Source of the DNA: Candidatus Saccharimonadia bacterium
Lineage (GTDB): Bacteria; Patescibacteriota; Saccharimonadia; Saccharimonadales; 2-12-FULL-41-12
NCBI GenBank assembly: GCA_963717365.1
Contig: OY970327.1
Location: 587,599 to 651,598 of the forward strand
Direction of reading: 5' to 3'
Length of the DNA: 64,000 nt
Program-made: the position numbers and the translations under genes
Shown here: positions 1 through 64,000 of the stretch, one piece after another
Position numbering within the stretch: position 1 is the stretch's first letter
Layout of the letters: every line of letters begins with the position of its first letter
Notes under the pieces: generated by a model
What the model was told of the DNA's origin: nothing
The model's input: only the letters and a program-made list of their open reading frames with translations
The model's database searches: none

Positions 1-1031
1 GTAGGATAAAACTTTCCATCATCGGGTTCATATATTGCTCCGGCAACCCCAGTCTCGGCGATGCTCGCTATAATCTCGGTAAGGGCTTCATCTAACCACC
101 GCTTGCCTGCTATTTTTTCTTTTCCTGGATACATTGTACCAATATAGCCATGGGAAAACTCATGTAACTTAACTTTTATTTGTTCAGGACCAGGCAGGTG
201 AATGGCTTGTGATTCCAGAAATGCATAACCATAACTCAAGTCTGTAGCCAACCCAAAGAGATCTTCATAGACAATTTCTTCTTGCTTGGCTTCTTGCAAT
301 CTCGTTATGATCGCTGTTGGCAATAGACCCGCTTCAGCTGCTCTTATATAACTATCTCTGGACGACCGGAAAGCTTCTTCTAGGTGATCGACTCCGTCAT
401 ATCCCCCGTTCATACGATCAATATAATCGGTATGCCATTGTATTACATTCCTAACTTGTTCGTCTGATGCTCCCCCTTCTGCAGGTGTGCGCGACAACCA
501 CGAGGCCCAAGATAAATTATTTATCGGATTAAGGGATTTTAGAAACGGTGAAAATTCACTATTTGCATCAAGCAAGGCGTCTAGGTACTTTTGCTGATCT
601 GTGGAAAATAATGACAATTCCTTCCTTATTACCCCCACTGTCCTACTCGCTTTATAGTCGTAAATATCTGCCAGACCTTCATTTTCACGAGCAGCTATCT
701 CGGCCCTGTTTTGTAATCTTTCAGGACCCATTTGATGAATTTCTGAAAATTCAAGTTCGTTCAGTCTTAGTCTCTTCGTCTTCTCTTGCTCTGTTTCAGT
801 TTTATTCGACCATTTTTCTCGATTAAGATGAACGCTGGTCTGCCGTATTTCGGTATGTTGCAACAGTGCTGAGCGCTGCGTTGCTGGATTTAGTAGATGT
901 TCTGTCTCTGCTCTCAGATTAAGCGCCTTCATTTCCTCATCAACTAGTAAAGATCCAAAAACCAAATGAGCTTTTTCGGTTTGAATAGCAAGTTCTGGCT
1001 GATGACTGTGAAGTATTAGTTGTTCTGGCAT
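1..1031 (-). CDS. Hypothetical protein with HExxH (HEFSH) zinc-metallopeptidase-like motif; C-terminus lies beyond the window edge
   Basis: Manual minus-strand translation from ATG 1031 gives an open frame to position 1 (MPEQLILHSHQPELAIQTEK...KLHEFSHGYIGTMYPGKEK...). HEFSH is encoded at 150..164. It is absent from the ORF track because there is no stop inside the window. A strong sigma70-type promoter lies just upstream. Confidence 0.5.
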   Translation of the reverse strand, partial: MPEQLILHSHQPELAIQTEKAHLVFGSLLVDEEMKALNLRAETEHLLNPATQRSALLQHTEIRQTSVHLNREKWSNKTETEQEKTKRLRLNELEFSEIHQMGPERLQNRAEIAARENEGLADIYDYKASRTVGVIRKELSLFSTDQQKYLDALLDANSEFSPFLKSLNPINNLSWASWLSRTPAEGGASDEQVRNVIQWHTDYIDRMNGGYDGVDHLEEAFRSSRDSYIRAAEAGLLPTAIITRLQEAKQEEIVYEDLFGLATDLSYGYAFLESQAIHLPGPEQIKVKLHEFSHGYIGTMYPGKEKIAGKRWLDEALTEIIASIAETGVAGAIYEPDDGKFYP

Positions 1032-1059
1032 ATTTTTATTTTGGCTTTAACTACTATAG

Positions 1060-1088
1060 ATATTAGCACAAAATACTTAAAATGTCAA
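1060..1088 (-). promoter_or_regulatory. Sigma70-type promoter for the HExxH gene
   Basis: Minus strand reads TTGACA (1088->1083), a 17-nt spacer, then TAATAT (1065->1060), about 28 nt upstream of ATG 1031. Confidence 0.5.
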
Positions 1089-1121
1089 TAATCTGTTACA
1101 CCTCTAGTGACTATTGATACG

Positions 1122-1149
1122 AAAAATACCCGAATTTACTTCGGGTATT
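1122..1149 (-). terminator. Intrinsic terminator downstream of the CHAP-hydrolase gene
   Basis: 10-bp stem AATACCCGAA/TTCGGGTATT (1125-1134 / 1140-1149) with a 5-nt loop, followed on the minus strand by a U-run. A second perfect 11-bp hairpin lies at 1190-1215. Confidence 0.6.
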
Positions 1150-1229
1150 TTGAGACTTTTGCAGGGATAAGCAGCGAGCAAAGCGAGCGATGAGAAGGGA
1201 CCAGTCCCTTCTCATAACGGCATAAGCCG

Positions 1230-2354
1230 TTAGAAGTGTATGAACACCAGCCCAGCCGGACTCAGACCAGAGCGAGTCGAGTAACGCCCGTCTAGGCCGG
1301 CGTTGTATTGGCTGATATTAATAGTGCCGTTGCCATTAACCGATTCAACATACATAACATGGCCATAGTAACCGGAGTTACTGACGGCTACGTCTCCAGG
1401 ACGAGGACTACCGTCAACTGGGATACCAGCGTTCCGGGCATTTTCATCCCATTGATTGGCGTTACCAATACCTCCCCAATACGGCATGTGGCGTCCGGAC
1501 GCAGCAACTTTGAAGGCTGTATAGCTAACACATTCGCGGTTGTACATTCCCCAAGTATCAATGACTGAATCTTGAGGTATTTCACACCATCTGGCAGGAT
1601 AACCGCCACCACAGGCAGGACCGGTACCAGCCGGGCCACCGCTAAAGCGACTATTAGCAATAATTTGTAATCGTTTCAGCTCCGCAACTTTACCGTTATT
1701 AGCTTGGATTTGGCCCTCTATTTCATTTTGCTGGCCTTGATTAAGTGATAATAAACGACTATTTTCTGCTCGCTGGGCCGCTAACTGTCCTTGTAGACTT
1801 TTTTGCTCAGCCAGTAATTTCTCAACTGTTTCTTTTTGAGCGTTAAGGTCTAGTTTTAGCTTAGTGATTTTATCCAAGGTAGACTTAATTTTGGCGTTAA
1901 CACTTTCGCGGTACTGTTGTTTATCAAAGAAATCGCTTAAGTCCTTGCTAGTGGCCAACATTTCGACAGTAGTAATTTCCCCTTCGAGATACATAGCGCG
2001 AATAGTTTGTCCCAGCAAATCGCGCTGACGGGCCAATTCCGCTTCGGCAGCGGCAATTTGGGCTTTTAATTCAGTCATCTTGGCTTCGTTCTCTGTAATT
2101 CGATTTTGCAAAGCTGTGATCTCTGCCTGTAATTTAGAGATAGTTTCTGCCAAACTGGCCGCCTCAGCGCCTAGTTGACCCTGGACTTCTTTTTTCTGGC
2201 CGCTCTCGGCATTGAGTGCATTAATTTGCTCTTGAAACTGGTCGGCATATACAAATGGAGCGGATATGGCAGTAACTAAGAATAAGCCGCCAATAGCGAT
2301 AACAGCTAAAGAGCGACGAGTATTAGATTGAATTTTATTTTTTATTGAAACCAT
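1230..2354 (-). CDS. Secreted coiled-coil plus C-terminal CHAP-domain peptidoglycan hydrolase (PcsB-like)
   Basis: ORF 1230..2429. The likely start is the internal Met at 2354 (MVSIKNK..., followed by signal anchor LAVIAIGGLFLVTAISAPFVYA). About 200 aa is a Q/E/A/L-rich coiled-coil-like segment. CHAP-type Cys (NRECVSYTAFK) and His (GHVMYVESV) are present. The gene lies directly downstream of ftsE-ftsX. Confidence 0.7.
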   Translation of the reverse strand: MVSIKNKIQSNTRRSLAVIAIGGLFLVTAISAPFVYADQFQEQINALNAESGQKKEVQGQLGAEAASLAETISKLQAEITALQNRITENEAKMTELKAQIAAAEAELARQRDLLGQTIRAMYLEGEITTVEMLATSKDLSDFFDKQQYRESVNAKIKSTLDKITKLKLDLNAQKETVEKLLAEQKSLQGQLAAQRAENSRLLSLNQGQQNEIEGQIQANNGKVAELKRLQIIANSRFSGGPAGTGPACGGGYPARWCEIPQDSVIDTWGMYNRECVSYTAFKVAASGRHMPYWGGIGNANQWDENARNAGIPVDGSPRPGDVAVSNSGYYGHVMYVESVNGNGTINISQYNAGLDGRYSTRSGLSPAGLVFIHF

Positions 2355-2628
2355 TTTATTTTTTGAGTTGTTTTTATTTTGTATTAATTTATACCTTTTA
2401 ATTCTAGCAAACGTAAGCACAATACGCAACCCTTCCTACCCCGGTCTAATAGATTAGTTCATGTTATTTGAAATGTCTGTTGTTCGGTTCACGTTTGTGT
2501 ATAAGCGTTTGTTTGGGATATTTACCTATATCAGATCTCGCTTATGTAAGAATTCTAACACATGCCTATATTAAAATACAGTTTTGACACCAGCAATTAC
2601 AAGTGTTATTTGTATCATTTATGCGTGT

Positions 2629-3594
2629 CTAGCGGCGGCGCGAAGGTTTTACTTTAAGGTAGCGCGCAGTTGCAATCAGGGCCGAGATGGTACCGATAGC
2701 TATACCGGCCAGCAATTGCATTCCTAAAAAGAGCAAGAAGTTATCGCTAAAGTATTGATTGGCAAACTTAATATCGAGTAAGCCTAGGCTACTGGCGTCA
2801 AAAGCTTGCTCCTGGACCACGAACAACGCATTACACACACTCAACGAGATAACTGCCGAGACAATGCCGTATAACATAGTTTCAACAATAAATGGCCCTT
2901 TGATATACCAGTTACTGGCGCCCAGAAGTCGCATAATAGTAAGTTCGTCGCGTCGGTTAAAAATAGCCATTTGAATCGTATTAAAGATGATCAACATGGA
3001 AATGATGGCAAAAACGATAATACTAATAATCACAGCTTGGGTGAAGAAAGTTGTGGCGTTGGTAATTTTATCGATAGCTTCTTTACGGTCGCCGGAGTAT
3101 GAAGTTTCGTTAGATTGCAGCGCTTTAACGTCTGGGGTTTCTAGCACGTTACGAATTTCATCAATGCGGACAGGATCTTTTGGTTTAATCTGTATAGTGG
3201 CAGGCAGCGGATTGTCAGTTTGAGAAATGGCCAGTAACAGTTCTAGGTTATCTTGGTTGTCACGTTGGTAATTTTCGAGCGCCTGGTCTTTTGAAACATA
3301 CGTCACCTCTTTAACATTGTCTAGTTCTTTTATCTGCTTAACTAGATTACTGCTCTGTTCTTCGCTGACGTCGTCTTTTAAGTAGACTGATATATCGATC
3401 CGATCGGTGATCTGGGTTATAGTGTTACTAAAAGTAGCATTAGCAATTACCGAAAATAATACGATGGTAAGTGTTACTACCATCACTGCCGTGGCTGCTA
3501 CGCTGAGGGAAATATTACGTATAAAGTTAATGGCACCGGTTTTAATAATTCGCTCAAGCGTAATCAACTTACGTTTTAAAGGCTCTCTCTGCAT
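2629..3594 (-). CDS. ftsX: Cell-division ABC transporter permease FtsX
   Basis: 321 aa with an N-terminal TM, a large extracytoplasmic loop and three C-terminal TMs typical of FtsX. It starts 20 nt after the ftsE stop. Confidence 0.85.
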   Translation of the reverse strand: MQREPLKRKLITLERIIKTGAINFIRNISLSVAATAVMVVTLTIVLFSVIANATFSNTITQITDRIDISVYLKDDVSEEQSSNLVKQIKELDNVKEVTYVSKDQALENYQRDNQDNLELLLAISQTDNPLPATIQIKPKDPVRIDEIRNVLETPDVKALQSNETSYSGDRKEAIDKITNATTFFTQAVIISIIVFAIISMLIIFNTIQMAIFNRRDELTIMRLLGASNWYIKGPFIVETMLYGIVSAVISLSVCNALFVVQEQAFDASSLGLLDIKFANQYFSDNFLLFLGMQLLAGIAIGTISALIATARYLKVKPSRRR

Positions 3595-3613
3595 TCTTAT
3601 TGGTCCTTCATCC

Positions 3614-4297
3614 CTACTGCTCGTACCCTGAGTTAGCTTTATCGCTAATAATCTGGCCGTCTTTAATAGTTACCACACGCCGTTTCAATTTATTAACAAT
3701 TTCTTGGTTGTGCGTGGTAAGCAGGACGGTGGTGCCGTACTTATTGATTTTTTCGAGTACTTTAATTACATCCCAGGCATGCTTGGGATCTAAGTTGCCC
3801 GTGGGCTCATCGGCGATCAAGATTTTGGGTTGACGGATAACGGCACGGGCAATCGCAACACGCTGGCGCTCGCCACCAGATAATTCGCGTGGATAGCTTT
3901 TTTCTTTTCCTTTTAGGCCAACAATATTGAGCACCTTTGGTACAGTGTGCCTAATTTCCCGGTTACTCATACCTATAATTTCCAGGGCGAAGGCAACGTT
4001 CTCAAAAACGGTTTTATTCGGTAATAATTTAAAGTCCTGGAAAACTACGCCAATCCTACGGCGCAAGCGCGGCACGTCTTTGTCTTTAAGCCGTTCATAG
4101 TCAATACCGCCAATGATAATTTTGCCGCTGGTGGGCTTCTCTTCTCTGGTAAGCAACTTGAGTAAGGTTGATTTACCAGCACCACTCGGTCCTACCACTA
4201 TGACGAATTCTTTCGGTTCAATATGCAGGCTAATACGCTGCAGCGCCGCGTCTGAACGGCGCGCGTACGACTTTGATACCCTATCAAGCAAGATCAT
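3614..4297 (-). CDS. ftsE: Cell-division ATP-binding protein FtsE
   Basis: Walker A GPSGAGKST, ABC signature LSGGERQR and Walker B ILIADEPT. Adjacent to ftsX. Confidence 0.9.
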   Translation of the reverse strand: MILLDRVSKSYARRSDAALQRISLHIEPKEFVIVVGPSGAGKSTLLKLLTREEKPTSGKIIIGGIDYERLKDKDVPRLRRRIGVVFQDFKLLPNKTVFENVAFALEIIGMSNREIRHTVPKVLNIVGLKGKEKSYPRELSGGERQRVAIARAVIRQPKILIADEPTGNLDPKHAWDVIKVLEKINKYGTTVLLTTHNQEIVNKLKRRVVTIKDGQIISDKANSGYEQ

Positions 4298-4387
4298 TAT
4301 AGCTATTATAGCAAAGACAGGCTGGCTACCCTAAGTCTCACTATGCGGCTGTATCGCATTAAGCAAACTTATTGCAAAAGAAGACTG

Positions 4388-5467
4388 TTAAGCTGGTGTA
4401 CTGTCGAGATAAGCGTCAATAAATTCGTCTAGTTCACCATCTAGTACCGCTTGAGCTTGAGAAGTTTCATGTCTGGTACGCAGATCTTTTACCATGGTGT
4501 AAGGGTGAAGAACATAACTACGAATCTGATTACCCCAAGCAGCTTGCTCATTAGGGCCTTTTAATTCTGATATGCGATCAGCGTGCTGCTCGAGCTGAAG
4601 CTGGGCTAACTTTGAGCGAAGGATAGTAAGGGCTGTTTCGCGGTTCTGTAGCTGTGAACGCTCATTTTGGATACTGACCACAATCCCGGTTGGCAAGTGC
4701 GTTACACGGACCGCTGAATCAGTGGTATTAACGCTTTGGCCGCCGTGACCGCCAGCCCGGAAAACATCTATTTTAAGTTCTTTTTCATCAATTGGTACTG
4801 TTTCAGGCTCATTAATCTCTGGTAATACTTCTATCTTCGCAAAGCTGGTCTGCCTGAGATTATTGGCGTTAAAAGGACTTAGGCGAACTAGCCGGTGAAC
4901 ACCATGCTCTCCTTTTAGTTTGCCAAATAAATAATTACCCGACATTTGTAAACTGACACTTTTAATGCCTGCTTCTTCACCGGCTGACTCATCCAGCGTA
5001 GTGACGTTGACACCATTTGTTTCAGCCCATCGCATATACATGCGTAGCAGCATCTGGGCCCAATCCTGAGCATCAGTTCCTCCTGCTCCAGCATGGATAT
5101 TCAAAACTACGTTATGATCATCATATAGCCCATTAAAACGCATTTGTTTTTTGAGATCATCGTACGTTTTATGGAGTTGTTGGGCTTGGCTATCAATTTC
5201 TGCCTGCATAGCAGGATCATCCATGGCCGCCAGTTCAAGTAAGTCGCATACGTTTTTTTGGAGCTTCAGCCACGGCTCAGTTTGTTCAGCCAGGCTGTTG
5301 ATACGCTGCATGATCTTGGAAGCCGTTTGGTTATTGGCCCAAAAACTGACTGTTTGCGACTGTTCTTGCAGCTCTTGCAGTTCTTTGGCACGTTCATTAA
5401 TAGACAGTCGCTCGATAGCTTGATCAATTTCTTTTTTTAAAACCGTACTTTTTTGGGGAATACTCAT
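4388..5467 (-). CDS. prfB: Peptide chain release factor 2
   Basis: 359 aa with the SPF tripeptide (RLSPFNANN) and GGQ ([10 protein letters not shown]). It is a single uninterrupted frame with no internal UGA or +1 frameshift site. Confidence 0.9.
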   Translation of the reverse strand: MSIPQKSTVLKKEIDQAIERLSINERAKELQELQEQSQTVSFWANNQTASKIMQRINSLAEQTEPWLKLQKNVCDLLELAAMDDPAMQAEIDSQAQQLHKTYDDLKKQMRFNGLYDDHNVVLNIHAGAGGTDAQDWAQMLLRMYMRWAETNGVNVTTLDESAGEEAGIKSVSLQMSGNYLFGKLKGEHGVHRLVRLSPFNANNLRQTSFAKIEVLPEINEPETVPIDEKELKIDVFRAGGHGGQSVNTTDSAVRVTHLPTGIVVSIQNERSQLQNRETALTILRSKLAQLQLEQHADRISELKGPNEQAAWGNQIRSYVLHPYTMVKDLRTRHETSQAQAVLDGELDEFIDAYLDSTPA

Positions 5468-5607
5468 GATCTTTACACTACTTTAGGGGATTAATCTTAC
5501 GGACGCATATCCTTTGGAAGTACTATATCAGTACTTCATTAAGTTTTAATGATGGAGAGGTATAGTGCTCAAAGTAAGTCTGCCTTGCTTCAAGATCTAT
5601 ATATTAG

Positions 5608-6894
5608 TCAGTCCCAGAGGTGATTGAGTTGGGTGGTCAAACGTTCAAGTTCTAAAGGATCCGGATTGCCAAGTACGCCAAGACCCCAGACGCCTTCTTC
5701 GAATAAGTCTTTAGCGCCATCCACAATCTGGCGTTTGGTGATAGCATTAATGCGAGCTGGAATAGCATAATAATCTTCTATGAAATCATCAAAAAAGTAA
5801 CGGCCGGCATAGCTCCCGCCGATACCAGCGACTGTTTGGGCGCCGCGTTGGTAGCGACCCAGCCGATATTGCTTGGCAGCGTCGATTTCTTCGCGGGTTA
5901 GGTTGCCATTAAAAATACCTCGTAGCTCGGTGACCATAATGTTGAACAATGCTTCTGCATTGTCGGGCCGGACCTGGGCGCCAAACCACCAGTTAGTACT
6001 ATGTAGCTCGGAATTGATACCGGAGCTCATACTGTATACCAAGCCTCGTTCGCGGGCCGAGCCAAGAATACGCGAATATAACGTTTCGGTCAGCATACTA
6101 TTGAGTAAGCTCATGGCTGCCAATTCGTGGTCTTCCATACGGCGCTTTAAGAATGTATCAAAATAAAAATAATAATTATCAACAGTGGTATTTTTGATAC
6201 TAAGCGGTTTTGCCAGATCGGTTGGTACCTCTTTCGGCAAAGCTCGACGGCCTCTTCCCTTAGCAAGCGTGGTATTACCAAACAGCTCCTTTATATGCTT
6301 CAGGCGACTGGGAGTAACATTGCCGGCAATAACAAAACGCATATTAGAAGTAACATGGGTAGACCGGTAATGTTCACGGATGTCATCAAGAGTAACGTTT
6401 TTCATAAGTTTGAGACGTTCTTGATCGGTAACCGCATAAAAACCAAAGGCTTCGCGCAGGGCCAGGCTTAGGTGACGAAAATGATTGTTGGACCGAGCTG
6501 TCAGTTCTTCACGGACATTGCCAAATTCGGCTTTAAACTCATCTTCCAAAAATAGTGGCTGGGTAATGGCTATCATGAGCCAGTCGGCGATGCGCTGCCA
6601 CTCAAAGTCTGCGCATTCTGACTCGTAAATAATGTCATAAGTACCGGTACTGGCGTTGCAATAAGCGCCATTTTTTTCAAACTCGGCTTGAAAGGCGCGG
6701 GCTTTGGGGATGTGCTTGTTAGCACCGAGCAGCATATGTTCCATAATGTGCGGGGTTTCCCACTTATCACGCTCTACCAAATATTCGCCGGCGCGGAAAT
6801 TGATTTGAAATGACATAACGGTTGCTTCGGGTACGTTGACTACCAGTCCACGGGCACCGTTATCCAGTACTAATTCAGAGGTAGTATGTTTCAT
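5608..6894 (-). CDS. M16 (pitrilysin/insulinase) family zinc peptidase
   Basis: 428 aa with the inverted zinc motif HxxEH (HIMEH) near the N-terminus. Two-domain M16-like length. Confidence 0.75.
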   Translation of the reverse strand: MKHTTSELVLDNGARGLVVNVPEATVMSFQINFRAGEYLVERDKWETPHIMEHMLLGANKHIPKARAFQAEFEKNGAYCNASTGTYDIIYESECADFEWQRIADWLMIAITQPLFLEDEFKAEFGNVREELTARSNNHFRHLSLALREAFGFYAVTDQERLKLMKNVTLDDIREHYRSTHVTSNMRFVIAGNVTPSRLKHIKELFGNTTLAKGRGRRALPKEVPTDLAKPLSIKNTTVDNYYFYFDTFLKRRMEDHELAAMSLLNSMLTETLYSRILGSARERGLVYSMSSGINSELHSTNWWFGAQVRPDNAEALFNIMVTELRGIFNGNLTREEIDAAKQYRLGRYQRGAQTVAGIGGSYAGRYFFDDFIEDYYAIPARINAITKRQIVDGAKDLFEEGVWGLGVLGNPDPLELERLTTQLNHLWD

Positions 6895-6913
6895 AGACTA
6901 GCGCGAACCGTTT

Positions 6914-9544
6914 TTATTTCCGCTTCTTTTTGCCGGGTTTAGCCTTTTTCTTGTTTTGACGCTGGGCTTTACGGGCTTTTTTACGTTTTTCAGTGGCTTT
7001 TTTAGCTTCCGCTTTTTCCACTACTTCTGTCTTAACTTTAAAGTCTTCTTCGTTAAAATCAGCCGAATCAATAATTTTATCGGCATTATCAACCGATGAC
7101 CTGGCGGCACGGGTTAATTCAGTTTCAATTGCCTGGTTAAGCTGTGACTCGTCAATTGGGCGGGCGTGGAACAATGACTTCACAACATCATGACGAAGAG
7201 CGCGCTGCATTTGTTCAAAAATGCGCTGCGACTGGCGGCGGTATTCAACCAATGGATCGCGCTGGCCAACACCTACCCAACGGATACCTTCACGCAAGTG
7301 GTCCATAGTTTCCAGGTGCTGCATCCAGTAGTTATCCAAGGTTTGTAGGTAGATATCACGCTCAATTTTACGCAGAATCTCAGAGCCAAACCGCTTTTCC
7401 TGTTCGGTGTAGAGTTTTTCAGCAGCTTTAGTAAGTTCTTTTTCAAAACTATGGGCTGGCGAATCAAATAATCTATCTAGTGTTTTTTCGTCAAAGGGAA
7501 AGACATGCGTAAGCATATGTTCATATCTGTCAGACGTAGCATGCGGCGAATTAGCCAGATCTTTGGCTTCAGAACGAATAAATTCTCCGACTCGTTTGCT
7601 AATATCGGCCTGACGCAGAATCTCGTTGCGCATACTGTAGGTAGCTTTACGATGGCGGTTCATGACATCGTCATATTTAACTACATCTTTACGGGCATCA
7701 TAGTTAAAGCCTTCGACTTTCTTTTGGGAACCTTCCAGGCTTTTGCTAATAAAGCGGTTTTCGATTGGAGTCTCATCGTCAACTTTAAGTCGGTCCATTA
7801 CTTTGATGATGCGTTCACCACCGAATATACGCATCAGGTCGTCTTCACAGCTTACAAAGAACTGAGTAGTACCCGGGTCGCCCTGACGGCCGGACCGTCC
7901 CCTCAGTTGATTGTCGATACGGCGTGACTCGTGGCGCTCGCTGCCTAGCACAAACAGACCGCCGGCCTTTTTAGCATCTTTGTCTAGCACAATATCGGTA
8001 CCGCGGCCGGCAATGTTTGTGGCTAGCGTAATGGCGCCTTTTTGGCCAGCTTTAGCAATAATAGCTGCTTCTTTTTCGTTGTTTTTAGCATTCAAGATTT
8101 GATGTTTTATGCCGGCTTTTTTAAGAAGTGCGCTTAGTCGTTCATTTTTTCCGATTGAAGCACTACCAATCAGTATCGGCTGGCCTTTTTTATTTAGTTT
8201 CTTAACTTCTTTAATAATAGAGTTGAATTTGCCGGCTTCGGTTTTGTATATACGGTCTGGGCGGTCATGGCGCGCTAGCTTGCGATTTGGTGGAATCTCG
8301 ATGACATCAAGCTTATAAACCTGGTGGAACTCCTCGGCTTCAGTTGTTGCCGTTCCGGTCATACCCGACAATTTGTTATATAAACGAAAATAATTCTGGA
8401 AACTAATGGTAGCTAAGGTCATCGACTCATCCTGGATTTCAACGGCTTCCTGCGCTTCTATTGCCTGGTGCAATCCTTCGTTGTAGCGGCGGCCTTTAAG
8501 CAAACGTCCGGTGAATTCATCAACAATGACTACTTCCCCGTCTTTAGTAACAACGTAATCTTTGTCGCGCTTAAATAAAGCTCGTGCCTTCAAGGCTTGC
8601 TCCAGATGATAGAGCGTTCGAATGTTATCTGAAGCATACAGATTAGTAATTCCCAAAATTTTCTCAATCTGATCAATACCCTCATCGGTCAAAGTAGCGG
8701 CTTTGCGTTTTTCATCGACTTCGTAATGCTCATCTTTTTTAAGTTGACGGACAACCTTAGCAAACTGCAGGTAGGCGGTACCGCTGGCTGTTGATGGAGC
8801 AGAAATAATTAGCGGGGTGCGAGCTTCATCTACTAAAATCGAATCAACCTCGTCAACAATAGCAAAGTTAAGTTCGCGCTGACGCAGCTGCTCAACTTCG
8901 CGAACCATATTGTCACGCAGATAATCAAAGCCGTATTCATTATTAGTGCCATAGGTAATATCGGCGTTATAGGCTTCTTGCCGGGTGCTGGGGCGAAGCC
9001 GCTTCATACGCGGATCTTCGTGGTCATCATTTTTATAATTAGGGTCATATAAGAATGACTTTTCTGCGATTACCACACCAGTGCTCAGCCCAAGGAAGTA
9101 ATAGATTTCACCCATCCAACTGGCATCACGTTGGGCGAGATAATCGTTTACCGTGACCACGTGGACACCTTTTTCTTCTAAGGCATTTAAGTAGACCGGT
9201 AGTGTTGCTACCTGGGTTTTACCCTCACCTGTTTTCATTTCGGCTATAGAGCCGTCGTGAAGCGCCATGCCACCAATTAACTGGACATCATAGTGGCGTT
9301 GTTTTAAGGTACGAGCTGCAGTTTCTCGTACAATTGCAAAAGCATCTGGCAACAACTTATTAAGCGACTCTTTTTTGAGTCGTTTTTTTAGTTCCTCGGT
9401 TTGCTTCTTTAATTGCGCATCAGACATTTTCTTATATTTGTCTTCTAGCTTATTAATAGCACCGACACGCCTGGTTAATTTCTTAAGCATGCGTGCCTGA
9501 GGATCCCCAAGGACACGTTTTACTATCTTTTTATTCACCTTCAT
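6914..9544 (-). CDS. secA: Preprotein translocase ATPase SecA
   Basis: 876 aa with Walker A MKTGEGKT and the DEVDS box, alignable by eye to SecA throughout. The C-terminal tail is Lys-rich and has no Zn-finger cysteines. Confidence 0.95.
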   Translation of the reverse strand: MKVNKKIVKRVLGDPQARMLKKLTRRVGAINKLEDKYKKMSDAQLKKQTEELKKRLKKESLNKLLPDAFAIVRETAARTLKQRHYDVQLIGGMALHDGSIAEMKTGEGKTQVATLPVYLNALEEKGVHVVTVNDYLAQRDASWMGEIYYFLGLSTGVVIAEKSFLYDPNYKNDDHEDPRMKRLRPSTRQEAYNADITYGTNNEYGFDYLRDNMVREVEQLRQRELNFAIVDEVDSILVDEARTPLIISAPSTASGTAYLQFAKVVRQLKKDEHYEVDEKRKAATLTDEGIDQIEKILGITNLYASDNIRTLYHLEQALKARALFKRDKDYVVTKDGEVVIVDEFTGRLLKGRRYNEGLHQAIEAQEAVEIQDESMTLATISFQNYFRLYNKLSGMTGTATTEAEEFHQVYKLDVIEIPPNRKLARHDRPDRIYKTEAGKFNSIIKEVKKLNKKGQPILIGSASIGKNERLSALLKKAGIKHQILNAKNNEKEAAIIAKAGQKGAITLATNIAGRGTDIVLDKDAKKAGGLFVLGSERHESRRIDNQLRGRSGRQGDPGTTQFFVSCEDDLMRIFGGERIIKVMDRLKVDDETPIENRFISKSLEGSQKKVEGFNYDARKDVVKYDDVMNRHRKATYSMRNEILRQADISKRVGEFIRSEAKDLANSPHATSDRYEHMLTHVFPFDEKTLDRLFDSPAHSFEKELTKAAEKLYTEQEKRFGSEILRKIERDIYLQTLDNYWMQHLETMDHLREGIRWVGVGQRDPLVEYRRQSQRIFEQMQRALRHDVVKSLFHARPIDESQLNQAIETELTRAARSSVDNADKIIDSADFNEEDFKVKTEVVEKAEAKKATEKRKKARKAQRQNKKKAKPGKKKRK

Positions 9545-9583
9545 ATAGAATCTGGATTTCCCTTACTCATCAAACTAGTACCC

Positions 9584-9612
9584 ATTGTACGCTATAGCGA
9601 CATATTTTGTAA
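9584..9612 (-). promoter_or_regulatory. Candidate secA promoter with a palindrome in the spacer
   Basis: Minus strand reads TTACAA (9612->9607), a 17-nt spacer, then TACAAT (9589->9584). The spacer contains the 10-bp palindrome CGCTATAGCG (9590-9599). Confidence 0.35.
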
Positions 9613-9663
9613 GGAGTCGGCACGAGTAAAATTTACGATGAAAATATACTATAAGTCTCAGTC

Positions 9664-10065
9664 CTACAATTCGGACGCGCCGGCGGCAACTTCGCGCTCA
9701 GCAGCGCGTTGCCGGCCACGAATACGTGACATAACGTGCCGCTGCAAGCGCGATGGACTATGCATGTTTTTATAATGCTTTAACTGGTTTTTAAAATTTG
9801 CTTCAACTTCATCAATTGCGGCCAACATGCTAGTAGATTTTCGGTGCGCAGTCAGGCTAGCCTTAGGGAGTTTCATAATTACTTCACATTCATAGGTACG
9901 CTTATCTTTTGATTTAGCTTCTTTAAGCTTAACGTCGACTCTAGCCGACTCACGCGAACCACGTGGCATATACCGGTACAAGCCACCGATTTTCTTTTCT
10001 ACATATAAATGCATATCGTCGGTTAGTTTGGTATGGATAGCCGTGAGGTGTAAATTGTTAATCAT
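9664..10065 (-). CDS. hpf: Ribosome hibernation promoting factor / RaiA family (S30AE)
   Basis: The N-terminus MINNLHLTAIHTKLTDDMHLYVEKKIGGL is typical of the HPF/YfiA fold. AAGGAG SD and a TATAAT box lie upstream. Confidence 0.75.
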   Translation of the reverse strand: MINNLHLTAIHTKLTDDMHLYVEKKIGGLYRYMPRGSRESARVDVKLKEAKSKDKRTYECEVIMKLPKASLTAHRKSTSMLAAIDEVEANFKNQLKHYKNMHSPSRLQRHVMSRIRGRQRAAEREVAAGASEL

Positions 10066-10210
10066 AACAGAACTCCTTAATGTTTAAGTTCTACCTTTTA
10101 TTATACTCCTTTTTTAGGCCATGTTCGCAATTCATTAAAATTAATCAAGACAAGATACAGCATTTTATTTAGCTACGTTGGCAGGTACACTTTTGTGGTA
10201 AAAAGCTATA

Positions 10211-11512
10211 TTATATTATGCTTCGACCGCCGAGGTATGGCCGTAAGACTTCAGGTATGATCACATCACCATCGGCGGTCTGGAAATTTTCGATAATACC
10301 AATTAATGGGCGCTGCGAAAACGCAGTGGCATCGTTGGTGTGAGCCAGCTCCACAGTGCCGTCTGTCCGCCGTACGCGGGTTTGCATAGAGCGGGTTTGA
10401 AAATCAGAAATAAAATCTGCGGTATGCGTTTCACGATAGGCATTTTGACCAGGCAGCCAAACATCGATATCAACACCTTTGGCGTTAGGCCGGCCAATGT
10501 CAGCTGTACATTTTTCTAGTACTCTGTAAGGTAAGCCAATCTGTTGCATTAAATACTCTTGAATGGCGATCATGAGCATGTGCTCATCAAGCGAAGTGTC
10601 GGCGGTAGTAAAGCTTTCCATTTCGAGCTTATTAAACTGGTGTAACCGAAAAAATCCCTCGGTGTCTTTGCCGTATGTACCAGCCTCACGGCGAAATGCG
10701 GTTGTATAGCCAATATAGCGCAGCGGTAAGTCTTTTTCATCGAGGATTTCTTTGTAATACATCGGTGCCAAGGTGTGTTCGGCACTGGCGTTAAGCCACA
10801 AGTCTTCATCTTCAATTTTATAGGTTGTCTCTTCTCTATTAAGACGGCCGGTGGCTTCAAAAATTTCCCTTTTGGCGGCCGCTGGCGGCAATACCGGCTT
10901 AAACGGCTTAGTTGAAACATTTAAGCTGCTGTTAGCAATAATTTGCTTTAGGGTGTCTTCATTACAAACCGTATCCATACCAAACTGCCATAGGGCAAAC
11001 TCCAACCGAACCAAATCACCCATTAAATAAACAAAACGGGCGCCTGCAACTTTAGCACCACGGTCTTTGTCGAGCCAACCTTTTGCTTCGGCAATCTGGG
11101 CATGATTTTTAATCTCAAAATTAAATACTGGTTTTTCACCGATGGTTTTAATAATGACATTCTGCTCTTCAGTCTCGCCTATCGGCACCATATCAAGTGG
11201 CATGTTGGGTACTGATTTTAGTAGTTCCAGCCACTTTTCTTCGGTTTCAGCCAGATAAGTTTCCCGTTCAGCCAGCTCTACTTTTATCTGTTTACCTTCT
11301 TCAATTGCCGCCTGATCCGGCTTGCCACCAGAAACTTTCATTGTCTCAGCTATTTCATTGCGCCGCTGGCGCAGGCTTTCAACCGTTTGCAGCAAGTCTT
11401 TGCGCTCGTTATCAAGCTGCAACAAGAGTTGCACATCAATGTCATAACCTTTTTGCTTTGCCTTTTCGCGGACACGTTCTGGGTTATCTCTGACTAACTG
11501 GATATCTATCAT
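10211..11512 (-). CDS. serS: Seryl-tRNA synthetase
   Basis: 433 aa with an N-terminal coiled-coil arm (MIDIQLVRDNPERV...) and a class II core (FRREAG, GRPNAKG). TATACT lies 7 nt upstream of the ATG. Confidence 0.95.
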   Translation of the reverse strand: MIDIQLVRDNPERVREKAKQKGYDIDVQLLLQLDNERKDLLQTVESLRQRRNEIAETMKVSGGKPDQAAIEEGKQIKVELAERETYLAETEEKWLELLKSVPNMPLDMVPIGETEEQNVIIKTIGEKPVFNFEIKNHAQIAEAKGWLDKDRGAKVAGARFVYLMGDLVRLEFALWQFGMDTVCNEDTLKQIIANSSLNVSTKPFKPVLPPAAAKREIFEATGRLNREETTYKIEDEDLWLNASAEHTLAPMYYKEILDEKDLPLRYIGYTTAFRREAGTYGKDTEGFFRLHQFNKLEMESFTTADTSLDEHMLMIAIQEYLMQQIGLPYRVLEKCTADIGRPNAKGVDIDVWLPGQNAYRETHTADFISDFQTRSMQTRVRRTDGTVELAHTNDATAFSQRPLIGIIENFQTADGDVIIPEVLRPYLGGRSII

Positions 11513-11533
11513 GATTAACAGTATATAAGACTT

Positions 11534-12316
11534 TTACTTCTTTTGGATATGTTTGAGAGTTAACTCCATGCGCGACCGAGCGTAAGCACAGAACTCGCAC
11601 TCACCGCCCATAATACTAACGCCCATCGGCGGCATAGTATCGTTGTCCATGCAGGCTTTCATTTTTACAATCGTTTTTTCTACCCAGGAGTCATTGCCGG
11701 TATATGGAATAACTTTGGTGCGGAACTCAATCCGATCGTTAAAACCGTCAAGATCAAGCCGGCCGTTGGTATAAACAAAATAGCCGGTATCGCTGACTTC
11801 AAAACCGTTCTGGCGCAATAACCACTGGTAAACCTCCATTTGGCGCTTATAGGTTATCTGCCATTCGGCGTCAAGATTAACTTCGGTGGCCTTGGCAGTT
11901 GCTTTATAGTCTACGACGATTAATTGACCATTGCTTGTAACCCAAACATCGTCAATCGCACCGAAAATATGCAGGTTGGTTGGTTCATGCAAAGCAACAA
12001 CGCCAGTAAAATTATGTCGCCAGTCATCAAGTTTTTCATGAGCGTATGGAATTGCATCAATGTTGTGTGCAGTCATCAATGGATGTGGTTCAGACTTTGT
12101 CCGATACACATCGAACTCCTTCTTAAAAAGTTCATCGATTGCTTTATTAATTTGAAACGGGGGGCCGTTAGGACGGGTAATTTTTAGACGTATATCAAGC
12201 CAAAAGCAGCGCTGGCACTGCGTAAACAGCTCAATTTTACTGCGACTGAGTTTGAAAGCCGTCTTTTGTCCCGGTTTGTATGGTTGGGATCGCTGCCGCC
12301 AATAACTATTTGCCAT
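11534..12316 (-). CDS. PD-(D/E)XK nuclease, Cas4/RecB-like, with Cys clusters
   Basis: 260 aa with IVVDYK (D-x-K) and cysteines at the N-terminus (CQRC) and C-terminus (C...CEFC), compatible with an Fe-S Cas4-like fold. No CRISPR or cas genes are nearby. Confidence 0.6.
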   Translation of the reverse strand: MANSYWRQRSQPYKPGQKTAFKLSRSKIELFTQCQRCFWLDIRLKITRPNGPPFQINKAIDELFKKEFDVYRTKSEPHPLMTAHNIDAIPYAHEKLDDWRHNFTGVVALHEPTNLHIFGAIDDVWVTSNGQLIVVDYKATAKATEVNLDAEWQITYKRQMEVYQWLLRQNGFEVSDTGYFVYTNGRLDLDGFNDRIEFRTKVIPYTGNDSWVEKTIVKMKACMDNDTMPPMGVSIMGGECEFCAYARSRMELTLKHIQKK

Positions 12317-12356
12317 TACCTAATTGTAGCAGTACAAACAGTACATGGCCGGGACT

Positions 12357-13052
12357 TTAGCCTTCTAGCTGACGTCTTCTGTTTATTCTTTGTTCCTTCG
12401 GCAACTCATCGACTTTCTCTATGAGGTTAATTTGCATGGAAGTTAGGGTGTTAATTATTTCTAATAATTTATCAGGATTTAGGTCTTCGCAAGCATACTG
12501 AAGGCTGACTAAATCTTCGGGTAGAGGACGTTCCAATATTTTGTGTAAGTGGCTTACTTCATAAAGTATGTCGCGCAATTTCTGACGCCGTAATGGGCTA
12601 TCTAAACTTGCTACTAACTCTTTATATTGAGGGGTTAATTCATCGCTGGCCTGTCTGCCTTTTTCGGCTACCCGGGCATTAGTTATATTTACAGACCGGG
12701 GATTTCTCTGTACATGGATTTCAAGCAGGCCTTCCTCGGCACATAATTCAATTGCTGTTTTTGTAATCAGATTTTCTAAATTGAGTGTTCGGGCAAAATC
12801 GGCAATAATGCCTTTTTTACGCTCTCTGGGATATAACCAGTCTTGGATATCATTACTTTTTGTTCTAACCAAATTTAATACTGCAAAACTGGCTACACTC
12901 ATGTGTACCGTATTATTATCACTCAATATATGTTCATTTATTTCAGTCACGTCCACATTTTCTGGTGCCAACGGACGCATTGGTTCAACAATAGTTAATC
13001 TATGGTAAGGGCGGGTGTATTCACTTTCCGAACGTAACGACTCTGGACTCAT
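12357..13052 (-). CDS. Hypothetical protein (possible winged-helix segment)
   Basis: 231-aa ORF. TATAGT lies 8 nt upstream of ATG 13052. No family recognised. Confidence 0.4.
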   Translation of the reverse strand: MSPESLRSESEYTRPYHRLTIVEPMRPLAPENVDVTEINEHILSDNNTVHMSVASFAVLNLVRTKSNDIQDWLYPRERKKGIIADFARTLNLENLITKTAIELCAEEGLLEIHVQRNPRSVNITNARVAEKGRQASDELTPQYKELVASLDSPLRRQKLRDILYEVSHLHKILERPLPEDLVSLQYACEDLNPDKLLEIINTLTSMQINLIEKVDELPKEQRINRRRQLEG

Positions 13053-13061
13053 TAATAAATA

Positions 13062-13754
13062 CTATAACATAATAATCGTACTTGCGGTGACTGCTGCTGT
13101 TTCAGCGCGTAAAGTAAAGTTGCTAACATGCAAGTGAGCTAGTTTTTGATCTTGAAAAAATTGCTTCTCAGCTTCACTCCAACCGCCTTCAGGACCGATA
13201 AAAATACCAGTCCGAGCGTCTTTAGAAATTTTTGGCGGTGACTTTGTTCCTTGCTCGCAAATAAAGAGTTGCGCCTTGTCATGATACTCAGTAAGAGCAG
13301 TTTGAACATGCATAGGCTCGCGGATTGATGGAATATTTGAACGGCCGCATTGTTCACTAGCTTCAATCACTATTTTACGCGCCCGCTCAGTATTAAAGTT
13401 GTCGCGAACCGACCGCTCAGCTAAAAGTGGCACGAAATTTGAAACACCCAGTTCGGTACATTTCTGTAAAATTAAATCGTTATTGTCTTTTTTAAGCAAA
13501 CTGAAAAAAAGGTAGACGTGTCGAGATGGTAACTGTCGATCCAATTCTGTCACCATTTGGAGATGTGCTTCAGTTTTATCAATTTTAACTAGATGATACA
13601 ATCGGTCAGTTTGTTTTCCGTCAAATAATATAACCTTTTGGCCCTCACGAAAACGGAGTACTCTGTTCCATTGCCAGAGTAACGACTCATCATGCAGCCA
13701 AAAGTCCTTTTTTAGTTGAAATTTATCTGCTATATAGAATCGGTGAATACGCAT
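13062..13754 (-). CDS. rsmE: 16S rRNA (uracil1498-N3)-methyltransferase RsmE
   Basis: N-terminus MRIHRFYI... and IFIGPEGGWSEAE motif. 230 aa. Confidence 0.8.
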   Translation of the reverse strand: MRIHRFYIADKFQLKKDFWLHDESLLWQWNRVLRFREGQKVILFDGKQTDRLYHLVKIDKTEAHLQMVTELDRQLPSRHVYLFFSLLKKDNNDLILQKCTELGVSNFVPLLAERSVRDNFNTERARKIVIEASEQCGRSNIPSIREPMHVQTALTEYHDKAQLFICEQGTKSPPKISKDARTGIFIGPEGGWSEAEKQFFQDQKLAHLHVSNFTLRAETAAVTASTIIML

Positions 13755-13795
13755 ATGATTAGATTATAGAGACTAAGTACATTATTAAGTAGTAA

Positions 13796-14986
13796 TCACT
13801 TATCAGGCGTCGAATTATTGATAACCACGCTTGGTTGGGCGGGCTTTGCCGGAGATGATACGTCAGTCGGTCCTACCATGGCGCCAGGAGCTAGGGTTGT
13901 GGTTGGAAAATTTCGTAATCGCTCTAAACGCTCTTCAAGAATTTTTGATTCTGTCGGGGGTGAAGCCGCTCCTGTAGTAGATATTGCTGGAGTAGAAAAT
14001 ATCGGGATATGATTTTTGGAGCGAGATGCTGCAAGTTGTGTCCACAACATTTTTGCACCCAAAAGCAACCCAGCAACTGCTACGAGACCGCCGGTTGCAA
14101 TTGCTACCTTGGAAATAGTACTTATGCCGGAAGAATCTTGAGATTTGTTGACACTTCCCTCCCCATTTGTGCTCACTGGCAATTCGTTAGTTGCATTTGC
14201 TGCTGGAACAGCAGGGGGCGAAGTAACCGGAGTCGTTCCCGGATCGATCGGAGAACCAGAAGAAACCTGACTGGTTGATTGCGACTGCTGATTCCGTCCT
14301 GTACCTGCTCCACCGTTTGATGGTGCTGTAGCGGCTGGAGCACCAGGACTCGTAGACGTAGCAGGCGCTCCAGGGTTAGAGCCTATAGGCGGTGCACTAG
14401 GACTTGATGCAGGTGCATTAATCGTATAAGTTACTCCGTTACTTTGGAGGGGTAAGTTACTGCCATCATCTTCGCTTGTAACATATGAACTTGCCATAAA
14501 ATTCAACTGGGCAGAACCGGTGTTAATTGCCTTAAAGCTAATGCGTGCGAACAGTTCGTCACCTCCAGGCACGGCCGGTGTTGCAGTCCGCTCTAGGTGC
14601 AATACGCCGCCGGTATTTGTTTCTTGTACTACAGTACTATAGGGAGAACTTGGTAAACTAACACTTTGGAATTCTATTTTGTCGGACACATAGTCCAGAT
14701 ATATTGACGCGCCTTTGACAGGAACGCCGGCAGCAGTATTAATTCGGATATCGACTTCAAACATTTCACCGGTATCAACCGATTGATTAATGCCAGGTGA
14801 AGTATAGAGCGTAGCCGTACCGATAGCTGCCGAGGAATGCATAATGATATAACTCATAGCCGCCGAGAAGAGCCCGGCGGCTATTATTACCGCAGGGACA
14901 ATGAAAGAAGTTGAAAGTACGTGTTGATACGTCGGTGTTTTTCTCCGTATTTTTTTTACTGGTTTTTGGGTTTTATGAACGGACAT
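13796..14986 (-). CDS. Membrane-anchored surface protein with a cohesin/Ig-like beta domain and a Pro/Ser/Thr-rich linker
   Basis: N-terminal TM, a ~150-aa beta-rich domain (EMFEVDIRINTAAGVPVKGASIYLDY...), about 90 aa of P/S/A/T low complexity, and a second TM (VAIATGGLVAVAGLLLGA). The domain call is by eye only. Confidence 0.45.
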   Translation of the reverse strand: MSVHKTQKPVKKIRRKTPTYQHVLSTSFIVPAVIIAAGLFSAAMSYIIMHSSAAIGTATLYTSPGINQSVDTGEMFEVDIRINTAAGVPVKGASIYLDYVSDKIEFQSVSLPSSPYSTVVQETNTGGVLHLERTATPAVPGGDELFARISFKAINTGSAQLNFMASSYVTSEDDGSNLPLQSNGVTYTINAPASSPSAPPIGSNPGAPATSTSPGAPAATAPSNGGAGTGRNQQSQSTSQVSSGSPIDPGTTPVTSPPAVPAANATNELPVSTNGEGSVNKSQDSSGISTISKVAIATGGLVAVAGLLLGAKMLWTQLAASRSKNHIPIFSTPAISTTGAASPPTESKILEERLERLRNFPTTTLAPGAMVGPTDVSSPAKPAQPSVVINNSTPDK

Positions 14987-15049
14987 ACGGAACTGTTTAT
15001 ATTTAGCTTACGCTTTCTCTTGCAAGTATAACAACAGAAGGTAATCTGC

Positions 15050-15637
15050 TCAACTAAATAAGTGTCTGCGAAGAGTTAAGAACTTCAAAAATATTCCACC
15101 CAGATAGATATACAAGCCGAGCCCAATACACGCCACAAAAACTTTATATGTTTCCAGCCATGAATTAAATCCGCTCACAAATACCGTGCTTGCAATAGGC
15201 AGCGCTCCGACAAATAAACAAATTATCCACGCTACCAGGCCCATCAGCGCTACTGATCGCAAAATAAAATGGATTAAGATATAGCTTTTGTTTTGTTTAT
15301 ATACCTTGGCGTTCGCCAAATTTCTATGCGGCACATCACTTATATATAAATGCAATACACCCCGCAGAACGTCTACTATTATTATGCCGATAAAGGCTAC
15401 GACGAGCCAAAATATAAAAGTAGCGGCATCGGCAGTAATAACAGATAGCACATTTAATAAAAAGTCCCTAAATGACGGCAGCGTTTCAGTGCTAATATAT
15501 TCGGATCCGTTACTACCAAGCAATATTGACGTTACTTGCTTATAATTCAGCAGTATCAGTCCGGCAGCAGATAACACAAATAATAAGGTAAGTTCCAGCT
15601 TTCCGGGGATAAATGCTAATCTATCGGGTTGGTTCAT
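15050..15637 (-). CDS. Hypothetical polytopic membrane protein
   Basis: 195 aa with 4-5 hydrophobic helices. Confidence 0.4.
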   Translation of the reverse strand: MNQPDRLAFIPGKLELTLLFVLSAAGLILLNYKQVTSILLGSNGSEYISTETLPSFRDFLLNVLSVITADAATFIFWLVVAFIGIIIVDVLRGVLHLYISDVPHRNLANAKVYKQNKSYILIHFILRSVALMGLVAWIICLFVGALPIASTVFVSGFNSWLETYKVFVACIGLGLYIYLGGIFLKFLTLRRHLFS

Positions 15638-15716
15638 TACCTTATTATAAGCATAACTGTTGATTTTTTAGTCAACTCATAAAAGACAAAACATTCTAAC
15701 TTGCTACTAGAACTGG

Positions 15717-17009
15717 CTATTGATCGCTAAGTAAGGATTGGTTTTTAGGACTGAGAATAGCCAACGCTTCAATGTGTGGTGTGCGCGGAAAGAAATTATA
15801 GCCGTGAATTGATTCTATTGTGAAACTGCCCTGGAGTAACTCAAGGTCGCGCGCTAATGTGCCCGGATTACAACTAAGATAGATAATTTTGGGTGGTTTC
15901 ACGCTTATAATTCGATCGGTCAAATCACGGTGCAAACCAGCCCGCGGCGGGTCAACCACCAATGTATGTGACTCATCAACATACTCTAAGGCTCGTTCGC
16001 TGCTGGCATGAACTACCGTCGCTGTTCGTGGTGTACCGGTGTTTTTTTTAGCCCAGACAACGTTTGCCGCTTCACTTTCAACCAGCAAGTCAGTATGCGG
16101 CAACGATAATCCGATTGAGCCTACCCCACTATACAGGTCAATCACGGGGGTGTCGCCAGCTACCACTCTTATTTGGTCCAGCACAGTCTTAAATATACCT
16201 AAGTTGCCTTGGAAGAACGAAAAAACATCATAGCGTATATTTGTTTCTATCAGTGTTTCTCCAAGGGATATATCGCCAAATTTATAAAGATCTTGTGTTC
16301 TGACACTCGCTGGACTTTGCGGATTTGAATAGCATACAACCGTTCCTTGGCACAGACTATCGAGCTCTTTGAGCACCGGAAATTTCTGATCCCGGGTGAA
16401 TATTCCAACAACCGTATTGCCTGCGGCGTCACAACGAATAACTGCACTTTTAATATCGCCAGCTCTGATTTTTTTCTTATTTAATAAGTCAGCTAATTTG
16501 TTAGCCACGGCATCTATTTCTGGTCGGGCTATACTGCTACCGGTCACAATCTGCTTGCCATGTGTACCACGATTAAATAAAGCAAGGTGTAAGCCTTCAT
16601 CATCGCCGTAGAACGAGTACTCCATTTTATTTCGATAGTGCCATTGTTCATCTGGTGCTTCGAATGGCAATTTTCCGTCGTATACTACGCCAGCACGCTG
16701 TAAGGTTTCGAGTAAAATTTCTTGCTTGTAACGATTTTCAGCCACGTAGCTCATCATCTGCCATGGACTTGTACTCAAATAGAGTTCATCACGCGGCACT
16801 TCCCGCTCAGCCGATGGCTTTAGAATTTCATCGGCAACACCCTCCACTAGCGAACTTTTAGCTTTGCGTGTGGTAAAGCGAACCGTTTCACTAGGCAGAA
16901 CATTCCACACCAGCGCTTTCTTCCCATTGGGCAAACTACCTAAACCTTGTCCTCCATGAACCAGCTTATCGATTAGAATTTCATGAATTTGGGGCTTAAA
17001 TTTAGACAT
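15717..17009 (-). CDS. 23S rRNA (uracil-C5)-methyltransferase, RlmD/RumA family
   Basis: N-terminal TRAM-like segment and SAM-MTase motifs DLYSGVGSIGL, VVDPPRAG and YLSCNPGTLARD. Confidence 0.75.
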   Translation of the reverse strand: MSKFKPQIHEILIDKLVHGGQGLGSLPNGKKALVWNVLPSETVRFTTRKAKSSLVEGVADEILKPSAEREVPRDELYLSTSPWQMMSYVAENRYKQEILLETLQRAGVVYDGKLPFEAPDEQWHYRNKMEYSFYGDDEGLHLALFNRGTHGKQIVTGSSIARPEIDAVANKLADLLNKKKIRAGDIKSAVIRCDAAGNTVVGIFTRDQKFPVLKELDSLCQGTVVCYSNPQSPASVRTQDLYKFGDISLGETLIETNIRYDVFSFFQGNLGIFKTVLDQIRVVAGDTPVIDLYSGVGSIGLSLPHTDLLVESEAANVVWAKKNTGTPRTATVVHASSERALEYVDESHTLVVDPPRAGLHRDLTDRIISVKPPKIIYLSCNPGTLARDLELLQGSFTIESIHGYNFFPRTPHIEALAILSPKNQSLLSDQ

Positions 17010-17036
17010 GAAACCTAAAGTTCACTCAAGTCGAAC

Positions 17037-17981
17037 TTACTTAAGCGCAATTACGACGATCAAAACAACTGCAAACTTAGTAAACAGATCAATCCGTAGG
17101 TATCGTTCTTCAGCACGGAGATAATCGCCCGCTCTACCCACTCGCAGTTGGCGATATTGAGTAATCGCAAAGCCGATAAAACCAAGCAGCAGTACACCAG
17201 CCACCGCATACACATGCCAACCAAATCGCTCCATGCCGTATAAGCTAGTACCGATGAAGCTACCGATCAGCGGTAGCCATGCCATCGCACCGGTAATTAA
17301 GCTCAGTGTATATGCAAACCATTTTGGACGGGCAGTACCGATGTTTTCACGTTCGGCTATAAAACTCAGCATTGTGGTAATAAAAATTAAGAATGCTGAT
17401 AGTTTTAATGTTGCAAGATCATCTATTCCACCGATTAGGTTAGCAAAGTTCAGTAGTAAGGCAGCGGAGATACCAAAAGCTAACCATCGTAGACCGGAGG
17501 TACGATTAGCAAGCGTAGCTTCATAGCGACTACGTAGTTTTGTTGCTAGTAAAATCAGAATAAGTGAGCTTGCGAGTAATGATGCCGCAAGTACATATTT
17601 TGGATCGAGATTAAAGAGCACTTCACTGGCTGGTCCAAGCACGACAGTGCTATCACTGGCAAATTGATCACGAGTCTGTAGACCAAGCCGTACAGCCACT
17701 TCTGTGGTTGTGACGAAGCCAATTACCAGCGCAGCAAAAATTAGATTGACCATGGCCGAGCTAACAAGCAGACTTCGGATACGGTCTAACGGAGTTAGCG
17801 GGCTGCGTGTTGTTGCCTTTACGGTACTTACGCTTGTTTGTGTGATTAGTGGTTTTTTGACAGCTGTTTTTCGCGGAGCGGCGACAGCTTTTTGGTTAGT
17901 TATTTTCTTGGTAGTTTTTACTGCCTTTGCAGGCTTTTTGGTAGTTGTACGTGTCGATTTCGACTGAGTTGTTGTTGCCAT
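17037..17981 (-). CDS. Heliorhodopsin-like seven-transmembrane protein with a basic N-terminal extension
   Basis: 314 aa with seven predicted TM helices after a ~60-aa K/T/A-rich tail. By-eye similarity to heliorhodopsin 48C12, recalled from memory: RYEATLANRTSGLRWLAFGIS versus RYSASLMKNQNIFRWVEYSLS, GGIDDLATL versus CGIADIVALL, and YLRAEERYLRIDLFTKFAVV versus YLRGERAYIVLSLVAKSALA. The TM7 Lys is codon 302 (17078..17076). Confidence 0.55.
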   Translation of the reverse strand: MATTTQSKSTRTTTKKPAKAVKTTKKITNQKAVAAPRKTAVKKPLITQTSVSTVKATTRSPLTPLDRIRSLLVSSAMVNLIFAALVIGFVTTTEVAVRLGLQTRDQFASDSTVVLGPASEVLFNLDPKYVLAASLLASSLILILLATKLRSRYEATLANRTSGLRWLAFGISAALLLNFANLIGGIDDLATLKLSAFLIFITTMLSFIAERENIGTARPKWFAYTLSLITGAMAWLPLIGSFIGTSLYGMERFGWHVYAVAGVLLLGFIGFAITQYRQLRVGRAGDYLRAEERYLRIDLFTKFAVVLIVVIALK

Positions 17982-17988
17982 AGCTCAC

Positions 17989-17997
17989 ACTATACCA
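17989..17997 (-). promoter_or_regulatory. Extended -10 promoter giving a leaderless transcript of the heliorhodopsin-like gene
   Basis: TGGTATAGT (17997->17989), then 7 nt, then ATG 17981. No SD. Confidence 0.45.
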
Positions 17998-18236
17998 TAC
18001 CTGTGATTCCTCGGTAACTTGGACGCCCTCGATAGATCAAAACCTACCCACCTTCTACCTATGCAAAATGACAAGGTATCCTGGAAGTTGGTTAGCTGCA
18101 ACAATAACTTTTTCAAGGAAAAATAAAGACTATTTCTGTTTCTTTAGATAGTCGATTAGCTGCCCAAAGTAGTGAGCCCCTTGCGGGACAAGTTTGGCTG
18201 GGTCTATAGACCTGCCATGGCTTTAAATCTGGCATG

Positions 18237-19757
18237 TTACAAATCCAAGCCGGGATAAATTTTACGGGTAGTCTCGTCAACTTCGGCCCGCAGCTGTGGG
18301 AATGGCACACCTTCGCGGGCAGTGACGCCTTCTAGCATCCAGAAAATACGTTCGCTGTGGCCGTAGCCACAGGCTGGCGGCATGCCATATTCCAACATTT
18401 CTACAAAGTCAATATCCAGCATCATGGCTTCGGCATCACCGGCGTCGCGCAGCTGTTGCTGTTCAGTAAAGCGACTTAATTGGTCAAGCGGATCATTGAG
18501 CTCGCTGTAGGCTTTGCAGGCTTCGGTGCCGCCGATTAACAGGTTAAATTGCTCACTCAAACGTGAGTCGGCGGCTTGCGTCTTAGCAAGCGGCTGCAAA
18601 AAGGTCGGTACATCAACTAGGAACGCCGGTCCGGCGATTTCTACTCGAATTTTCTTCCATAGTTTATCGATACAGCGATTAATATTGTCAGCCTTTTCTA
18701 CATCGATGCCGTTGGTTTTGACGGCCGCCTGTACGTCTTCCAGGCTGGTGTTAAACACGTCAATGCTATAGCGGTCTTTAATAATGCCGATAAAGCTAAC
18801 CTCGGGCCAGTCTTGATCATCCGGTCCAAGATCAACCTGTTGTCCATTCATAAGAGTAAACTGCCGGGTTCCCCAAGTTTTGTCAGCAATATGGCGGATG
18901 AATCGCTGTGTTAGCTGCATGCCGTCGCGCCAGTCGGCGTACGCCCAGTACCATTCTAAAGCAATGTGTTCGGGCAGATGTTCATCGGAATAATTTTCGT
19001 TGCGGAAACGCGGGCCAATGTCGAACACTTTTTCGTAACCGCCGCCCAGCAAGCGCTTGAGCGGCAGTTCGTGGCTGATACGCAAATAGAAATCCTGATC
19101 TAAAGCATCCATGTGCGTCACAAACGGATTAGCATCGGCGCCGCCGGCAATACCTTCTAAAACAGGGATATTTATCTCTATAAAGCCTTCGTTAATTAGA
19201 AATTCGCGGGCGGCTTGCCAAAAGTTGCTGCGGCGAATGTAGCGCTGGTACACGTTTTTGTTCACATTTGTGTCCACATAGCGGCGGCGCAGACGTTCTT
19301 CTTTGTTAGTAAAGCCATCTTGTTCGGTTGGCAGCGGCCGGAGCGATTTGGTAAGCAATTTAAGCGTTTGCACTTCGATTGAAATTTCGCCGGTCTGAGT
19401 TTTGATGACCGGACCGCTCGCTTCAATAAAATCGCCACTATCCAGAAGTTGTAGGTGTTCTATGCCAATTAGATTTTCGGCGCCATTTGTTTCTGTCGTA
19501 ACACCATTTTTAAGAAATAGCTGAACACTGCCGGACGCATCTTTTAGTACAATGAAAGCAATTTTGCCAAACTTACGAATACTGGTGATACGGCCGGTTT
19601 GCGTAGCGGTTTGCCCTTGCAGCGAATCAAAGTCAGTTGTAATCTGAGCAGCGGTGTGGGTACGACCAGCTTTAGCCGGATATGGGTTAACGCCAAGTTT
19701 TTTTAAATCTTCGAGTTTGCGCAGCCGTTCATCGCGGAGTTCGTGTATTGTTGCCAT
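18237..19757 (-). CDS. lysS: Lysyl-tRNA synthetase, class II
   Basis: 506 aa with an OB anticodon-binding N-domain and a class II core (FRNE, GGTE..AYSELNDP). TATACT lies 8 nt upstream of the ATG. Confidence 0.95.
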   Translation of the reverse strand: MATIHELRDERLRKLEDLKKLGVNPYPAKAGRTHTAAQITTDFDSLQGQTATQTGRITSIRKFGKIAFIVLKDASGSVQLFLKNGVTTETNGAENLIGIEHLQLLDSGDFIEASGPVIKTQTGEISIEVQTLKLLTKSLRPLPTEQDGFTNKEERLRRRYVDTNVNKNVYQRYIRRSNFWQAAREFLINEGFIEINIPVLEGIAGGADANPFVTHMDALDQDFYLRISHELPLKRLLGGGYEKVFDIGPRFRNENYSDEHLPEHIALEWYWAYADWRDGMQLTQRFIRHIADKTWGTRQFTLMNGQQVDLGPDDQDWPEVSFIGIIKDRYSIDVFNTSLEDVQAAVKTNGIDVEKADNINRCIDKLWKKIRVEIAGPAFLVDVPTFLQPLAKTQAADSRLSEQFNLLIGGTEACKAYSELNDPLDQLSRFTEQQQLRDAGDAEAMMLDIDFVEMLEYGMPPACGYGHSERIFWMLEGVTAREGVPFPQLRAEVDETTRKIYPGLDL

Positions 19758-19840
19758 TACTAAAAAGTATAAGCCAGACGATGACTCCTTACAAACGCTA
19801 AGAATCTATTTCATACCTTTTCTAGGTAGTGAGATGGATT

Positions 19841-21058
19841 CTATATGATTGTCCTAACTCGAATATGGTGGGCTGACTTTTGGATGGCCTTAATAAGTTC
19901 TTTCGGCGCACTTGATACTTCTAGATCATATATCCCATACCCAAGACTATCTCTTGTGCGTAATACCTCGCTGGTAATATTTATTTTATTTAAGGCAAGC
20001 AGACGGGCAAGTTCAGCTTCGGCGCCCGGCTGATTTTGGTGCACGTATGTAACTCTAGTAAATTTGTTTTTATGCCCCAGGTCCGCCTGTGGAAGATTCA
20101 CTGCTCCAACCGCGGAACCATTGGCAATATAGCTCAGTAATTTTCGCGTAACAGACGCAGCCGCGTCTTTTTGGGCCTCTTGGGTTGAACCGCCAATGTG
20201 CGGTGTCAGTAATACTCGATCATTACCTCTAAATATTGATGCGAATGTATCGCCTTGTCTGGCTGGCTCGTCTTGATGAACGTCCAGTGCAGCCCCGGCA
20301 ATTTGGCCTGTTTGCAAAGCCTGATTCAGGGCTTTGCAATCCACCGCCTGCGCCCGAGCGGTATTAATGATATAGGCACCGGATTTCATTTTACTGATTT
20401 CGGTGGCACCAATTATTGGTTTGTTTTGCCCTCCGGGCACATGGACCGTTACAACATCGGCCTGAGCTAGCAAATCATCGATCGTCCGTGCCTTGGCATT
20501 TCCAAGCCGTGGACGATCTTGAATATCGGTATACAGTATCTCCATTCCTAATGACTCGGCCATTACTCCCACCTGCTGCCCGATATTACCGTACCCAATT
20601 ATACCCATTATTTTATCCTTTATTTCATAGCTTTGAATTTCGGTTTTGGTCCAGATTCCGGCATGTAACTTTAGGTTGTGACGTTGGGTTTGCCGCAAAA
20701 GCGCAAATGTTGAGCCAATCACCAGCTCGGCAACAGAACGGCCATTGTCATATGGAGAGTTAAACACGGCAATTCCCTCCTGGTTTGATGTTTGACGGTC
20801 AACCTGATCGGTACCAACGCAGTAACAGCCAATTGCCTGAATGGTTGACAGCCTGCTTAGTAATTCGCCTGGCAGTCTTGGCCCTGAACGAATACCTAAC
20901 ACGTCTGCACCTTGTGCTAAGGCTACCAAGTCATCATCTGAAGTATCTTTTGGAAAAGTTTCCACTGCATATCCGGCTTGGTAAAATTGTTCGGTGGCAG
21001 CTTGGTTGATAGAATCGAGCAAGACTGCTCGCTGCTTTGGTTGTATAGTATTGTTCAT
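19841..21058 (-). CDS. serA: D-3-phosphoglycerate dehydrogenase with C-terminal ACT domain
   Basis: 405 aa, collinear by eye with E. coli SerA (GIIGYGNIGQQVG NAD site, LLTPHIGGSTQEAQ, C-terminal regulatory domain). Confidence 0.85.
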   Translation of the reverse strand: MNNTIQPKQRAVLLDSINQAATEQFYQAGYAVETFPKDTSDDDLVALAQGADVLGIRSGPRLPGELLSRLSTIQAIGCYCVGTDQVDRQTSNQEGIAVFNSPYDNGRSVAELVIGSTFALLRQTQRHNLKLHAGIWTKTEIQSYEIKDKIMGIIGYGNIGQQVGVMAESLGMEILYTDIQDRPRLGNAKARTIDDLLAQADVVTVHVPGGQNKPIIGATEISKMKSGAYIINTARAQAVDCKALNQALQTGQIAGAALDVHQDEPARQGDTFASIFRGNDRVLLTPHIGGSTQEAQKDAAASVTRKLLSYIANGSAVGAVNLPQADLGHKNKFTRVTYVHQNQPGAEAELARLLALNKINITSEVLRTRDSLGYGIYDLEVSSAPKELIKAIQKSAHHIRVRTII

Positions 21059-21121
21059 ATTTTTTCCTGTCTTATTCTAGTAATCTAGTTTCTTGTTGTT
21101 TAGTAAAAATTTAATGCACAT

Positions 21122-21150
21122 AAAAAAATCCGCCGGACTCTCCGGCGGAT
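21122..21150 (-). terminator. Intrinsic terminator acting as the candidate attenuator in the serA leader
   Basis: 10-bp stem AUCCGCCGGA/UCCGGCGGAU (21150->21141 / 21137->21128) with loop GAG and a U6 run (21127->21122). It lies 63 nt upstream of serA ATG 21058 and downstream of the Ser-rich uORF. Confidence 0.65.
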
Positions 21151-21177
21151 TACAATTTATTTTGTATGGTTAAGAAT

Positions 21178-21255
21178 TTATGACATACAGATACCGCCAA
21201 CCGAGTCCGAGGTTCGGCTTGATGACGACATTCCGCTGTTGTAGGTCATTTGCAT
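21178..21255 (-). CDS. Candidate serine-rich leader peptide (MQ)MTYNSGMSSSSRTSDSVGGICMS
   Basis: Small ORF with an ATG at 21255 or 21249 and a TAA stop at 21180..21178. 8 of 23 codons are Ser, including the run UCG UCA UCA AGC (21228..21217). Extended -10 TGATAGAAT (21273->21265) lies upstream. It is below the ORF-track size cut-off. Confidence 0.5.
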   Translation of the reverse strand: MQMTYNSGMSSSSRTSDSVGGICMS

Positions 21256-21281
21256 AATAGTACTATTCTATCAGGTTTACT

Positions 21282-22097
21282 TTATTTTACGTAGTAGACA
21301 ACCGTAACCGAGTAGTTCAACTTGTCTTCGCCGGGCTGGACAGCAAGACTGGGCGCAGCCGAATCCTTGGCTGAATCAAACGAAAGCTCAGCGTTACGAG
21401 CAGACATTGGCCTGATGCCGCCACCGCTGGCGCCATCTTCAATGGTTTTAACTTCTCCTACTTTAAAGCCAAGATTTTTAGCTGATTGGTCGGCCTTAGC
21501 TCGAGCATCTTTGGTGGCTTCATCGCGGGCTTTGCCTTCCAGCTCCTTACGCTTAGCGTCGCTAAAGTTGGCTTGCGGTGAAACCTGATCAAGCGGTCCG
21601 GTAGTTAACAAGTAATCCTGAATTTTTTGACTCAAGTCTTTGTCATTCGCCGTTACCGTCAGCCGTAAGGTGTAATTATTAAGCCGAGACTGTTGCTCGT
21701 AGTAGTAGTTATAGTTATGGCCATCAGAATCACTCTTTATTTTGCTATCAGGCACTCCCAATTCTTTAAGTTTGCCAACTACTTCATCGCTCTTCTTAGT
21801 TAATTCCGCTAAGGCTGTTTCTTTATTTGCGTTTTTAAACTGATATGAGGGACTAAACACGTATTCGTCCGGCTCGGCAGTAACCTTTGATTCCCCACTC
21901 ACGGTAATAGTGCGTGACTGGTCAGTCGGTTTATCATCCCAAGGTTTCCAGATAAACAACATGACTGCGATAATTATTAGTAATGCGATAATTATGAACC
22001 GCGCATCTAGACTAACATTTATTTTATTACTTCTTACCGGCTTATCTGACCGGGATGATTCAGGTACTTGATCATTTGAATCCATGACATACTCCAA
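21282..22097 (-). CDS. SIMPL/DUF541-family secreted protein
   Basis: N-terminal TM anchor and a SIMPL-like start ITVSGESKVTAEPDEY. 271 aa. Confidence 0.6.
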   Translation of the reverse strand: MEYVMDSNDQVPESSRSDKPVRSNKINVSLDARFIIIALLIIIAVMLFIWKPWDDKPTDQSRTITVSGESKVTAEPDEYVFSPSYQFKNANKETALAELTKKSDEVVGKLKELGVPDSKIKSDSDGHNYNYYYEQQSRLNNYTLRLTVTANDKDLSQKIQDYLLTTGPLDQVSPQANFSDAKRKELEGKARDEATKDARAKADQSAKNLGFKVGEVKTIEDGASGGGIRPMSARNAELSFDSAKDSAAPSLAVQPGEDKLNYSVTVVYYVK

Positions 22098-22149
22098 TTA
22101 TTTACATATGCCACCATTATTAACCGTTAGCGTATTAAAAACAATTATT

Positions 22150-22611
22150 TTAGTTGATGCTGGCGACTTTATAGGTCGCAGTTTCGGCCGGAGTGACAAT
22201 TTCGACGGCGTCGCCGAGTTTTTTGCCCATCAAGGCTTTGCCGATGGGAGATTCATCGGAAATTTTGCCATTTAACGGATCGGCTTCAACCGTGCCAACA
22301 ACTTGGAACTGCTTGGTTTTGCCGGCGGAGCCCTTAAGGGCAACACTGGAGCCAAGCTGGACGGCACCATCGCCCTTTGGTTTGGCGATTACTTCAACGT
22401 TGGCAAGAATGTATTCAATTTCGGAGATTCGGGCTTCCATGGTCTGCTGTTCGTCTTTGGCAGCATGGTATTCGGCATTTTCACTTAGGTCTCCCTGCTC
22501 GCGGGCAGTCTTAATAGAGTCAGCAACTTCGGCGCGCCGGCTAATAAGTTCATCGAGCTCTGTTTTGAACTCGTTGATACCGTCTTGTGTTAAGTGAAAT
22601 TGTTTTTTCAT
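22150..22611 (-). CDS. greA: Transcription elongation factor GreA
   Basis: 153 aa with an N-terminal coiled coil (ENAEYHAAKDEQ) and a C-terminal FKBP-like domain. Confidence 0.9.
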   Translation of the reverse strand: MKKQFHLTQDGINEFKTELDELISRRAEVADSIKTAREQGDLSENAEYHAAKDEQQTMEARISEIEYILANVEVIAKPKGDGAVQLGSSVALKGSAGKTKQFQVVGTVEADPLNGKISDESPIGKALMGKKLGDAVEIVTPAETATYKVASIN

Positions 22612-22682
22612 AGTTCCCCTGTTTTTGCTCCTCTTTTAAGAGAGTTCGCTTCGATTATATCAGATGATTTTGATATCGAGTG

Positions 22683-23942
22683 TTAATTCGTTAATTGCTG
22701 AATAATATCATTCGTATTGATCAGCTGAGTTTCATCCGACATACGAGCCTTTAGCTCAACGGCGGATTGTTCGAGAGTCTTTTTACTAACCACCACGCGG
22801 TGCGGTGTTCCTAGTAAATCAGCGTCGGCAAATTTTTCGCCGGCGCGCAGGTCTCGGTCGTCATAGATTACACTAATTTTGGCTTTTGCAAAAGACTCAA
22901 ATAGATCTTCTGTGGCCTTAACTACTGCTGGATCGTCACCGAGCCCGATTAAATGCACCCGAGCCGGTGCAACCGCCTCTGGCCAAACCAGACCTTTTTC
23001 ATCAGAAAATTTCTCGGCGATAACGCCAATTAGCCGCGTAATGCCAATACCATACGAGCCGAGGTGGACGTACTGTTTCTCTCCATTTTCGCTGGTAAAG
23101 GCAAAATCGGTTTGCTCGCTTTTACCAGTTCCAAAGTTAAAAATATTGCCAACCTCAGCACTCTTAACTTGCTCCAGTTCATCCCGGGCAATGCCGAGAC
23201 TGGCTAAATTTTCATCGGTCATGACTTCTTCATTCACCGCAATATTCTTGCCGCGATGCAGATAAATGACATCTTCGCCGGCTTCGCAGACCGTTTGGAA
23301 TTCATGGCTAAAATCAGTAAAGGCACCACCACTGGCAAAGGTAACATAAGTATCGTCACCCAGACCAAGTCGCTGGTAGACCTTCTTGTAACTTTCGATT
23401 GTCCGATCATAAAACTCATCATGCTGGGCGGCATTAATACTGCAGGAATACATGTCTTTCATGACAAATTCGCGTCCGCGCATAACACCGCTTTTAGCGC
23501 GCAGTTCGTTTCTAAGCTTGGTTTGGAACTGATAGACAGTGGCTGGTAAGTCTTTATAGCTGGTAATGTGCTGTTTCATCATTTCGATGATTGCCTCTTC
23601 GTGCGACCAAGCCAATCCCAGCTCTGTATTGTCTTTTAGTTTAGTCTTAAACCAAATATCAACCGTTTCATCATCCCAACGGCCAGTAATTTCCCATGTT
23701 TCGGGACGCTGCAGGCTGCTCATTATTAATTCCTGGCCGCCGAGGGCATTCATTTCTTCTCTAACAATCTGTTTGATGTTTTCAAGCACCCGCAGGCCAA
23801 GCGGTGTGTAGGCGTAAACGCCAGCCATGACCTTGTAAACAAAGCCAGCCTGAATCAGCAGCTGAGCATTACGGGCTGTTTCGTCAGCTGGGGCGGTTTT
23901 GCTGGTTTTGGTAAAAAGTTGCGATAGTCGGTAGGTATTCAT
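22683..23942 (-). CDS. proS: Prolyl-tRNA synthetase, short bacterial type without the INS editing domain
   Basis: 419 aa with a bacterial-type N-terminus and class II motifs (FRNELR, GRGREF-like, GSYGIG) and a C-terminal anticodon-binding domain. There is no ~180-aa insertion between motifs 2 and 3. Confidence 0.9.
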   Translation of the reverse strand: MNTYRLSQLFTKTSKTAPADETARNAQLLIQAGFVYKVMAGVYAYTPLGLRVLENIKQIVREEMNALGGQELIMSSLQRPETWEITGRWDDETVDIWFKTKLKDNTELGLAWSHEEAIIEMMKQHITSYKDLPATVYQFQTKLRNELRAKSGVMRGREFVMKDMYSCSINAAQHDEFYDRTIESYKKVYQRLGLGDDTYVTFASGGAFTDFSHEFQTVCEAGEDVIYLHRGKNIAVNEEVMTDENLASLGIARDELEQVKSAEVGNIFNFGTGKSEQTDFAFTSENGEKQYVHLGSYGIGITRLIGVIAEKFSDEKGLVWPEAVAPARVHLIGLGDDPAVVKATEDLFESFAKAKISVIYDDRDLRAGEKFADADLLGTPHRVVVSKKTLEQSAVELKARMSDETQLINTNDIIQQLTN

Positions 23943-23947
23943 AGCGG

Positions 23948-24700
23948 TTATTGTAACACCTCCGTACCTGTTTGAGCGTTTAGAATATGCGTGTAGTCAG
24001 CTCCGGCGTGGCCGATAAACGCGCGTACACCTGCGGTCGTGGCGTCGGCGGCGGCAATAAGTTTACTTTGTATACTGCCAGTACCTTCGCTGCTGGCTTC
24101 CTCAAAGTGCTGCGAAACGGATTCCATGTCAGCGGTTTTCAGCTGGCGCTGGACCACACCGTCGATCAGAAAGCCATCAACGCTGGTTAGCAGCAACAAC
24201 GTTTCTGCCCGGATACGTTTGGCGATATGGGCGGCTAAGCCATCGTTATCGCCGCCGTAGGAGAGTTTTTTAAGTTCAGCCTGACTCAAAATGTCGTTTT
24301 CGTTAATTACCGGCACAATACCAGCCGCCAAGCTTTCACTAATTGCTGCTATCAGGCTTGGACCTTCTTCCTTGCTATCAATTTCGCGGTGAGTCACTAG
24401 TATCTGGCTCGCTAGAATGTCATATTTAGCAAAGCTCTGCTCCCAAGCAACAGCTGCCTCGGCGCTTCCTAGCGAAGCCAACGCCCGATTACTGATACTT
24501 TCCGGTAACTTACCGGCAGTCTGACAACGCCGTTTGCCTACTGCTACCGACCCTGAAGCAACTACCACTACGTCATGTGTCTCTTTTAGCTGTACGATTT
24601 TTTTTGCGTACGTATCAATTTTTGCGAGATCAAGTCCGTCTTTATTTACCACGCACTTTGATCCGTATTTTATGACAATTATTTTCTTTATTTGATTCAT
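23948..24700 (-). CDS. proB: Glutamate 5-kinase (amino-acid kinase fold, no PUA domain)
   Basis: 250 aa. VVVASGSVAVGK, GIVPVINENDILS, GGDNDGLAAHIA, LLLLTSVDG and GTGSIQSKL match ProB motifs by eye. Its stop is 5 nt from the proS start. Confidence 0.7.
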   Translation of the reverse strand: MNQIKKIIVIKYGSKCVVNKDGLDLAKIDTYAKKIVQLKETHDVVVVASGSVAVGKRRCQTAGKLPESISNRALASLGSAEAAVAWEQSFAKYDILASQILVTHREIDSKEEGPSLIAAISESLAAGIVPVINENDILSQAELKKLSYGGDNDGLAAHIAKRIRAETLLLLTSVDGFLIDGVVQRQLKTADMESVSQHFEEASSEGTGSIQSKLIAAADATTAGVRAFIGHAGADYTHILNAQTGTEVLQ

Positions 24701-24723
24701 TATTCTTCATTCCTTTAGCATTT

Positions 24724-24753
24724 AAAAAGCCCTCTTGTGTTATTTCAGAGGGC
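24724..24753 (-). terminator. Intrinsic terminator acting as the candidate attenuator in the proB-proS leader
   Basis: 7-bp stem GCCCUCU/AGAGGGC (24753->24747 / 24735->24729) with an 11-nt loop and a U5 run (24728->24724). It lies 23 nt upstream of proB ATG 24700, with an AAGGA SD in between. Confidence 0.6.
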
Positions 24754-24779
24754 AGTAACTATAATTTTAACAAGTTAAA

Positions 24780-24836
24780 CTACTCCCCTAGCGGGGGTGG
24801 CGGTAAAACTTGGAAATTATACTTGTAGGCTATCAT
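24780..24836 (-). CDS. Candidate proline leader peptide MIAYKYNFQVLPPPPLGE
   Basis: 18-codon ORF from ATG 24836 to UAG 24782..24780, with four consecutive Pro codons CCG CCA CCC CCG (24803..24792). Perfect extended -10 TGATATAAT (24853->24845) lies 8 nt upstream of the ATG, and there is no SD. It is below the ORF-track size cut-off. Confidence 0.5.
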   Translation of the reverse strand: MIAYKYNFQVLPPPPLGE

Positions 24837-24917
24837 TGTGGGTAATTATATCATGCATTACTTAGCTACACCTTACAAAAGCACCGAATGAGTAAGTTAA
24901 AAGAGACTACAGACAAG

Positions 24918-25745
24918 TTAGGCCAAGTGAAAGACAAAAAGTGATAAGAAGGCCAGGCCATTTTTAAGACCATGAACAACCATCCCCGACCATAGGCTGC
25001 CTGTTTTTTCACGGAGTCCAATTAGGAATATAGAAAGCACAAACGTATCGATAGCGGCAACGTAGAGCGGCAAAGCCCCGCTAAATAACTGGAGGTGAGC
25101 GATACCAAACACAAGACTTGCGATTAAAGCGGCTATTATTTTTCCCAGTTTTCGTCGCAAACCACTGTACAAAAAACCTCGAATCATTATTTCTTCTACG
25201 ATAGGCGGCACTATCACTAAGGTAATAAAAACCATTGCTAGAGAAAGTTGTCCGCTTACCGACTCAAATGGAAGTTGTTGCGGCTGATCAAGGTCAACAC
25301 TTGGAATTGTGCGGTCTACCCCCTGCATTACAAATGCCAAGACAATAAAATAGATTATCGTGCATAGTATGGCAAAGCCGACGTCGCTTAGTTTAGGGCC
25401 GCGTCCCAGACCAATATCGGGAAGTGAGATATTGCGACGTCGCATAAACCAAAAGATAACGGCCAGTCCCGCTAGTTGAGAGAAAATAATTAAAATAAAT
25501 GTAGCCGGAACGGAAGCTTCTAACGCCTTTGTAAAATCAGTTGCGTCCCTACCACTTAGCTGGAGATATATACCGATCCCTAACGCTAACACGATCTGTG
25601 GAGCAAGAAATGCTAGTACTGTAACTACTATGGCTGGAATGGGGCCGAAAAAGCCGGCCGATTTATCGGCAGGCACCTCTGACTTTTCTTGGCTGTCTAA
25701 CGAGTCGTGTAGACGAGTACTAGAAGAATCTTTTAACATCGACAA
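24918..25745 (-). CDS. CPBP-family intramembrane glutamic endopeptidase (CAAX protease-like)
   Basis: Polytopic membrane protein with EEIMIRG (EExxxR), FGIAH (FxxxH) and HGLKN motifs. Confidence 0.7.
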   Translation of the reverse strand: MSMLKDSSSTRLHDSLDSQEKSEVPADKSAGFFGPIPAIVVTVLAFLAPQIVLALGIGIYLQLSGRDATDFTKALEASVPATFILIIFSQLAGLAVIFWFMRRRNISLPDIGLGRGPKLSDVGFAILCTIIYFIVLAFVMQGVDRTIPSVDLDQPQQLPFESVSGQLSLAMVFITLVIVPPIVEEIMIRGFLYSGLRRKLGKIIAALIASLVFGIAHLQLFSGALPLYVAAIDTFVLSIFLIGLREKTGSLWSGMVVHGLKNGLAFLSLFVFHLA

Positions 25746-26823
25746 TAGTGATTAGCACAAATAAACCCATCAATGCCACAAAACCAGTGCCATGAATAGC
25801 TTCTTCGCGGCTTTTTGTAAGCGGTTTCTTTAGCGCCCGGAATAAAAGCAGTACAAAAAGCCGGCCGCCATCAAGTGCCGGAATAGGCAGTACGTTCATA
25901 ATAGCCAGCGACAGTGACAAAATAGCAATTATAAATAGCACAAAATTGATGCCGATCTTACTGCCCTCTTTAAGAATGACAGCGATGCCTACCGGCCCAG
26001 ATACCTGTTGGCTGGCAGTTTTGGTATCTCCTTTAAATAAACTATTGATTGCAGTGCCTAAGCCTTTAAAAGTCAATTGTGTTAGCTGGCCGGTTAGTCC
26101 AACCGCTACTACTGGTGCCGACCAAGTGCTTTTTTGTAATTGTATTCCTTCGCGGCCGGGCACGATGCCCACCAGGCCATTACCAGTATTTTCCTGGTTC
26201 ACTGGCACCATTACCTCACGCTGCTGGCCATCACGAATAATTGTAAACGGAATTGTTTTACCCCTATTATCACGAGCGATTGAGCCAATCTGGGCAGTGT
26301 CACTGAGCCGTGTGCCATTAATGGCTACAATTTTGTCACCATTTTGGATGCCGGCACGAGCAGCCGGCTGAGTACCGTCTACTTCGGCAGCCAAAATGGT
26401 GACCTCGCGGGTGACCTTAGTATCGCTAGCAACTGTGAACTGGTTAGCAATAATCTTTGGCATACCCATCAGCGCCAGAAGTGTAAACAAAGCCACGGCC
26501 ACAACAAGGTTCATGACTACGCCAGCGAGCATTATCTTTACTTTGGTACTAAGTGAAGCAGAACCAAAGGTACCAGGCTTAGTGGCGGCATCATTTTCGC
26601 CTTTAAGACGCACAAAACCACCAAGCGGCAATGCATTTATCGAAAATAAGAAGGTACTTTTTTTAGTTTTAACCTTGCGGCCCCAAACTTTTGGCGGAAA
26701 GCCGATGCCAAATTCATCTACCTCTACTCCGCCGCGGCGGGCAGCAATAAAATGGCCCCACTCATGTACTACTACCAGGCCAATAAACAAAATTGCGCCC
26801 AAAATCAAAAGAAAGACTGACAT
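25720..26823 (-). CDS. rseP: Site-2 (RIP) zinc metalloprotease RseP, M50 family
   Basis: HEWGHF (HExxH) in TM1, a central PDZ-like segment, and NVLPIPALDGG near the C-terminus. Confidence 0.8.
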   Translation of the reverse strand: MSVFLLILGAILFIGLVVVHEWGHFIAARRGGVEVDEFGIGFPPKVWGRKVKTKKSTFLFSINALPLGGFVRLKGENDAATKPGTFGSASLSTKVKIMLAGVVMNLVVAVALFTLLALMGMPKIIANQFTVASDTKVTREVTILAAEVDGTQPAARAGIQNGDKIVAINGTRLSDTAQIGSIARDNRGKTIPFTIIRDGQQREVMVPVNQENTGNGLVGIVPGREGIQLQKSTWSAPVVAVGLTGQLTQLTFKGLGTAINSLFKGDTKTASQQVSGPVGIAVILKEGSKIGINFVLFIIAILSLSLAIMNVLPIPALDGGRLFVLLLFRALKKPLTKSREEAIHGTGFVALMGLFVLITIVDVKRFF

Positions 26824-26875
26824 TGCTTCTATTTTACCACGCTGGAACGTTGTATATGTTTTTTACCGTCATGCC

Positions 26876-27439
26876 CTAGACGGTCATGATTTCGGTTTCT
26901 TTGGCCTTAGCCAGACTTTCAACGGCTGACTTATGTTTAGCCAGAGCTTCATCAACTTGATGTTGTAGTCGCTTGTGTTCATCTTCGCTAATATCTTTGT
27001 CTTTTTTAGCTTGGTCAATCTCCTGGAACGTGTCGCGCCGCACGCCGCGCATCGTAATCATGCAGTCTTCAACCTTTTCGCCCAACTGCTTAGCAATCTG
27101 CTGCCGGCGTTCAGTAGTAAGCGGCGGAATTGGTACACGCACTACCCGCCCGTCATCACTCGGGTTCATCCCCAGGCTCTGATTATCGCGAATTGACGTA
27201 ACAATAGATTGGATATTAGCTGGGTCAAATGGTGTAATTTGCAATAGTTGAGCTTCCGGCGTACTGATGCTTGCCAGCTGAATCAGGGGCATTGGCTGAC
27301 CGTAGGCTTCTACGTTTACACCTTCCAGCATGCTCGGATGAGCCCTGCCGGTTCGCAGTTTCTTTAATTCAGTCTCGAAATGCGCAACGGCAGCCTGAAA
27401 CTTAATATTGGCTTGCTTAACAAGTTCTTGTGGACTCAC
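26876..27439 (-). CDS. frr: Ribosome recycling factor
   Basis: 187 aa with typical RRF sequence (LRTGRAHPSMLEGV, VPIPPLTTERR). Confidence 0.9.
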   Translation of the reverse strand: MSPQELVKQANIKFQAAVAHFETELKKLRTGRAHPSMLEGVNVEAYGQPMPLIQLASISTPEAQLLQITPFDPANIQSIVTSIRDNQSLGMNPSDDGRVVRVPIPPLTTERRQQIAKQLGEKVEDCMITMRGVRRDTFQEIDQAKKDKDISEDEHKRLQHQVDEALAKHKSAVESLAKAKETEIMTV

Positions 27440-27531
27440 TTTTCACCGCTTCCTTGCTATATTAATGACTCTATTCTACTACTATTTATAGCGTATTCCA
27501 AAGTACAGAAGAATAATGTAACCAGGTATAT

Positions 27532-27840
27532 TTAGATGTTTTGAAGTTTACCCGTAACGGTTTCTTTGACTCTACTTTTTACTAAAATTACTTTGCCAAT
27601 TGTCTTGACCGCAAGCATGAAGCCGATTTCTGGCAAGGTACGGTCGGCAACATTGGTTGTTCGTTCGTTACTCGAGTTTTCTCTTAGATTAGGCATCACT
27701 GTAGCTGAATCTATTAGGATGGAAGCTTCGGCGTACTCTGGTACTACCCGGAGGTGTCTCGTCGGATTTGGTGGGGCGACTTCGCCCTGTCCGTCTGGAT
27801 GTAATTCGGCGGGATTGGCTACTAATCTAAGATGCTTCAT
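27532..27840 (-). CDS. Hypothetical protein occupying the position usually held by pyrH
   Basis: The ORF track gives 27532..27846 with a TTG start. A more likely start is ATG 27840, preceded by TGATAAAAT (27857->27849) plus 8 nt. No family recognised. Confidence 0.35.
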   Translation of the reverse strand: MKHLRLVANPAELHPDGQGEVAPPNPTRHLRVVPEYAEASILIDSATVMPNLRENSSNERTTNVADRTLPEIGFMLAVKTIGKVILVKSRVKETVTGKLQNI

Positions 27841-27870
27841 AAACAACTATTTTATCATATAAGTCTAAAT

Positions 27871-28473
27871 TTATTCGACTTCGCCTATGGCAATACGGCT
27901 AAAGCGACGGACAACAATATTTTCTCCAAGTTTGGCAATTCCCTCTTCTTTAATGAATTGTCCCACTGTCTGGTCCGGATTTTTTACAAACGGCTGATCA
28001 AGCAAACAACGCTCAGCAAAATACTTTTTCAGCATACCTGCAACGATTTGATCCAGCATATTCTCTGGCTTGCCTTCTGACTTAGCTTTTTCACTAAACT
28101 CCTGAGCCATTTTAGCTTTTTCGTCTTCTGGAATTTGCTCCGCGCTAACGTACAGCGGACTGCTGGCTGCGATATGCATAGCAATGTCTTTGACAAGAGC
28201 TCCAAAAACCTCGTTGCGGGCTACAAAGTCGGTCTCGCAGTTCACTTCCAACACTACGCCAATCCGGTTATCGTGGTTATAAGTACTCACAACCCCGGCG
28301 CGGGCTTCACGCTCGCCGCGTTTTTCGGCTTTCGTAAGACCTTTTTTGCGCATTGCCTGAAGTGCCTTGTCAAAGTCGCCTTCGGCTTCAACTAATGCCT
28401 GTTTGGCGTCAGTAATACCAACGCCGGTGAGACCGCGCAGTCGTTTAATTTCTTCGATTGAGATGTCTGCCAT
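27871..28473 (-). CDS. tsf: Elongation factor Ts
   Basis: N-terminal UBA-like IKRLRGLTGVGITDAKQALVEAEGD. 200 aa short form. Confidence 0.9.
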   Translation of the reverse strand: MADISIEEIKRLRGLTGVGITDAKQALVEAEGDFDKALQAMRKKGLTKAEKRGEREARAGVVSTYNHDNRIGVVLEVNCETDFVARNEVFGALVKDIAMHIAASSPLYVSAEQIPEDEKAKMAQEFSEKAKSEGKPENMLDQIVAGMLKKYFAERCLLDQPFVKNPDQTVGQFIKEEGIAKLGENIVVRRFSRIAIGEVE

Positions 28474-28475
28474 AG

Positions 28476-29285
28476 TTACTTTCCTTCTTTAGTAGTTTCT
28501 GCAGGAGTGGGAGATGGTGCTTCATCTGGCTTACCGGCAACCGCCGGAGCGGATGAACCAGCTTCGTCTTTATCTGGAATCGGAATTTTCTTCTGCAACT
28601 CGGTTTTGCCAGAATTGATAGCCGAGACAAAGTAACTCATGATCAGATCGATGGTTTTAATTGCATCATCATTAGCTGGGATTACGTAGTCGATCAGGCT
28701 TGGATCGGCATTTGTATCAACGATAGCGATGACCGGAATACCGAGTTTGCGGGCTTCGCGGATAGCGTTCATCTCGTTAATAACGTCCACTACAAACACC
28801 GCGCCTGGTTTGTTCGACATATGCTTGATACCTCCGTACTGGTGATTCATGGCGTCTATTTCTTCTTGGTAGCGCTGGACTTCGAGCTTGTTGTACTTAG
28901 CATCTAACGCGCCTGAAGCCATGCGGGTCTCGAGGTCTTTTAGGTGCTTAATACGGCCGTTCATTGTAGTCGTGTTGGTTAGCATACCGCCAACCCAACG
29001 CTCTACGACAAATGGCATACCAGTATCATCGGCAGCCTTGCGCACGATGTCTTTTGCTTGGCGCTTAGTACCAACCAGCAAAATCTGCTTGCCGGCACTA
29101 GCGGTTTTATTAGCAAACGCCAAAGCTTCTTCCAGACCATCGACTGTTTTGGTTAGGTCGATAATATGACTGCCAGTCCGTTTGCTATGGATATACGTCG
29201 CCATTTTTGGGTGCCAACGACTTGTTTTGTGCCCAAAGTGGGCGCCCGCTTCTAATAATTGTTTAATGTCTACGTCAATAGCCAT
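28476..29285 (-). CDS. rpsB: 30S ribosomal protein S2
   Basis: Typical start MAIDVDIKQLLEAGAHFGH at 29285 (the ORF track extends to 29348). C-terminal P/A/E-rich extension. Confidence 0.9.
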   Translation of the reverse strand: MAIDVDIKQLLEAGAHFGHKTSRWHPKMATYIHSKRTGSHIIDLTKTVDGLEEALAFANKTASAGKQILLVGTKRQAKDIVRKAADDTGMPFVVERWVGGMLTNTTTMNGRIKHLKDLETRMASGALDAKYNKLEVQRYQEEIDAMNHQYGGIKHMSNKPGAVFVVDVINEMNAIREARKLGIPVIAIVDTNADPSLIDYVIPANDDAIKTIDLIMSYFVSAINSGKTELQKKIPIPDKDEAGSSAPAVAGKPDEAPSPTPAETTKEGK

Positions 29286-29470
29286 ATGGTTGGTATCCTT
29301 TCTCTTCACCGGGGAGACCTTTGCGTTTCCGGAGACGGAAGTTCGCATTGGAGGAACTAATTCCCTGGCTGCTTAATTAGTTAGTACGCTTATTTTAACA
29401 TGATCAACAGTTCTGAGCAATGCACTGGCAGGCTCAACAGAATATTTGCGCAAACAAAATGAGTAGCTCT

Positions 29471-30415
29471 CTACTCTATTTCTTGTTCTTTGCCTGCCTT
29501 GCGACCAGCTTTTCTCAAATCAAGTTCATACTTGCGTAATTCTGCACGTGACATACTAGTAAATTTTTCTACCAGAGGATGGGCTCCTAATTGGCCCTCG
29601 GCTACTTCGGCCCGCGGCATGCCTTGGGCAGCCGTGAAAGTACCGGCTGAACGTATAGCTGGATCGCCGTTAATTAGTAATTGCCTGCCTGCTAGTCTCT
29701 GCTCTACTGTAGACTCAGGTTTAACTTCCGCTACTATCTCGTCAACTTCATTAGCCAAGTCTGGTTCTTCTAAGTGGACTTGAAGATATTCTTCACGGTA
29801 CTTATACGCTAATCGAGCAGTGGCTTCGGGAATAATTAATCCACTAGCGTGACGCACATTAAATCTTCCGACCGAGAAAACAGCAAAAGCACCCAGCGTA
29901 CGCAGCCCGCTCTGCATAGTTTGGTCTAGTGCTTCATCGAGCATTTCATCAGTACCCTGTTCACCATATCGTCTTGTCAACACTTTCGTTAAGCGGTCTC
30001 CGTATTTATGCAAGTTATGAACCGTCCCTTTATAGTTATCGATGAAAGCCCGGTAACTTCTATAGGGATTATCTAGCTTCGGATTTAAGAAAAAGTAATC
30101 TTTTATCTGGACTGCTTCGTGATCATAGTAATCCTCTAGAGTAGCTGCTTCATCAGCTTTATAATCAGGGTCTGCATCGATATAACTTACTCCAATTACC
30201 GCAATTCTCTCTGGATCTAGCACCATTATTGCTTCAGCGGTACTCACCGCGAATGCTCCCACCTCACGTACAAAAGGCTCGCTGAGAGCCTCGGCTGCCT
30301 TAATATTTTTCTCAGCCACACTTTCAAACATCGGTAATATTTCTCGAGTCACTGTAGTGTTCTTTCTTCGTAAATAAATTTTTAAAATTTTACCGTAATA
30401 CTTTAATTTTGTCAA
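29471..30415 (-). CDS. Hypothetical protein
   Basis: 314-aa ORF that may start at an internal Met (MFESVAEKNIK...). No family recognised. Confidence 0.4.
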   Translation of the reverse strand: MTKLKYYGKILKIYLRRKNTTVTREILPMFESVAEKNIKAAEALSEPFVREVGAFAVSTAEAIMVLDPERIAVIGVSYIDADPDYKADEAATLEDYYDHEAVQIKDYFFLNPKLDNPYRSYRAFIDNYKGTVHNLHKYGDRLTKVLTRRYGEQGTDEMLDEALDQTMQSGLRTLGAFAVFSVGRFNVRHASGLIIPEATARLAYKYREEYLQVHLEEPDLANEVDEIVAEVKPESTVEQRLAGRQLLINGDPAIRSAGTFTAAQGMPRAEVAEGQLGAHPLVEKFTSMSRAELRKYELDLRKAGRKAGKEQEIE

Positions 30416-30479
30416 AAATGGTCGCCAGAAATACCGCCCAGGTTGTTCTATACAACGTTTTACGCTATAATAACCCCTA

Positions 30480-30821
30480 ATGAAAAAAGATATCCACCCA
30501 AAGAACTACCGTCCTGTCGTGTTTCAGGACTTGTCTAACGGCACCTCATTTCTTATGATGTCCACTGCTCCCACAGACGAAAAGATCAAGCACGACGACG
30601 GCAAAGAGTATCCGCTGGTTAAGGTACACATTAGCAGCGCCTCACACCCCTTCTTCACCGGCCAGGAGAAACTAGTCGACATCGAAGGCCGTGTTGACAA
30701 GTTCAAAGCCCGCACCGAAGCTGCCGCCAAAAAGCGCGAAGAAGCCTCGGCTCGCACTAAAAAAGCCCGCAAAGAACAAGACGCGCCGACCAAACTGGCC
30801 GACGCTAAAACTACTAAGTAA
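30480..30821 (+). CDS. rpmE: 50S ribosomal protein L31, type B (no Zn-binding Cys), with a Lys/Ala-rich C-terminal extension
   Basis: [10 protein letters not shown]...[29 protein letters not shown] (30466-30471) lies 8 nt upstream of the ATG. Confidence 0.85.
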
Positions 30822-30836
30822 TTTACCGTGTGGTTG

Positions 30837-31229
30837 TTACCGGTTTTTAGGCTGGTTCATCGTTTCTGCTATGCCTATGCCGGTGATTTGGCGCGCGCCG
30901 CGTTGTTCATCTAGTTCTGGTGAAACCGCATGGCTTGGGTATGAGTTTGATTGACGACTAAATTCTTGTTCGTATAAAGGAGTGCAAGTAAGATCGATGG
31001 GATGCTCCGGATTGGCAGCAAATTGTGACGGGGCACCGACTATTTCTTCGGCAGGCACGTGTTCAATTCTGCCAATAATACCAACTGGCGCGTTGAGTAA
31101 CCGTGTTTTTCCCTTGCCGGCGGCGCTTGCGTGCCGCAGCCCCTTCATCGTTATCTCTCCGTCCGCGCCAATTATTACGTCATTCCGGAATCCATCGAAT
31201 TCGGGTCCGTCTATTTTTTTATTTTTCAT
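30837..31229 (-). CDS. Hypothetical protein
   Basis: 130-aa ORF convergent with rpmE. No family recognised. Confidence 0.35.
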   Translation of the reverse strand: MKNKKIDGPEFDGFRNDVIIGADGEITMKGLRHASAAGKGKTRLLNAPVGIIGRIEHVPAEEIVGAPSQFAANPEHPIDLTCTPLYEQEFSRQSNSYPSHAVSPELDEQRGARQITGIGIAETMNQPKNR

Positions 31230-31339
31230 TTTTATATCCTGTTTTTATATTTATAGCTTTCACTTAATATTAACAGACTTGTACTACTTTGTCAATTGTT
31301 AGCATGATGATAACAGAGGTGATATACTAATTCTAGTAT

Positions 31340-32392
31340 ATGGAACAAAAAGAACAATCCCTTCGCCGTGAACTCGAGGAACTGCAGAAAAAGCTGGAGG
31401 ATCCATCCGTTTACGCCGACCCTGCTTACCCCAAGTTAGCACGGCGCCAGAAACATTTGGAAGATACGCTGGCGCTAATGAAAGAAGCCCGGCGACTGGA
31501 CAATGAACTTAAATTAGCTCAGGAAATGATTGAAGCCGGTGGCGAACTGGCAGAGTTGGCTGTTCTGGAGTTGGACGATTTACAGGCTAAAAAACAAAAG
31601 ACCGATGACGAGCTGGAAGAAATTATGACGCCCAAAGATCCGAACGACGAACGAAATGTCATAGTGGAAATCCGAGCGGCCGCTGGCGGCGATGAAGCTA
31701 GCTTGTTTGCCGGCGAGCTATACCGCATGTACGCCCGCTGGGCTGAGACCAATGATTTTAAGGTAGAGCATGTCAGCGACAGCGCCAGCGAAGCTGGTGG
31801 CTTTAAAGAGGTCGTCTTCTTAGTTAAGGGCGACTTTGCGTATAAGAATTTGAAATTTGAAGCTGGAGTTCACCGTGTGCAACGAATTCCAACCACCGAA
31901 TCACAAGGCCGCGTCCATACCAGCACTGTTACTGTAGCCGTTATGCCAGAAGCGGAGGAAACCGACGTTGAAATTCGGGCTCAGGACCTGCGGATCGATG
32001 TCTACCGCGCCGGCGGCCACGGCGGCCAGAGCGTGAACACGACGGACTCCGCCGTGCGCATCACCCACTTGCCCACTGGCTTGGTGGTTTCCAACCAAGA
32101 CGAAAAATCCCAGATAAAGAACAAAGAAAAGGCTATGAGTGTACTGCGCTCGCGTATATTGCAGGCCAAGATCGACAGCGAACAAAAAGAATTATCCGAC
32201 GCCCGTAAAAAGTTAATTGGCTCAGGTGACCGTTCCGAAAAAATTCGTACTTATAACTTCCCACAAGATCGCATCACCGACCATCGTATCGGTTACAGTC
32301 GCAGTAACATTCCCGCCGCGCTAGCCGGCGATATCAGTGACCTTATAGAAAACTTGCAAGCCGCCGAGCGCCAAGCGCTCAGCGAGGGTTAA
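31340..32392 (+). CDS. prfA: Peptide chain release factor 1
   Basis: 350 aa with a PxT-type tripeptide ([14 protein letters not shown]) and GGQ ([10 protein letters not shown]). Confidence 0.92.
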
Positions 32393-32396
32393 TGCC

Positions 32397-32936
32397 ATGT
32401 CCGCGTATTTAATCACCGGCCCGAACGGATCAGGCAAAAGTACGGTTGGCAGAGTGCTAGCTAGTCGTGGCTATAAAGTTATCGAAATGGACCATGAACC
32501 GGGCCTAAGCGGCTGGGTTGATGCCAAATCCCGCGAAAAAGTCGTAGACTTCCCACCTCATCCGCTTAGCCAAGAGTGGCTAACAGCGCATGCCTGGGTC
32601 TGGTTTAGAGACAGGTTTGAAGAAATAGTGGCGGCAAAGCCGGAACACCCAATCTTTTTTTGCGGTGGTGCCTACAACCAGCATGACTTTTACCACTTGT
32701 TTACTCAACGTTTCACACTCTATCTTGATGATGAGACGACTACGCAACGACTTCAGCTCCGCGAGCCAGAACGCTGGCAGGATGGTTCGGCAGAGTTAAA
32801 AAGTACACTGGCCTGGAATGCCAAATCTAAACAAATCAGCATTGAACAAGGTTCAGTTGTAATTGATGGAGTACAAGATGCCGAAGAAATTGCCGATCAA
32901 ATCTTGAGCCATGTAATCAAGGATATGGTTGAATAA
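32397..32936 (+). CDS. P-loop NTPase / small-molecule or nucleotide kinase-like protein
   Basis: Walker A GPNGSGKST at the N-terminus. 179 aa, inserted between prfA and prmC. Confidence 0.5.
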   Translation: MSAYLITGPNGSGKSTVGRVLASRGYKVIEMDHEPGLSGWVDAKSREKVVDFPPHPLSQEWLTAHAWVWFRDRFEEIVAAKPEHPIFFCGGAYNQHDFYHLFTQRFTLYLDDETTTQRLQLREPERWQDGSAELKSTLAWNAKSKQISIEQGSVVIDGVQDAEEIADQILSHVIKDMVE

Positions 32937-33795
32937 TATGACGATTGCGCAGTGGATGGTTGATTCTATGGTTAAACTGCATGATGCTGATGTGCCCAGC
33001 GGGCGTACCGACGTGCTGGTCCTGCTGAGCGATTTGTTTGGCACCGACAAGTCGTGGGTGCATACGCATCCGGAACAGGAACTTGACGAACTGCAGCTGC
33101 GTGAGCTTGGGTACAAACTTACTAAGCGCATTAATCATACTCCTTTGGCCTATATTCGTGGTTTTAAGGAGTTTTATGGACGACAATTTACAGTTAATTC
33201 CAAGGTGCTGGTGCCACGACCAGAATCTGAGAGTTTTATAACACTTATTAAAACAATTGATATGGAAATGCCGCGGATTGCAGACATTGGAACCGGATCA
33301 GGCTGCTTAGGTATTACGGCGGCCTTGGAGATGCCTGAATCTACCGTCCATTTATATGACATTAACTTGGGCGCCCTGGGTGTTGCCAAATATAATGCGT
33401 TGCAGCACGGACTGGAATTACCGTGCTTTGAATCTGACCTGTTAAACAATTTAGCCGGCGGACCCTACGACATTTTATTGGCTAACCTGCCCTATGTGCC
33501 AAAAAATCTTGTCACCAGCCCAGAGATCACCCGTGAGCCGGCATTGGCGTTATTTTCGGGCCTTGATGGACTAGACCACTACCGACAGTTCTGGAAGCAG
33601 GTACGTGCCTTACCAAACAATCTACCGTTAGATCCAAAGTCTGAATCGGCACGTAAACCAAAGTATATTCTGGTTGAATCTCTGGAAAATCAGCACGGTT
33701 CGTTGGAAACACTCGCTAAAAATGCTGGTTACAAATTAGTGGAAACTGATGTTCTAGTGCAGCTCTTCACAATCAATAAAGGCCATAGACCCTAG
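32929..33795 (+). CDS. prmC: Release-factor glutamine N5-methyltransferase PrmC/HemK
   Basis: SAM motif DIGTGSGCLG and an NPPY-like NLPYVP. Follows prfA. Confidence 0.8.
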   Translation: MNNMTIAQWMVDSMVKLHDADVPSGRTDVLVLLSDLFGTDKSWVHTHPEQELDELQLRELGYKLTKRINHTPLAYIRGFKEFYGRQFTVNSKVLVPRPESESFITLIKTIDMEMPRIADIGTGSGCLGITAALEMPESTVHLYDINLGALGVAKYNALQHGLELPCFESDLLNNLAGGPYDILLANLPYVPKNLVTSPEITREPALALFSGLDGLDHYRQFWKQVRALPNNLPLDPKSESARKPKYILVESLENQHGSLETLAKNAGYKLVETDVLVQLFTINKGHRP

Positions 33796-33808
33796 GTCTA
33801 GCGGTTTA

Positions 33809-35080
33809 TTAGTTTTGAGGCGCAGCTTCAAGTATTACGTCGAGTGGCTGCTCTTTTTTGTCACGGATGATAGTAAGCGTAACTTTATCTCCTACGGGGT
33901 GACGGCCGAGCAGTGATATTAGGCTATTTGTTTCGTTAATGGCATCATTTCCAACTTTTGTAATGATATCACCTTCTTGCAAGCCAGCTTTAGAAGCAGG
34001 ACTATTTGGGATAATCGATGGAGGTTGTCCGGGTTCAGTAGGTGCAATGTAGGCACCGCGTTTTGTTTCTAAATTATACTGAAAAGCCGCGTCGTCATTG
34101 AGTGTCACATAACGAACGCCAAGATACGGCCGAAGTAGCTTTCCGTCTTTGAGAACACTCGTAATAAGGCCTTTGACGTCATTAACCGGGATAGCAAATC
34201 CAACGTTCTGGGCGTCGCCGCCAGCGATAGCAGTGTTAATGCCAATCACTTCGCCGTCCAAATTAACAAGCGGGCCGCCGGAATTTCCTTCGTTAATTGC
34301 GGTATCTGTTTGGAATAAGTTTTGAAGTGATTCACTGCTGCCTATGCCACTGCTATCTCCAGCTTCGACGCTGCGGCCATAACCAGAAATAATCCCGGCC
34401 GTAACGGTATTTTGAAACTGGCCGAGCGCATTGCCAATAGCAATGGCATTTTGACCAACTTCCACCTTAGAAGAGTCACCGATTTTGGCCGCTTTAAGTT
34501 CTTTCCCTTTTTTGTCAGTTATCTTAAGGAAGGCGACATCGAGCGTGTCGTTGTCGTTGGTGCGGCCAATAACCTCTACATTTTCAAGTTCGGTTCCATC
34601 GGACAAAGTAACGTTAACTGACGTGGCACCGGCAGGAATTACGTGCCGGTTAGTGATAATCGTACCGTTGGTATCAATAATAATACCTGTGCCAGCGCTT
34701 CGCTGCTCAATTGCCCGGTTACCGAAGGAGGTTGCACGAACGGCTTGGCTGGTAACATTAATTGATACTACGCTTGGGCCAACCTCTTTGACTAGTTGGA
34801 TAATCCGGGCACTTTCATCAGTTACTGTTTGCCGTTCTGAACCTCCTGAAAGGCCACCGGTGTCGTTGGCTCGGTCACCAAAATACCCACCTAGAAAACC
34901 AAAAGTAGTACTAAAAATTAGCAATAACGTTATAGCCATGACTCGCTGCTTGCCGCTGCTGTCAGCTACTGCGTGCTGTTGTTGCGGCTCATTTCCGGCA
35001 GGCCATAACGGTGGCAAAGAAGCAGTTTCTGGATCCTTTGTATCGTTTGCTGTCTGATTATTTGCTGGATCTGTGTTCAT
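33809..35080 (-). CDS. htrA: HtrA/DegP-family serine protease with PDZ domain
   Basis: N-terminal TM, trypsin-like catalytic motifs (TNRHV, GNSGGPL) and a C-terminal PDZ. Confidence 0.85.
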   Translation of the reverse strand: MNTDPANNQTANDTKDPETASLPPLWPAGNEPQQQHAVADSSGKQRVMAITLLLIFSTTFGFLGGYFGDRANDTGGLSGGSERQTVTDESARIIQLVKEVGPSVVSINVTSQAVRATSFGNRAIEQRSAGTGIIIDTNGTIITNRHVIPAGATSVNVTLSDGTELENVEVIGRTNDNDTLDVAFLKITDKKGKELKAAKIGDSSKVEVGQNAIAIGNALGQFQNTVTAGIISGYGRSVEAGDSSGIGSSESLQNLFQTDTAINEGNSGGPLVNLDGEVIGINTAIAGGDAQNVGFAIPVNDVKGLITSVLKDGKLLRPYLGVRYVTLNDDAAFQYNLETKRGAYIAPTEPGQPPSIIPNSPASKAGLQEGDIITKVGNDAINETNSLISLLGRHPVGDKVTLTIIRDKKEQPLDVILEAAPQN

Positions 35081-35115
35081 ATACCACTAATTATACAGAT
35101 AGATGCAGATAAGCT

Positions 35116-35877
35116 CTAGATTCCACTAACTCCCCAGTTAGACAAAGCAATCAATACCCCAACGACTGAAACCATCACAAATACTAATTGGCGTTGTACA
35201 AGTTTTGAAAGTTTATCGGTTTCTGACAGATAATAAAGTCCGGCCAGTCCGTATGCCAAGATTGATAAAAAAATTGCCGGCTGGGCAGCTGGTCCATAAA
35301 ATAGCAACCAATGACTTAATACCCAAACAAGGCAAGCGCCAAAGAGAGTCCATGACCAACAATATGCTTCATAGTGTCTCTCTTCAAAACTGGCAAAAAA
35401 GTGACGGGCACAGAAATATAAAATGGCGGCAACAGCAATAATATAAGCGCTGATCGGTGCTTTTTCAAAGGCGATAAAAAGTGCGATTAAGCCGCTTAGT
35501 TGAGCAATTAAAGCCTGCAAGGATATCTTCATCGGGCTGGTGCCTGGTTTTATATACAAGACCCAGAATTCAAATATTACTAACCATAATAACTGCCAGA
35601 CAAGTTCATTTGTGCTAGCCATAAACGCTAGAATAGATACGCTAAAGATAATATCAACGGCGTTGGTTCTTAAATGAGCCAACCAGTGGCGTGGCCGGAC
35701 CGCAAAAATACGCCATTTACTTAGAAGAATAACTGCTAGAGCGACGCTGAATAATTCGAGTCGAACAAATGCAAGCACCAGCAATGGCAAAAAGGCTACG
35801 AAGCCAAGATGAAAGAAATGCGCGAAACCGTGCTTTGGACGCATTCTACCAGGCAAGGCGGGCAGCAGCTTAGACAT
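35116..35877 (-). CDS. Hypothetical polytopic membrane protein
   Basis: 253 aa with about 8 hydrophobic helices. Confidence 0.4.
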   Translation of the reverse strand: MSKLLPALPGRMRPKHGFAHFFHLGFVAFLPLLVLAFVRLELFSVALAVILLSKWRIFAVRPRHWLAHLRTNAVDIIFSVSILAFMASTNELVWQLLWLVIFEFWVLYIKPGTSPMKISLQALIAQLSGLIALFIAFEKAPISAYIIAVAAILYFCARHFFASFEERHYEAYCWSWTLFGACLVWVLSHWLLFYGPAAQPAIFLSILAYGLAGLYYLSETDKLSKLVQRQLVFVMVSVVGVLIALSNWGVSGI

Positions 35878-35889
35878 TAGGACACACCT

Positions 35890-37569
35890 TTATTGAGTTT
35901 TGGCTTGGTCATTACCCAGTATTATAACAAAATCAGCTGTACCGGGCACAATTGTGGCATCTGGCAACGTGCTAACAGTGCCAATGCTGAAGCGTTTTTC
36001 AAGATAATTTTTTGTGTATTTTTTAGCACCGGAACGCATATCAACAATTATCGTCTTAGGGTATGCGCGGGTCGGCGCATTATCTACAGCCGTAATATTG
36101 TAGCCGAAGGATTTAAGTTCATCGGCTTTTTTAGTAGCCAGCCCGGCTGTGTTAGTACCGTTTAAGACGGCAATGCTGGCATTTTCGTTGCGTATAAAGC
36201 TATCTTTGAGTTGGTTGCGCAAATATCCTTTAATTTCGTTGAAATTGCCTGCTCCAGCCCGCGGCACAACAACTGACTGACCGCCAATATTGTCTGTTAT
36301 TACATAGTTATTAGGTGGGTCTGCTAGGCCAATTGAGGTGATTTTTGATTGGTCAATTTCTTTGCCTAGCTGATAAATCCGTGATAAATCTTGAATATTG
36401 AAATTAGTTTCTACTCGATCGCCAAGAGTATCCAGTAGGCCAGATATTTTTTGCGGATTTGAAAAGGTGCCGGCTGATAATACTTTTTCTTTTAAGGCGA
36501 TGATGAGGAGACGTTGTCGTTCTGAGCGGTCAAAATCGCCACGTGCACTGGTATACCGCGAGCGAGCGTAAGCCAATGCTTTAAAGCCGTCCATGTGTTG
36601 TTGTCCGGGCTGCACATTAAGCTTGTAGGGCTTACCATCGATGCGCATGCTTTCTGTTACCGCCGTTGGTACTTTAATATCTACTCCTCCTACTGTATCG
36701 ACAGCTTGACGGAAACCATTAAAATCAATGATTCCCCGGTAGTGGATTGGGGTTCCTAAATTTTTTTCAATGGTTTGTTCCAGCAGGGCAAAGCCTGCGT
36801 CTTCAGCTTGCTTTTTTACTTCATCGGTTTGTTTTTGGCGGGAGGTTTTGGCCAATGCAGCGTTTTTGCCGGTAGAATACACTGCATTAATTTTCATTGA
36901 GCCGCTGCCGCTTACCGGCACATAGAGATCGCGCGGAATACTTACCAAAGAAGCCTCCTTGGCAATCGGGTCAATGCTAGCTACGATGAGCGTATCTGTT
37001 AAATCAGGCGCTTCGTTACCTTCACCACCGCGGCCAAGCATCAAAATATTTACGCGGCCATCACCTTCTCCCTTCAACTTTGAAGGGTCGACGTTGGCTT
37101 CGAGAGCCGCCGCGCCGCCGCCCCCGTTTAGTACTTTATTGATATTAATGTAGCCTTTGGCCGCTAAAAATCCAATTATTAGCAGTAATATTGTGAGAAT
37201 ACTGGCAAAACCAAGAATAATTTTGCGTTTGCGGGACATTTTGACCCTACGGCCCTGGGAGTCACGACGGCCTATACCAAGAAAACCGCGCCGCTTCCCT
37301 TTTTCAGTTTGTTTTGTAATTATCAGTGGCTCATCGGCAAATGATGGGCGTGACCCAAGCTGCGATGATTGGCGGCGGGCGGGCGTGCCAGAGCGGCCGG
37401 TACTGACAGGTCTGTGAGCGGCCGGGCTAAGACTTCCCTTTCCGGAAAAATCACCAAGCTGTCTGCCGCCAGACCGCTTAGGCTGACTGAAGCCGTCTAT
37501 TGAATTCCGAGACGAATGTTTGTTGCTTCCTAATTGTTTATTTCGAAATTCGTTCATAAAAAAATACAC
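35890..37569 (-). CDS. LytR-CpsA-Psr (LCP) family cell-envelope phosphotransferase with a LytR_C-like C-terminal domain
   Basis: Basic cytoplasmic tail, one TM, and an LCP core (NILMLGRGGEGNEAPDLTDTLIVASIDP, RSRYTSARGDFDRSERQ). Confidence 0.75.
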   Translation of the reverse strand: MYFFMNEFRNKQLGSNKHSSRNSIDGFSQPKRSGGRQLGDFSGKGSLSPAAHRPVSTGRSGTPARRQSSQLGSRPSFADEPLIITKQTEKGKRRGFLGIGRRDSQGRRVKMSRKRKIILGFASILTILLLIIGFLAAKGYININKVLNGGGGAAALEANVDPSKLKGEGDGRVNILMLGRGGEGNEAPDLTDTLIVASIDPIAKEASLVSIPRDLYVPVSGSGSMKINAVYSTGKNAALAKTSRQKQTDEVKKQAEDAGFALLEQTIEKNLGTPIHYRGIIDFNGFRQAVDTVGGVDIKVPTAVTESMRIDGKPYKLNVQPGQQHMDGFKALAYARSRYTSARGDFDRSERQRLLIIALKEKVLSAGTFSNPQKISGLLDTLGDRVETNFNIQDLSRIYQLGKEIDQSKITSIGLADPPNNYVITDNIGGQSVVVPRAGAGNFNEIKGYLRNQLKDSFIRNENASIAVLNGTNTAGLATKKADELKSFGYNITAVDNAPTRAYPKTIIVDMRSGAKKYTKNYLEKRFSIGTVSTLPDATIVPGTADFVIILGNDQAKTQ

Positions 37570-37648
37570 TCACGTGCTTTCTACTGGTAAGTATAACTGG
37601 TTTTGAACACATTCGTAAACTCTTAAAGGCTGGTTTGGTTCCCTTAAT

Positions 37649-38311
37649 GTGATAAGCTCTTCTATGTATATGGACGAAGAAACCAAAGACACAACGGCTA
37701 CCTCTAACTCTGGTAAAGCAACGAAAAAGCGCGAGAATGGCAAATGGAAAGATACTGTTTCAACGCTGCTTATTATTTTAATGGCGCCAATTATTGCTCT
37801 CTTCCTTACTAACTTTGTTTTTCAGTCATATCAAGTTGATGGTCCAAGTATGGAGACGACGCTGCAGGACCGCGACCGCTTAATTGTCACTAAATCAGGG
37901 AAAACTTGGTCTCAAATCACCGGTAATACATATATACCCGAACGGAATGCAATTATTATTTTTAATTTTAGCGATGAGGTCACCGGAAATAAAGTTAAAC
38001 AAAAACAATTGGTTAAGCGCGTGATTGGCTTACCGGGCGACCGAGTTGTTGTGAAAGACGGTGTAGTTACTATCTTTAATAATGAGCATCCCGATGGCTT
38101 CCTTGTCGACCAAGAAGGCCCACAAAAAGTGACAATTACTTCAACCAGCGGCTTAATAAACGAAGTTGTACCCGATGATGAAGTTTATGTGATGGGTGAT
38201 AACCGAGATAATTCACGTGACTCACGAACATTTGGGCCTGTCCCATCGGCTGCTATTGTTGGTCACTTAGCAATGCGAATTTATCCGTTTGATACTGCTA
38301 GACAATTTTAA
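37649..38311 (+). CDS. lepB: Signal peptidase I
   Basis: Catalytic Ser box VDGPSMETTL, Lys box KRVIGLPGDRV, and GDNRDNSRDSR. The start is uncertain (GTG 37649 or a downstream ATG). Confidence 0.8.
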   Translation: MISSSMYMDEETKDTTATSNSGKATKKRENGKWKDTVSTLLIILMAPIIALFLTNFVFQSYQVDGPSMETTLQDRDRLIVTKSGKTWSQITGNTYIPERNAIIIFNFSDEVTGNKVKQKQLVKRVIGLPGDRVVVKDGVVTIFNNEHPDGFLVDQEGPQKVTITSTSGLINEVVPDDEVYVMGDNRDNSRDSRTFGPVPSAAIVGHLAMRIYPFDTARQF

Positions 38312-38338
38312 TAATGAAGATTTTCGTAATGAAATTAC

Positions 38339-39205
38339 TTATTGAGATTCTTTTAGGAAATCAATAAATTCTTCCAGCTGTTTGCGCGAACCAAAGTCCA
38401 TAGCAATTTTTCCACCCTTGCCTTTATGAGCCACCGTCACTTTAAAACCCCATTTTGTACTCAGTTGTTTACTAGTTTCTAGATTTATTACCACTCGTTC
38501 CTGTTGTATTTTCTGTTTTTCACCGGGATTATGCTGTTTGGCATCAGTTACAAATTGTTCGGCCTGACGAACTGACCAACTAAATTGTTCAATATTCTTA
38601 ACCAGTTCTTTTTGTTGTGCTGCGTCTTTAAGTGCAAGTACAGAGCGAGCATGGCCTTCAGTTATTTTTCCAGCGACCAATGCGTCACGAGCAAAATCTG
38701 GTAATTGCAATAATCGGACTGTGTTGACGATTGTGGTGTGCGCTTTGCCTAAACGCTCGGCGGTTTCTTTAAGAGAAATATTGAATTGTTCATTCAGACG
38801 CGCAATTGAAACAGCTTGTTCCAACGGAGACAAATCAACTCGTTGCATATTTTCAATTAAGCCAATTTCCAATCGTTCTAGTTCTTCAGTACTTCGCACC
38901 AGTGCGGGAATATGCGAGAGCCCCGCTTCTTTAGCAGCGTGATAGCGGCGCTCGCCAGCCACGATTATATAATCACCGTCAATTTGCGTAATTACTATTG
39001 GCTGCAGTATTCCATATCGCTTAATAGAAATTGCCAGTTCGCTAATCATCACCGGATCAATCGCACTGCGCGGCTGTTTTGGATCAGGCTTAATATCTTG
39101 TATAAGTATCTTTTGTACTCGGTCTTGTTTATCTAGTAAGACCGATTGATCAAAATCTTCAGGTAATAAACTGCCGAAACTCTTGCCAAGTCCTATTTTT
39201 GCCAT
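38339..39205 (-). CDS. parB: Chromosome partitioning protein ParB
   Basis: ParB box GERRYHAAKEAGL and an HTH. Adjacent to parA. Confidence 0.85.
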   Translation of the reverse strand: MAKIGLGKSFGSLLPEDFDQSVLLDKQDRVQKILIQDIKPDPKQPRSAIDPVMISELAISIKRYGILQPIVITQIDGDYIIVAGERRYHAAKEAGLSHIPALVRSTEELERLEIGLIENMQRVDLSPLEQAVSIARLNEQFNISLKETAERLGKAHTTIVNTVRLLQLPDFARDALVAGKITEGHARSVLALKDAAQQKELVKNIEQFSWSVRQAEQFVTDAKQHNPGEKQKIQQERVVINLETSKQLSTKWGFKVTVAHKGKGGKIAMDFGSRKQLEEFIDFLKESQ

Positions 39206-39207
39206 AA

Positions 39208-39981
39208 CTATATATTCCCTTTCACACGAATGTCTATTTCTTTAGCCAAGGCTTTATATGCCCGAGCCCCTTTGCTCCAACGATCATATTCAGCAATTGG
39301 CTTGCCATGACTTGGTGCTTCAGCCAATCGAACATTGCGTGGAATTATCGACTCTAACAACTTTTCGCCAAAATGCTTTTGAACCTCGCTGTATACCTGT
39401 TCTGATAATGAAGTCCGTTTATCATACATAGTCATGACTACTCCTAACAGTTCTAAGTCTGGATTATATTGAGCCTGGACTTGCTGCATTACTTGAAGTA
39501 ATTGGCTCAATCCTTCCAAAGCATAATATTCTGCCTGGACGGGGATTAGTAACTGGTCGGCTGCGGTTAAAGCATTAATAGTAAGTAGACCAAGTGCCGG
39601 CGGGCAATCAATTAAAATATAATCGTATTCGGCAGGCTGTAAACTTTTCTTAAGCTGTGCTTCTCTGTTAGGAATATTAGCTAAGTCTAATTCTACACTT
39701 GCCAATCGGGCGTTTGTTGGAACGATCGCTATATTATCAAAATTGGTCGGTAACAGTACTTCGGTTATGTTTATCCCAGAAATAAGCATGTCGCACAATG
39801 TTGCATTCAATTTTGTTTTATCAAGGCCTAATCCACTCGTTGCATTTCCTTGCGGATCAGCATCTACTATTAAAACGCTTCGTTTTTGCCTGGCGAGGTA
39901 TGCTGCCAAATTAATAGTAGTAGTGGTTTTTCCAACGCCGCCCTTTTGATTTAATACCGCTATTATATGTGTTTGTTTCAT
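39208..39981 (-). CDS. parA: Chromosome partitioning ATPase ParA/Soj
   Basis: Deviant Walker A NQKGGVGKTT. 257 aa. Confidence 0.9.
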   Translation of the reverse strand: MKQTHIIAVLNQKGGVGKTTTTINLAAYLARQKRSVLIVDADPQGNATSGLGLDKTKLNATLCDMLISGINITEVLLPTNFDNIAIVPTNARLASVELDLANIPNREAQLKKSLQPAEYDYILIDCPPALGLLTINALTAADQLLIPVQAEYYALEGLSQLLQVMQQVQAQYNPDLELLGVVMTMYDKRTSLSEQVYSEVQKHFGEKLLESIIPRNVRLAEAPSHGKPIAEYDRWSKGARAYKALAKEIDIRVKGNI

Positions 39982-40520
39982 GTCGCTTGCACCTTGCTCG
40001 TTATGCTTAGCATATCATAAAAGTTATAGAACCGTAAACGTTGGGTACTTTTTTACCCCTGTTGTAGATACTATCAATTACAGATAGCCGGATAATACTA
40101 GCGTACATATATATTTCACTACCGACCTATGCAGCAAGACCCCTGAGAGAGTTATTAAGCCCTAGCTCGTCTTCTTCTAGTCTTGTTTTATGTATTTTTA
40201 AGTGTATTAGTAGTCACGTATCACTGGAGAATATGTTAATAGGGGTCAGCTTTTCCAATCAGGAACACGAGAAATTTATCGGATTAAAAAGTCACTATAA
40301 ACGTATGCCTAATAAATACGACATGAGTTCATAAATAACCGCTTTTGCGGAACGTAAATTGCTAAGAATTTACATAGTGTGATTCACGAAATTTTACTAA
40401 GCGGATACTATTTTGGTAAGCTAAGTTTGATTTAATCTGCCGAACAACTTGGCTATTGTAGCTAAAAGTCAGGAATTCGTTAGTGTAAGTTTGCAATAGT
40501 TAACGTGGACTAAAATTAAA

Positions 40521-40568
40521 ACAGGCAGATTGCCATTTAATGGGCAGTCTGCCTGTATTTTTGTTTTA
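40521..40568 (+). terminator. Orphan plus-strand intrinsic terminator
   Basis: 14-bp stem 40521-40534 / 40543-40556 whose only non-Watson-Crick position (t40530 with g40547) is a G-U pair on the plus strand but A-C on the minus strand. It is followed by ATTTTTGTTTT. No plus-strand ORF of 60 aa or more lies upstream. Confidence 0.55.
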
Positions 40569-40729
40569 GGTTTTTGTTTTAGTTTTGCTATGTAATTTTT
40601 GTTTAAATTAATAGCTGGTTTTAAGTATGCACTGTATCTTCCGGGGATGCAAGAGTTTTTTATGCTTATTTTACGTCCTGAGTATAAAAATTGTTCAATT
40701 ACTGTATTTACCTCTGTAATTAAAATATA

Positions 40730-40757
40730 AAAATAGCTGCCGGGTGGCAGCTATTTT
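40730..40757 (-). terminator. Intrinsic terminator of rplU (bidirectional shape)
   Basis: 9-12 bp stem ATAGCTGCC/GGCAGCTAT with a GGGT loop and A/T runs on both sides. It lies 45 nt after the rplU stop. Confidence 0.65.
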
Positions 40758-40801
40758 AAGATAAATTGGATAACTAAAATTATCTGATGTATGTTGCCAG
40801 C

Positions 40802-41110
40802 TTATTTAATCGCGTCAATTTTGAGTGTGGTGAGACGCTGACGATGACCACGAACGGTACGTACGCGCTTCTTGGCTTTGTAGCGAATAGACGTAACTTT
40901 GTCCTGCTGGACATCTGCTTCTACTATGCTGGCTGAGACTTTGACTCCACTGACGGCAGGAGCACCAACAGACGCTTTATCGCCATCAATTATCAACAGC
41001 GCGTCAAAGCTAAGCTTATCCTTGGAATCCTTAATCAACTCAACGTCAACTGTTTCACCAACAGCTACAAGATACTGCTTGCCACCAGTTGCAATAACTG
41101 CTTTTTTCAT
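40802..41110 (-). CDS. rplU: 50S ribosomal protein L21
   Basis: 102 aa. MKKAVIATGGKQYLVAVGETV is typical of L21. Confidence 0.9.
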   Translation of the reverse strand: MKKAVIATGGKQYLVAVGETVDVELIKDSKDKLSFDALLIIDGDKASVGAPAVSGVKVSASIVEADVQQDKVTSIRYKAKKRVRTVRGHRQRLTTLKIDAIK

Positions 41111-41171
41111 TCAATTAACCTCTTACGTGTGTAAAATTTATTTTATTGGACAATATCAATAGACTTGTCCA

Positions 41172-41200
41172 ATACTAACAGATTGAGCGGTCTCTGTCAA
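41172..41200 (-). promoter_or_regulatory. Sigma70-type promoter for rplU
   Basis: TTGACA (41200->41195), a 17-nt spacer, then TAGTAT (41177->41172). An AAGAGG SD precedes ATG 41110. Confidence 0.5.
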
Positions 41201-41230
41201 AGCGGTTACTCGGAGCACTCGTCTGACGTC

Positions 41231-44152
41231 CTACGCTTTTTCAAGCGACAATTTTAGGTCATGACCTTCGACCGAGATAACAGCCGTGTAGCTGTATTCG
41301 CCTTTGTAGGCTACTGATTTCGCAAGCGTTTCACCTGCAATAACAGATTCGAACATAGTTATTGATTCAAGTAATTTTCCGTTTGCTTGGAGCGACAGAT
41401 TTATCCGGTCATCAATCTGCAACCCAGCTTGCTTGCGGGCATTTTGGATATGGCGAATCACTTCGCGCATCAGACCCTCCCGACGAAGTTCGGGACTGAT
41501 CTCTAGATTCACTACAACCAGCGGTGTTTCAGCACGGCTATGCGTAAAAACTTCTTTAACATTGAGCTCTTCAACGATAATTTCCTGCAGTTCAGGGTTT
41601 AGTATCTTGTTTTCATCAAGAATACTGACCGACTGGAGGGGCTGGCGAACTTTTATTTGGGCTTTGGCGCGCTGCGACAGACCCTCATTGATGATTTCGC
41701 GCACAAAGGCCATATCTCGTACTAGAAGGTCGTTTATGTGGCCAGAAGCGGGCCAATCCAGTAAATGTACGCTCTCGCCGCCCGTGAGCTTCTGATACAG
41801 TTCTTCGGCCAAGAATGGCGTAAATGGTGCCATTATTATGCTGAGCTGCGTTAGGACGTAGTGTAGCGTGCGATAGGCCGTCTGTTTATCAGTATCGTCA
41901 CCGCTTTTCCAAAATCGGCGGCGGCTGCGGCGGACGTACCAATTAGAAGCGTCCTCTATAAATGGTAGGATCGGCTTAACGGCATTTGGCACGTCGTACT
42001 TGGTCATATGCCCATCAATTTCGGCGGCAAGCTGGTGGACTCGGCTTACGATCCATTTATCCAAGGAGTTATTAAGGCTATTAGTTGGATCATCAAGACT
42101 GCCGCCCCACTCCCATTTATCTACTTCGGCGTACAAGGTAAAAAAGTCGTACATATTCCACACCATACTCAGCTTGCGGCTAATGTCGCCGATCTCTTTA
42201 TCTTTAACTGCAAAGTCCTCGCCGTTTAACAAGGGTGACTGCAATAGCAGAAAGCGCAGCGCATCAGCGCTGTATTGATCAATTAACAGATTGGGATCAG
42301 TGTAATTACCGAGACTTTTACTGAGTTTGCGACCATCGTTTCCCTGGATAGTACCGGTTACGATGACGTTATTAAAGCTATTCTTTCCAAACAGTCCTAC
42401 GTTTACGGCATGTAGGTAGTAGAACCAGGCACGTACCTGGCCAACGTATTCCACAATGAAGTCGCCGGGATAATTCTGCTCGAATTTCTCCACATTTTCG
42501 AAGGGATAATGGAACTGTGCGAACGGCATGGAGCCGGACTCAAACCAACAGTCTAACACCTTGTCTATGCGTTTATACTCAATACCATCAATGGTAAACT
42601 TCACATTATCAACCCAGGGGCGATGGTAATCTTCCAGCGTAACACCTGACAGTTCCTTAAGTTCAGCGTAACTGCCAACAACTTTGACCTGCTCGTTGCC
42701 CTCTTTGTCTATACCTTTCCAGACTGGCATGGCGGTAGCCCAAAAGCGGTCGCGGCTGAGATTCCAGTCAGGCGCGGATTGAACAATATTATTGAACCGA
42801 CCGTGCTTAATATGCTCAGGGAACCATTCAATATTGCTGTTTTCCTCCAACATTTCGGCCCGCTGGCCATCAATATCCATAAACCAGCTGGGGTGCGCCC
42901 GGTACATAAGCTTAGTGCCACATCGGTGGCAATGGGGGTAGCTGTGCGTAATATAATCAATTTTCCAAATAACACCGCGCTCGTGCAAGATTTTGGCGAT
43001 TGGCTTGTTGGCGTCCCAGACATACTGCCCTTTCCATTCGCCAGATGTATAGTAGCCGCTGTCGTCAATATTACTAACAAAAGGAAAACTATTTTCACGC
43101 GACAAGGCATAGTCTTCCTCGCCGTAAGCCGGTGCCAAATGTACCAGGCCGGAACCGTCTTCTAGATTCACATAGTCGGCATGCCATACTCGATGAGCAT
43201 TTTGGGAGGTTTCACTACTTCCCTCCAAACGACGGTCTTCAAACAACGGTTCATATGATTTTCCGACTAGTTCCTTGCCCTTGAATTTGCGCAGTACCGT
43301 ATGGTCGAGCGGCTGATGCTTTTCATCGGTTAACACTTTGGAAATCAGTTCGCTGGCTAAAATAAACCGTTCTTTGGTGTCAGTTAGCTGAACTTCACTG
43401 TATTCAAAATCCTGGTTTACCGCGACAGCAGTATTGGCTGGCAGCGTCCACGGCGTTGTGGTCCAAGCTAGCAAGCTGGCGCCTTTGAATGATCCCTTTT
43501 TGTCCTCAAGCTTAAATTTTACATAAACCGAGGGATCGGTCACGTCCTGATAGCTGTTATCCATAGCCACTTCGGCCTTGCTGATAGGTGTGGCATCCCG
43601 TACGCAGTAAAGCAATACCTTCTCGCCCTCGTAGATTTTACCCTTCTCGTGAAGCTGCTTAAAAGCCCACCAAACAGATTCCATGTACTCTTTATCCATG
43701 GTTTTATAGGCGCCCTTAAAGTCTACCCAGCGGCCGATCCGATCAATCGTGTCTTCCCACATATCACCGGTCGCTACCATGTTTTCTCGGCAGGTTTTGA
43801 CGTACTCTTCCAGACTAATCTTAGTACCAATGTCTCGCCGGTCCTTGATGCCCAGTTTTTTCTCGGTGAACACTTCGGCTGGTAAGCCATGGCAGTCCCA
43901 GCCCCACACCCGCTCGACGCGCTTCCCTTTCATCGTCCAGTAACGGGGTACTGCATCTTTAACGATACTACTGAGCAAGTTGCCATGATGCGGCTGCCCG
44001 GTGATAAATGGGGGTCCGTCATAAAAAACATATGAGTTACTGTCGGGCCGGTTCTGGACCGATTTCTCAAACGTCTTGTTCTTTTTCCAATATTGGACCA
44101 GGTCTTTTTCGTAATCGATGGCTTGGCGCCGGGTACCTTGCTTAAATTTCAT
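41231..44152 (-). CDS. ileS: Isoleucyl-tRNA synthetase
   Basis: 973 aa with a HIGH-like PHHGNL, KMSKS-like KLSKS and a CP1 editing domain. Confidence 0.95.
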   Translation of the reverse strand: MKFKQGTRRQAIDYEKDLVQYWKKNKTFEKSVQNRPDSNSYVFYDGPPFITGQPHHGNLLSSIVKDAVPRYWTMKGKRVERVWGWDCHGLPAEVFTEKKLGIKDRRDIGTKISLEEYVKTCRENMVATGDMWEDTIDRIGRWVDFKGAYKTMDKEYMESVWWAFKQLHEKGKIYEGEKVLLYCVRDATPISKAEVAMDNSYQDVTDPSVYVKFKLEDKKGSFKGASLLAWTTTPWTLPANTAVAVNQDFEYSEVQLTDTKERFILASELISKVLTDEKHQPLDHTVLRKFKGKELVGKSYEPLFEDRRLEGSSETSQNAHRVWHADYVNLEDGSGLVHLAPAYGEEDYALSRENSFPFVSNIDDSGYYTSGEWKGQYVWDANKPIAKILHERGVIWKIDYITHSYPHCHRCGTKLMYRAHPSWFMDIDGQRAEMLEENSNIEWFPEHIKHGRFNNIVQSAPDWNLSRDRFWATAMPVWKGIDKEGNEQVKVVGSYAELKELSGVTLEDYHRPWVDNVKFTIDGIEYKRIDKVLDCWFESGSMPFAQFHYPFENVEKFEQNYPGDFIVEYVGQVRAWFYYLHAVNVGLFGKNSFNNVIVTGTIQGNDGRKLSKSLGNYTDPNLLIDQYSADALRFLLLQSPLLNGEDFAVKDKEIGDISRKLSMVWNMYDFFTLYAEVDKWEWGGSLDDPTNSLNNSLDKWIVSRVHQLAAEIDGHMTKYDVPNAVKPILPFIEDASNWYVRRSRRRFWKSGDDTDKQTAYRTLHYVLTQLSIIMAPFTPFLAEELYQKLTGGESVHLLDWPASGHINDLLVRDMAFVREIINEGLSQRAKAQIKVRQPLQSVSILDENKILNPELQEIIVEELNVKEVFTHSRAETPLVVVNLEISPELRREGLMREVIRHIQNARKQAGLQIDDRINLSLQANGKLLESITMFESVIAGETLAKSVAYKGEYSYTAVISVEGHDLKLSLEKA

Positions 44153-44282
44153 CGGATGCCTTTCTTTTACTTCTTGCTGATATTGTTTTGGTTGTACTTT
44201 ATAGCGCTATACCTTGATTTCATTAAATTATAATGAAGTCGAGATATAGCACTCAAAACCATATAGCCGCCTTCAAAGTACT

Positions 44283-44490
44283 AAAAAAGCACCTTGTCCG
44301 GCTGTCAGAATCCCACTATAAGGGACGGTACCATCTGACTTCCAAACAAGATGCTTGTTTAAACATCGCGTTTAGCGCTTAATTTACAGCTGTAACGGGC
44401 CAATCCGTCAGGTTCTACTGAGTGAAGTGACAAAGCGCTTCTCTGTTCTGCCTGCTACCTTCGCGGGTGATAACCGCTCATCTGATCTGA
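44283..44490 (-). promoter_or_regulatory. T-box riboswitch leader of ileS (Ile specifier AUC), ultrashort Stem I type
   Basis: Read on the minus strand. GAUGA GA-motif, then hairpin GCGG-UUAUCAC-CCGC-GA with AUC-A in the 7-nt loop (AUC = 44471->44469). F-box CCGUUA at 44399->44392. Stem III AAACAAG-CAU-CUUGUUU at 44360->44344. T-box core AGAUGGUACCGUCCC at 44336->44322, forming helix GUCAGA/UCUGAC with bulge UGGUACCG (44339->44304). Confidence 0.6.
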
Positions 44491-44556
44491 TAGCTCAAAC
44501 TAAGAACCAGTCGATCAAAACGTATGTACTTGGCAGTATATCAGATTTCTGGTCGC

Positions 44557-44820
44557 CTAAATATGGGTGTAGTATGAAATTTCTTGCATCAGAGGAAAAT
44601 CAGTGCCTTGCCAAAATTTAACTAGCTGCCCATCCGTACCCAATACGAGAATGGCTGGGTGTTGGATGATGTCATAGAGACTAGCGGTTGATGAGCCATC
44701 CCTAGTATCTATATTTACTAGATCGATTCGCGCTTGGTGTTGTCGTTCTAGTTCCCGGGCAAAATCTTCTACCATACGAGAGAATTCTGAGTTCGGACGG
44801 TAAAGCATAACTACCTTCAT
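44557..44820 (-). CDS. Thioredoxin-fold small protein lacking the CxxC motif
   Basis: 87 aa with a beta-alpha-beta pattern (KVVMLY...IDLVNID...HPAILVLG...LVKFWQG). NSEFS sits where CxxC is expected. TGCTATACT (44836->44828) lies 7 nt upstream of ATG 44820. Confidence 0.45.
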   Translation of the reverse strand: MKVVMLYRPNSEFSRMVEDFARELERQHQARIDLVNIDTRDGSSTASLYDIIQHPAILVLGTDGQLVKFWQGTDFPLMQEISYYTHI

Positions 44821-44935
44821 ACGGTTTAGTATAGCAGTTTTAATTTTCAGGTAATAACTTGCGTTAGTCTATGCTTGTTATCCGATTTACTCGTTGAAGA
44901 TACCGACTTCCATTGTTTATATGATTGAAGTTAGA

Positions 44936-44978
44936 GAAAAATATAGAGCGGTCTACCATCTTGTAGATGATGAGACCG
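44936..44978 (-). terminator. Probable intrinsic terminator of nrdJ
   Basis: Interrupted hairpin CGGTCT...CATC / GATG...AGACCG (44949-44978), followed on the minus strand by CUCUAUAUUUUUC. Confidence 0.4.
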
Positions 44979-45001
44979 TTCTGTTTTTCGCACTTACTGT
45001 T

Positions 45002-47824
45002 TTACGAACATCCAGTGGTGCTGCCGCAAGAAGTACAGACGTAACAGCTGCCAGAGCGCTGCGTCTGATTACCGCAGTTATAGCACATCGGTGCAGTATC
45101 GTCCTGCTTAGCAGACAGACTACTCCGCTTTTGGGCTGTCGCGGCCATAGCAGTGTCTACACCTGGCGCTTCGGCTGTATCCGACTCAACTGAAACTGAT
45201 GCAGGCAATGCTACAACGGTTGCTTCAACAATTGTCGAACCTTCTACAATGCTTGTTTCCTCGGTGAGTAAGCTGGTCTGAACCTCGGGTATGTCATCAA
45301 AGGAAGCCAAGCCGAGCTCCAAACGGTCATCGAATGACAAGTAGTTAATTGCCAGGCGACGGAAGATGTAGTCGATCAATGATGACGCCGTACGAACTTC
45401 CGGGTCGTCCGTGATGCCGGCGGGCGCAAAACTGGTACTCATGAATGTTCTTACGTATGTCTTGAGCGGAACACCGTACTGCAGTCCGTGACTGACAGAT
45501 ATGGCGAAGGCATCCATGATGCCCCGCAGGGTTGAACCGTGCTTGGCAAAGTGGATAAATAACTCTCCAGCACTACCATCTTCATACTCGCCAACAGTGG
45601 CATAGCCTTTAGAATCAGCTACCCGGAACGAGAAGGTCTTTGAAGAACGGATTTTTGGCAGTTCACGGCGGACCGCGCCCCTGACAATAATCTTGTCATT
45701 GATATCTTCGACAGTAACTGCTTCTTTATCTTCAGAGCTGGCTTTTTTGGCCATTGCCAGCGGCTGGCCAACTTTACAGTTGTCGCGGTACACTGCTACA
45801 GCTTTTAGGCCGAGCTTCCAGGCATCAAGATGAATCTGCTCAATGTCTTCTAAGGTAGCTTCTTCCGGCATATTGACGGTCTTACTAATAGCTCCCGAGA
45901 TAAATGGTTGCACGGCAGACATCATTTTGACGTGGCCAAGGTAATGGATTGAGTTGTCGCCCATTGAGCAGGCGAAGACGTTTTTGTGGTTTGCCTTGAG
46001 GTGTGGCGCACCGATGATGGTTTTTTCAGTGTCGATGTAGGCCACGATGTCTTTAACCTGGGCGGCCGTATAGCCAAGCGCCTTTAGAGCACGGGGCACA
46101 GTCTGGTTCACGATATGCATAGTACCACCGCCAACCAATTTTTTAACTTTTACCAAACCAAGGTCAGGCTCGATACCAGTAGTGTCGCAGTCCATCATCA
46201 AGCCAATGGTGCCGGTTGGCGCTAGTACGCTAGCCTGAGAGTTGCGGACGCCGTACAATTCGGATAATTCAACGGCATTGTCCCATGCGGTTGCCGCTGC
46301 GCTCAAAAGCTCTTCAGAAACAAGGCTGGCATCAACATCGTTAATAGCAGCGCGGTGCTGCTTAAGGATCTTGATTACATTTTCCTGGTCTTTATGGAAA
46401 CCAGCAAACGGACCGACCTTGCGGGCAATCTTAGCGCTGGTAGCATAGGCGTGCCCGGTCATTAGCGCCGTGATGGCAGCTGCTTGGGCTCGACCTTCTG
46501 CTGAGTCGTATGGCAGACCTTGAGCCATTAGCAAAGCACCGAGGTTGGCGTACCCAATACCTAATTCGCGGTAAGCTCGGGCATTCTTAGTGATGCTTTC
46601 GGTTGGATACTCACTATAGCCGACTAGAATTTCCTGGGCAGTAAAGATCAATTCTACGGTGTGCTTAAAGGCTTCAATATCAAAGCTAAAGTCATCACGA
46701 AGATATTTCAACAGGTTGATTGAGGCCAGGTTACAAGCGGAATTGTCCAGGTGCATGTATTCCGAGCATGGATTGGAACCATTGATGCGTCCGGCGTTTG
46801 GTGTGGTATGCCAGTGGTTAATAGTGGTATCAAACTGCATACCCGGATCAGCGCATTCCCAGGCTGCCTGGGCGAATTGGCGCATCAGATCCCGGGCTTT
46901 AATAGTTTTAACTGATTTGCCGGTCCGAACAGCCTTCAGATCCCAGTCATCATCATTTTCAACAGCTTGCATGAACTCGTCGCTGACGCGGACTGAGTTA
47001 TTAGCATTCTGATACTGCACGGAGAAAGAATCTTTGCCGTCCATGCTCATATCAAAGCCGGCAGCCTGCAAAGCGCGAGCTTTGCGCTCTTCAATGGCTT
47101 TAGACCAAATGAATTCTTCAACATCGGGATGATCGGCATTTAAAATCACCATTTTAGCGGCCCGACGGGTTTTACCACCACTCTTAATGGCACCAGCCGA
47201 TGCATCGGCGCCACGCATGAAGCTGAGCGGGCCAGAAGCAGTACCGGCTGACTTGCCAAGCGGTTCCACTGACGAGCGGATGCCGCTTAGGTTGATACCA
47301 GAGCCTGAGCCGCCCTTAAAGATCATGCCTTCTTCTTTGTACCAGTTAAGGATGGCTGGCATAGTATCTTCGATACCAAGGATAAAGCAAGCGCTAGCCT
47401 GTTGGGCGCGGTCTGGCGCGCCAATATTAAACCACACCGGTGAGTTAAAAGCTGCCCGTTGAGTTGCTAGAATATACTTTAATTCTTCGCGGAAGGTTTC
47501 GGCGTCTTCGCCGGACTCAAAATAATTTTCTTGTATGCCTTGGCGAGTAACAGTGTCAACGACACGGTTGATGAGATCTTTGAGTGAGGATTCGCGATCT
47601 TTAGTGCCGGGCGTACCGGTAAAGTATTTCTGCGCTACGATATTAATCGAATTAAGCGACCATTCTTCTGGGAATTCGACGCCGAATTGCTCGAATACAT
47701 TCTTCCCGGTCATCGGATTAGCGATGATAGAGTCGCGCTTAACCCAGGTTAACTGGTCGTACGCCTTCGTTTTTGAGTCGGTGAAAAGACGACCCAATGT
47801 TAAATTGGTTGTTTGTTGACCCAT
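45002..47824 (-). CDS. nrdJ: Class II (adenosylcobalamin-dependent) ribonucleotide reductase NrdJ
   Basis: 940 aa with a long actinobacterial-like NrdJ layout, active-site NPCSE, and a Cys-rich C-terminal tail CYNCGNQTQRSGSCYVCTSCGSTTGCS. A GAGGG SD is present. Confidence 0.9.
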   Translation of the reverse strand: MGQQTTNLTLGRLFTDSKTKAYDQLTWVKRDSIIANPMTGKNVFEQFGVEFPEEWSLNSINIVAQKYFTGTPGTKDRESSLKDLINRVVDTVTRQGIQENYFESGEDAETFREELKYILATQRAAFNSPVWFNIGAPDRAQQASACFILGIEDTMPAILNWYKEEGMIFKGGSGSGINLSGIRSSVEPLGKSAGTASGPLSFMRGADASAGAIKSGGKTRRAAKMVILNADHPDVEEFIWSKAIEERKARALQAAGFDMSMDGKDSFSVQYQNANNSVRVSDEFMQAVENDDDWDLKAVRTGKSVKTIKARDLMRQFAQAAWECADPGMQFDTTINHWHTTPNAGRINGSNPCSEYMHLDNSACNLASINLLKYLRDDFSFDIEAFKHTVELIFTAQEILVGYSEYPTESITKNARAYRELGIGYANLGALLMAQGLPYDSAEGRAQAAAITALMTGHAYATSAKIARKVGPFAGFHKDQENVIKILKQHRAAINDVDASLVSEELLSAAATAWDNAVELSELYGVRNSQASVLAPTGTIGLMMDCDTTGIEPDLGLVKVKKLVGGGTMHIVNQTVPRALKALGYTAAQVKDIVAYIDTEKTIIGAPHLKANHKNVFACSMGDNSIHYLGHVKMMSAVQPFISGAISKTVNMPEEATLEDIEQIHLDAWKLGLKAVAVYRDNCKVGQPLAMAKKASSEDKEAVTVEDINDKIIVRGAVRRELPKIRSSKTFSFRVADSKGYATVGEYEDGSAGELFIHFAKHGSTLRGIMDAFAISVSHGLQYGVPLKTYVRTFMSTSFAPAGITDDPEVRTASSLIDYIFRRLAINYLSFDDRLELGLASFDDIPEVQTSLLTEETSIVEGSTIVEATVVALPASVSVESDTAEAPGVDTAMAATAQKRSSLSAKQDDTAPMCYNCGNQTQRSGSCYVCTSCGSTTGCS

Positions 47825-47871
47825 AGTAATACCCTCACTTATGGTTATTTAAATATTTTTTAATGTTTGTC

Positions 47872-48031
47872 AGAACCCATTGCCTGTCTTTTCTCTATAG
47901 CGAAAGTCGCATGGGTGAGTGCCAGGTATTTGTTTTATTCGTCAGCGTACCGAAGGTACTCTTCCTCTTAAAACAAATACCTGGTGCCGCCAAGGCGGCT
48001 TGTAGCAGAGAAAAGACAGGCAATGGGTTCT
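47872..48031 (-). ncRNA. Unclassified 160-nt multi-branched structured element (nested perfect inverted repeats) in the nrdR-nrdJ spacer
   Basis: 25-bp perfect inverted repeat 47872-47896 / 48007-48031 enclosing a 16-bp perfect repeat 47922-47937 / 47969-47984 and small hairpins at 47900-47910, 47947-47959 and 47987-48000. Further hairpins lie at 48041-48069 and 48085-48119. Confidence 0.4.
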
Positions 48032-48161
48032 TAGAGTGTTCGCATCATCCGTCTCTAAGAGATGATACGGCGCTCTCCTCGACCTTTAATGCGCGAGCTC
48101 AGGCTTTAAGCGCATTAAACGGCGGGGAAAGCTGTCGAAGTCTGTTCGATCCCAGCGGATT

Positions 48162-48653
48162 CTAGACTTCGACTGGCTCTTTAGGAATACTTGTTTCTGT
48201 TTTACGGCGACGAATATCGGATAGTTCTTGCTCGAAACTGGCAATATCCTTAAATCGTCGGTATACACTGGCGAATCGTACGTATGCTACCTCGTTTAAC
48301 ACGGCCAGCTTCTCGATAACGAGTTCGCCAATCGCGGCAGTCGATACCTCGGTGTCGCCACATTCATACAGCTGCTGTTCCACTTCTGAAACAAGTTGTT
48401 CCAGCTGCACGCTACTAACCGATGTTTTCTCGCAGGCTCGGTATAATCCGGCCAGCAACTTGTCGCGATTAAACAGCTCTCGGACATTATTGTTCTTTAC
48501 CACAATTAACTGTGGACGCTCAATTCTTTCATAGGTAGTGAATCGATAGTTACAGGACGCGCACATGCGGCGTCTGCGAATCGATTCACCGCCGCCAGCT
48601 TCGCGTGACTCAATAACTTTGGTATCGGCCGCATGACAATGATTACAGTTCAT
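48162..48653 (-). CDS. nrdR: Transcriptional repressor NrdR
   Basis: Zn ribbon (CNHCHA...CASCNYRF) plus an ATP-cone. 163 aa. Confidence 0.9.
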   Translation of the reverse strand: MNCNHCHAADTKVIESREAGGGESIRRRRMCASCNYRFTTYERIERPQLIVVKNNNVRELFNRDKLLAGLYRACEKTSVSSVQLEQLVSEVEQQLYECGDTEVSTAAIGELVIEKLAVLNEVAYVRFASVYRRFKDIASFEQELSDIRRRKTETSIPKEPVEV

Positions 48654-48739
48654 GTATGCCTCTCCCTTTATGAATCCCTCTGTAACGAATGGATTCTTTA
48701 GTTAATGTGCCACGCTGTTAGTTTTCTATATAGCAGTTT

Positions 48740-48788
48740 TTCCTATATATAGCGTTTGTACTAGTAATAGTAACGCTAGCTATAGCGT
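48740..48788 (-). promoter_or_regulatory. Tandem NrdR-box-like palindromes overlapping the candidate nrdR promoter
   Basis: Minus strand reads ACGCTATAGCTAGCGT (48788->48773) and ACGCTATATATAGGAA (48755->48740), with centres 33 bp apart. Box 1 fills the 17-nt spacer between TTGCAT and TACTAT. A third partial CTATATAG lies at 48726-48733. Confidence 0.4.
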
Positions 48789-48849
48789 AATGCAAGCATT
48801 TTACGTAGTGTTAATTACATGATTTTAACAGAGGTGTCTGTAAGAATTT

Positions 48850-50226
48850 TTACTTTTCTTTATCTTGATCTTTGTCGTCGGCTTCTTCATCTTTAGCTCG
48901 TTTTTTAAAGCCTAAGCGCCGTAAAAATGAGGGTTCATCAATTTCTTCGTCTTCTTCGTCAAACAACGTGCCACTCGACTTAGGGTCTGCTTTGGTAGTT
49001 GATTTGTCGGCTTTGGTATCATCTTTGCCGGTGTGCTCGGCTTCTATGTGAGACCAGATGTTTGGCACGCTAGTGTCTCTAGTAAAGTCTTCCCGCTGAG
49101 TATCTTCGTCTGATGATTCTTCAAGATCCATATTTATATCTGCGGGTACATCTTGGTTGCTTTTGACTGAATCGCGGGCAGAAACAGGTTCTGGCGTGTA
49201 ACTTTTGGTGGTCGGAGCGGCAGTGTGCTGAGCAGTTGGCGTGGTGAGTGGTTCAGCAGTCTTATTAAAGTAGGCTTCTTCGAAGCCGGTGGCTACAACC
49301 GTAACAATGATCTCGCCTTCCAGCTGCGGATTGATAGTAGCACCGAAAATAATGTTAGCTTTTTGATCAGCCGAAGCGGTAATCGTTTCGGCCACGGTGT
49401 TAATCTCGTGCATAGACATGTCGTTGCCACCAATAACGTTGAATAGGATACCGCGGGCGCCATCTATTGAAACTTCTAGTAGTGGTGATTCGACGGCTTC
49501 CTGGGCAGCTTCAACGGCGCGGTTGTCACCGCTAGCTCGACCAATTCCCATTAGTGCAGAACCGGCGTTACTCATGACCGCTTTAACATCAGCAAAGTCG
49601 AGGTTGATAAGGCCATGAACAGTAATAAGGTCTGAGATACCTTGAACTCCTTGACGTAATACGTCGTCGGCTACCTTAAAAGCCTGGAGAATTGGCGTTG
49701 ACCGGTCGATAGTCTGCAGCAAACGATCGTTCGGTATAATAATGAGTGTATCAACAGACGCGCGCAGATTGGAGATAGCAGCCTCGGCGTTAATTCGGCG
49801 CTTCTCGCCCTCAAATGCAAATGGCTTTGTAGCAAACCCTACCACCAAGATATCAAGGTCTCGAGCTATTTTAGCTACGATGTGGCCGGCGCCAGAGCCC
49901 GTGCCGCCACCGGCGCCAATGGTGATAAAAATCATGTCAGCGCCTTCTATGGCAGCCTTGATTTCATCATATGACTCTTCTGCTGCTCGTTGCCCGGCCG
50001 AGGGATCAGCACCTGCTCCTAGGCCGCGGGTTGTTTCGTGGCCAATATGAATTTTAGTTTCGGCTTTAGAATGGTGCAATGCTTGGGCGTCTGTATTAAT
50101 AGCAATGAACTCAACACCATCAACGCCGGCGTCAATCATACGGTTCACAGCTGCCCCGCCGGCGCCGCCCACACCAATTACCTTAATACGTGCAAATGTT
50201 TCTATAGCCGGTGAAACCTGAGGCAT
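48850..50226 (-). CDS. ftsZ: Cell division protein FtsZ
   Basis: GGGTGSGA tubulin signature. 458 aa with a long acidic/Lys-rich C-terminal linker. Confidence 0.95.
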
Positions 50227-50397
50227 GGTGCGAATTCTCCTTATCTGATATCTACTCTATAACATGCAGTATAACCTAGGCGTTGCTCAGGTTCAATGCG
50301 GCATCGATTATTGAACAAATTAATCGGCTTCGCGCGGTCGTTTTACTATCTTCGATTGTGATACTTTTCAAAAGTGTATCAATTTTTTATAACATGC

Positions 50398-51636
50398 TCA
50401 GCGGAGTTTTTTAAATAGCCCACCCAGCGTATCCATGATACTGCCAGCTGCGGAGACAACTCCAGATGACTGCATATCCATTTGTTCAGCGAATAGCATA
50501 TCAAGTTGCATTAGACCGACAGCAGTGACGTACTCTGGTTTCTTAATATCATCGATGATACCCTGCAGACTATTAAAATTACCCAGCCGTGATGACAACT
50601 GTAATTTCTCACGAGCGAACGCGGCAATACCTGGAATATTGGCCGTTCCGCCTACCAAAACTGTACCTCCAGGTAACTTACGTGACTTATGAATTCGCTT
50701 TAGTTCTTTTTCGATGTAATCAAAAATTTCGTCGACACGGGCCTCAACTACCATATGGATATCGTCGGCATCAAAAGCATGGTTCATTTTTTCATGGACG
50801 ACACTTAAACGCCCGGTTTTACCACTACCCTCTAGGGCAGCATGTTGCAACTTAACCATCTCGGCAATCTCGAGGTCGGTCTTGAGACCAATTGCAAGAT
50901 CATTAGTTATATGATTACCCCCCATTGGTATAACAGCGACATGTTGCACTTCGCCGTCTTCAATTACTGCCATGTTAGTGGTACTGGCACCAATATCCAA
51001 AACCAATGTTCCGGCTTCTTTTTGCTGTCGATTAAGGATCGCCTCGGCGGCTGCAAGACCAGAGACAGTGTGGTGTGATGGTACAATATGTGCCTTTTCT
51101 AGAGCTGCGTCTAGACTACGTACGTTAGGCGTGGCAACGGTCACGATGTGGGTGTCAACTTCAAGTCGGACGCCGCGCATGCCAATTGGATCCTTAATAG
51201 TATCGTGGCCATCCACTCGGTAATTCTTTGGAAAGACCTGAATAATTTCACGGTTGGCCGGGATTTGCACAATGGTGGCAGCGTCTTCGACGCGCAGTTT
51301 GTCTTCTAGTGAAATTTCACGGTTGGCGGCACTAATGGCAATGACCCCTTTGGAATCCAGCCCGCTGATATGAATGCCGTTAACATTAACCGTGGCATTG
51401 CGAATCGGAACGCCCGCTAAGCGTTCAGCTTCGCTGACGGCTTGGTTGATGGCGCCAGCCACGTCGTCCAGATGGACAACTAGGCCTTTACGCATGCCAA
51501 GGTTTTGAGATGAGCCGTGGCCGATAACCGACATTCGGGCTTCTTCGCTGGCAAGATCAAGAGTACCAACAACGCAGCGAACCGCGCTGGTACCGACATC
51601 AAGCCCTACGAAGTAATTGGGCTGTGTATCACGCAT
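50398..51636 (-). CDS. ftsA: Cell division protein FtsA
   Basis: Actin-fold motifs (VGLDVGTS, DIGASTT). The ORF track starts at 51684, but Met 51636 (MRDTQPNYFVGLDVGTS) is more typical. Confidence 0.85.
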   Translation of the reverse strand: MRDTQPNYFVGLDVGTSAVRCVVGTLDLASEEARMSVIGHGSSQNLGMRKGLVVHLDDVAGAINQAVSEAERLAGVPIRNATVNVNGIHISGLDSKGVIAISAANREISLEDKLRVEDAATIVQIPANREIIQVFPKNYRVDGHDTIKDPIGMRGVRLEVDTHIVTVATPNVRSLDAALEKAHIVPSHHTVSGLAAAEAILNRQQKEAGTLVLDIGASTTNMAVIEDGEVQHVAVIPMGGNHITNDLAIGLKTDLEIAEMVKLQHAALEGSGKTGRLSVVHEKMNHAFDADDIHMVVEARVDEIFDYIEKELKRIHKSRKLPGGTVLVGGTANIPGIAAFAREKLQLSSRLGNFNSLQGIIDDIKKPEYVTAVGLMQLDMLFAEQMDMQSSGVVSAAGSIMDTLGGLFKKLR

Positions 51637-51694
51637 GAGCCAAGTATACCGCTTATGGCCCTCAGCGACAATAATTCCCTTCACTGTCTTGGAT

Positions 51695-52465
51695 CTAAAG
51701 CTGTGTCAGGATTTCGCAGCCGGTTTCAGTAATAAGTACGGTATGTTCAAAATGTGCGGCCAGCGAGCCGTCGGCAGTCCGTACCGTCCAGCCGTCGGCG
51801 TCAAGGATGACTGCTTCTCTGCCTAGTGTGGCCATCGGCTCAATGGCTATCGTCATACCCTTCACCAGCTTGTCACCGGTATGTTTGCGACCGTAGTTCG
51901 GAATATTCGGATCTTCATGAACGGCGTGCCCGACCCCGTGACCAACTAGTTCGCGGACAATTCCGTAATCATGTTTGCTCAGCACTCGTTCTACGGCGTA
52001 GCCAATATCGCCGGTATGGCAACCGTCTTTAATTACCGTTAAGCCTTCTAGCATTGAATCTTCTGTATAGCGCAACAAGTCTCGGACGCGCCGATCAGGC
52101 TTAAAGTCAGGTTGGTCCGCTCCACAGATGACCGAAATAGCGCTGTCAGTGATCATACCCTTATAGCTGACGCCAAAATCTAGGCTTACGATATCGCCGT
52201 TAATCAGGATAGTATTGGAACGCGGAATGCCGTGGACAACCTCGTCATTAACGGAGATACAGATTGCTTCGGGAAACCCCTGGTATCCCAAAAAAACTGC
52301 CGTGCCACCTCTAGTTGCCACCTCTTTTGCAGCAATATCCGACAGCTTCTTAGTAGAAATCCCAGCAATCACTTTTGGCCGAAGCATCTCAAGTACCTCC
52401 GCCAAAATACGGCCGCTCGTCCGCATGGCGGTAATTTCAGTATCAGTTTTTACGCGGGTAAACAT
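51695..52465 (-). CDS. map: Methionine aminopeptidase, type I
   Basis: 256 aa with metal ligands in conserved contexts (DIVSLDFG, GHGVGHAVHE, EPM, FEHT). Confidence 0.9.
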   Translation of the reverse strand: MFTRVKTDTEITAMRTSGRILAEVLEMLRPKVIAGISTKKLSDIAAKEVATRGGTAVFLGYQGFPEAICISVNDEVVHGIPRSNTILINGDIVSLDFGVSYKGMITDSAISVICGADQPDFKPDRRVRDLLRYTEDSMLEGLTVIKDGCHTGDIGYAVERVLSKHDYGIVRELVGHGVGHAVHEDPNIPNYGRKHTGDKLVKGMTIAIEPMATLGREAVILDADGWTVRTADGSLAAHFEHTVLITETGCEILTQL

Positions 52466-52470
52466 CGTGG

Positions 52471-53034
52471 TTATTCTCCGGCAGGAGCAGTTTTAGCAGC
52501 GCGGTCCACATCAATTGCGGCTATTTCTTTATGGACAGCTTCAATCGGCTGCTCACCATTGACTTCGATGACTTCGATGCCATGGTTGCGATAATAATCC
52601 AAAATCGGTACCGTCCGATGTTGATACTCTTCAAAACGAGCTTCGATAGCCGCATCATGGTCATCCGCCCGAGCCCGTTCGCGCATACGTTCCTTTACAG
52701 CCTCACGAGAAGCTTGCAGATGCAGTACATACTGAATTTCAAACCGATTAGCCGCCGCTTGCGCCAACAACCATTTTGATTGGGTAACAGAGCGGGGATA
52801 GCCATCGAGAATGGTTCGATTAGGGTCATCCAGATTATCCAGCGCTTGATCAAGCAGCTTGGTGACTTCGTCGTCGCTAATTAATTCGCCGGTGTGCATG
52901 CGAGCATGTTGCTCCTCTGAACCATAGTTGCGCAACAACTCGCCGGTGGACAATACATGATAATCACGAGCCGTACCGAGCAGTTTGCCCTGTGTACCCT
53001 TGCCAGACCCGGCAATACCCATCAGTAAAATCAT
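52471..53034 (-). CDS. adk: Adenylate kinase (short lid, no Zn)
   Basis: P-loop GIAGSGKGTQ. 187 aa. Confidence 0.9.
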   Translation of the reverse strand: MILLMGIAGSGKGTQGKLLGTARDYHVLSTGELLRNYGSEEQHARMHTGELISDDEVTKLLDQALDNLDDPNRTILDGYPRSVTQSKWLLAQAAANRFEIQYVLHLQASREAVKERMRERARADDHDAAIEARFEEYQHRTVPILDYYRNHGIEVIEVNGEQPIEAVHKEIAAIDVDRAAKTAPAGE

Positions 53035-53487
53035 TTAGCTTAACCGAGCCTTTACTAGTCGAGCTACAGTTGCGCCGTCAGCCGCACCACCCGATTTTTC
53101 TTTAACGGCTGCAATTAATTTGCCCATCGCCTGGTTGTCTAGTTCACTCTCATACTCTGCTATTGCTTGGTCAATTAGCTCGTTCACTGCCGAAACGTCC
53201 AATTGCTTAGGCAAATATTTTTGAATAATTATTTCTTCGTTTCGTTCGCTGGCAGCCTGCTCGGCGTTACCGCCTTGCTCATACATCTGTGCGGCTTCGG
53301 TACGCTTTTTAAGTTCTTTTTGCAGCAGCGCTACAACTTCTTGGTCAGGCAATCCCGTTTCACGTTTCCCAGATGCTACTTCGGCATACAAAATAACGCT
53401 CTTAAGCATCTTAAGCGCTTCGGCCAACTGTTTATCTCCGCCAAGCATGGCGGACTTAATATCTTGATCAATGGTTTGTTTGATCAT
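53035..53487 (-). CDS. GatB/YqeY domain protein
   Basis: 150 aa. MIKQTIDQDIKSAMLGGDK..LKMLKSVILYAEV resembles YqeY. Confidence 0.7.
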   Translation of the reverse strand: MIKQTIDQDIKSAMLGGDKQLAEALKMLKSVILYAEVASGKRETGLPDQEVVALLQKELKKRTEAAQMYEQGGNAEQAASERNEEIIIQKYLPKQLDVSAVNELIDQAIAEYESELDNQAMGKLIAAVKEKSGGAADGATVARLVKARLS

Positions 53488-53497
53488 AATTATAGTT

Positions 53498-53707
53498 TTA
53501 CGAAAGCTTGAGTTTTTTGACTTTTAGAACTTTTCGCTCACGGCGAACAATCGCCTTCAAACGTCGGTCGCGCTTGCTAACAGGTTTTTCAAAATACTGC
53601 AGCTGCTTAGCAGTGGCAATAACGCCGGATTGCTGTACCTTGCGCGTAAAACGTCGCAACATATTCTCGGTCGATTCTTTCGAATCTTTCTTAGTAACTT
53701 GTATCAT
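53498..53707 (-). CDS. rpsU: 30S ribosomal protein S21
   Basis: 69 aa, basic, LRRFTRKVQQSGV....KRDRRLKA. Confidence 0.85.
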   Translation of the reverse strand: MIQVTKKDSKESTENMLRRFTRKVQQSGVIATAKQLQYFEKPVSKRDRRLKAIVRRERKVLKVKKLKLS

Positions 53708-53748
53708 TAATTCCTATTCTACAGTAGTGACGCTGTTTTTTCAAGCGT

Positions 53749-54033
53749 TTATTGTTGCCGTTTTTGGGTGGCACGTTGTGATTTAAGTACGATGCTTTGT
53801 AATTCTTTAAAGATAACGAACTGTTTGTTAGTGTAATAGATCTTGGTATTGGCTTGTTTTTCTGACATCAGGAAGCCGATTTTTTCTAGGCGTTTTAATT
53901 CACGCTGGATATTTCCGGCGTCTTCTTTGATCAGTTTAGCGAGCCCGCGGACATGTGTTTTAAAGTCGGGATATTTGGCATATACCACGATAATTTTGCG
54001 CCGGACTCGGGAGGTAATAAATACGTCTAACAT
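53749..54033 (-). CDS. Small winged-helix transcriptional regulator
   Basis: MLDVFITSRVRRKIIVVY...LAKLIKEDAGNIQRELKRLEKIGFL is wHTH-like. The ORF track extends to 54087. Divergent from priA. Confidence 0.5.
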   Translation of the reverse strand: MLDVFITSRVRRKIIVVYAKYPDFKTHVRGLAKLIKEDAGNIQRELKRLEKIGFLMSEKQANTKIYYTNKQFVIFKELQSIVLKSQRATQKRQQ

Positions 54034-54239
54034 AAGCTTTTCGATGTTACGATAACAACGCTTAGTATAGACACATAGCCGAATCATTTCAACACCTAAT
54101 CTTTAATAAGTTTGAAGTAGCTTCTTGTATCAAATCATAAACGTAGTTTAAATTGATTTTTTTACAACTCTGCTTTACATCTGTTGTAGCAACGATTTAT
54201 GGTTATCTGTAAGCCAGCTCGGTTTATACTGTATATATT

Positions 54240-56180
54240 ATGTATTTTTACGAGGTCGCACCCGCCAGCCGGCAGTATCATGGCACCGGACCGCTAACAT
54301 ATAGCAGCGTAACTCGGTTAGAAGCGGGCTGTATTATTGTTGTAAAAATTCGTTCCAGCATCGTTATGGCATTTGTGGTCCGCGAAGTTGAAAAACCTGA
54401 ATTCAAGACCAATCCAATCGAAGCTACTACTAACGCAATACTACCGAATCAACACATCGGCTTATTTAGCTGGTTGCTTGAATACTATCCTGCGCCATTC
54501 GGCATTATTTCCCAACAATTTTTACCGTTGGCTGGGCCAAAACAATACGTTTTTACTGAACCGAAAACAAAAGTAAGCCGTTCGGCTCTAGTTGAAAATC
54601 CACCGCTGACAGCTGAACAAAAAAATGTACTTACCAGTATAACCGCTGCTACCGGTCCTGTTCTGCTACATGGCGAAACCGGCACTGGTAAGACCCGCGT
54701 TTATATAGAACTTGCCCGTCAAGCAATCGCTAACGGCAAATCAGTTCTCATTCTTGTTCCAGAAATTGCCCTGTCACCACAAATTGTGGCTAGCTTTGAA
54801 AGTCATATGGCCGTCCCTGTGCGTGTTACCCACTCCAATTTAACGCCTGCCCGTCGACGAGAGGTGTGGCAGGCAATTCAGGATAGCGATAGTCCGCAAA
54901 TAGTCATCGGGCCCCGCTCTGCATTATTTATGCCACTGAGCGATGTTGGACTGGTGGTTATTGACGAGTTCCATGAGCCTGCCTACAAGCAAGATCAGGC
55001 CCCCTACTACCAGGCTACTCGAGCTGCCAGTCAGTTAGCACGTTTGCACGGCGCCAAGTTTGTTATGGGTTCAGCAACCCCCCCAATCAGTGAATATTAT
55101 ATTGCGGAGCAGCGGAATATACAGATTATACGCATGCAGGAAAAAGCCGTCGCTATTACTAGCGGTAATGTTGAGACGCAAATAGTAAACATCCGCGACA
55201 GCACCGAGCGCACCCGCTATCCACTACTAAGCACAACACTGCTAGCAGCCATTACCAAAACACTGGCCCGCCAGGAGCAAAGCCTGCTCTTTTTGAACAA
55301 GCGCGGCAGCGCCCGGCTAATTTTATGCCAGAAATGCGGCTGGCACGCCGTCTGCCCACGCTGTGACTTGCCTTACACCTACCACGGCGATAAACACCGG
55401 CTGCAGTGTCACACTTGTGGCCACCACATCCCCGCGCCCAGCGTCTGCCCCGAATGCAGCTCCCACGAAATCATCTTTAAAAGCCCCGGTACTAAAGCTA
55501 TCGTTGAAGCGGTCACTCATGCCTTCCCCAATGCCCGGATTGCCCGCTTTGACATGGACAACCGGACGGCCGACCGCTTTGCCGCTCGCCAAGGCGAAAT
55601 TCAGCGTGGTGAAATTGATATCCTCATCGGTACCCAATTGTTGGCCAAAGGCCATGACTTGCCACGATTGTCACTAGTAGGAATTTTGCTCGCTGAAAAC
55701 GAGCTACAATTCCCCGACTATACCTCTAGTGAGCGCTCTTACCAGCTGATGCACCAACTAATTGGACGAGTGGGTCGTGGCCACCGCAGCGGCGAAGTGG
55801 TAGTACAAACCTATGATCCTGAAAATACTGCGGTACAAACTGCCGTCGGCAATTATTCTTGGCAGCAGTTTTATGACGCTCAAATGCTTGAACGTAAGCA
55901 ATTCGAACTCCCCCCTTTCTTTTACCTGATGAAAATCGAGGTTACACGGGCCCGCCAAGCAACAGTAGCAAGCTCATGTGATCAAATTATGAAATTCCTG
56001 CGCGAGTCCGGCGAACCTATCAAAATTTCTGGCCCTACGCCTAGTTTTATTGAGAAGCGCAACAACACCTACACCTGGCAAATCATTGTCAAAGCTAAAC
56101 AGCGTCCTGCCCTCACCCGCCTGGCACAAACTATTCCTGTCAAATGCATCATCAATTTAGACCCAAGCAATTTACTGTAA
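54240..56180 (+). CDS. priA: Primosomal protein N-prime (PriA helicase)
   Basis: Walker A GETGTGKT, DEFHE, a Cys-rich Zn insertion (CQKCGW..CPRC..CHTCGH..CPEC). TATACT lies 9 nt upstream of the ATG. Confidence 0.85.
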   Translation: MYFYEVAPASRQYHGTGPLTYSSVTRLEAGCIIVVKIRSSIVMAFVVREVEKPEFKTNPIEATTNAILPNQHIGLFSWLLEYYPAPFGIISQQFLPLAGPKQYVFTEPKTKVSRSALVENPPLTAEQKNVLTSITAATGPVLLHGETGTGKTRVYIELARQAIANGKSVLILVPEIALSPQIVASFESHMAVPVRVTHSNLTPARRREVWQAIQDSDSPQIVIGPRSALFMPLSDVGLVVIDEFHEPAYKQDQAPYYQATRAASQLARLHGAKFVMGSATPPISEYYIAEQRNIQIIRMQEKAVAITSGNVETQIVNIRDSTERTRYPLLSTTLLAAITKTLARQEQSLLFLNKRGSARLILCQKCGWHAVCPRCDLPYTYHGDKHRLQCHTCGHHIPAPSVCPECSSHEIIFKSPGTKAIVEAVTHAFPNARIARFDMDNRTADRFAARQGEIQRGEIDILIGTQLLAKGHDLPRLSLVGILLAENELQFPDYTSSERSYQLMHQLIGRVGRGHRSGEVVVQTYDPENTAVQTAVGNYSWQQFYDAQMLERKQFELPPFFYLMKIEVTRARQATVASSCDQIMKFLRESGEPIKISGPTPSFIEKRNNTYTWQIIVKAKQRPALTRLAQTIPVKCIINLDPSNLL

Positions 56181-56210
56181 TCAGTTGTCGTGCTGTATAC
56201 TTAATCAGAT

Positions 56211-56783
56211 ATGAAATTTCGACCGATCATCACATTACCAGAGAAAAACCTTAGAAAACGCTCAACCAAGGTGGGTTTTATTGATGACCAGACCGTTTCG
56301 CTGATCAAAGAGATGGAAGCAGCAACTCTAGACTGGGAAGATGGACGGCCCCACGAGGTGGGCGTAGCTTTAGCAGCAGTTCAAATTAATGACCTCAAGC
56401 GAGTGGTTATTATTCGTAATAACTTTGATAACAAAGAAGATCGTGGTTTTCAGGTATTTATTAATCCAGAAATCACTAAATATGAGGGTGTTGTTGAGGA
56501 AGATTTCGAGGGCTGTCTCAGTGTCAAAGACGTCTATGGCAAAGTCCCCCGCCACAGCAAGGTCCGCATCAAAGCGCTCGACCACGAAGGTAAGCCAATT
56601 CGACTCAAGGCCGAAGGGTTTTTAGCCCGGGTATTCCAGCACGAAATCGATCATACCAACGGCATTGTCTTTGTAGACCATATCAAAGACCGCAAGGAAG
56701 CCTTTTATAAGTTAACCGACGAGGGAAAGCTGGAGAGTTTAGATTATGAAGAAGCAATCGCCCAAAATAATATTCTTTGGTAA
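56211..56783 (+). CDS. def: Peptide deformylase
   Basis: Motifs GVALAAVQI, EGCLS and HEIDH. Confidence 0.9.
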   Translation: MKFRPIITLPEKNLRKRSTKVGFIDDQTVSLIKEMEAATLDWEDGRPHEVGVALAAVQINDLKRVVIIRNNFDNKEDRGFQVFINPEITKYEGVVEEDFEGCLSVKDVYGKVPRHSKVRIKALDHEGKPIRLKAEGFLARVFQHEIDHTNGIVFVDHIKDRKEAFYKLTDEGKLESLDYEEAIAQNNILW

Positions 56784-57711
56784 CGAACGTCTTGCTACCG
56801 GAGTTACCACGACTTGTCCGACGCTTCAGGCCTTACTGAAGGCCGGTTACGACGTAGTCGCTGTAGTACTCCATAACCAATCTGCAACCTCGCGCAGCCA
56901 ACGCGCGGTAGAAATTGCAGAGTTGGCTAAACTTCACCATATCCCAATTCTCATGCCTCATAAACTATCCTCTATCGTCGGTGATTTAGCTGCTCTCAAG
57001 GCAGAAGTTGGAGTTCTGGTCGCTTTCGGTAAAATTATTCCCCAAGCGGTTATTGATATCTTCCCAAAAGGTATTCTCAATATTCACCCTTCCCAGTTGC
57101 CAAAACACCGTGGGCCAACACCTCTAGAAAGTGTTATCCTGAGCGGCGAAAATCAGACAGCCGTTTCTCTCATGAAGCTGACAGCCGAAATGGACGCTGG
57201 CCCTGTATATGCCCAACAGTTACTTTCTGTACCCGGTACTATCACTAAACAATCGCTGGCAGACAGTGTATCGCAAATTGGTTCAAAATTAGTTATTCAG
57301 CACCTATTACGTATTCTTGATGGCAGTTTGCAACCCCAGCCACAAAACCACCAGCAAGCTACCTATGACTCACTCATTAGCAAAACCGATGGCGAGCTGG
57401 ACTGGACTCGTCCTGCGACAATGTTGGAGCGACAAATAAGGGCCTATTGTACTTGGCCTAAAAGCCGTACTACCATTGGAGCACACCAGTTAATCATCAC
57501 TTCAGCTGATGTTATTAATACATCGGACATTAGTTTGTTTATACCTGATATCAAGGCAGGCCAACCTGGCGAATACCATGCTACCAAGAAAGAGTTGGTC
57601 GTTTACTGCGGGGAAGATGCGCTTAGGGTTCGCACTGTTCAACCTGTTAATAAAAAAGAAATGCCTATTCAGGCATTTCTTTCCGGCTACCAGCTTCAGC
57701 TGCCGTTGTAG
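56746..57711 (+). CDS. fmt: Methionyl-tRNA formyltransferase
   Basis: 321 aa with HPSQLPKHRGPTP. Overlaps the def end by 38 nt. Confidence 0.9.
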   Translation: MKKQSPKIIFFGNERLATGVTTTCPTLQALLKAGYDVVAVVLHNQSATSRSQRAVEIAELAKLHHIPILMPHKLSSIVGDLAALKAEVGVLVAFGKIIPQAVIDIFPKGILNIHPSQLPKHRGPTPLESVILSGENQTAVSLMKLTAEMDAGPVYAQQLLSVPGTITKQSLADSVSQIGSKLVIQHLLRILDGSLQPQPQNHQQATYDSLISKTDGELDWTRPATMLERQIRAYCTWPKSRTTIGAHQLIITSADVINTSDISLFIPDIKAGQPGEYHATKKELVVYCGEDALRVRTVQPVNKKEMPIQAFLSGYQLQLPL

Positions 57712-57727
57712 CAAATACTACTATAAA

Positions 57728-58054
57728 TTACTGTCCGGACTGGCCAGCTGACTCGGCAACAATGTGCGGAGCGGCGGCTGATACTTCAGCCTTAAGCTTT
57801 TCTAGCTCATCGGCAACTACTTGGCGGTAGTTTGGGAAATTAGTTTCTAGCCATTTGAGGGCGCCTTCTTCGTCGTTGGCATTCATTAGGCCTTCAAACT
57901 CATCAAGCTGCGCTTCGGTCATGTTGCTGGCAAGCGTCATTCCGACTCGCATTTCCAGCGTTTCGTAAATGTGGGCCTTCATTTTATCTTTTTCTTCTTG
58001 GGGCAAACTGCCTAAGCCGAGACTTTCTAAAAATTTGTCATCTATCTGAAACAT
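57728..58054 (-). CDS. Hypothetical small acidic helical protein
   Basis: 108-aa ORF. No family recognised with confidence. Confidence 0.4.
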   Translation of the reverse strand: MFQIDDKFLESLGLGSLPQEEKDKMKAHIYETLEMRVGMTLASNMTEAQLDEFEGLMNANDEEGALKWLETNFPNYRQVVADELEKLKAEVSAAAPHIVAESAGQSGQ

Positions 58055-58100
58055 AGTATCTTCCTGTTTATCTTTTTATATTGTACCAAACAAACCTAGT

Positions 58101-59828
58101 TTAAGGAGTCTGTAGTTTATTCATTCTTTTAAGTTCAGCGCGGATCTCCGCATCGGTCATATTTACTACGCCTGCGGTATTCCCGGTTCCAACTGGCTTA
58201 ATCGGCTGATTTTGATCGACAAGTTGAGTCTTGTCACCGGTGTTCTGAGACATGCCGCCAGCGATTGCGACTACTGCCACAAGAGCCGTGACTGTACCAA
58301 GGGTCCGGGCATATCGTTTTTGTCTTTTTCTATGCTTAGGATCTACCGGGTCAGCAGCGTCGTCTTTCTTCTTGTCTTTTCGGAACATAGCGGCCATTCG
58401 TTGCTTAGCATATTCACGTGCACTTTTTCTCTTGCGAGCTTTGGCTTCGGGAGTATCCTTCGGTGTTACCGGATCATGCGGCAAAGTTGGCTCTTCATCA
58501 TCAAGATCATCAATATCTGGATCCGATGGAGCGGTTGTTGGTTTTGGAGGAACAACAGTTGTTGGTTTTGTCGGTGGATCAGGAACTAAGCTAGGTTTTG
58601 CCATAGGAGCCTTACCTGGAGCTACGTCAAGATCAATTATGATGACTGATTTGTCGTCCTCTTTTTTACTTATCTTAATAAATCGGTCGGCAACATCCTG
58701 AGTAGTATCTGCATCACCCTTCATTGCTTCGTACATTTCTTCAGGAGTTAGGGAATCAGCAACTCCATCACCGGTGATGCCATCGGTACAGATCATTAAT
58801 CGGTCGCTTTCCTTAACAAGGAAATGCGAGAAGACATCGCCAACGGCAGGATTATCAGCCCCAAGTGCATTGTGTATTTTATTAGCGAAGCCCTGGTCTC
58901 TCGTTATTTGTGTTGATCGTGGGGAACCCTGGATATCGTGGTATATACGACTGTCGCCGGCGTGGCCATAAATAGCATAGGTTTCTCCATCAACCACAAT
59001 TAGTTTAAGGACAGACGCGGTGGTCAAACCGTCTTCTCCGTATTCTGATACGGCGGTGCGGGCAGCGACAAAAGCATTTTCCATAGCTGTGATAGCTTCA
59101 CTGATTGATGTGAATTCACGGTCGCCATATTCAGTTTCAAAGTGCATATCAATAGCTTCTTTAGCTGCCTGTGAAGCGGCTTTTGGATTGCCGCCGCCGT
59201 CACCACAACCGTCAAAGACACCAAATAATCGTAAATTTTTATTGACTAAGATAGAATCTTGACCATATTTTGCTTTTTCAGCTGACGCGACATCAATATC
59301 AAGACCATCGTTGATTTCTGGTGACCTAATAATGTTATGAATCGGTTTTGGTGCTGGTGCCGCGGGTGCAGGAGTAGGTTTTGGCTTTGGTGCCGCTGTT
59401 GGTGGAGGAACCGGAGTCATTTTGATTGGTTTTACAGTTGCTGGGACTGGTGCTGGTTTAGGTGCCTGGATTGGATTGGGAGCGGGTGCTGGTTTAGGTT
59501 GTGGAGTTGGTGCTGGTGCTGCTGGAACAACAGGTGTTACGGTTGTATCTATATCATCAGATGTATATTCTTGGCTAATCCAGAATTTCCTACCGTTTAT
59601 AGTGTGCTCTTTTTCGATTAATCCGTGCTTTTTTTCATGCTCTATTGGTTCTTGGGCGAATGGAGGAGGATTAATGTAATCGTTATAGCGTTTAAGTTCT
59701 TCTTTATAATAAGGAGTATAGCCAGCCGAAGCAGCTTCGTTAAGTCGTGCTACCTGTTCTTCAAATGGTTGCATAGAGGTAGCGGGAGCGCTTAACTCTG
59801 GGCTAGGATGGTTAGTTTTTTCTGTCAT
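58101..59828 (-). CDS. PP2C (PPM) family Ser/Thr phosphatase with Pro-rich linkers and a C-terminal TM anchor
   Basis: PP2C motifs FGVFDGCGDGGG and DRLMICTDGITGD. Two P/A/K/T-rich tracts and a TM helix (TLGTVTALVAVVAIAGG) near the C-terminus. Confidence 0.7.
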   Translation of the reverse strand: MTEKTNHPSPELSAPATSMQPFEEQVARLNEAASAGYTPYYKEELKRYNDYINPPPFAQEPIEHEKKHGLIEKEHTINGRKFWISQEYTSDDIDTTVTPVVPAAPAPTPQPKPAPAPNPIQAPKPAPVPATVKPIKMTPVPPPTAAPKPKPTPAPAAPAPKPIHNIIRSPEINDGLDIDVASAEKAKYGQDSILVNKNLRLFGVFDGCGDGGGNPKAASQAAKEAIDMHFETEYGDREFTSISEAITAMENAFVAARTAVSEYGEDGLTTASVLKLIVVDGETYAIYGHAGDSRIYHDIQGSPRSTQITRDQGFANKIHNALGADNPAVGDVFSHFLVKESDRLMICTDGITGDGVADSLTPEEMYEAMKGDADTTQDVADRFIKISKKEDDKSVIIIDLDVAPGKAPMAKPSLVPDPPTKPTTVVPPKPTTAPSDPDIDDLDDEEPTLPHDPVTPKDTPEAKARKRKSAREYAKQRMAAMFRKDKKKDDAADPVDPKHRKRQKRYARTLGTVTALVAVVAIAGGMSQNTGDKTQLVDQNQPIKPVGTGNTAGVVNMTDAEIRAELKRMNKLQTP

Positions 59829-59964
59829 AGAGATTGTTCCTTACTTGATACTTAAAATATGATCAATTTGTAATTGAAAGTATTGTTTAAATTGTAGCAC
59901 AATAATGCGTAAATGTCAATATGTTTGTGTGGGGTAATTTTTTTGAAGGTGTTAAGTAGATAAG

Positions 59965-61482
59965 CTATAGAGCTATTATGGTGATACTTCCCAGTATAAC
60001 TACGGCAACACCTGCTAAGATACCGGTTCGGATAGATTGCTTATAGAGATCTGTGCCGGGCATAGATGACGAATGGCCAATTGTAGAGGGCGGCGCGATG
60101 GGCTGCTCAGCTGTAGCTATAGGTGACCGCTGCCTGATAGCTCGGGAACGTATTTTACTTGAGACCACAGACTGGGCAACCGGCCCATGCCCGGTGGCTG
60201 GAGCGTCTTTGACTTCATAGCGTCGGTCAAAATCTGACTCTTTAATGAATTCAGTGGCTTCCTGGCGACTGGGTTGGTTGCGCATAAGAAATTCGGCGGA
60301 AAGTCCTGGCTGCTCGGGTTGTTTTTGGGTGTCACCTTTTGATGATGACCGAGACAATTGTTCTGATTGAATAGTACCTTCTGCCGACTTAGGAGGAGAC
60401 AGCTTGCCAGTAGCAGCAAGTACTTCCGCAACCTTAACAGGGGCGTTTGGACGCGCCTGGGGTACTTCTGGGAGAGAACGGGCGACTTCAGTTAATCCTG
60501 GTGCAGTTGATGATTGACGTTTTACCGTCGCAACAGAGTCTTCCAGACGGCCGGTGCGCTGCGATTCTTGACGTAAACGAGTTTGGGTAGCTTCTAGTTC
60601 CCTGTTAGTTTTTTTTGCTTCACGACGGATTTTCCGATCACGGCGTTTACTGAGGTAATTAGCCGCTAAAAAGGCCACGAAAGGGCCGGCCAAGCTATTA
60701 CGACGATCAATAATAACAGATGGAGCCTGATTTAAATTGGACGTTGCGGCACTTCCAACCGCGCCGGCGGCCCCTGCTCCGACTATACTAGCTGCAGCAA
60801 CTGCTGGCGCTGCGTTGGCGGCGGCTTGGGCGGCAGTAAACATGACTGGTAGGGCAGCGATATTTAGGGGCGGCGGTGTTGGTGGTGGCGTCTTTGCGGT
60901 TGTTGAATTTAAGGTATCGGTAAAAGTTTCGTCAGTAATATTAGCTTCGGACTGCGGGGACTCTGAGAGTTTGTCATCAGAGATTTCCGGCAATAGTTCC
61001 TTATCATGCAAAAATATTTCTACCTCTGTCTCTGACACTGCTCGCTCAGTTGGCATGTTTGTCTCTTTGGTTGCCGCTGTTGCGGTGGCTAATTCTGGGC
61101 TTGCCGCCGAAATAGCGGTGGCAGATGCCGCTACGCTAGATGCAGTTTGGAGACGCAGACTACGGCGTCGTTTCAGCATGGCACGGATACTGCGGGCAAC
61201 ACCACGACGACGGGGCTTGGCGGTGATGGAGTCAGAATCTTCCTCGTCTTCATCATCTTCGTCACCTTTATACTCATTGGTGGGAGAAGCAGCCTCGAGT
61301 TCGGCCCGCAACATTTCGGCAGCAGATTGCCCAGGTTCTTTTTGCTTATTTAAGGAAAAGTTAATAATTGAGTCGTTTACTGTAAGAGGCTTGATAGGTT
61401 TCCGAGCTGGGAAGGAGGAGTCGGAATCCGTATCATCGTCATCATGTTCGTTGGAGAAAAGACGATCGTAAGGATTTTTCAT
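59965..61482 (-). CDS. Hypothetical low-complexity membrane protein
   Basis: 505 aa with an acidic N-terminus, an Ala/Pro-rich hydrophobic middle and a C-terminal TM. Confidence 0.4.
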   Translation of the reverse strand: MKNPYDRLFSNEHDDDDTDSDSSFPARKPIKPLTVNDSIINFSLNKQKEPGQSAAEMLRAELEAASPTNEYKGDEDDEDEEDSDSITAKPRRRGVARSIRAMLKRRRSLRLQTASSVAASATAISAASPELATATAATKETNMPTERAVSETEVEIFLHDKELLPEISDDKLSESPQSEANITDETFTDTLNSTTAKTPPPTPPPLNIAALPVMFTAAQAAANAAPAVAAASIVGAGAAGAVGSAATSNLNQAPSVIIDRRNSLAGPFVAFLAANYLSKRRDRKIRREAKKTNRELEATQTRLRQESQRTGRLEDSVATVKRQSSTAPGLTEVARSLPEVPQARPNAPVKVAEVLAATGKLSPPKSAEGTIQSEQLSRSSSKGDTQKQPEQPGLSAEFLMRNQPSRQEATEFIKESDFDRRYEVKDAPATGHGPVAQSVVSSKIRSRAIRQRSPIATAEQPIAPPSTIGHSSSMPGTDLYKQSIRTGILAGVAVVILGSITIIAL

Positions 61483-61487
61483 AATAA

Positions 61488-63254
61488 TTACAAGGTACGG
61501 GCAACCGTTTTCTGGGTATAAAATTCAATGCGGTCATTTTCTTGAAGATCAACTCTGGACTGGGACTTAAAGCTAACACCACACATTTCGCCTTCTATAA
61601 TTTCTTTGGCTTCTTGAGGGCCGCGCTTTAGGCCGGTAATTTCAACTTCGGCAATTGGCTCATCATCACGGGTAACGGTGGCCAAGGCTGGAGCAGTTAG
61701 TTTGCCTTTGGTGACTTCCCCGCCGCAAATAACTTCGGTCTTGGTAATTTTAAAGATACCTTTTACTTGCAGGCGGCCAAGGTCTGTTCTGATAATTTCC
61801 GGCGGCAAAAGTTTGGTTAATTCGTCTTTAACATCATCAATTAACTCATATATGATGCTAAATATACGAATTGATACGCGATCGCGGTTAGCGAGCTGTT
61901 TAATACTTGCCGGTGCCTGTACGCTGAAGCCATAAATAATGGCGTTGCTGGTGGCTGCCAGATGGGCGTCTTTTTCGGTAATTACCCCGACACCGGAGCC
62001 GACGATTCGAATGGCAACTTCATCGGTATCAAGTGATTTAAGGCTGTCTATAACAGAGGTTAGTGAGCCTTGGACATCGGCTTTGATGATAATGTTAAGT
62101 TCATTTACTTTATTGGTGCGGTTAATGATGCGGATCAGTTCGCTGCCGCTCATATCTGAGCTGGCACTGGCTTGGGCGCGGGTGACGGCATGGGCAGCCG
62201 CTTGGGCGCGGGCTTCTTTTTCATTTTTGACAACGTTAAATTCATCTCCGAATTCTGGTAAAGCCTTGAAGCCAGTTATCATAGCAGGGGTGGAAGGACC
62301 AGCGTTAACGAGCGTTTTTGTGGTGGTGGATTCTAGGTTGCGTACTTTGGCGTAGGTGGCGCCAGCTACTACGAAATCTCCCTTTGATAGCGTACCTGCT
62401 TCAACTAAAGCTACTGCCACAGGACCGCGGCCCTGTTCCATATGGGCTTCGATGATCAGGCCGCTGGCGGGACCTTTTGTAATGGCACGCAGGTCTTCAA
62501 CATCGGCAACCAGCAGTACCATGTCGAGTAATTTGTCGATGTTTTGCTTGGTTTTAGCGGATACTTCAACGGCAATTATTTCGCCGCCCCACTCTTCTAT
62601 GAGTAAGTCCTGTTCGGACAGCTGCTGTTTGACGCGGTCGGCGTTGGCGCCTTCTTTGTCTATTTTATTGATGGCAACGATGATTTTAACGTCGGCTTTG
62701 CGAGCAAAACGGATTGCTTCTAACGTTTGCGGCTTAATTCCGTCGTCGGCAGCCACCACAATAATAACTACATCTGTCAGATGGGCGCCGTGTTCGCGGA
62801 TAGCCGCAAAGGCTTCGTGGCCGGGCGTATCAAGGAATGTCACGGTGCGGCCGTTATGATCTACCTGGTAGGCAGAAATGTGCTGGGTTATGCCCCCGGC
62901 TTCGGAGGTAGCAACTTTAGAAGTACAGATAGCATCGAGCAGTGATGTCTTGCCGTGGTCAACGTGACCCATAACGGCTACCACTGGCGGTCGGGTTTCG
63001 CCGCCTTCGGTAGTTTTGCGATCTTGCTTGCGACGGCCAAGGTTTGTTTCTACTTTTTTACGGGCTAATTCAACGTCTAGATCGGGCAGCTCACCGATGA
63101 TAATTTGGGCTGTATCAAAATCTACCCGTTCATTGACGGTAGCTAGTACGCCGTTTTTCATCAGTTCGCTGATTAGGCTAGTTACTGGTATTTGCAACTC
63201 TTCAGCTAGAGCGCCTACGGTAATGCCATCTTCGATTTCAATTGTCCGGGCCAT
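61488..63254 (-). CDS. infB: Translation initiation factor IF-2 (short N-terminus)
   Basis: G-domain [13 protein letters not shown] and NKID. 588 aa. Confidence 0.92.
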
Positions 63255-63320
63255 GATATGCGCTCCTTTCTTGCTTCTAAGTTACGTTACTTACATTTCG
63301 GTGAGATACGTTAGTTATAG

Positions 63321-64000
63321 TTATTTAGCCTTCGGTTTTGATTCTTTAAGGCTCAGCGCAATTTTACGTGATTCGGTATCTATGTCGATCACTTTGAACT
63401 GCTTTTTCTCATTCAGTTTAAAGATTTCTTCGGGGTTAACCGCATCGTCATTGCTCATTTCTGAAACATGAACTAGGGCTTCTACGGCTGAGCTGAGTTG
63501 TACAAAAGCACCAAACGGCGTGATCCGGGTGACTTTACCTTCGACATTTTCGCCTTTTTTGAAGGCTTTAACTTCTTCTAGCCATGGATCTTGTTGCATT
63601 TGCTTCAGGCTGAGACTCAGGCGGTCTTTATCGATGGCGATAATCTTGGCCTCAACGTCCTGGCCGGTCTTAATGTAATCGCGCGGATTTTCGACACGTT
63701 CCCAAGAAATTTCCGAGATATGGATAAGGCCTTCGATGCCTTGTACGTTCACGAACGCACCGAAGTCGATAACTCCGGTAACTACGCCGCTTACAGTGTC
63801 ACCGACGGTGAGTTTTGAGAACAACTCTTGCATATCGTCTTTGACAGCTTCTTTTTCGGAGAAGATCAGTTTATTGTCTTTACGACTGACGTCGAGAATT
63901 CGGACGCGAATTGACTGGTTAGTCAGGGCATTTAGTTTTTGTAAAATTTCATCTTTATCAGCGCCAGAAACACGAGGATAATGACCGGCTGCCAACTGTG
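63321..64000 (-). CDS. rpsA: S1 RNA-binding-domain protein (ribosomal protein S1-like), N-terminus beyond the window edge
   Basis: At least two S1 repeats (GDTVSGVVTGVIDFGAFVNV..., GENVEGKVTRITPFGAFVQL...). The frame stays open to position 64000. Confidence 0.7.
   Translation of the reverse strand, partial: QLAAGHYPRVSGADKDEILQKLNALTNQSIRVRILDVSRKDNKLIFSEKEAVKDDMQELFSKLTVGDTVSGVVTGVIDFGAFVNVQGIEGLIHISEISWERVENPRDYIKTGQDVEAKIIAIDKDRLSLSLKQMQQDPWLEEVKAFKKGENVEGKVTRITPFGAFVQLSSAVEALVHVSEMSNDDAVNPEEIFKLNEKKQFKVIDIDTESRKIALSLKESKPKAK

Follow-up and report, generated by a model that had tools for sequence, protein, structure and literature searches.

The question raised by this locus is whether a heliorhodopsin (HeR) that has lost the helix-3 glutamate but keeps the retinal-binding lysine may still work as a photoreceptor, and which residue would then serve as the counterion. 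The gene lies in a 64,000-nt stretch of contig OY970327.1 from a Candidatus Saccharimonadia bacterium (the window), and an earlier note, made from the letters alone, had described its product as a heliorhodopsin-like protein. The open reading frame occupies 17037..17981(-) and encodes 314 amino acids plus a stop codon; its start is unambiguous because an in-frame TGA stands two codons 5' of the ATG. The residue and codon numbering of the earlier note proved exact (A168, 17478-17480; D298, 17088-17090; K302, 17076-17078). Two antisense reading frames, 17233..17526(+) and 17704..17967(+), were taken as probably spurious, since they lie wholly within the conserved HeR frame.

Membership of the heliorhodopsin family, which the earlier note had suggested checking against Pfam PF18761, is confirmed far beyond chance: the protein matches this profile at 86 bits (E = 3.2e-24; gathering cutoff 26.7) over profile positions 2-236 of 242. 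It scores 84.8 bits against the NCBIfam HeR equivalog NF038020, below the cutoff of 100, and the Pfam scan of the protein gave no match to the type-1 family Bac_rhodopsin even at E<=10. A close homologue from Candidatus Saccharimonadales carries the NCBI name 'hypothetical protein'. In phmmer searches of the PDB, TaHeR and 48C12 were matched with E-values of 2e-15 and 4e-8, respectively. The AF2 model (pLDDT 85.6) contains seven helices, at residues 64-89, 127-146, 163-183, 189-212, 222-248, 255-284 and 287-313, and an AB-loop β-hairpin with strands at 95-104 and 115-125, so that residues 64-314 (17040..17792(-)) form the predicted core. When this model was superposed on known structures with Foldseek, it fitted 6IS6 (TaHeR) with a TMt of 0.88 and an rmsd of 2.0 Å and 6SU3 (48C12) with a TMt of 0.81-0.82, at an identity to the solved HeRs of only 18-24%; the seven helices proposed from the sequence are borne out. 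The predicted topology is N-in, with 28 Lys and Arg residues facing the cytoplasm (13 if the N-terminal tail is left out) versus 4 outside. As modelled, the gene product is a true heliorhodopsin-fold membrane protein with a cytoplasmic N-terminus and an extracellular β-hairpin.

To our knowledge, every HeR studied so far has a helix-3 Glu and a His/water cavity. Pairwise phmmer alignment to 48C12 gave the equivalences A168=E107, D298=S237, K302=K241 and L142=H80; MAFFT-auto yielded the identical four, and MAFFT L-INS-i on 193 sequences, including verified 48C12, repeated them and added N79=H23. For each position two or three alignments, independent of one another, were thereby available, and the invariant RW (-3/-2 from residue 107) and the E-x2-Y before TM7 served as their anchors. 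K302 (17076..17078(-)) occupies the position of K241, the retinal Schiff-base lysine, and its retention is upheld by all three alignments. D298 (17088..17090(-)), four residues before the Lys, corresponds to S237 of 48C12 and to D212 of bacteriorhodopsin and is the proposed relocated counterion; the TM7 motif is D298-L-F-T-K302 and not the SxxxK of HeRs. The canonical counterion position, E107 in the RW-x-E-Y motif of helix 3, is taken by the non-acidic A168 (17478..17480(-)). Both substitutions, Glu to Ala and Ser to Asp, had been read correctly from the sequence, and so had the disappearance of the two cavity histidines, since L142 (17556..17558(-)) stands in place of His80 and N79 (17745-17747(-)) in place of His23. 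In 48C12, S237 hydrogen-bonds the Schiff base and stands in for D212 of bacteriorhodopsin (Kovalev 2020, PMC7049168).

The protein shares with 48C12 (6SU3/6UH3) and TaHeR (6IS6) the Pfam family, the fold, the AB β-hairpin and the N-in topology, and it keeps the TM7 Lys, R104/W105, S76, S111, E149, Q213, Q216, Y226, E230 and the lateral fenestration. On the other hand, the polar cavity residues N16, H23, H80, N101, E107 and Y108 are replaced by L72, N79, L142, S162, A168 and F169; P172 and W246 are changed to Ala and Leu, and a basic tail of 60 residues is added. S138 and S172 correspond to the retained S76 and S111, and the fenestration residues Y224, G231, F268 and A272 (list from bioRxiv 10.1101/2025.11.27.691015) are also present. 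The cytoplasmic cluster R104/W105/E149/Y226/E230 is found as R165, W166, E210, Y287 and E291, each of which is kept in 82-100% of all relatives. The only conserved intramembrane acids are D298, E210 and E291.

The earlier note had asked whether loss of the Glu together with the gain of Asp marks a clade. Asp 237 and the Lys occur together with a non-acidic residue 107 in about 70 proteins, a set that comes out as monophyletic in a neighbour-joining (NJ) tree from which the diagnostic columns were removed, with exact recovery in 69/100 bootstraps and a mean overlap of 0.99. Within the clade, the Lys is present in 70/72 sequences and Asp 237 in 69/72; the 70 sequences with a TM7 acid comprise 69 Asp and 1 Glu. 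Residue 107 is hypervariable among uncharged residues and never acidic (A20, I10, L10, V9, Y8, F6 and others), and bulky hydrophobic residues (I/L/V/F/Y) fill it in over half of these sequences. Other related Saccharibacteria HeRs have Asp or Glu at 107 with Ser, Asn or Gly at 237. Among 154 Lys-bearing relatives, an acid is found at 237 (TM7) only in 75, at 107 (TM3) only in 68, at both in 2 and at neither in 9, a covariation dominated by one large clade with few independent events. This near mutual exclusion of the TM3 and TM7 acids favours the suggested relocation of the counterion over chance substitution, and the putative swap, as judged from these sequences, defines a clade.

The resemblance to type-1 rhodopsins deserves comment. 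Bacteriorhodopsin has D212-x3-K216, and halorhodopsin and the anion channels have a neutral residue at the D85 position. The present protein is similar to the type-1 proteins in its helix-7 DxxxK, with an Asp one turn before the Schiff-base Lys, and to halorhodopsin and the anion channels in its neutral helix-3 counterion position. However, it has no sequence or Pfam relation to type-1 rhodopsins beyond the superfamily, its topology is the reverse of theirs, and its fold superposes on theirs weakly (TMt about 0.5-0.7, rmsd 5-10 Å). A single site has converged, and the protein is not a member of that group.

The N-terminal tail, residues 1-63 (17793..17981(-)), is polycationic and rich in Lys, Thr and Ala. 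It contains 15 Lys and Arg residues and no Asp or Glu, which agrees with the basic, cytoplasmic tail described before, since the distribution of Lys and Arg indicates an N-in orientation; its pLDDT of 45-69, about 50, predicts disorder. Orthologues retain the N-terminal MATTTK and the junction sequence LTPLERIRS, as well as the composition of the tail (K 24, T 19, A 15, S 11 and V 8%). The tail had been called histone-like, and this stands for composition but not for homology, because a search with the tail by itself found nothing in Pfam or the PDB at E<=10. Bacterial nucleoid proteins and histone H1 have basic tails rich in Lys, Ala and Pro; the HeR tail resembles these in its disorder, its strong positive charge and its lack of acidic and aromatic residues, but differs in being Thr-rich (about 19-24%), lower in Lys density (17-24%) and attached to a membrane protein, with no detectable homology. 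No tandem repeats were found in the DNA beneath it. A tail rich in Lys, Thr, Ala and Ser, with a net charge of about +15, is common to all Saccharibacteria HeR orthologue classes, the Lys-less one included, so it is not peculiar to the relocated-counterion variant.

The gene is the Saccharibacteria positional orthologue flanked by lysS on one side and a U5 RNA methyltransferase gene on the other. Upstream, lysS (class II lysyl-tRNA synthetase, Pfam tRNA-synt_2; 18237..19757(-)) is separated from it by a 255-nt non-coding spacer (17982..18236(-)), as reported earlier; small, variable ORFs fill this slot in other genomes, and neither the spacer nor the gene has an RNA element recognised by Rfam. 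An extended -10 element, TGgTATAGT (17989..17997(-)), ends 7 nt before the ATG and is preceded, with a 17-nt spacer, by a weak -35-like TTACCG (18012-18017(-)). A simple sigma-70 scan missed this promoter owing to the weak -35, and it was spotted by eye and by comparison of loci: the layout TGnTATAGT-N6/7-ATG is repeated in the orthologous loci L001, L002, L006 and L007, with variants in L003 and L005. This conservation supports the leaderless type of start already proposed, a putative arrangement that is habitual in this genome and not special to the HeR gene. The gene is probably not the monocistron it had been taken for. The gene for the tRNA/rRNA uracil-5 methyltransferase (PF05958; 15717..17009(-)) begins on the same strand 27 nt past the HeR stop; no terminator-like site was found in the 27-nt gap and no -10 box or Shine-Dalgarno sequence before the methyltransferase ATG, and the neighbour is conserved in L001-L004 and L006 with gaps of -1 to 18 nt. 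The two genes are thus probably co-transcribed, with HeR first in the operon. A scan of genome contigs gave only 5 loci. The lysS synteny holds in L001-L004 and L006-L008, and the 510-aa ORF upstream in L005 was unmatched. A specific functional link to lysS or the methyltransferase was rejected, because synteny in reduced genomes proves orthology and not shared function.

What the analysis shows is the family and the fold, the equivalences of residues, the clade and its covariation, the synteny and the layout of the promoter. The following mechanism may be proposed, and we favour it with some confidence: the protein would be a sensor that uses scavenged retinal, with Asp298 as the sole counterion and the polar Schiff-base cavity largely dismantled. 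All-trans retinal is most likely still bound at K302. It would be scavenged, entering by the lateral opening that the protein keeps, since no synthesis by the cell is evident; the absence of a retinal biosynthesis gene from the window, as first remarked, was reproduced in a Pfam scan of ORFs of at least 100 aa, which found no retinal or carotenoid genes (the truncated left-edge ORF lay outside the scan). Saccharibacteria rhodopsins load exogenous retinal (PMC9296517). The counterion of the protonated Schiff base would no longer be the helix-3 Glu but Asp298, which precedes the Lys by one turn of helix 7. Because the polar, water-filled cavity residues are replaced by L, N, L, S, A and F, light-driven deprotonation would hand the proton to Asp298 and not to a His/water cluster. 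There is no conserved polar path across the extracellular half, so a non-transporting, signalling or regulatory photoreceptor is expected, its lack of transport being the presumed consequence. Output would proceed through the invariant cytoplasmic cluster R165/W166/E210/Y287/E291, and the disordered tail of about 60 residues may be an electrostatic tether to a polyanion, such as nucleic acid, the ribosome or acidic lipids.

The most serious challenge to this sensor comes from relatives without the lysine, which number 39/191 and represent about 24 loss events on the NJ tree. These proteins keep the tail (median 56 aa, K+R 17) and R104/W105/E149, and one of them, P0140, occupies the identical syntenic slot; since the Lys has been lost many times while the tail and cytoplasmic cluster are kept, the conserved function of the family may not need retinal. 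The protein could then be a retinal-independent scaffold, for example one that holds the tail and the cytoplasmic R/E/E/Y cluster at the membrane, with K302 and D298 forming a structural intramembrane salt bridge, and the lack of retinal genes among the scanned window ORFs (>=100 aa), the housekeeping gene string and the probable co-transcription with an RNA methyltransferase gene would fit such a role. We consider this unlikely, although it is the strongest of the alternatives. The Lys (70/72) and Asp (69/72) are almost invariant in the clade, the fenestration and pocket residues are retained, and loss of the Lys is accompanied by drift at positions 107 and 237 and in the pocket (entropies 2.3-3.0), as would be the case if a chromophore constrained the Lys-bearing members. 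The pocket is better conserved than the remaining positions in the Lys-bearing groups (entropy 1.41 vs 1.75 and 1.98 vs 2.18) but not in Lys-less orthologues (2.30 vs 2.25), differences that are modest and depend on a provisional list of pocket residues. Many positional orthologues of the gene are in this respect like the Lys-less 'Rh-noK' rhodopsin homologues, but the OY970327.1 protein, unlike these, retains the Lys and its acidic partner.

Ion handling is a less probable explanation, and we regard it as improbable. Chloride pumps and anion channels show the same combination of a neutral residue at the D85/E107 position and an Asp at the D212 position, A168 is small, S138 and S172 are retained, and E107A/Q mutants of 48C12 bind anions; an anion could therefore sit beside the Schiff base, or ions or protons could be transported as in the viral V2HeR3. 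The account of V2HeR3 in PMC9448325 describes proton transport by some HeRs. However, a conserved anion site was rejected as incompatible with the bulky I, L, V, F or Y found at position 107 in the majority of clade members. In addition, the negative charge is already supplied by D298, and the extracellular half has no conserved polar or charged residues, N178 and N181 included. Finally, an artefact of annotation or alignment, with a Glu really at the counterion site or a true start at Met77 and an untranslated tail, is suggested by the low complexity of the tail and the 18-24% identity to solved HeRs but is highly improbable, given that the alignments concur, that the invariant R165-W166 flank the site and no acid lies within +/-3 of 168, that the conserved MATTTK and LTPLERIRS, the promoter 7 nt before the ATG and the in-frame stop two codons upstream fix the start, and that initiation at Met77 would cost TM1 half its length in the AF2 model.

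HeRs are common in Saccharimonadia, where uncharacterised N-terminal extensions exist (Chiriac et al. 2022, PMC9166423; Bulzu et al. 2021, PMC8612252), and a HeR cluster dominated by Patescibacteria, C17, has been defined (Bulzu et al. 2021, PMC8612252). The present protein shares phylum and family with these surveyed Saccharimonadia/CPR HeRs. The common TM7 motifs in the surveys are SLVAK, SLIAK and SFVAK, and neither PMC9166423 nor PMC8612252 describes a DxxxK clade, loss of the TM3 acid, a shared polycationic tail or a fixed lysS-HeR-methyltransferase slot.

The function of HeRs has been under debate since 2018. A clade with a dismantled cavity and its proposed sole counterion at the Asp212 position of type-1 rhodopsins offers a natural way to test the purpose of the HeR cavity. 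At a practical level, proteins of this clade are currently annotated as hypothetical. Canonical, relocated-counterion and Lys-less types all occur in one slot between lysS and the U5 RNA methyltransferase gene, and these three versions, all with a cationic tail, could separate light-dependent from light-independent roles; the series could also throw light on the use of host-derived chromophores by retinal-auxotrophic episymbionts. A bolder view, which we hold to be rather doubtful, is that the syntenic Saccharibacteria HeR is primarily a light-independent membrane platform whose conserved tail ties the membrane to nucleic acid, ribosomes or another polyanion, with retinal as an optional addition that was repeatedly rewired, as in the TM7-Asp clade, or discarded, as in the Lys-less proteins. 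If this were true, the TM7-Asp clade would be a natural HeR in which type-1-like Schiff-base chemistry controls a tether in ultra-small cells.

The heliorhodopsin (HeR) gene occupies 17037..17981 on the reverse strand and encodes 314 aa, with an in-frame TGA two codons 5' of the ATG; the earlier numbering proved exact, with codons at 17478-17480 for A168, 17088-17090 for D298 and 17076-17078 for K302. Its assignment to the HeR family, proposed in the earlier note, was confirmed by Pfam PF18761, which matches residues 69-308 (E = 3.2e-24; 86 bits vs. a cutoff of 26.7). The NCBIfam HeR equivalog score of 84.8 falls below the cutoff of 100, and consequently a close homologue is named 'hypothetical protein' at NCBI. 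Among PDB sequences, phmmer matched TaHeR at 2e-15 and 48C12 at 4e-8. The AlphaFold2 model, with 54 homologues as input, has a mean pLDDT of 85.6 and shows seven helices and the AB beta-hairpin typical of HeRs; residues 1-60 are disordered. The best Foldseek structures are TaHeR (6IS6, TMt 0.88, rmsd 2.0 Å) and 48C12, and type-1 rhodopsins rank far lower. Under the N-in topology typical of HeRs, 28 Lys and Arg residues (13 without the tail) would be cytoplasmic and 4 outside, a distribution that fits this topology.

By aligning the protein with 48C12 (sequence identical to PDB 9LJJ/6SU3) using pairwise phmmer, MAFFT-auto and MAFFT L-INS-i (193 sequences), the correspondences E107 to A168, S237 to D298, K241 to K302 and H80 to L142 were obtained concordantly in all three alignments. 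Neither cavity His of 48C12 is kept, as previously suspected, since H23 corresponds to N79 in L-INS-i. In the same alignment, N16, N101, Y108 and P172 are replaced by L72, S162, F169 and A234, respectively, and S76, Y92, R104, W105, S111, E149, W173, F206, Q213, Q216, Y226 and E230 of 48C12 are kept. Because the invariant R-W and E-x2-Y motifs bracket the sites, misalignment of the counterion is not credible. In 48C12, the Schiff base H-bonds directly to E107 and S237, which take the places of D85 and D212 of bR (Kovalev et al. 2020, PMC7049168); an Asp at position 237 is thus placed to contact the Schiff base. Four of the five HeR fenestration residues listed in bioRxiv 10.1101/2025.11.27.691015 are kept in the window protein (Y224, G231, F268 and A272). 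Retinal-pocket positions are more conserved than other positions in the Lys-bearing groups and not in the lysine-less one, which is weak evidence. The extracellular EF loop of CPR HeRs carries a strongly conserved motif unlike 48C12, GTSLYGxERFGWHVYA (residues 244-258, codons about 17208-17252), with T245, G249, W255 and Y258 at 82-97%, a hint that a site on this face of the protein is conserved.

A search of 5.8 billion proteins returned 54 close relatives (41-86% identity), all with a basic tail, in which D298 and K302 are conserved at 90% or more and position 168 is variable; an exhaustive search of representatives added 150 more distant ones. Among 193 aligned sequences, 75 combine a non-acidic residue 107, Asp/Glu 237 and the Lys, and 68 combine Asp/Glu 107, Ser/Asn/Gly 237 and the Lys; 2 have both acids, 9 have neither, and 39 lack the Lys. 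Judged from this alignment, acidic sites 107 and 237 covary. In an NJ tree computed without the three diagnostic columns (107/237/241, the triad), the window protein groups in a single block whose 72 sequences include 70 of the xDK type (non-acidic 107, Asp 237, Lys 241). This clade, whose existence the earlier note had raised as a question, was exactly recovered in 69 of 100 bootstraps (mean best overlap 0.99); at most four other xDK lineages, all small, branch outside it. The Lys is present in 70/72 members and the Asp in 69/72, and residue 107 is A/I/L/V/Y/F/S/G/T. Two exceptions, P0020 (triad ADM; Lys lost, Asp kept) and P0014 (LGK; Asp lost, Lys kept), could reflect errors in the sequences or inactivation in the recent past.

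S237 and E107 have been regarded as family-conserved, varying in 'a few subfamilies' (Kovalev et al. 2020, PMC7049168). Eighty HeRs have been reported from Saccharimonadia, with SLVAK, SLIAK and SFVAK listed as the common motifs (Chiriac et al. 2022, PMC9166423); a CPR-dominated cluster has been defined, and N-terminal extensions without an explanation have been noted (Bulzu et al. 2021, PMC8612252). In the full-text literature searched, which covers few subscription papers, so that an earlier description is possible, no description of a DxxxK/neutral-107 clade was found, nor one of lysine-less HeR orthologues in CPR.

The clade and the covariation of the acidic sites support a relocated counterion, the main reading of the earlier note. 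On balance, we favor a putative retinal-scavenging sensory HeR in which D298 on helix 7 would be the sole Schiff-base counterion, the polar cavity would have been dismantled, and the polycationic tail would be cytoplasmic. The ORFs scanned in the window (100 aa or longer, apart from the truncated one at the left edge) are housekeeping or lack a Pfam match; as claimed previously, no retinal gene (blh, CCD or crt) was found among them, nor was a second rhodopsin by Pfam. Saccharibacteria type-1 rhodopsins load external retinal (PMC9296517). That the protein instead binds anions or transports is improbable.

Relatives at five genome loci all belong to Candidatus Saccharimonadales/Saccharibacteria MAGs, and the exact protein is encoded on a contig of 1.19 Mb. 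In the compared loci (L001-L008), the gene order M50 protease, Rce1-like, aaRS, greA, lysS, variable small ORFs, HeR, U5 methyltransferase, rsmE-like, PD-(D/E)XK, serS, S30AE and secA is kept. The xDK protein of L005 has only 36% identity and a short tail, and P0094, with its acid at 107 (triad DNK), occupies a slot identical to that of the window HeR. The TM7 lysine is absent in about 39 of 191 Saccharibacteria-type relatives (among them P0200, P0168 and P0161), where it is replaced by R/L/A/V/T/Q; these proteins have lost neither the basic tail nor the R104/W105/E149/E230 cluster. One of them, P0140 (triad GTL; L007 6001-6918 and L008 6001-6918), sits in the lysS-HeR-methyltransferase slot, so the lysine-less proteins are orthologues, not stray paralogues. 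Since all three types share the slot, they are positional orthologues whose chromophore sites have diversified. That orthologues have lost the lysine repeatedly speaks for the main rival, a chromophore-independent scaffold, which we consider rather unlikely for the window protein compared with the relocated counterion.

The lysS stop at 18237 sets the spacer at 255 nt (17982-18236), in line with the earlier description; it is non-coding and gave no Rfam match. This spot is variable, with one to four small ORFs elsewhere, e.g., NTP_transf_9 (L001 836-2755, L003 4704-5818, L004 5444-5932, L006 5307-5970). Two lineage-specific ORFs lie between the U5 methyltransferase and rsmE-like genes of the window, at 13796-14986 (396 aa, weak cohesin-domain match) and 15050-15637 (195 aa, hydrophobic, no Pfam match); both are absent there in L002 and L004.

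The leaderless-type start holds: an extended -10 box, TGgTATAGT (17997-17989), ends 7 nt 5' of the ATG, and no Shine-Dalgarno (SD) was found before it. The arrangement TGnTATAGT-N6/7-ATG recurs in L001, L002, L006 and L007; L003 has TATCAT 6 nt from the ATG, L005 a 10-nt gap, and L004 a leader with GGAG. TATAAT-like boxes lie 6-9 nt 5' of the ATG in at least 10 other window genes (including 3614-4297, 11534-12316, 12357-13052, 13062-13754, 15050-15637, 22683-23942, 25720-26823, 30480-30821 and 33809-35080), often with an upstream TG and in genes without SD, and only 24/57 starts have an SD-like motif. Leaderless starts are thus a habit of this genome, where leaderless mRNAs appear common. The earlier description of the gene as a monocistron is not supported: the U5 methyltransferase gene starts 27 nt past the HeR stop (-1 to 18 nt in L001-L004), with no -10 box, SD or terminator-like site in the window's gap. 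The codons for the conserved N-terminus MATTT(K), ATG GCA ACA ACA ACT, are rich in C and A (17979-17965; orthologous starts in L001-L003). Leaderless mRNA translation in E. coli is boosted by downstream CA repeats, and this start may reflect in part an mRNA-level constraint.

The tail (residues 1-63) contains 15 Lys and Arg, no acidic residue and abundant Thr. No similarity to Pfam or PDB entries and no DNA repeat beneath its coding sequence were found; 'histone-like' therefore stands as a compositional description and fails as homology. A comparably basic stretch occurs among the window proteins only at the very Lys-rich C-terminus of SecA (gene at 6914-9544; 20 K+R in 40 aa); this and a segment near residue 463 of a 575-aa PP2C-domain protein (58101-59828) are the window's only other strongly basic low-complexity stretches. 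The polycationic tail, predicted to be cytoplasmic, is a family-wide feature: it reaches at least 40 aa in 63/75 relatives with the acid at 237, 47/68 with the acid at 107 and 26/39 lysine-less ones, with a net charge of +15 to +19 and identical composition between classes (K24 T19 A15 S11 V8 P5 %). Conservation of this composition even in lysine-less orthologues argues that the tail acts independently of light.

Follow-up and report, generated by a model that had tools for sequence, protein, structure and literature searches.

A conserved serine-rich leader upstream of serA in Saccharibacteria, a probable ribosome-mediated serine attenuator

Saccharibacteria (TM7) are host-dependent bacteria with reduced genomes, and the prevailing view is that they cannot make amino acids. 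What, then, is a short serine-rich open reading frame (ORF) with a terminator behind it doing immediately upstream of serA in such a genome? Leader-peptide attenuation is a textbook mechanism, and the initial annotation of the locus had read the arrangement as an attenuator that senses serine. Here we examine this interpretation within the window (the whole stretch of DNA analysed, 64,000 nucleotides) and across related serA loci. We found that the leader element is conserved and real, and that it probably acts by ribosome-mediated serine attenuation. This interpretation is supported by conservation, by serine enrichment specific to one reading frame and by alternative RNA pairings, while the serine response itself is what we infer from them.

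Promoter, leader ORF and terminator upstream of serA

The following features were located in the window:

21265..21273, minus strand: extended -10 element TGATAGAAT, 9 nt 5' of the first ATG
21178..21255, minus strand: leader ORF MQMTYNSGMSSSSRTSDSVGGICMS, 25 codons plus TAA at 21180..21178, from the ORF listing
21217..21228, minus strand: Ser run, codons 10-13 (TCG TCA TCA AGC), the proposed regulatory codons
21122..21151, minus strand: intrinsic terminator AAUCCGCCGGA gag UCCGGCGGAUU plus U-run, from the terminator scan and folding
21059..21121, minus strand: spacer of 63 nt between the T-run and serA
19841..21058, minus strand: serA, D-3-phosphoglycerate dehydrogenase, 405 aa, with Pfam domains 2-Hacid_dh and 2-Hacid_dh_C

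The positions that the initial annotation had given for the promoter, ATGs, ORF, Ser run, pairing segments and terminator arms were all recovered on the minus strand, and a recount of the ORF returned the same 8 Ser, 3 Gly and 1 Cys codons. The ORF begins with an ATG at 21255, has a second in-frame ATG at 21249 and is preceded by no Shine-Dalgarno sequence. The stop codon of the upstream SIMPL gene lies at 21284..21282. Downstream, the terminator arms occupy 21150..21141 and 21137..21128 and are followed by a T-run to 21122; in the terminator scan this hairpin has a stem of 11 bp, 7 of them G-C, and a loop of 3 nt. The distance of 63 nt from this terminator to the serA ATG at 21058 is unchanged from that noted before, and the Shine-Dalgarno sequence of serA (AGGA, 21068..21065) lies inside this spacer. 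SerA clears the cut-off of the NCBIfam equivalog PRK11790, scoring 442.8 bits where 404 are required.

Transcription is predicted to start from the A at about 21258 and would leave 0-3 nt of RNA ahead of the ORF. Among the eight leaders compared below, seven have the -10-like sequence TGNTANNNT at exactly 6 nt (five loci) or 9 nt (two loci) before the first ATG, with a background frequency for this sequence of 0.0013 per position in the window. From a -10 box placed 6-9 nt before the ATG, the leader mRNA is predicted to be leaderless or near-leaderless; the predicted start in the window and in locus L019 gives a leader of 2-3 nt and not a 5'-terminal AUG. With at most 3 nt expected between the 5' end of the RNA and the AUG, we propose that the ORF is translated as a leaderless message, although this mode of translation is not known to have been demonstrated in Saccharibacteria. 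When the whole window was scanned for a -10 box followed by an ATG, a short ORF and a terminator, only the serA leader, a leader upstream of proB and one weak match were returned.

Conservation and serine enrichment across serA loci

The initial annotation had suggested comparing serA upstream regions in relatives. Among the ten SerA-homologue loci whose upstream region could be read, eight (the window, L004, L006, L009, L010, L017, L019 and L022) have a homologous Ser-rich upstream ORF (uORF) with a terminator 5' of serA. SerA of the leader-bearing relatives is 50-55% identical to that of the window; in L003 (SerA 61% identical) the end of the contig cuts the upstream region and the terminator is visible. 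The shared element consists of an extended -10 sequence 6 or 9 nt before an ATG, an ORF of 18-26 codons and an intrinsic terminator. Each of the eight leaders has this terminator, with its U-run, 3' of the ORF, and a terminator is also seen in the partial L003. The ORF is open over 24-26 codons in seven leaders. L006 is the exception, with an early stop that leaves 18 codons and 3 Ser, while its downstream RNA can still be aligned.

The shared ORF start reads M-x-M-T-Y-(N/K)-x-G-x-S-S, and the first 11 residues are nearly invariant although SerA is only 50-61% identical between species. Third-position changes between leaders are synonymous (ACC/ACA, TAC/TAT, GGA/GGT), Ser is maintained across switches between TCN and AGY codons, and the L004 ORF carries a 3-nt insertion that stays in frame. 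This codon-level conservation argues for translation of the leader ORF.

Serine accounts for 56 of the 193 leader codons (29%), compared with 6.6% in the genes of the window (binomial P = 1e-21). From codon 10 onward the share rises to 52 of 121 codons (43%) over the eight leaders, where shuffles give 12.5 +/- 3.2 Ser and none of 5000 reaches 52, the sample being eight related sequences whose kinship inflates such shuffle tests. Only 0-2 Ser per sequence fall in the other two frames, so the enrichment is confined to the frame of the ORF. Codon 10 is a Ser codon (TCR) in 8/8 leaders and codon 11 is Ser in 7/8. TCA and TCG together make up 66% of leader Ser codons versus 30% of those in genes, and AGY codons are used too.

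A covariance model of the ORF domain found exactly one copy per locus, always 5' of serA, and recovered L006, which had been left out of training, at 31.5 bits (E = 1e-4); it returned no further match in the rest of the window or in the loci without a leader. A SerA protein search of the genome contig collection gave only a Verrucomicrobiota locus with 41% identity and a 28% match, and thus no close relative. Scanning metagenomes for the pattern ATGNNNATGACNTAYAANNNNGGNNNNTCNTC gave only L015, which is the contig of L010, and four chance matches inside high-GC genes; a scan of viral contigs gave one chance match, and a plasmid megablast gave no match.

Alternative RNA structures and the proposed mechanism

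The strands that take part in pairing are as follows, with positions in the leader given as nt:

21240..21249, minus strand: 5' strand of helix P1, AUGACCUACA, nt 7-16
21214..21236, minus strand: segment 1, the 5' strand of the anti-antiterminator, nt 20-42, which holds Ser codons 10-13 (from MFE and centroid structures and per-sequence duplexes)
21194..21212, minus strand: segment 2, the 5' strand of the antiterminator, CCUCGGACUC GG UUGGCGG, nt 44-62
21180..21189, minus strand: 3' strand of helix P1, UGUAUGUCAU, nt 67-76, spanning the final sense codons and the first stop-codon base
21148..21130, minus strand: 3' strand of the antiterminator, nt 108-126, within the terminator

For the 134-nt leader the folding energy is -39.3 kcal/mol (z = -2.87 versus dinucleotide shuffles). 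The initial annotation had drawn its first helix between GCCGAACC (21218..21211, minus strand) and the GGTTGGC of GGTTGGCGG (21202..21194, minus strand); these segments lie where it placed them, while the helix itself is weaker than the one found by folding, in which nt 20-42, with the Ser codons, pair to nt 46-69. The predicted antiterminator between segment 2 and the terminator is larger than described, comprising 17 pairs and extending into the loop and 3' arm of the terminator. The masking of segment 2 by a ribosome at the stop codon would be more limited than described, with only the 3' edge of the segment covered; termination would therefore rely mainly on re-pairing of segments 1 and 2 behind the ribosome.

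Since the helix can shift register along the repeated Ser codons from one species to the next (as from the window to L019), covariation in fixed alignment columns was dropped for the 1:2 and 2:3 pairings, which were judged by per-sequence duplex energies against shuffles and by a permutation test. The duplex of segment 2 with the terminator reaches -28.0 kcal/mol in the window (z = -3.7), and the corresponding duplexes beat shuffles in seven of the eight leaders (z from -2.25 to -3.7), the one in L006 not being significant (z = +0.97). Only 8 of 40320 permutations equal the cognate assignment of segments 2 to terminators. In L017 and L022, (C/U)UCGAUCGA stands in place of GGCGG and complements UCGAUCGAG at the apex of the terminator of the same leader.

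We then compared predicted structures with and without a ribosome on the leader. With no ribosome, or with one at the stop codon, the minimum free energy (MFE) structure contains the terminator in 8/8 leaders. Masking codons 10-12 shifts the MFE structure to the antiterminator in four of the eight full-length leaders, and the terminator stays the MFE structure in the other four. When masked transcripts are truncated ahead of the terminator's 3' arm, its 5' arm is paired to segment 2 in 6/8 leaders. The in-silico switch is not clean, because ribosome-free truncated transcripts also form this pairing in 3/8 (L004, L010 and L019). Mutually exclusive structures are nevertheless possible in these models, with the Ser codons lying in the strand that pairs to segment 2, and L006 is the leader in which this fails. 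Ser codons also occur 3' of segment 2, including the last codon, and stalling at these late codons would not favour read-through.

A further helix, P1, was absent from the initial annotation. It joins the start of the ORF to its end in all eight leaders over 7-10 bp, with a compensatory change from C-G to U-A in L019 and L004. For P1 and the central hairpin together, 85% of cells are paired, compared with 14-45% when partners are slid, and four pairs are changed on both sides; the covariation is modest, with one compensatory pair in P1 among n = 8 sequences.

Taken together, we consider it likely that the leader controls serA as a serine-specific transcription attenuator of the ribosome-mediated, leader-peptide kind. 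In the mechanism that we propose, transcription from the extended -10 promoter would start no more than 3 nt ahead of the AUG, and the 25-codon ORF would be read as a leaderless message whose Ser codons 10-13, in segment 1 (nt 20-42), are paired with segment 2 (nt 44-69, containing UUGGCGG). When charged tRNA-Ser is plentiful, the ribosome would reach the stop codon and segments 1 and 2 would re-pair behind it with P1 assisting, so that the terminator at 21151..21122 could form and transcription would end before serA. When charging of tRNA-Ser is low, the ribosome would stall on codons 10-13 and cover segment 1, and the freed segment 2 would pair with the 5' arm, the loop and part of the 3' arm of the terminator (17 pairs). 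With the antiterminator formed there would be no terminator, and RNA polymerase would read into serA. Leaderless translation, stalling and serine-dependent read-through are steps that we infer from the sequences compared here.

The classical attenuation model does not require either the invariant M-x-M-T-Y-(N/K)-x-G peptide or the P1 helix. Arrest peptides such as TnaC with tryptophan and SpeFL with ornithine offer a precedent for a nascent chain that senses a small molecule, and the leader peptide M-x-M-T-Y-N/K-x-G-x-S-S might in the same way respond, inside the exit tunnel, to free serine or a metabolite related to it, with the same terminator/antiterminator readout, and either replace or accompany hungry Ser codons. 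The near-invariance of its first 11 residues at a SerA identity of 50-61%, with only synonymous third-position changes there, fits such a role, as does the conservation of Gly8, which lies outside P1 and is not accounted for by it. However, nt 7-16 form P1, which alone constrains much of the N-terminal sequence, and the dispersed serine enrichment of the variable part (43% Ser) suits a sensor of hungry codons and would be superfluous for arrest. To our knowledge the leader peptide resembles no known arrest peptide, and we regard this explanation as improbable. The broader idea that the peptide and a P1 clamp together form a new type of sensor, in which free serine or a serine-derived metabolite causes arrest and hungry codons are not the sole signal, seems to us unlikely, if slightly less so. 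If true, the leaderless design and P1 would let only the first, co-transcriptionally loaded ribosome decide, and a ligand-sensing arrest peptide would be coupled to an intrinsic terminator in bacteria of the candidate phyla radiation (CPR).

Other explanations, known systems and the proB leader

The domain closed by P1, with internal helices and then a terminator, resembles an aptamer with its expression platform, and the element could in principle be a metabolite-binding riboswitch or other structured RNA in which the reading frame is incidental and untranslated; the RNA of L006, alignable beyond its early stop, is in keeping with this. Such an RNA would not explain why Ser is enriched in a single frame and kept across TCN/AGY switches and an in-frame indel, or why an ATG stands at the predicted transcription start in 7/8 leaders, and a ligand pocket would be expected to be better conserved in sequence than the domain interior is. 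Rfam returned no family at gathering score over the whole window. A permissive Rfam scan of 20900-21450 gave no leader family (Trp_leader, His_leader, Thr_leader, Leu_leader and others), and T-box had no match at gathering score across the window or at E values up to 10 in 20900-21450. The sole match with E below 0.1 was sroD, at 24.9 bits against a gathering score of 50; this and weak RcsR1 and STnc50 matches were rejected, as the alignments lie mainly over the terminator hairpin. A riboswitch is thus very unlikely.

Equally doubtful is a stand-alone gene for a small Ser-rich protein or a trans-acting terminated RNA, whose location beside serA would then be of secondary importance. The element does have a promoter and a terminator to itself, which delimit an RNA of roughly 130 nt, and the peptide N-terminus is conserved. 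There is also a precedent, since two reports describe trans-acting attenuator products (PMC7298713, PMC7968998), as with rnTrpL and peTrpL of the Sinorhizobium trp attenuator. Against this, the element occurs only directly 5' of serA, in two gene neighbourhoods (greA-serA-lysS and ligA-serA), and it is missing where serA is missing: L024, the closest relative by LysS (86% identity), lacks serA, SIMPL and the leader. The terminator moreover abuts the ribosome-binding site of serA, and a role in trans would supplement attenuation, not substitute for it.

The least probable of these explanations, to which we give very little credence, takes the hairpin as the terminator of a greA-SIMPL unit, with serA transcribed from a promoter in the spacer and the small ORF having no regulatory role. 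In the window, no separate SIMPL terminator precedes the hairpin, and a promoter-like match (TAAACA-17-TAGAAT, 21102..21074) lies between terminator and serA. Its significance is doubtful, as promoter-like matches in the region are no commoner than in shuffles (10 found versus 11.3 expected), and a start estimated at about 7 nt past its -10 would fall at about 21067, inside the AGGA Shine-Dalgarno sequence. The initial annotation had itself raised this possibility, and the relatives speak against it. None of them has a SIMPL gene upstream of serA, and they keep the uORF and terminator, with the T-run 15-31 nt before the serA ATG in 7/7 and a Shine-Dalgarno sequence in between; a gap so short could hardly, if at all, accommodate a second promoter. 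In L019, greA carries a separate terminator of its own, ahead of the leader promoter. The window hairpin may also end read-through from SIMPL, which would leave the conserved uORF unexplained, and the promoter-like match may permit some attenuator-independent transcription of serA in the window. A Ser/Cys-rich RiPP precursor was rejected, given that Cys is not kept between leaders, that the neighbourhood has no modification enzymes and that only serA is a constant neighbour.

The preferred reading, a serine-specific attenuator, was compared with systems already described. In the literature found, leader-peptide attenuation covers Trp, His, Thr, Leu, Phe, Ile/Val and Cys, in Proteobacteria, Actinobacteria and some Firmicutes, and our literature search found no published serine leader-peptide attenuator. 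The serA leader shares with the enterobacterial attenuators (trpL, hisL, thrL, leuL, pheL and ilvL) a short 5' ORF rich in codons for the end product, regulatory codons in segment 1 of a set of 1:2, 2:3 and 3:4 helices, a Rho-independent terminator just 5' of the first biosynthetic gene, and termination as the untranslated default. It differs in being specific for serine, in a predicted leaderless uORF that lacks a Shine-Dalgarno sequence, in its stop codon, which lies 3' of segment 2 where theirs lies between segments 1 and 2, in the extra P1 helix, in having no Rfam leader match and in its saccharibacterial (CPR) host.

The polycysteine leaderless small ORFs of mycobacteria are cysteine-responsive attenuators in which a stalled ribosome remodels mRNA structure, and like the serA leader they have an ORF starting from a 5' AUG with a run of cognate codons (Canestrari et al., bioRxiv 10.1101/834739; Mol Microbiol 2020). 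The serA leaders use Ser and not Cys, belong to another phylum and have an intrinsic terminator with a U-run in 8/8. Because this terminator follows the ORF, and the Shine-Dalgarno sequence of serA lies outside the hairpin, the readout appears to be transcriptional and not an unmasking of the ribosome-binding site.

The actinobacterial ilvB1 leader of M. tuberculosis and Corynebacterium, with an LVVI uORF and a Rho-independent terminator, has in common with the serA leader a uORF of regulatory codons, mutually exclusive antiterminator and terminator, and a stop-codon ribosome that blocks the antiterminator; it senses branched-chain amino acids from a uORF inside a 166-nt leader, and the serA leader is unrelated to it in sequence (PMC13236596, PMC11857589). 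In the Ser T-boxes of Firmicutes (for example in Paenibacillus polymyxa, PMC8002221), low charging of tRNA-Ser also relieves a terminator 5' of serine genes, but a T-box binds uncharged tRNA directly and without translation, whereas the serA element is a Ser-rich ORF. Bacillus subtilis sinR reads serine availability through slowing of ribosomes at UCN/TCN Ser codons (PMC3862929), which recalls the preponderance of TCA and TCG in the serA leaders; its sensor lies inside a normal coding gene and lowers translation of that gene itself, with no leader ORF, terminator or alternative helices.

A serine attenuator would add a new amino-acid specificity and a natural reporter of seryl-tRNA charging, and within our literature search Saccharibacteria (CPR/Patescibacteria) had no earlier documented attenuator that senses an amino acid. 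With promoter, leaderless ORF and terminator contained in about 150 nt, it would also offer a compact and portable design for synthetic biology.

The second leader returned by the window scan precedes the proline genes proB-proS:

24836..24780: proB-proS proline leader ORF MIAYKYNFQVLPPPPLGE
24753..24724: terminator of the proB-proS leader

This putatively leaderless ORF has an extended -10 element TGATATAAT 8 nt before its ATG, no Shine-Dalgarno sequence and a PPPP run. As the initial annotation had pointed out, its design is that of the serA leader at the level of promoter, ORF and terminator, with an extended -10, a short ORF with a cognate run and a terminator just before the biosynthetic gene; in contrast to the serA leader its codons are for Pro, and the peptide and RNA sequences of the two are unrelated. 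The conserved serA leader and the proline leader before proB-proS imply that these genes are used and feedback-regulated in the lineages that keep them, and also imply transcription-translation coupling and leaderless initiation there. Among the window ORFs scanned against Pfam, proB is the sole other amino-acid biosynthesis gene, and Pro-containing uORFs precede proB in L019 and L017 too.

The serA leader and its genomic setting

Upon re-inspection of the sequence, we located, at its given position, every feature that the initial annotation had listed for a candidate serine-sensing leader-peptide attenuator before serA (D-3-phosphoglycerate dehydrogenase).

Features of the serA leader in the window
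21284..21282, minus strand: stop codon of the SIMPL gene
21273..21265, minus strand: extended -10, TGATAGAAT
21255 and 21249, minus strand: leader ATG codons
21178..21255, minus strand: leader ORF MQMTYNSGMSSSSRTSDSVGGICMS (from the ORF listing), with TAA at 21180..21178
21228..21217, minus strand: Ser run TCG TCA TCA AGC
21151..21122, minus strand: G+C-rich hairpin and T-run (terminator scan: 11 pairs, 7 G-C, 3-nt loop)
21058, minus strand: serA ATG, 63 nt past the T-run

The minus-strand gene order is M50 protease, CAAX protease, proB, proS, greA, SIMPL-domain gene, leader, serA, lysS and heliorhodopsin. The 405-aa SerA of the window scores 442.8 bits to the NCBI equivalog PRK11790 (phosphoglycerate dehydrogenase), which passes the cut-off of 404, and of the 49 Pfam-scanned window ORFs only proB and serA belong to amino-acid biosynthesis. 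The LysS protein has homologues of 72-74% identity that are named Candidatus Saccharibacteria or Saccharimonadales, which places the window in a Saccharibacteria (TM7, CPR) genome. Upstream of serS (seryl-tRNA synthetase; 10211-11512, minus strand), which begins 21 nt past the preceding gene, no leader ORF, T-box or terminator was found, and thus the serine signal of serA is not common to serS in this genome. The heliorhodopsin gene (17037-17981, minus strand; Pfam PF18761, E = 3e-24) is present too in the syntenic relative L024. Two window stretches, 39982-41230 (1.25 kb) and 44153-45001 (0.85 kb), have neither an ORF of at least 110 aa nor any Rfam family at its gathering score; of these, 44153-45001 is situated upstream of the gene for a class I aminoacyl-tRNA synthetase (41231-44152).

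Leaders and their coding signal among relatives

The closest SerA homologues were 61% to 47% identical, and the DNA around ten of them was fetched; SerA is fast-evolving in this group. A leader-homologous ORF with an intrinsic terminator lies directly upstream of serA at seven fetched loci and, with the window, at eight of the ten readable loci, in line with the expectation in the initial annotation that a Ser-rich upstream ORF and terminator would be conserved there.

Leader ORFs at relatives' serA loci
L004: MLMTYNCGYSPSSNYSESSAGGLYMS
L006: MQMTYKSGNSSTPRMAHP
L009: MQMTYNSGNSSQAADNLSVGSLSS
L010: MRMTYKTGTSSRSRISSSAWRSVVS
L017: MQMTYKTGTSSSNRISSSIDVSRMS
L019: MLMTYNSGMSSSNWNTSSVGGLYMS
L022: MQMTYKTGTSSSDRSMCSIDSSCVS

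The element is absent at two loci: L005, where the upstream gene is divergent, and L007/L008, where serA lies within a purH-serA-purN operon. Only in the window does a SIMPL gene precede the leader, and none of the relatives has one upstream; in L004 and L019 the neighbour is greA, and in L010, L017 and L022 it is ligA together with a small gene, which indicates that the element travels with serA. At L024, whose LysS is the nearest to that of the window (86% identity), lysS directly follows greA (L024 4027-4181); compared with window 19841-22149, serA, the SIMPL gene and the leader are absent, with no leader remnant. The serA-plus-leader cassette is variably present. A covariance model trained on seven ORF domains, with L006 left out, found exactly one copy per serA locus, including the left-out L006 (31.5 bits, E = 1e-4), and gave no match in the rest of the window or at loci that lack the leader.

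Judged by the sequences, changes in the leader ORF follow the pattern of a coding sequence. In 7/8 leaders the frame stays open over 24-26 codons, a 3-nt insertion in the L004 leader is in-frame, the conserved N-terminal portion varies at third positions (ACC/ACA, TAC/TAT, AAC/AAT, GGA/GGT), and aligned Ser positions are retained despite switches between TCN and AGY codons. Ser accounts for 56 of 193 leader codons (29%) versus 6.6% in the window's long ORFs, and the two other frames of the same DNA hold only 0-2 Ser per sequence. From codon 10 on, 52 of 121 codons (43%) are Ser, versus 12.5 +/- 3.2 in shuffles, none of 5000 reaching 52, although the eight full leaders compared are mutually related (L006 being the outlier), so that shuffle-based statistics overstate their independence. 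Every one of the eight leaders has Ser (TCA or TCG) as codon 10, and seven have Ser as codon 11; of the Ser codons, 66% are TCA or TCG in the leaders versus 30% in window genes.

No Shine-Dalgarno sequence precedes the leader ORF. The extended -10 TGNTANNNT occurs in 7/8 leaders (background of 0.0013 per position), exactly 6 nt from the first ATG at five loci and 9 nt in the window and L019. With a start ~7 nt past the -10, the RNA would begin with the ATG itself or 2-3 nt upstream, from which we infer that the leader ORF is translated as a leaderless message.

The SerA proteins of the leader-bearing loci L010, L017, L019 and L022 (314-326 aa) score 332-359 bits to PRK11790, below the cut-off of 404, and are without the C-terminal regulatory domain found in the window's protein. 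In E. coli SerA this domain is ACT-like. At these four loci, the leader may be the sole serine feedback on the SerA step.

RNA structure and a candidate switch

The 134-nt leader RNA of the window folds at -39.3 kcal/mol (z = -2.87 versus dinucleotide shuffles). A helix, P1, joins leader nt 7-16 (AUGACAUACA, 21249..21240) with the last sense codons and first stop base (UGUAUGUCAU, 21189..21180); each of the eight leaders can form it, with 7-10 bp, and L019 and L004 show a compensatory C-G to U-A change. P1 and the central hairpin are 85% paired in a seven-sequence alignment versus 14-45% with partners slid, and four pairs changed on both sides. The contig of L003, which has the closest SerA (61% identity), ends 79 nt upstream of serA; the terminator is present there, as is the tail of an ORF, ...S-I-S-stop (L003 1-30, AGC AUU AGU UAA). 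The C-terminal Ser is retained there via AGU, and consequently the usual P1 3' strand GUCAU is absent; its 5' partner lies beyond the contig.

In the window, both the MFE and the centroid structure pair segment 1 (nt 20-42, with Ser codons 10-13) to segment 2 (nt 46-69, with UUGGCGG). Similar 1:2 pairings are present in other leaders, with the register slipping because the Ser codons are repeated. Alternatively, nt 44-62 of the window (21212..21194, CCUCGGACUC-GG-UUGGCGG) can pair with nt 108-126 (21148..21130), comprising the terminator 5' arm, loop and most of the 3' arm, in an antiterminator of 17 pairs (-28.0 kcal/mol, z = -3.7 versus shuffles). The duplex of segment 2 with the terminator is better than shuffles in 7/8 leaders (z of -2.25 to -3.7, subject to the relatedness of the leaders), L006 being the one that fails. 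Segment 2 also follows its own terminator: L017 and L022 have GCUCGAUCGA or UUCGAUCGAU in place of GGCGG, matching the terminator apex UCGAUCGAG, and of 40320 permutations only 8 do as well as the cognate assignment.

In the proposed mechanism, the leader AUG would be the transcription start, with a ribosome loading co-transcriptionally. With ample Ser-tRNA it would reach the stop codon, and the freed segment 1 would re-pair locally with segment 2; once the ribosome has departed, P1 would close the domain and the terminator would form, leaving serA untranscribed. With scarce Ser-tRNA, the ribosome would stall at codons 10-13 and mask segment 1, so that segment 2 could pair with the terminator arm as it emerges, letting RNA polymerase read through. 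The initial annotation had a stop-codon ribosome masking segment 2. The present proposal differs on this point: from the stop codon (nt 76-78) a ribosome would reach no more than the final bases of segment 2, and termination would thus come mainly via 1:2 re-pairing. P1 could possibly block re-initiation at the 5' AUG after leader completion or stabilise the default terminating fold.

When folded in silico, the MFE includes the terminator in 8/8 leaders, either without a ribosome or with a ribosome mask at the stop codon. With a ribosome mask whose A site is at codons 10-12, the antiterminator becomes the MFE in 4/8 (window, L004, L010, L019), while at full length the terminator stays the MFE under the stalled mask in the other four. 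In transcripts ending before the 3' arm, the 5' arm is paired with segment 2 in 6/8, and ribosome-free truncated transcripts show this pairing too in 3/8 (L004, L010, L019). The switch test is not clean, given the antiterminator in these ribosome-free transcripts and the terminator as MFE under stall.

Alternative readings and known systems

A trans-acting RNA or peptide product would add to attenuation, not replace it. At the N-terminus of the leader peptide, M-x-M-T-Y-(N/K)-x-G-x-S-S hardly varies though about half of SerA has diverged, and Gly8 is not part of P1; both would fit a nascent peptide that itself arrests the ribosome, a variant that we consider improbable. A pure riboswitch is unlikely, as the Ser signal is frame-specific and the element has no Rfam match. 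The reading of the hairpin as terminator of the upstream gene only, raised for the SIMPL gene in the initial annotation, with serA on its own promoter, fails in relatives: the leader-bearing ones keep the ORF and terminator without a SIMPL gene, the terminator-to-serA-ATG gap is 15-31 nt in the seven relatives, mostly Shine-Dalgarno sequence (63 nt in the window), and a separate greA terminator precedes the leader promoter at L019. In the window, the promoter-like TAAACA-17-TAGAAT match (21102..21074) lacks statistical support (10 promoter-like hits versus 11.3 expected) and would start transcription ~7 nt past TAGAAT at an estimated ~21067, inside the AGGA Shine-Dalgarno sequence. The window hairpin probably also stops SIMPL read-through. 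UUUUAUGU is kept immediately after the terminator U-run in the window (21114-21121), L010, L017 and L022, and creates a tiny ATG-initiated frame between terminator and serA (ATG TAA in L017 and L022).

By analogy, the serA attenuator would serve the same function as the classical trp/his/thr/leu leader peptides; unlike these, it has Ser codons, a predicted leaderless start, P1 and a different stop-codon position, and no Rfam leader family matches it. Its leaderless design resembles mycobacterial polycysteine sORFs, which, according to a statement in bioRxiv 10.1101/834739, work by unmasking a ribosome-binding site, whereas here the ORF is followed by a terminator with a U-run. The actinobacterial ilvB1 leader (LVVI codons, Rho-independent terminator; PMC13236596, PMC11857589) is a functional analogue. 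Firmicutes serine biosynthesis is described in PMC8002221 as under Ser T-box control, and an Rfam scan found no T-box at the serA leader. UCN Ser codons are named as starvation sensors in B. subtilis sinR in PMC3862929. Full-text literature searches turned up no serine leader or attenuator, and neither serine nor serA is mentioned in the comparative surveys consulted. We read the serA leader as a probable ribosome-mediated attenuator specific for serine.

The initial annotation had also pointed to a leader of the same design 3.5 kb away before proB, and the same succession of -10, ATG, ORF and terminator is found there.

Features of the proline leader in the window (24724-24853, minus strand)
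8 nt before the ATG at 24836, minus strand: proB-proS -10, TGATATAAT
24836..24780, minus strand: leader ORF MIAYKYNFQVLPPPPLGE, with a Pro run at 24803..24792
24753..24724, minus strand: terminator GCCCUCU/AGAGGGC and U5; proB starts at 24700

The proB gene of L024 has no leader and lies 16 nt after the CAAX gene. In L019 and L017, upstream ORFs that contain Pro codons lie before proB, each with a terminator. Both amino-acid biosynthesis genes identified in the window, serA and proB, thus have a leader with a run of codons for the cognate amino acid.

Follow-up and report, generated by a model that had tools for sequence, protein, structure and literature searches.

Organization of the ileS locus

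The window, that is, the whole 64-kb stretch of DNA that was analysed, comes from a Saccharibacteria (CPR/TM7) genome, and the element described here lies on its minus strand. The regulated gene is ileS (41231..44152), which was identified by TIGR00392 (827 bits) and by the Pfam families tRNA-synt_1, Anticodon_1, and DUF5915. A conserved 87-aa ORF (44557..44820, read 44820->44557) lies directly upstream, and the leader spans positions 44283-44483 between the two genes. The closest IleRS homologs belong to Candidatus Saccharibacteria / Saccharimonadales, and so do the 160 related ileS loci used for comparison, which were drawn from 80 species-representative genomes and 80 metagenome contigs. 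Most of these orthologous loci carry TGGTACCG 60-110 nt 5' of the ATG, followed by a T-run about 45 nt further on.

When the whole window was scanned with Rfam at gathering score, no match was found. In a permissive local scan, RF00230 matched the leader along its full length (model positions 1-219) with 30 bits and a local E value of 6.6e-5, below the gathering score of 93 bits, and the leaders of five relatives reached 32-37 bits against the same threshold. The window leader scores low because the 88-position Stem I of the model is replaced by 13 nt. Standard annotation therefore misses the ileS leader family of Saccharibacteria.

A family covariance model (R1) was built from an alignment of 34 sequences. 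It gave the window leader 140 bits (E 2.5e-29), the sole match in the 64 kb; this score is typical of the family, and every conserved feature is intact. With R1, a full-length leader was found upstream of ileS in 76 of the 80 genomes and 72 of the 80 metagenome contigs, 148/160 in all. In one locus (L012), a 178-aa ORF stands between the T-box and ileS; our guess that it encodes a CYTH protein was dropped, as no Pfam match was obtained.

The RNAalifold consensus of the 34 sequences contains Stem I, the Stem II base, Stem IIA, the helices A1 and A2, and a long-range helix, with compensatory changes in 31 of its 37 pairs. In an R1 alignment of 66 sequences, 95.9% of the pair cells were paired, compared with about 75% (75.4%) after shuffling and 33-51% when the partners were slid, and none of 500 shuffles reached the observed value.

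The sequence-only reading had placed an isoleucine T-box before ileS, and this is borne out by the TIGR00392 assignment of the gene, the full-length local match to RF00230, and an AUC specifier. Rfam stayed below its gathering score, but the local match is full-length and significant and the family-specific match is overwhelming. The sequence elements were found on the minus strand where that reading had put them, apart from small corrections. We are nearly certain that the leader is a genuine Ile-specific T-box riboswitch ahead of ileS.

Upstream ORF and promoter of the leader

In 122 of the 160 loci, a homolog of the 87-aa ORF is found immediately upstream of the leader and in the same orientation. 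In the window, TGCTATACT ends 7 nt before the ATG of this ORF, and there is no SD sequence, which agrees with the earlier description of a leaderless small gene; to judge from this arrangement, the ORF is probably expressed from a leaderless mRNA. The thioredoxin fold ascribed to its product fared less well, for the match to Pfam Thioredoxin is sub-threshold (E 0.011) and the protein contains no cysteine.

Because the ORF is co-oriented and directly upstream, read-through into the leader is possible. However, a candidate extended -10 element, TGATATACT (44535..44543, minus strand), was recorded as overlapping the end of the ORF. In a set of 139 related leaders, -10-like hexamers are concentrated 27-37 nt ahead of the element, with about 107 matches in positions -45..-20 vs 16 in -90..-65. 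On account of this clustering and of the extended -10 in the window, the leader probably has its own promoter at TGATATACT. The suggestion that the T-box is intercistronic is thus favoured by the conserved neighbour and weakened by the likely internal promoter.

The decoding half

The 5' half of a GA (K-turn) motif, AGAUGA (44478..44483, minus strand), was recognized from the sequence and from the Rfam alignment, and most relatives have GA or AA immediately 5' of Stem I. Stem I itself is ultrashort (44461..44477, minus strand), consisting of GCGG (44477-74), the loop UUAUCAC (44473-67), CCGC (44466-63), and a 3' GA (44462-61). The 7-nt loop presents the specifier AUC (44471-44469), followed by the conserved purine A (44468). 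The assignment rests on pairing and covariation: the four pairs of Stem I are 99.2% paired with compensatory changes in 4/4, and the arms occur as GCGG/CCGC, GUGG/CCAC, GCGA/UCGC, GCAG/CUGC, ACGG/CCGU, and AUGG/CCAU. AUC is present in 66/66 aligned leaders, so that the specifier loop is invariant among orthologs, and the next purine is A in 65/66. An ultrashort Stem I with the specifier in its terminal loop, as had been read from the sequence, is therefore confirmed. The long Stem I with AG bulge and distal loop, which serves as the tRNA-elbow platform, is absent; its place is taken by the 4-bp hairpin.

Stem II (44409..44454, minus strand) was aligned to Stem II of the Rfam model and has the base CAGG/CCUG and the S-turn GAA...AGUAGA. 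The S-turn signature A-UAGA is invariant in the 34-sequence alignment, and the base helix is 99.6% paired with compensatory changes in 4/4 pairs. The Stem IIA/B pseudoknot region (44388..44408, minus strand), which contains the F-box CCGUUA (44398-44393), also aligns to the Rfam model. Stem IIA is (A)CGG/CCG(U) and is 98% paired, and the Stem IIB loop GGC can pair with GCU at 44390-88. The duplex between the IIB loop and the tail is stronger within loci than across loci (p = 6e-16).

No tRNA-Ile gene was found in the 64-kb window, which has no tRNA genes, or in 60 related loci. The only tRNA gene across the window and these 60 loci is a tRNA-Leu in L055.

The discriminator

The decoding half is followed by the purine string AAGCG (44376..44380, minus strand), which was assigned from the relatives and from the definition of the RRRxG discriminator motif. 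In 54 of 66 leaders, the best-anchored Stem III is immediately preceded by an RRRxG pentamer. It has been reported that 5'-RRRxG-Stem III-AA-3' is a signature of the discriminator (PMC7583486). Stem III, the ON-state helix (44342..44375, minus strand), was delimited by folding and by comparison with relatives; it most likely spans 44375->44342, after AAGCG and before AA, as an interrupted 14-bp hairpin of -11.8 kcal/mol. The compact Stem III at 44360->44344 that had been drawn earlier uses the same 3' strand, but is an alternative only. In the anchored alignment, Stem III was 93.8% paired, a figure inflated by choosing the test set for best anchored pairing, and 7/8 pairs showed compensatory changes, a diversity of pair types which that choice does not inflate; none of 500 shuffles was paired as highly.

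An AA linker and an antiterminator-type hairpin, A1/bulge/A2, occupy 44304..44341 (minus strand) and were assigned by conservation and covariation. The linker between Stem III and A1 is GAA in 62 of 66 leaders. A1, GUCAGA/UCUGAC (44339-34 with 44309-04), is 99% paired, and A2, UCCC/GGGA (44325-22 with 44314-11), is 90.6% paired; both have compensatory changes. Between them lies the T-box bulge UGGUACC (44333-27), and the same bulge is found in 59/66 leaders; some lineages carry UGGA or UGGC at its start. The core was thus drawn correctly in the sequence-only reading except that the bulge has 7 nt, not 8, because G44326 pairs with U44310 as the conserved G.U pair at the base of A2.

The expression platform

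The 3' strand and loop of Stem III have a second partner. The 5' arm of the long-range helix, GCAUCUUGUUUGG (44354-44342, minus strand), consists of this strand and loop and pairs with the 3' arm, CCGGACAAGGUGC (44301-289, that is, 44289..44301 on the minus strand), which forms the terminator base. The helix has 13 bp with exactly three G-U pairs and a duplex energy of -18.5 kcal/mol, and a U6 tract (44283..44288) follows it directly; a stable helix adjoining a U-tract, as expected of an intrinsic terminator, is therefore present. The long-range helix appears both in the single-sequence MFE fold of the window and in the RNAalifold family consensus. In the 66-sequence alignment it is 90-96% paired, with compensatory changes in 13/14 pairs. 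The U-rich tract is kept in the family: 52 of the 66 leaders have at least 5 U in the 8 nt after the helix, besides the U paired at its end. In a test independent of the alignment, the arms of a leader paired with a mean of -12.0 kcal/mol within their own locus, -6.0 across loci, and -4.6 when shuffled. Hence the long-range helix and U-run noticed at the outset recur in the family's consensus fold. It counts against a terminator that the apical part, a hairpin of about 40 nt, is unusually large and that the energy of the base helix is only about -8 kcal/mol in some lineages. A simple terminator scanner, whose loop limit of 8 nt is exceeded here, misses the site. At other, intergenic sites, the same genome has clear hairpin-plus-U terminators.

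A canonical terminator, in which the 3' halves of A1/A2 would pair with downstream sequence, was also considered and rejected, since this pairing has a mean of only -3.5 kcal/mol. The earlier statement that no such terminator exists holds: nothing downstream of A1/A2 pairs with their 3' halves.

The three strands change together. In the L013/L031/L062 lineage they are CUUUUGAG / CUCAAAGG / CCUUUGAGG, and their counterparts in the L001 lineage are CUAGAAGAG / CUCUUUUGG / CUAAAAGAG. The 3' strand of Stem III is thus selected to pair with two partners, as is characteristic of a switch. When the 3' arm was blocked in folding, 66/66 leaders formed Stem III and A1/bulge/A2; when it was free, 66/66 formed one long hairpin, in which A1/A2 are kept atop the base helix. 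The OFF fold was more stable than the ON fold by a mean difference of -13.6 kcal/mol, and in the window the values were -39.8 vs -26.7 kcal/mol (a difference of about 13 kcal/mol). We consider it very probable that the leader family has a conserved two-state structure, Stem III (ON) against the long-range helix (OFF), with both helices covarying.

Some relatives depart from this design. These type-2 leaders (L005, L010, L016, L026, L044, L053, and L055) have no Stem III, and the base of their terminator pairs the purine-string region, AAGUCCC with GGGGCUU. Strand exchange at Stem III is therefore not the whole story for type 2, which fits a terminator that sequesters the 5' flank of the discriminator instead. 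They also lend support to a reading in which the enclosing helix is no switch, but a constitutive closure of the discriminator or a constitutive attenuator, and regulation, if any, is exerted otherwise, for example by bound tRNA that sterically hinders hairpin completion or through mRNA stability, for without Stem III there is no obvious competitor. Moreover, A1/A2 are compatible with the long-range helix, and tRNA could in principle bind both states. In type-1 leaders, including the window, however, one strand is selected for two partners and the covariation is three-way, and Stem III, which excludes the helix, is required for binding of the tRNA 3' end in the T-boxes studied so far. We therefore regard the constitutive helix as unlikely, and a switch between two exclusive helices as the better account of the window.

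Position of the Shine-Dalgarno sequence

If the long-range helix controls translation, it should act as a sequestrator, and its purine-rich 3' arm should be or mimic the SD sequence, hidden by the anti-SD-like strand of Stem III. There is some likeness of this kind in the family. In 42% of leaders vs 5% of background windows, binding of the 3' arm to the 16S anti-SD reaches -8 kcal/mol or below; one such SD-like arm is AAGAGGUGAU, and the shared strand in that leader, AUCACCUCUU, resembles the 16S anti-SD. An AUG stands 3-7 nt after the U-run in L003, L008, and L056, and decoding domains of this type are known only from translational T-boxes. However, a distinct and stronger SD stands 3' of the U-tract and 5' of the ATG in nearly all leaders (70% at -8 or below), the distance from the end of the helix to the ATG is about 22 nt for most leaders but 133 nt for the window, and the 3' arm of the window is a weak SD (-7.4). 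The reading also leaves the U-tract that adjoins the helix throughout the family unexplained. SD sequestration was therefore rejected as a general mechanism, as the working SD lies outside the helix, 3' of the U-tract; nor is the SD-like 3' arm the mechanism of the window, because the ATG is 133 nt away. Translational control seems to us very unlikely. The SD-like 3' arms may be the trace of a translational ancestor or, in some lineages, an additional means of control. The U-tract abutting the helix, the working SD outside it, and the terminators found elsewhere in the genome together point to transcription attenuation.

The spacer between the leader and ileS

A lineage-specific spacer of 130 nt (44153..44282, minus strand), outside the conserved design, separates U6 from ileS. 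The ileS ATG at 44152 lies about 130-133 nt past the helix and U6, compared with a median gap of about 22 nt in the relatives. It had been read from the sequence that the ATG lies another 130 nt downstream, past a TATAAT, and this agrees with the positions of both (ATG at 44152, TATAAT at 44232-27). The palindrome TATAGCGCTATA is present as well, but at 44200-44211, one base off its first placement. The insert is absent from 160/160 relatives, including the closest at 81% identity. We also asked if it was a repeated mobile element, and this was rejected, as neither the window nor the related loci held a second copy. The spacer can form a hairpin of -43.2 kcal/mol (z = -5.7); matches to microRNA families at 44197-44259 in the permissive Rfam scan reflect this hairpin and are spurious.

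A sigma-70-like sequence, TTGAGT-18-TATAAT (minus strand), in the spacer matches 10/12 positions, and a promoter here could drive ileS so that the T-box is bypassed partly or fully in this genome. The insert is unique to the lineage of the window, and a few relatives (L011, L030, and L105) no longer have the T-box leader at all, both of which would suit such a bypass. Promoter-like matches, however, were no commoner than in shuffled sequence (3 found, 2.1 expected), the -10 element falls within the very stable hairpin region, and a window leader that is intact at 140 bits argues for continued selection. We think a bypass highly unlikely.

Proposed mechanism

We believe that this isoleucine T-box probably controls ileS via transcription attenuation, with strand exchange at Stem III. 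We infer tRNA binding, termination at the U-tract, and kinetic competition in the leader. In the model proposed, the AUC-A of Stem I would recognize tRNA-Ile(GAU) by its anticodon, with no contact made to the elbow, and the ACCA end of that tRNA would base-pair with the UGGU of the bulge. Stem III would be transcribed and folded first, before the 3' arm of the long-range helix is made. Binding of uncharged tRNA-Ile should let Stem III, together with the purines flanking it, dock on the duplex of tRNA and bulge; the 5' arm of docked Stem III would not be displaced before the polymerase clears the U-tract, and ileS would be transcribed. With no tRNA or with charged tRNA, Stem III would stay undocked and the more stable long-range helix could form. 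The resulting long hairpin, with A1/A2 intact on top, would abut the U-tract, and transcription would terminate.

Published work describes Stem III as integral to the discriminator, which cannot do without it (PMC7583486). In the M. tuberculosis ileS T-box, Stem III moves off the antisequestrator in the presence of a charged-tRNA mimic (PMC12647780). T-boxes that act co-transcriptionally are held to need a long Stem I for fast capture of the tRNA (PMC7583486), and it counts against attenuation that the ileS leaders of Saccharibacteria have no such Stem I.

Beyond the window, we lean towards a hitherto unrecognized T-box class that spans the Saccharibacteria and attenuates transcription without elbow contact, by strand exchange at Stem III, while the hairpin that binds the acceptor end stays folded; the decision would then be a readout of Stem III docking and not of whether the antiterminator is intact.

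Comparison with known T-boxes

The actinobacterial ileS T-boxes are the nearest known relatives of this design. They are known as class II, act on translation, and include the ileS leaders of M. tuberculosis and M. smegmatis, reportedly described by Sherwood et al. in 2015; the structures 6UFG and 6UFH are those of an actinobacterial ileS T-box riboswitch. Like the window leader, these class II T-boxes precede ileS and use the AUC specifier; both have a short or ultrashort Stem I without the distal platform for the tRNA elbow, and both have the K-turn, the S-turn of Stem II, and the IIA/B pseudoknot. The parts of the discriminator are shared as well, namely Stem III, the UGGN bulge, and the G.U pair. 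The difference lies in the OFF state. According to published descriptions, class II is switched off by an SD sequestrator that breaks the antisequestrator helices, as in M. tuberculosis, whereas in the predicted OFF state of the window leader A1/A2 stay intact, Stem III is consumed, a U-tract follows, and the working SD is outside. The hosts also differ, Actinobacteria for class II and Saccharibacteria (CPR) for the window leader. In reviews up to 2026, translational control is ascribed to ultrashort ileS T-boxes, and the class II model of TBDB was run by its authors only on Actinobacteria and on class I hits.

The transcriptional T-boxes of Firmicutes (RF00230; for example, B. subtilis tyrS and glyQS) follow the same logic, in which uncharged tRNA blocks an intrinsic terminator. 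Their discriminator core and T-box sequence are the same, and their terminator is likewise more stable than the ON structure. In contrast to the window leader, they have a long Stem I in which the AG bulge and distal loop dock the tRNA elbow. The 5' strand of the canonical terminator is formed by the 3' halves of A1/A2 (PMC7583486), whereas that of the window leader is the 3' strand of Stem III. Riboswitch platforms based on strand exchange offer a more general likeness, since there too one strand has two exclusive partners and the decision is probably kinetic. The strand shared in the window leader, however, belongs to Stem III, a peripheral helix for tertiary docking, and not to the helix that holds the ligand.

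The searchable full-text literature contained no description of T-boxes in Saccharibacteria, TM7, Patescibacteria, or CPR, and none of a terminator based on Stem III, although an earlier mention of either is possible. A T-box in which decoding of the class II type is combined with a transcription terminator competing for Stem III is therefore, with good probability, new.

Significance

A family that precedes ileS in most of the Saccharibacteria examined is invisible to Rfam-based annotation, and its description brings T-box regulation into the Candidate Phyla Radiation, whose cis-regulatory RNAs have been little mapped. The family would contradict the working rule that transcriptional T-boxes need a long Stem I and that an ultrashort Stem I means translational control. 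It also fits the structural and single-molecule work in which Stem III docking distinguishes charged from uncharged tRNA. In this leader, nature provides a competing helix directed at Stem III instead of A1/A2, and the element, at about 200 nt, is a compact system for testing the docking idea. If the Saccharibacteria do carry such a clade-wide class of attenuating T-boxes, the SD-like arm of the terminator would mark an evolutionary bridge between the translational T-boxes of Actinobacteria and the transcriptional T-boxes of Firmicutes. Saccharibacteria live on Actinobacteria, and the decoding architecture common to the two groups prompts one to ask whether the ileS leader was inherited from a shared ancestor or passed on by gene transfer.

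Gene Neighborhood of the ileS Leader

The ileS leader, an Ile T-box riboswitch, is directly preceded by a cysteine-free ORF of 87 aa (44557-44820, minus strand), and immediately upstream of this small ORF lies the gene for a ribonucleotide reductase of class II (B12-dependent) that carries a TSCPD domain (45002-47824, minus strand). Homologs of the 87-aa ORF were found in 122 of the 160 related ileS loci, co-oriented and directly 5' of the ileS leader, across Saccharibacteria. Its Thioredoxin match was only sub-threshold (E 0.011). Because its ATG in the window follows TGCTATACT by 7 nt and no Shine-Dalgarno (SD) sequence is present, the sequence suggests that its mRNA is leaderless.

A lineage-specific spacer of 130 nt (44153-44282, minus strand) separates the T-box U-tract from the ileS ATG, and no second copy of it was found in the window or among the 160 relatives. 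The hairpin into which the spacer is predicted to fold is very stable (-43.2 kcal/mol, z = -5.7). Also within the spacer are TTGAGT-18-TATAAT, the palindrome TATAGCGCTATA (44200-44211) and a candidate uORF of 31 codons. In the MFE fold, the ileS SD region (AGAAAGGC) was paired with the T-box U-tract. Two strong hairpin-plus-U terminators were located in intergenic DNA downstream of ileS, one on the plus strand (40521-40556) and one on the minus strand (40757-40730); their stems are 14 bp and 12 bp long. These terminators show that the source genome uses classical intrinsic terminators.

Variation of the Leader in Related Loci

Most relatives (e.g., L002, L027, L029, L032 and L040) carry a small hairpin, P0, directly 5' of the GA motif, approximately 15-30 nt upstream, and its sequence varies by lineage (UCUGC/GCAGA, CCUGC/GCAGG, UUCAUC/GAUGAA, CUCUUA/UAAGAG). 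The corresponding region of the window (about 44484-44527) is longer and does not fold unambiguously. A second subtype of the ileS leader lacks Stem III (L005, L010, L016, L026, L044, L053 and L055). Here, AAGUCCC, from the conserved purine-string region, pairs with GGGGCUU in a helix that adjoins the U-tract and encloses an otherwise normal A1/bulge/A2 hairpin.

The T-box was lost in a few lineages, namely L011 (2430-2515), L105 and L030 (2290-2515). With the T-box gone, the small ORF adjoins ileS at two of these loci, L011 and L105; L030 has a gap of 178 nt from which the T-box is absent. In L011, TGCTATACT is followed after 8 nt by the ATG of ileS, and ileS itself looks leaderless. At approximately 15 loci (L008, L012, L023, L024, L047, L049, L050, L055-L057, L064, L071, L078 and L080), the T-box lies 370-1640 nt 5' of ileS with another ORF between them, and the leader would therefore control a small operon. 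A 178-aa ORF common to L012, L050 and L064 shares 4 nt with the start of ileS and had no Pfam match.

The 3' arm of the proposed terminator (44289-44301 in the window) is SD-like in 42% of the 66 aligned leaders (e.g., AAGAGGUGAU), and the shared strand of Stem III is similar to the anti-SD of 16S rRNA. An AUG occurs 3-7 nt past the U-run in L003, L008 and L056. The SD-like arm, the anti-SD-like strand and the nearby AUG may be a remnant of a translational ancestor.
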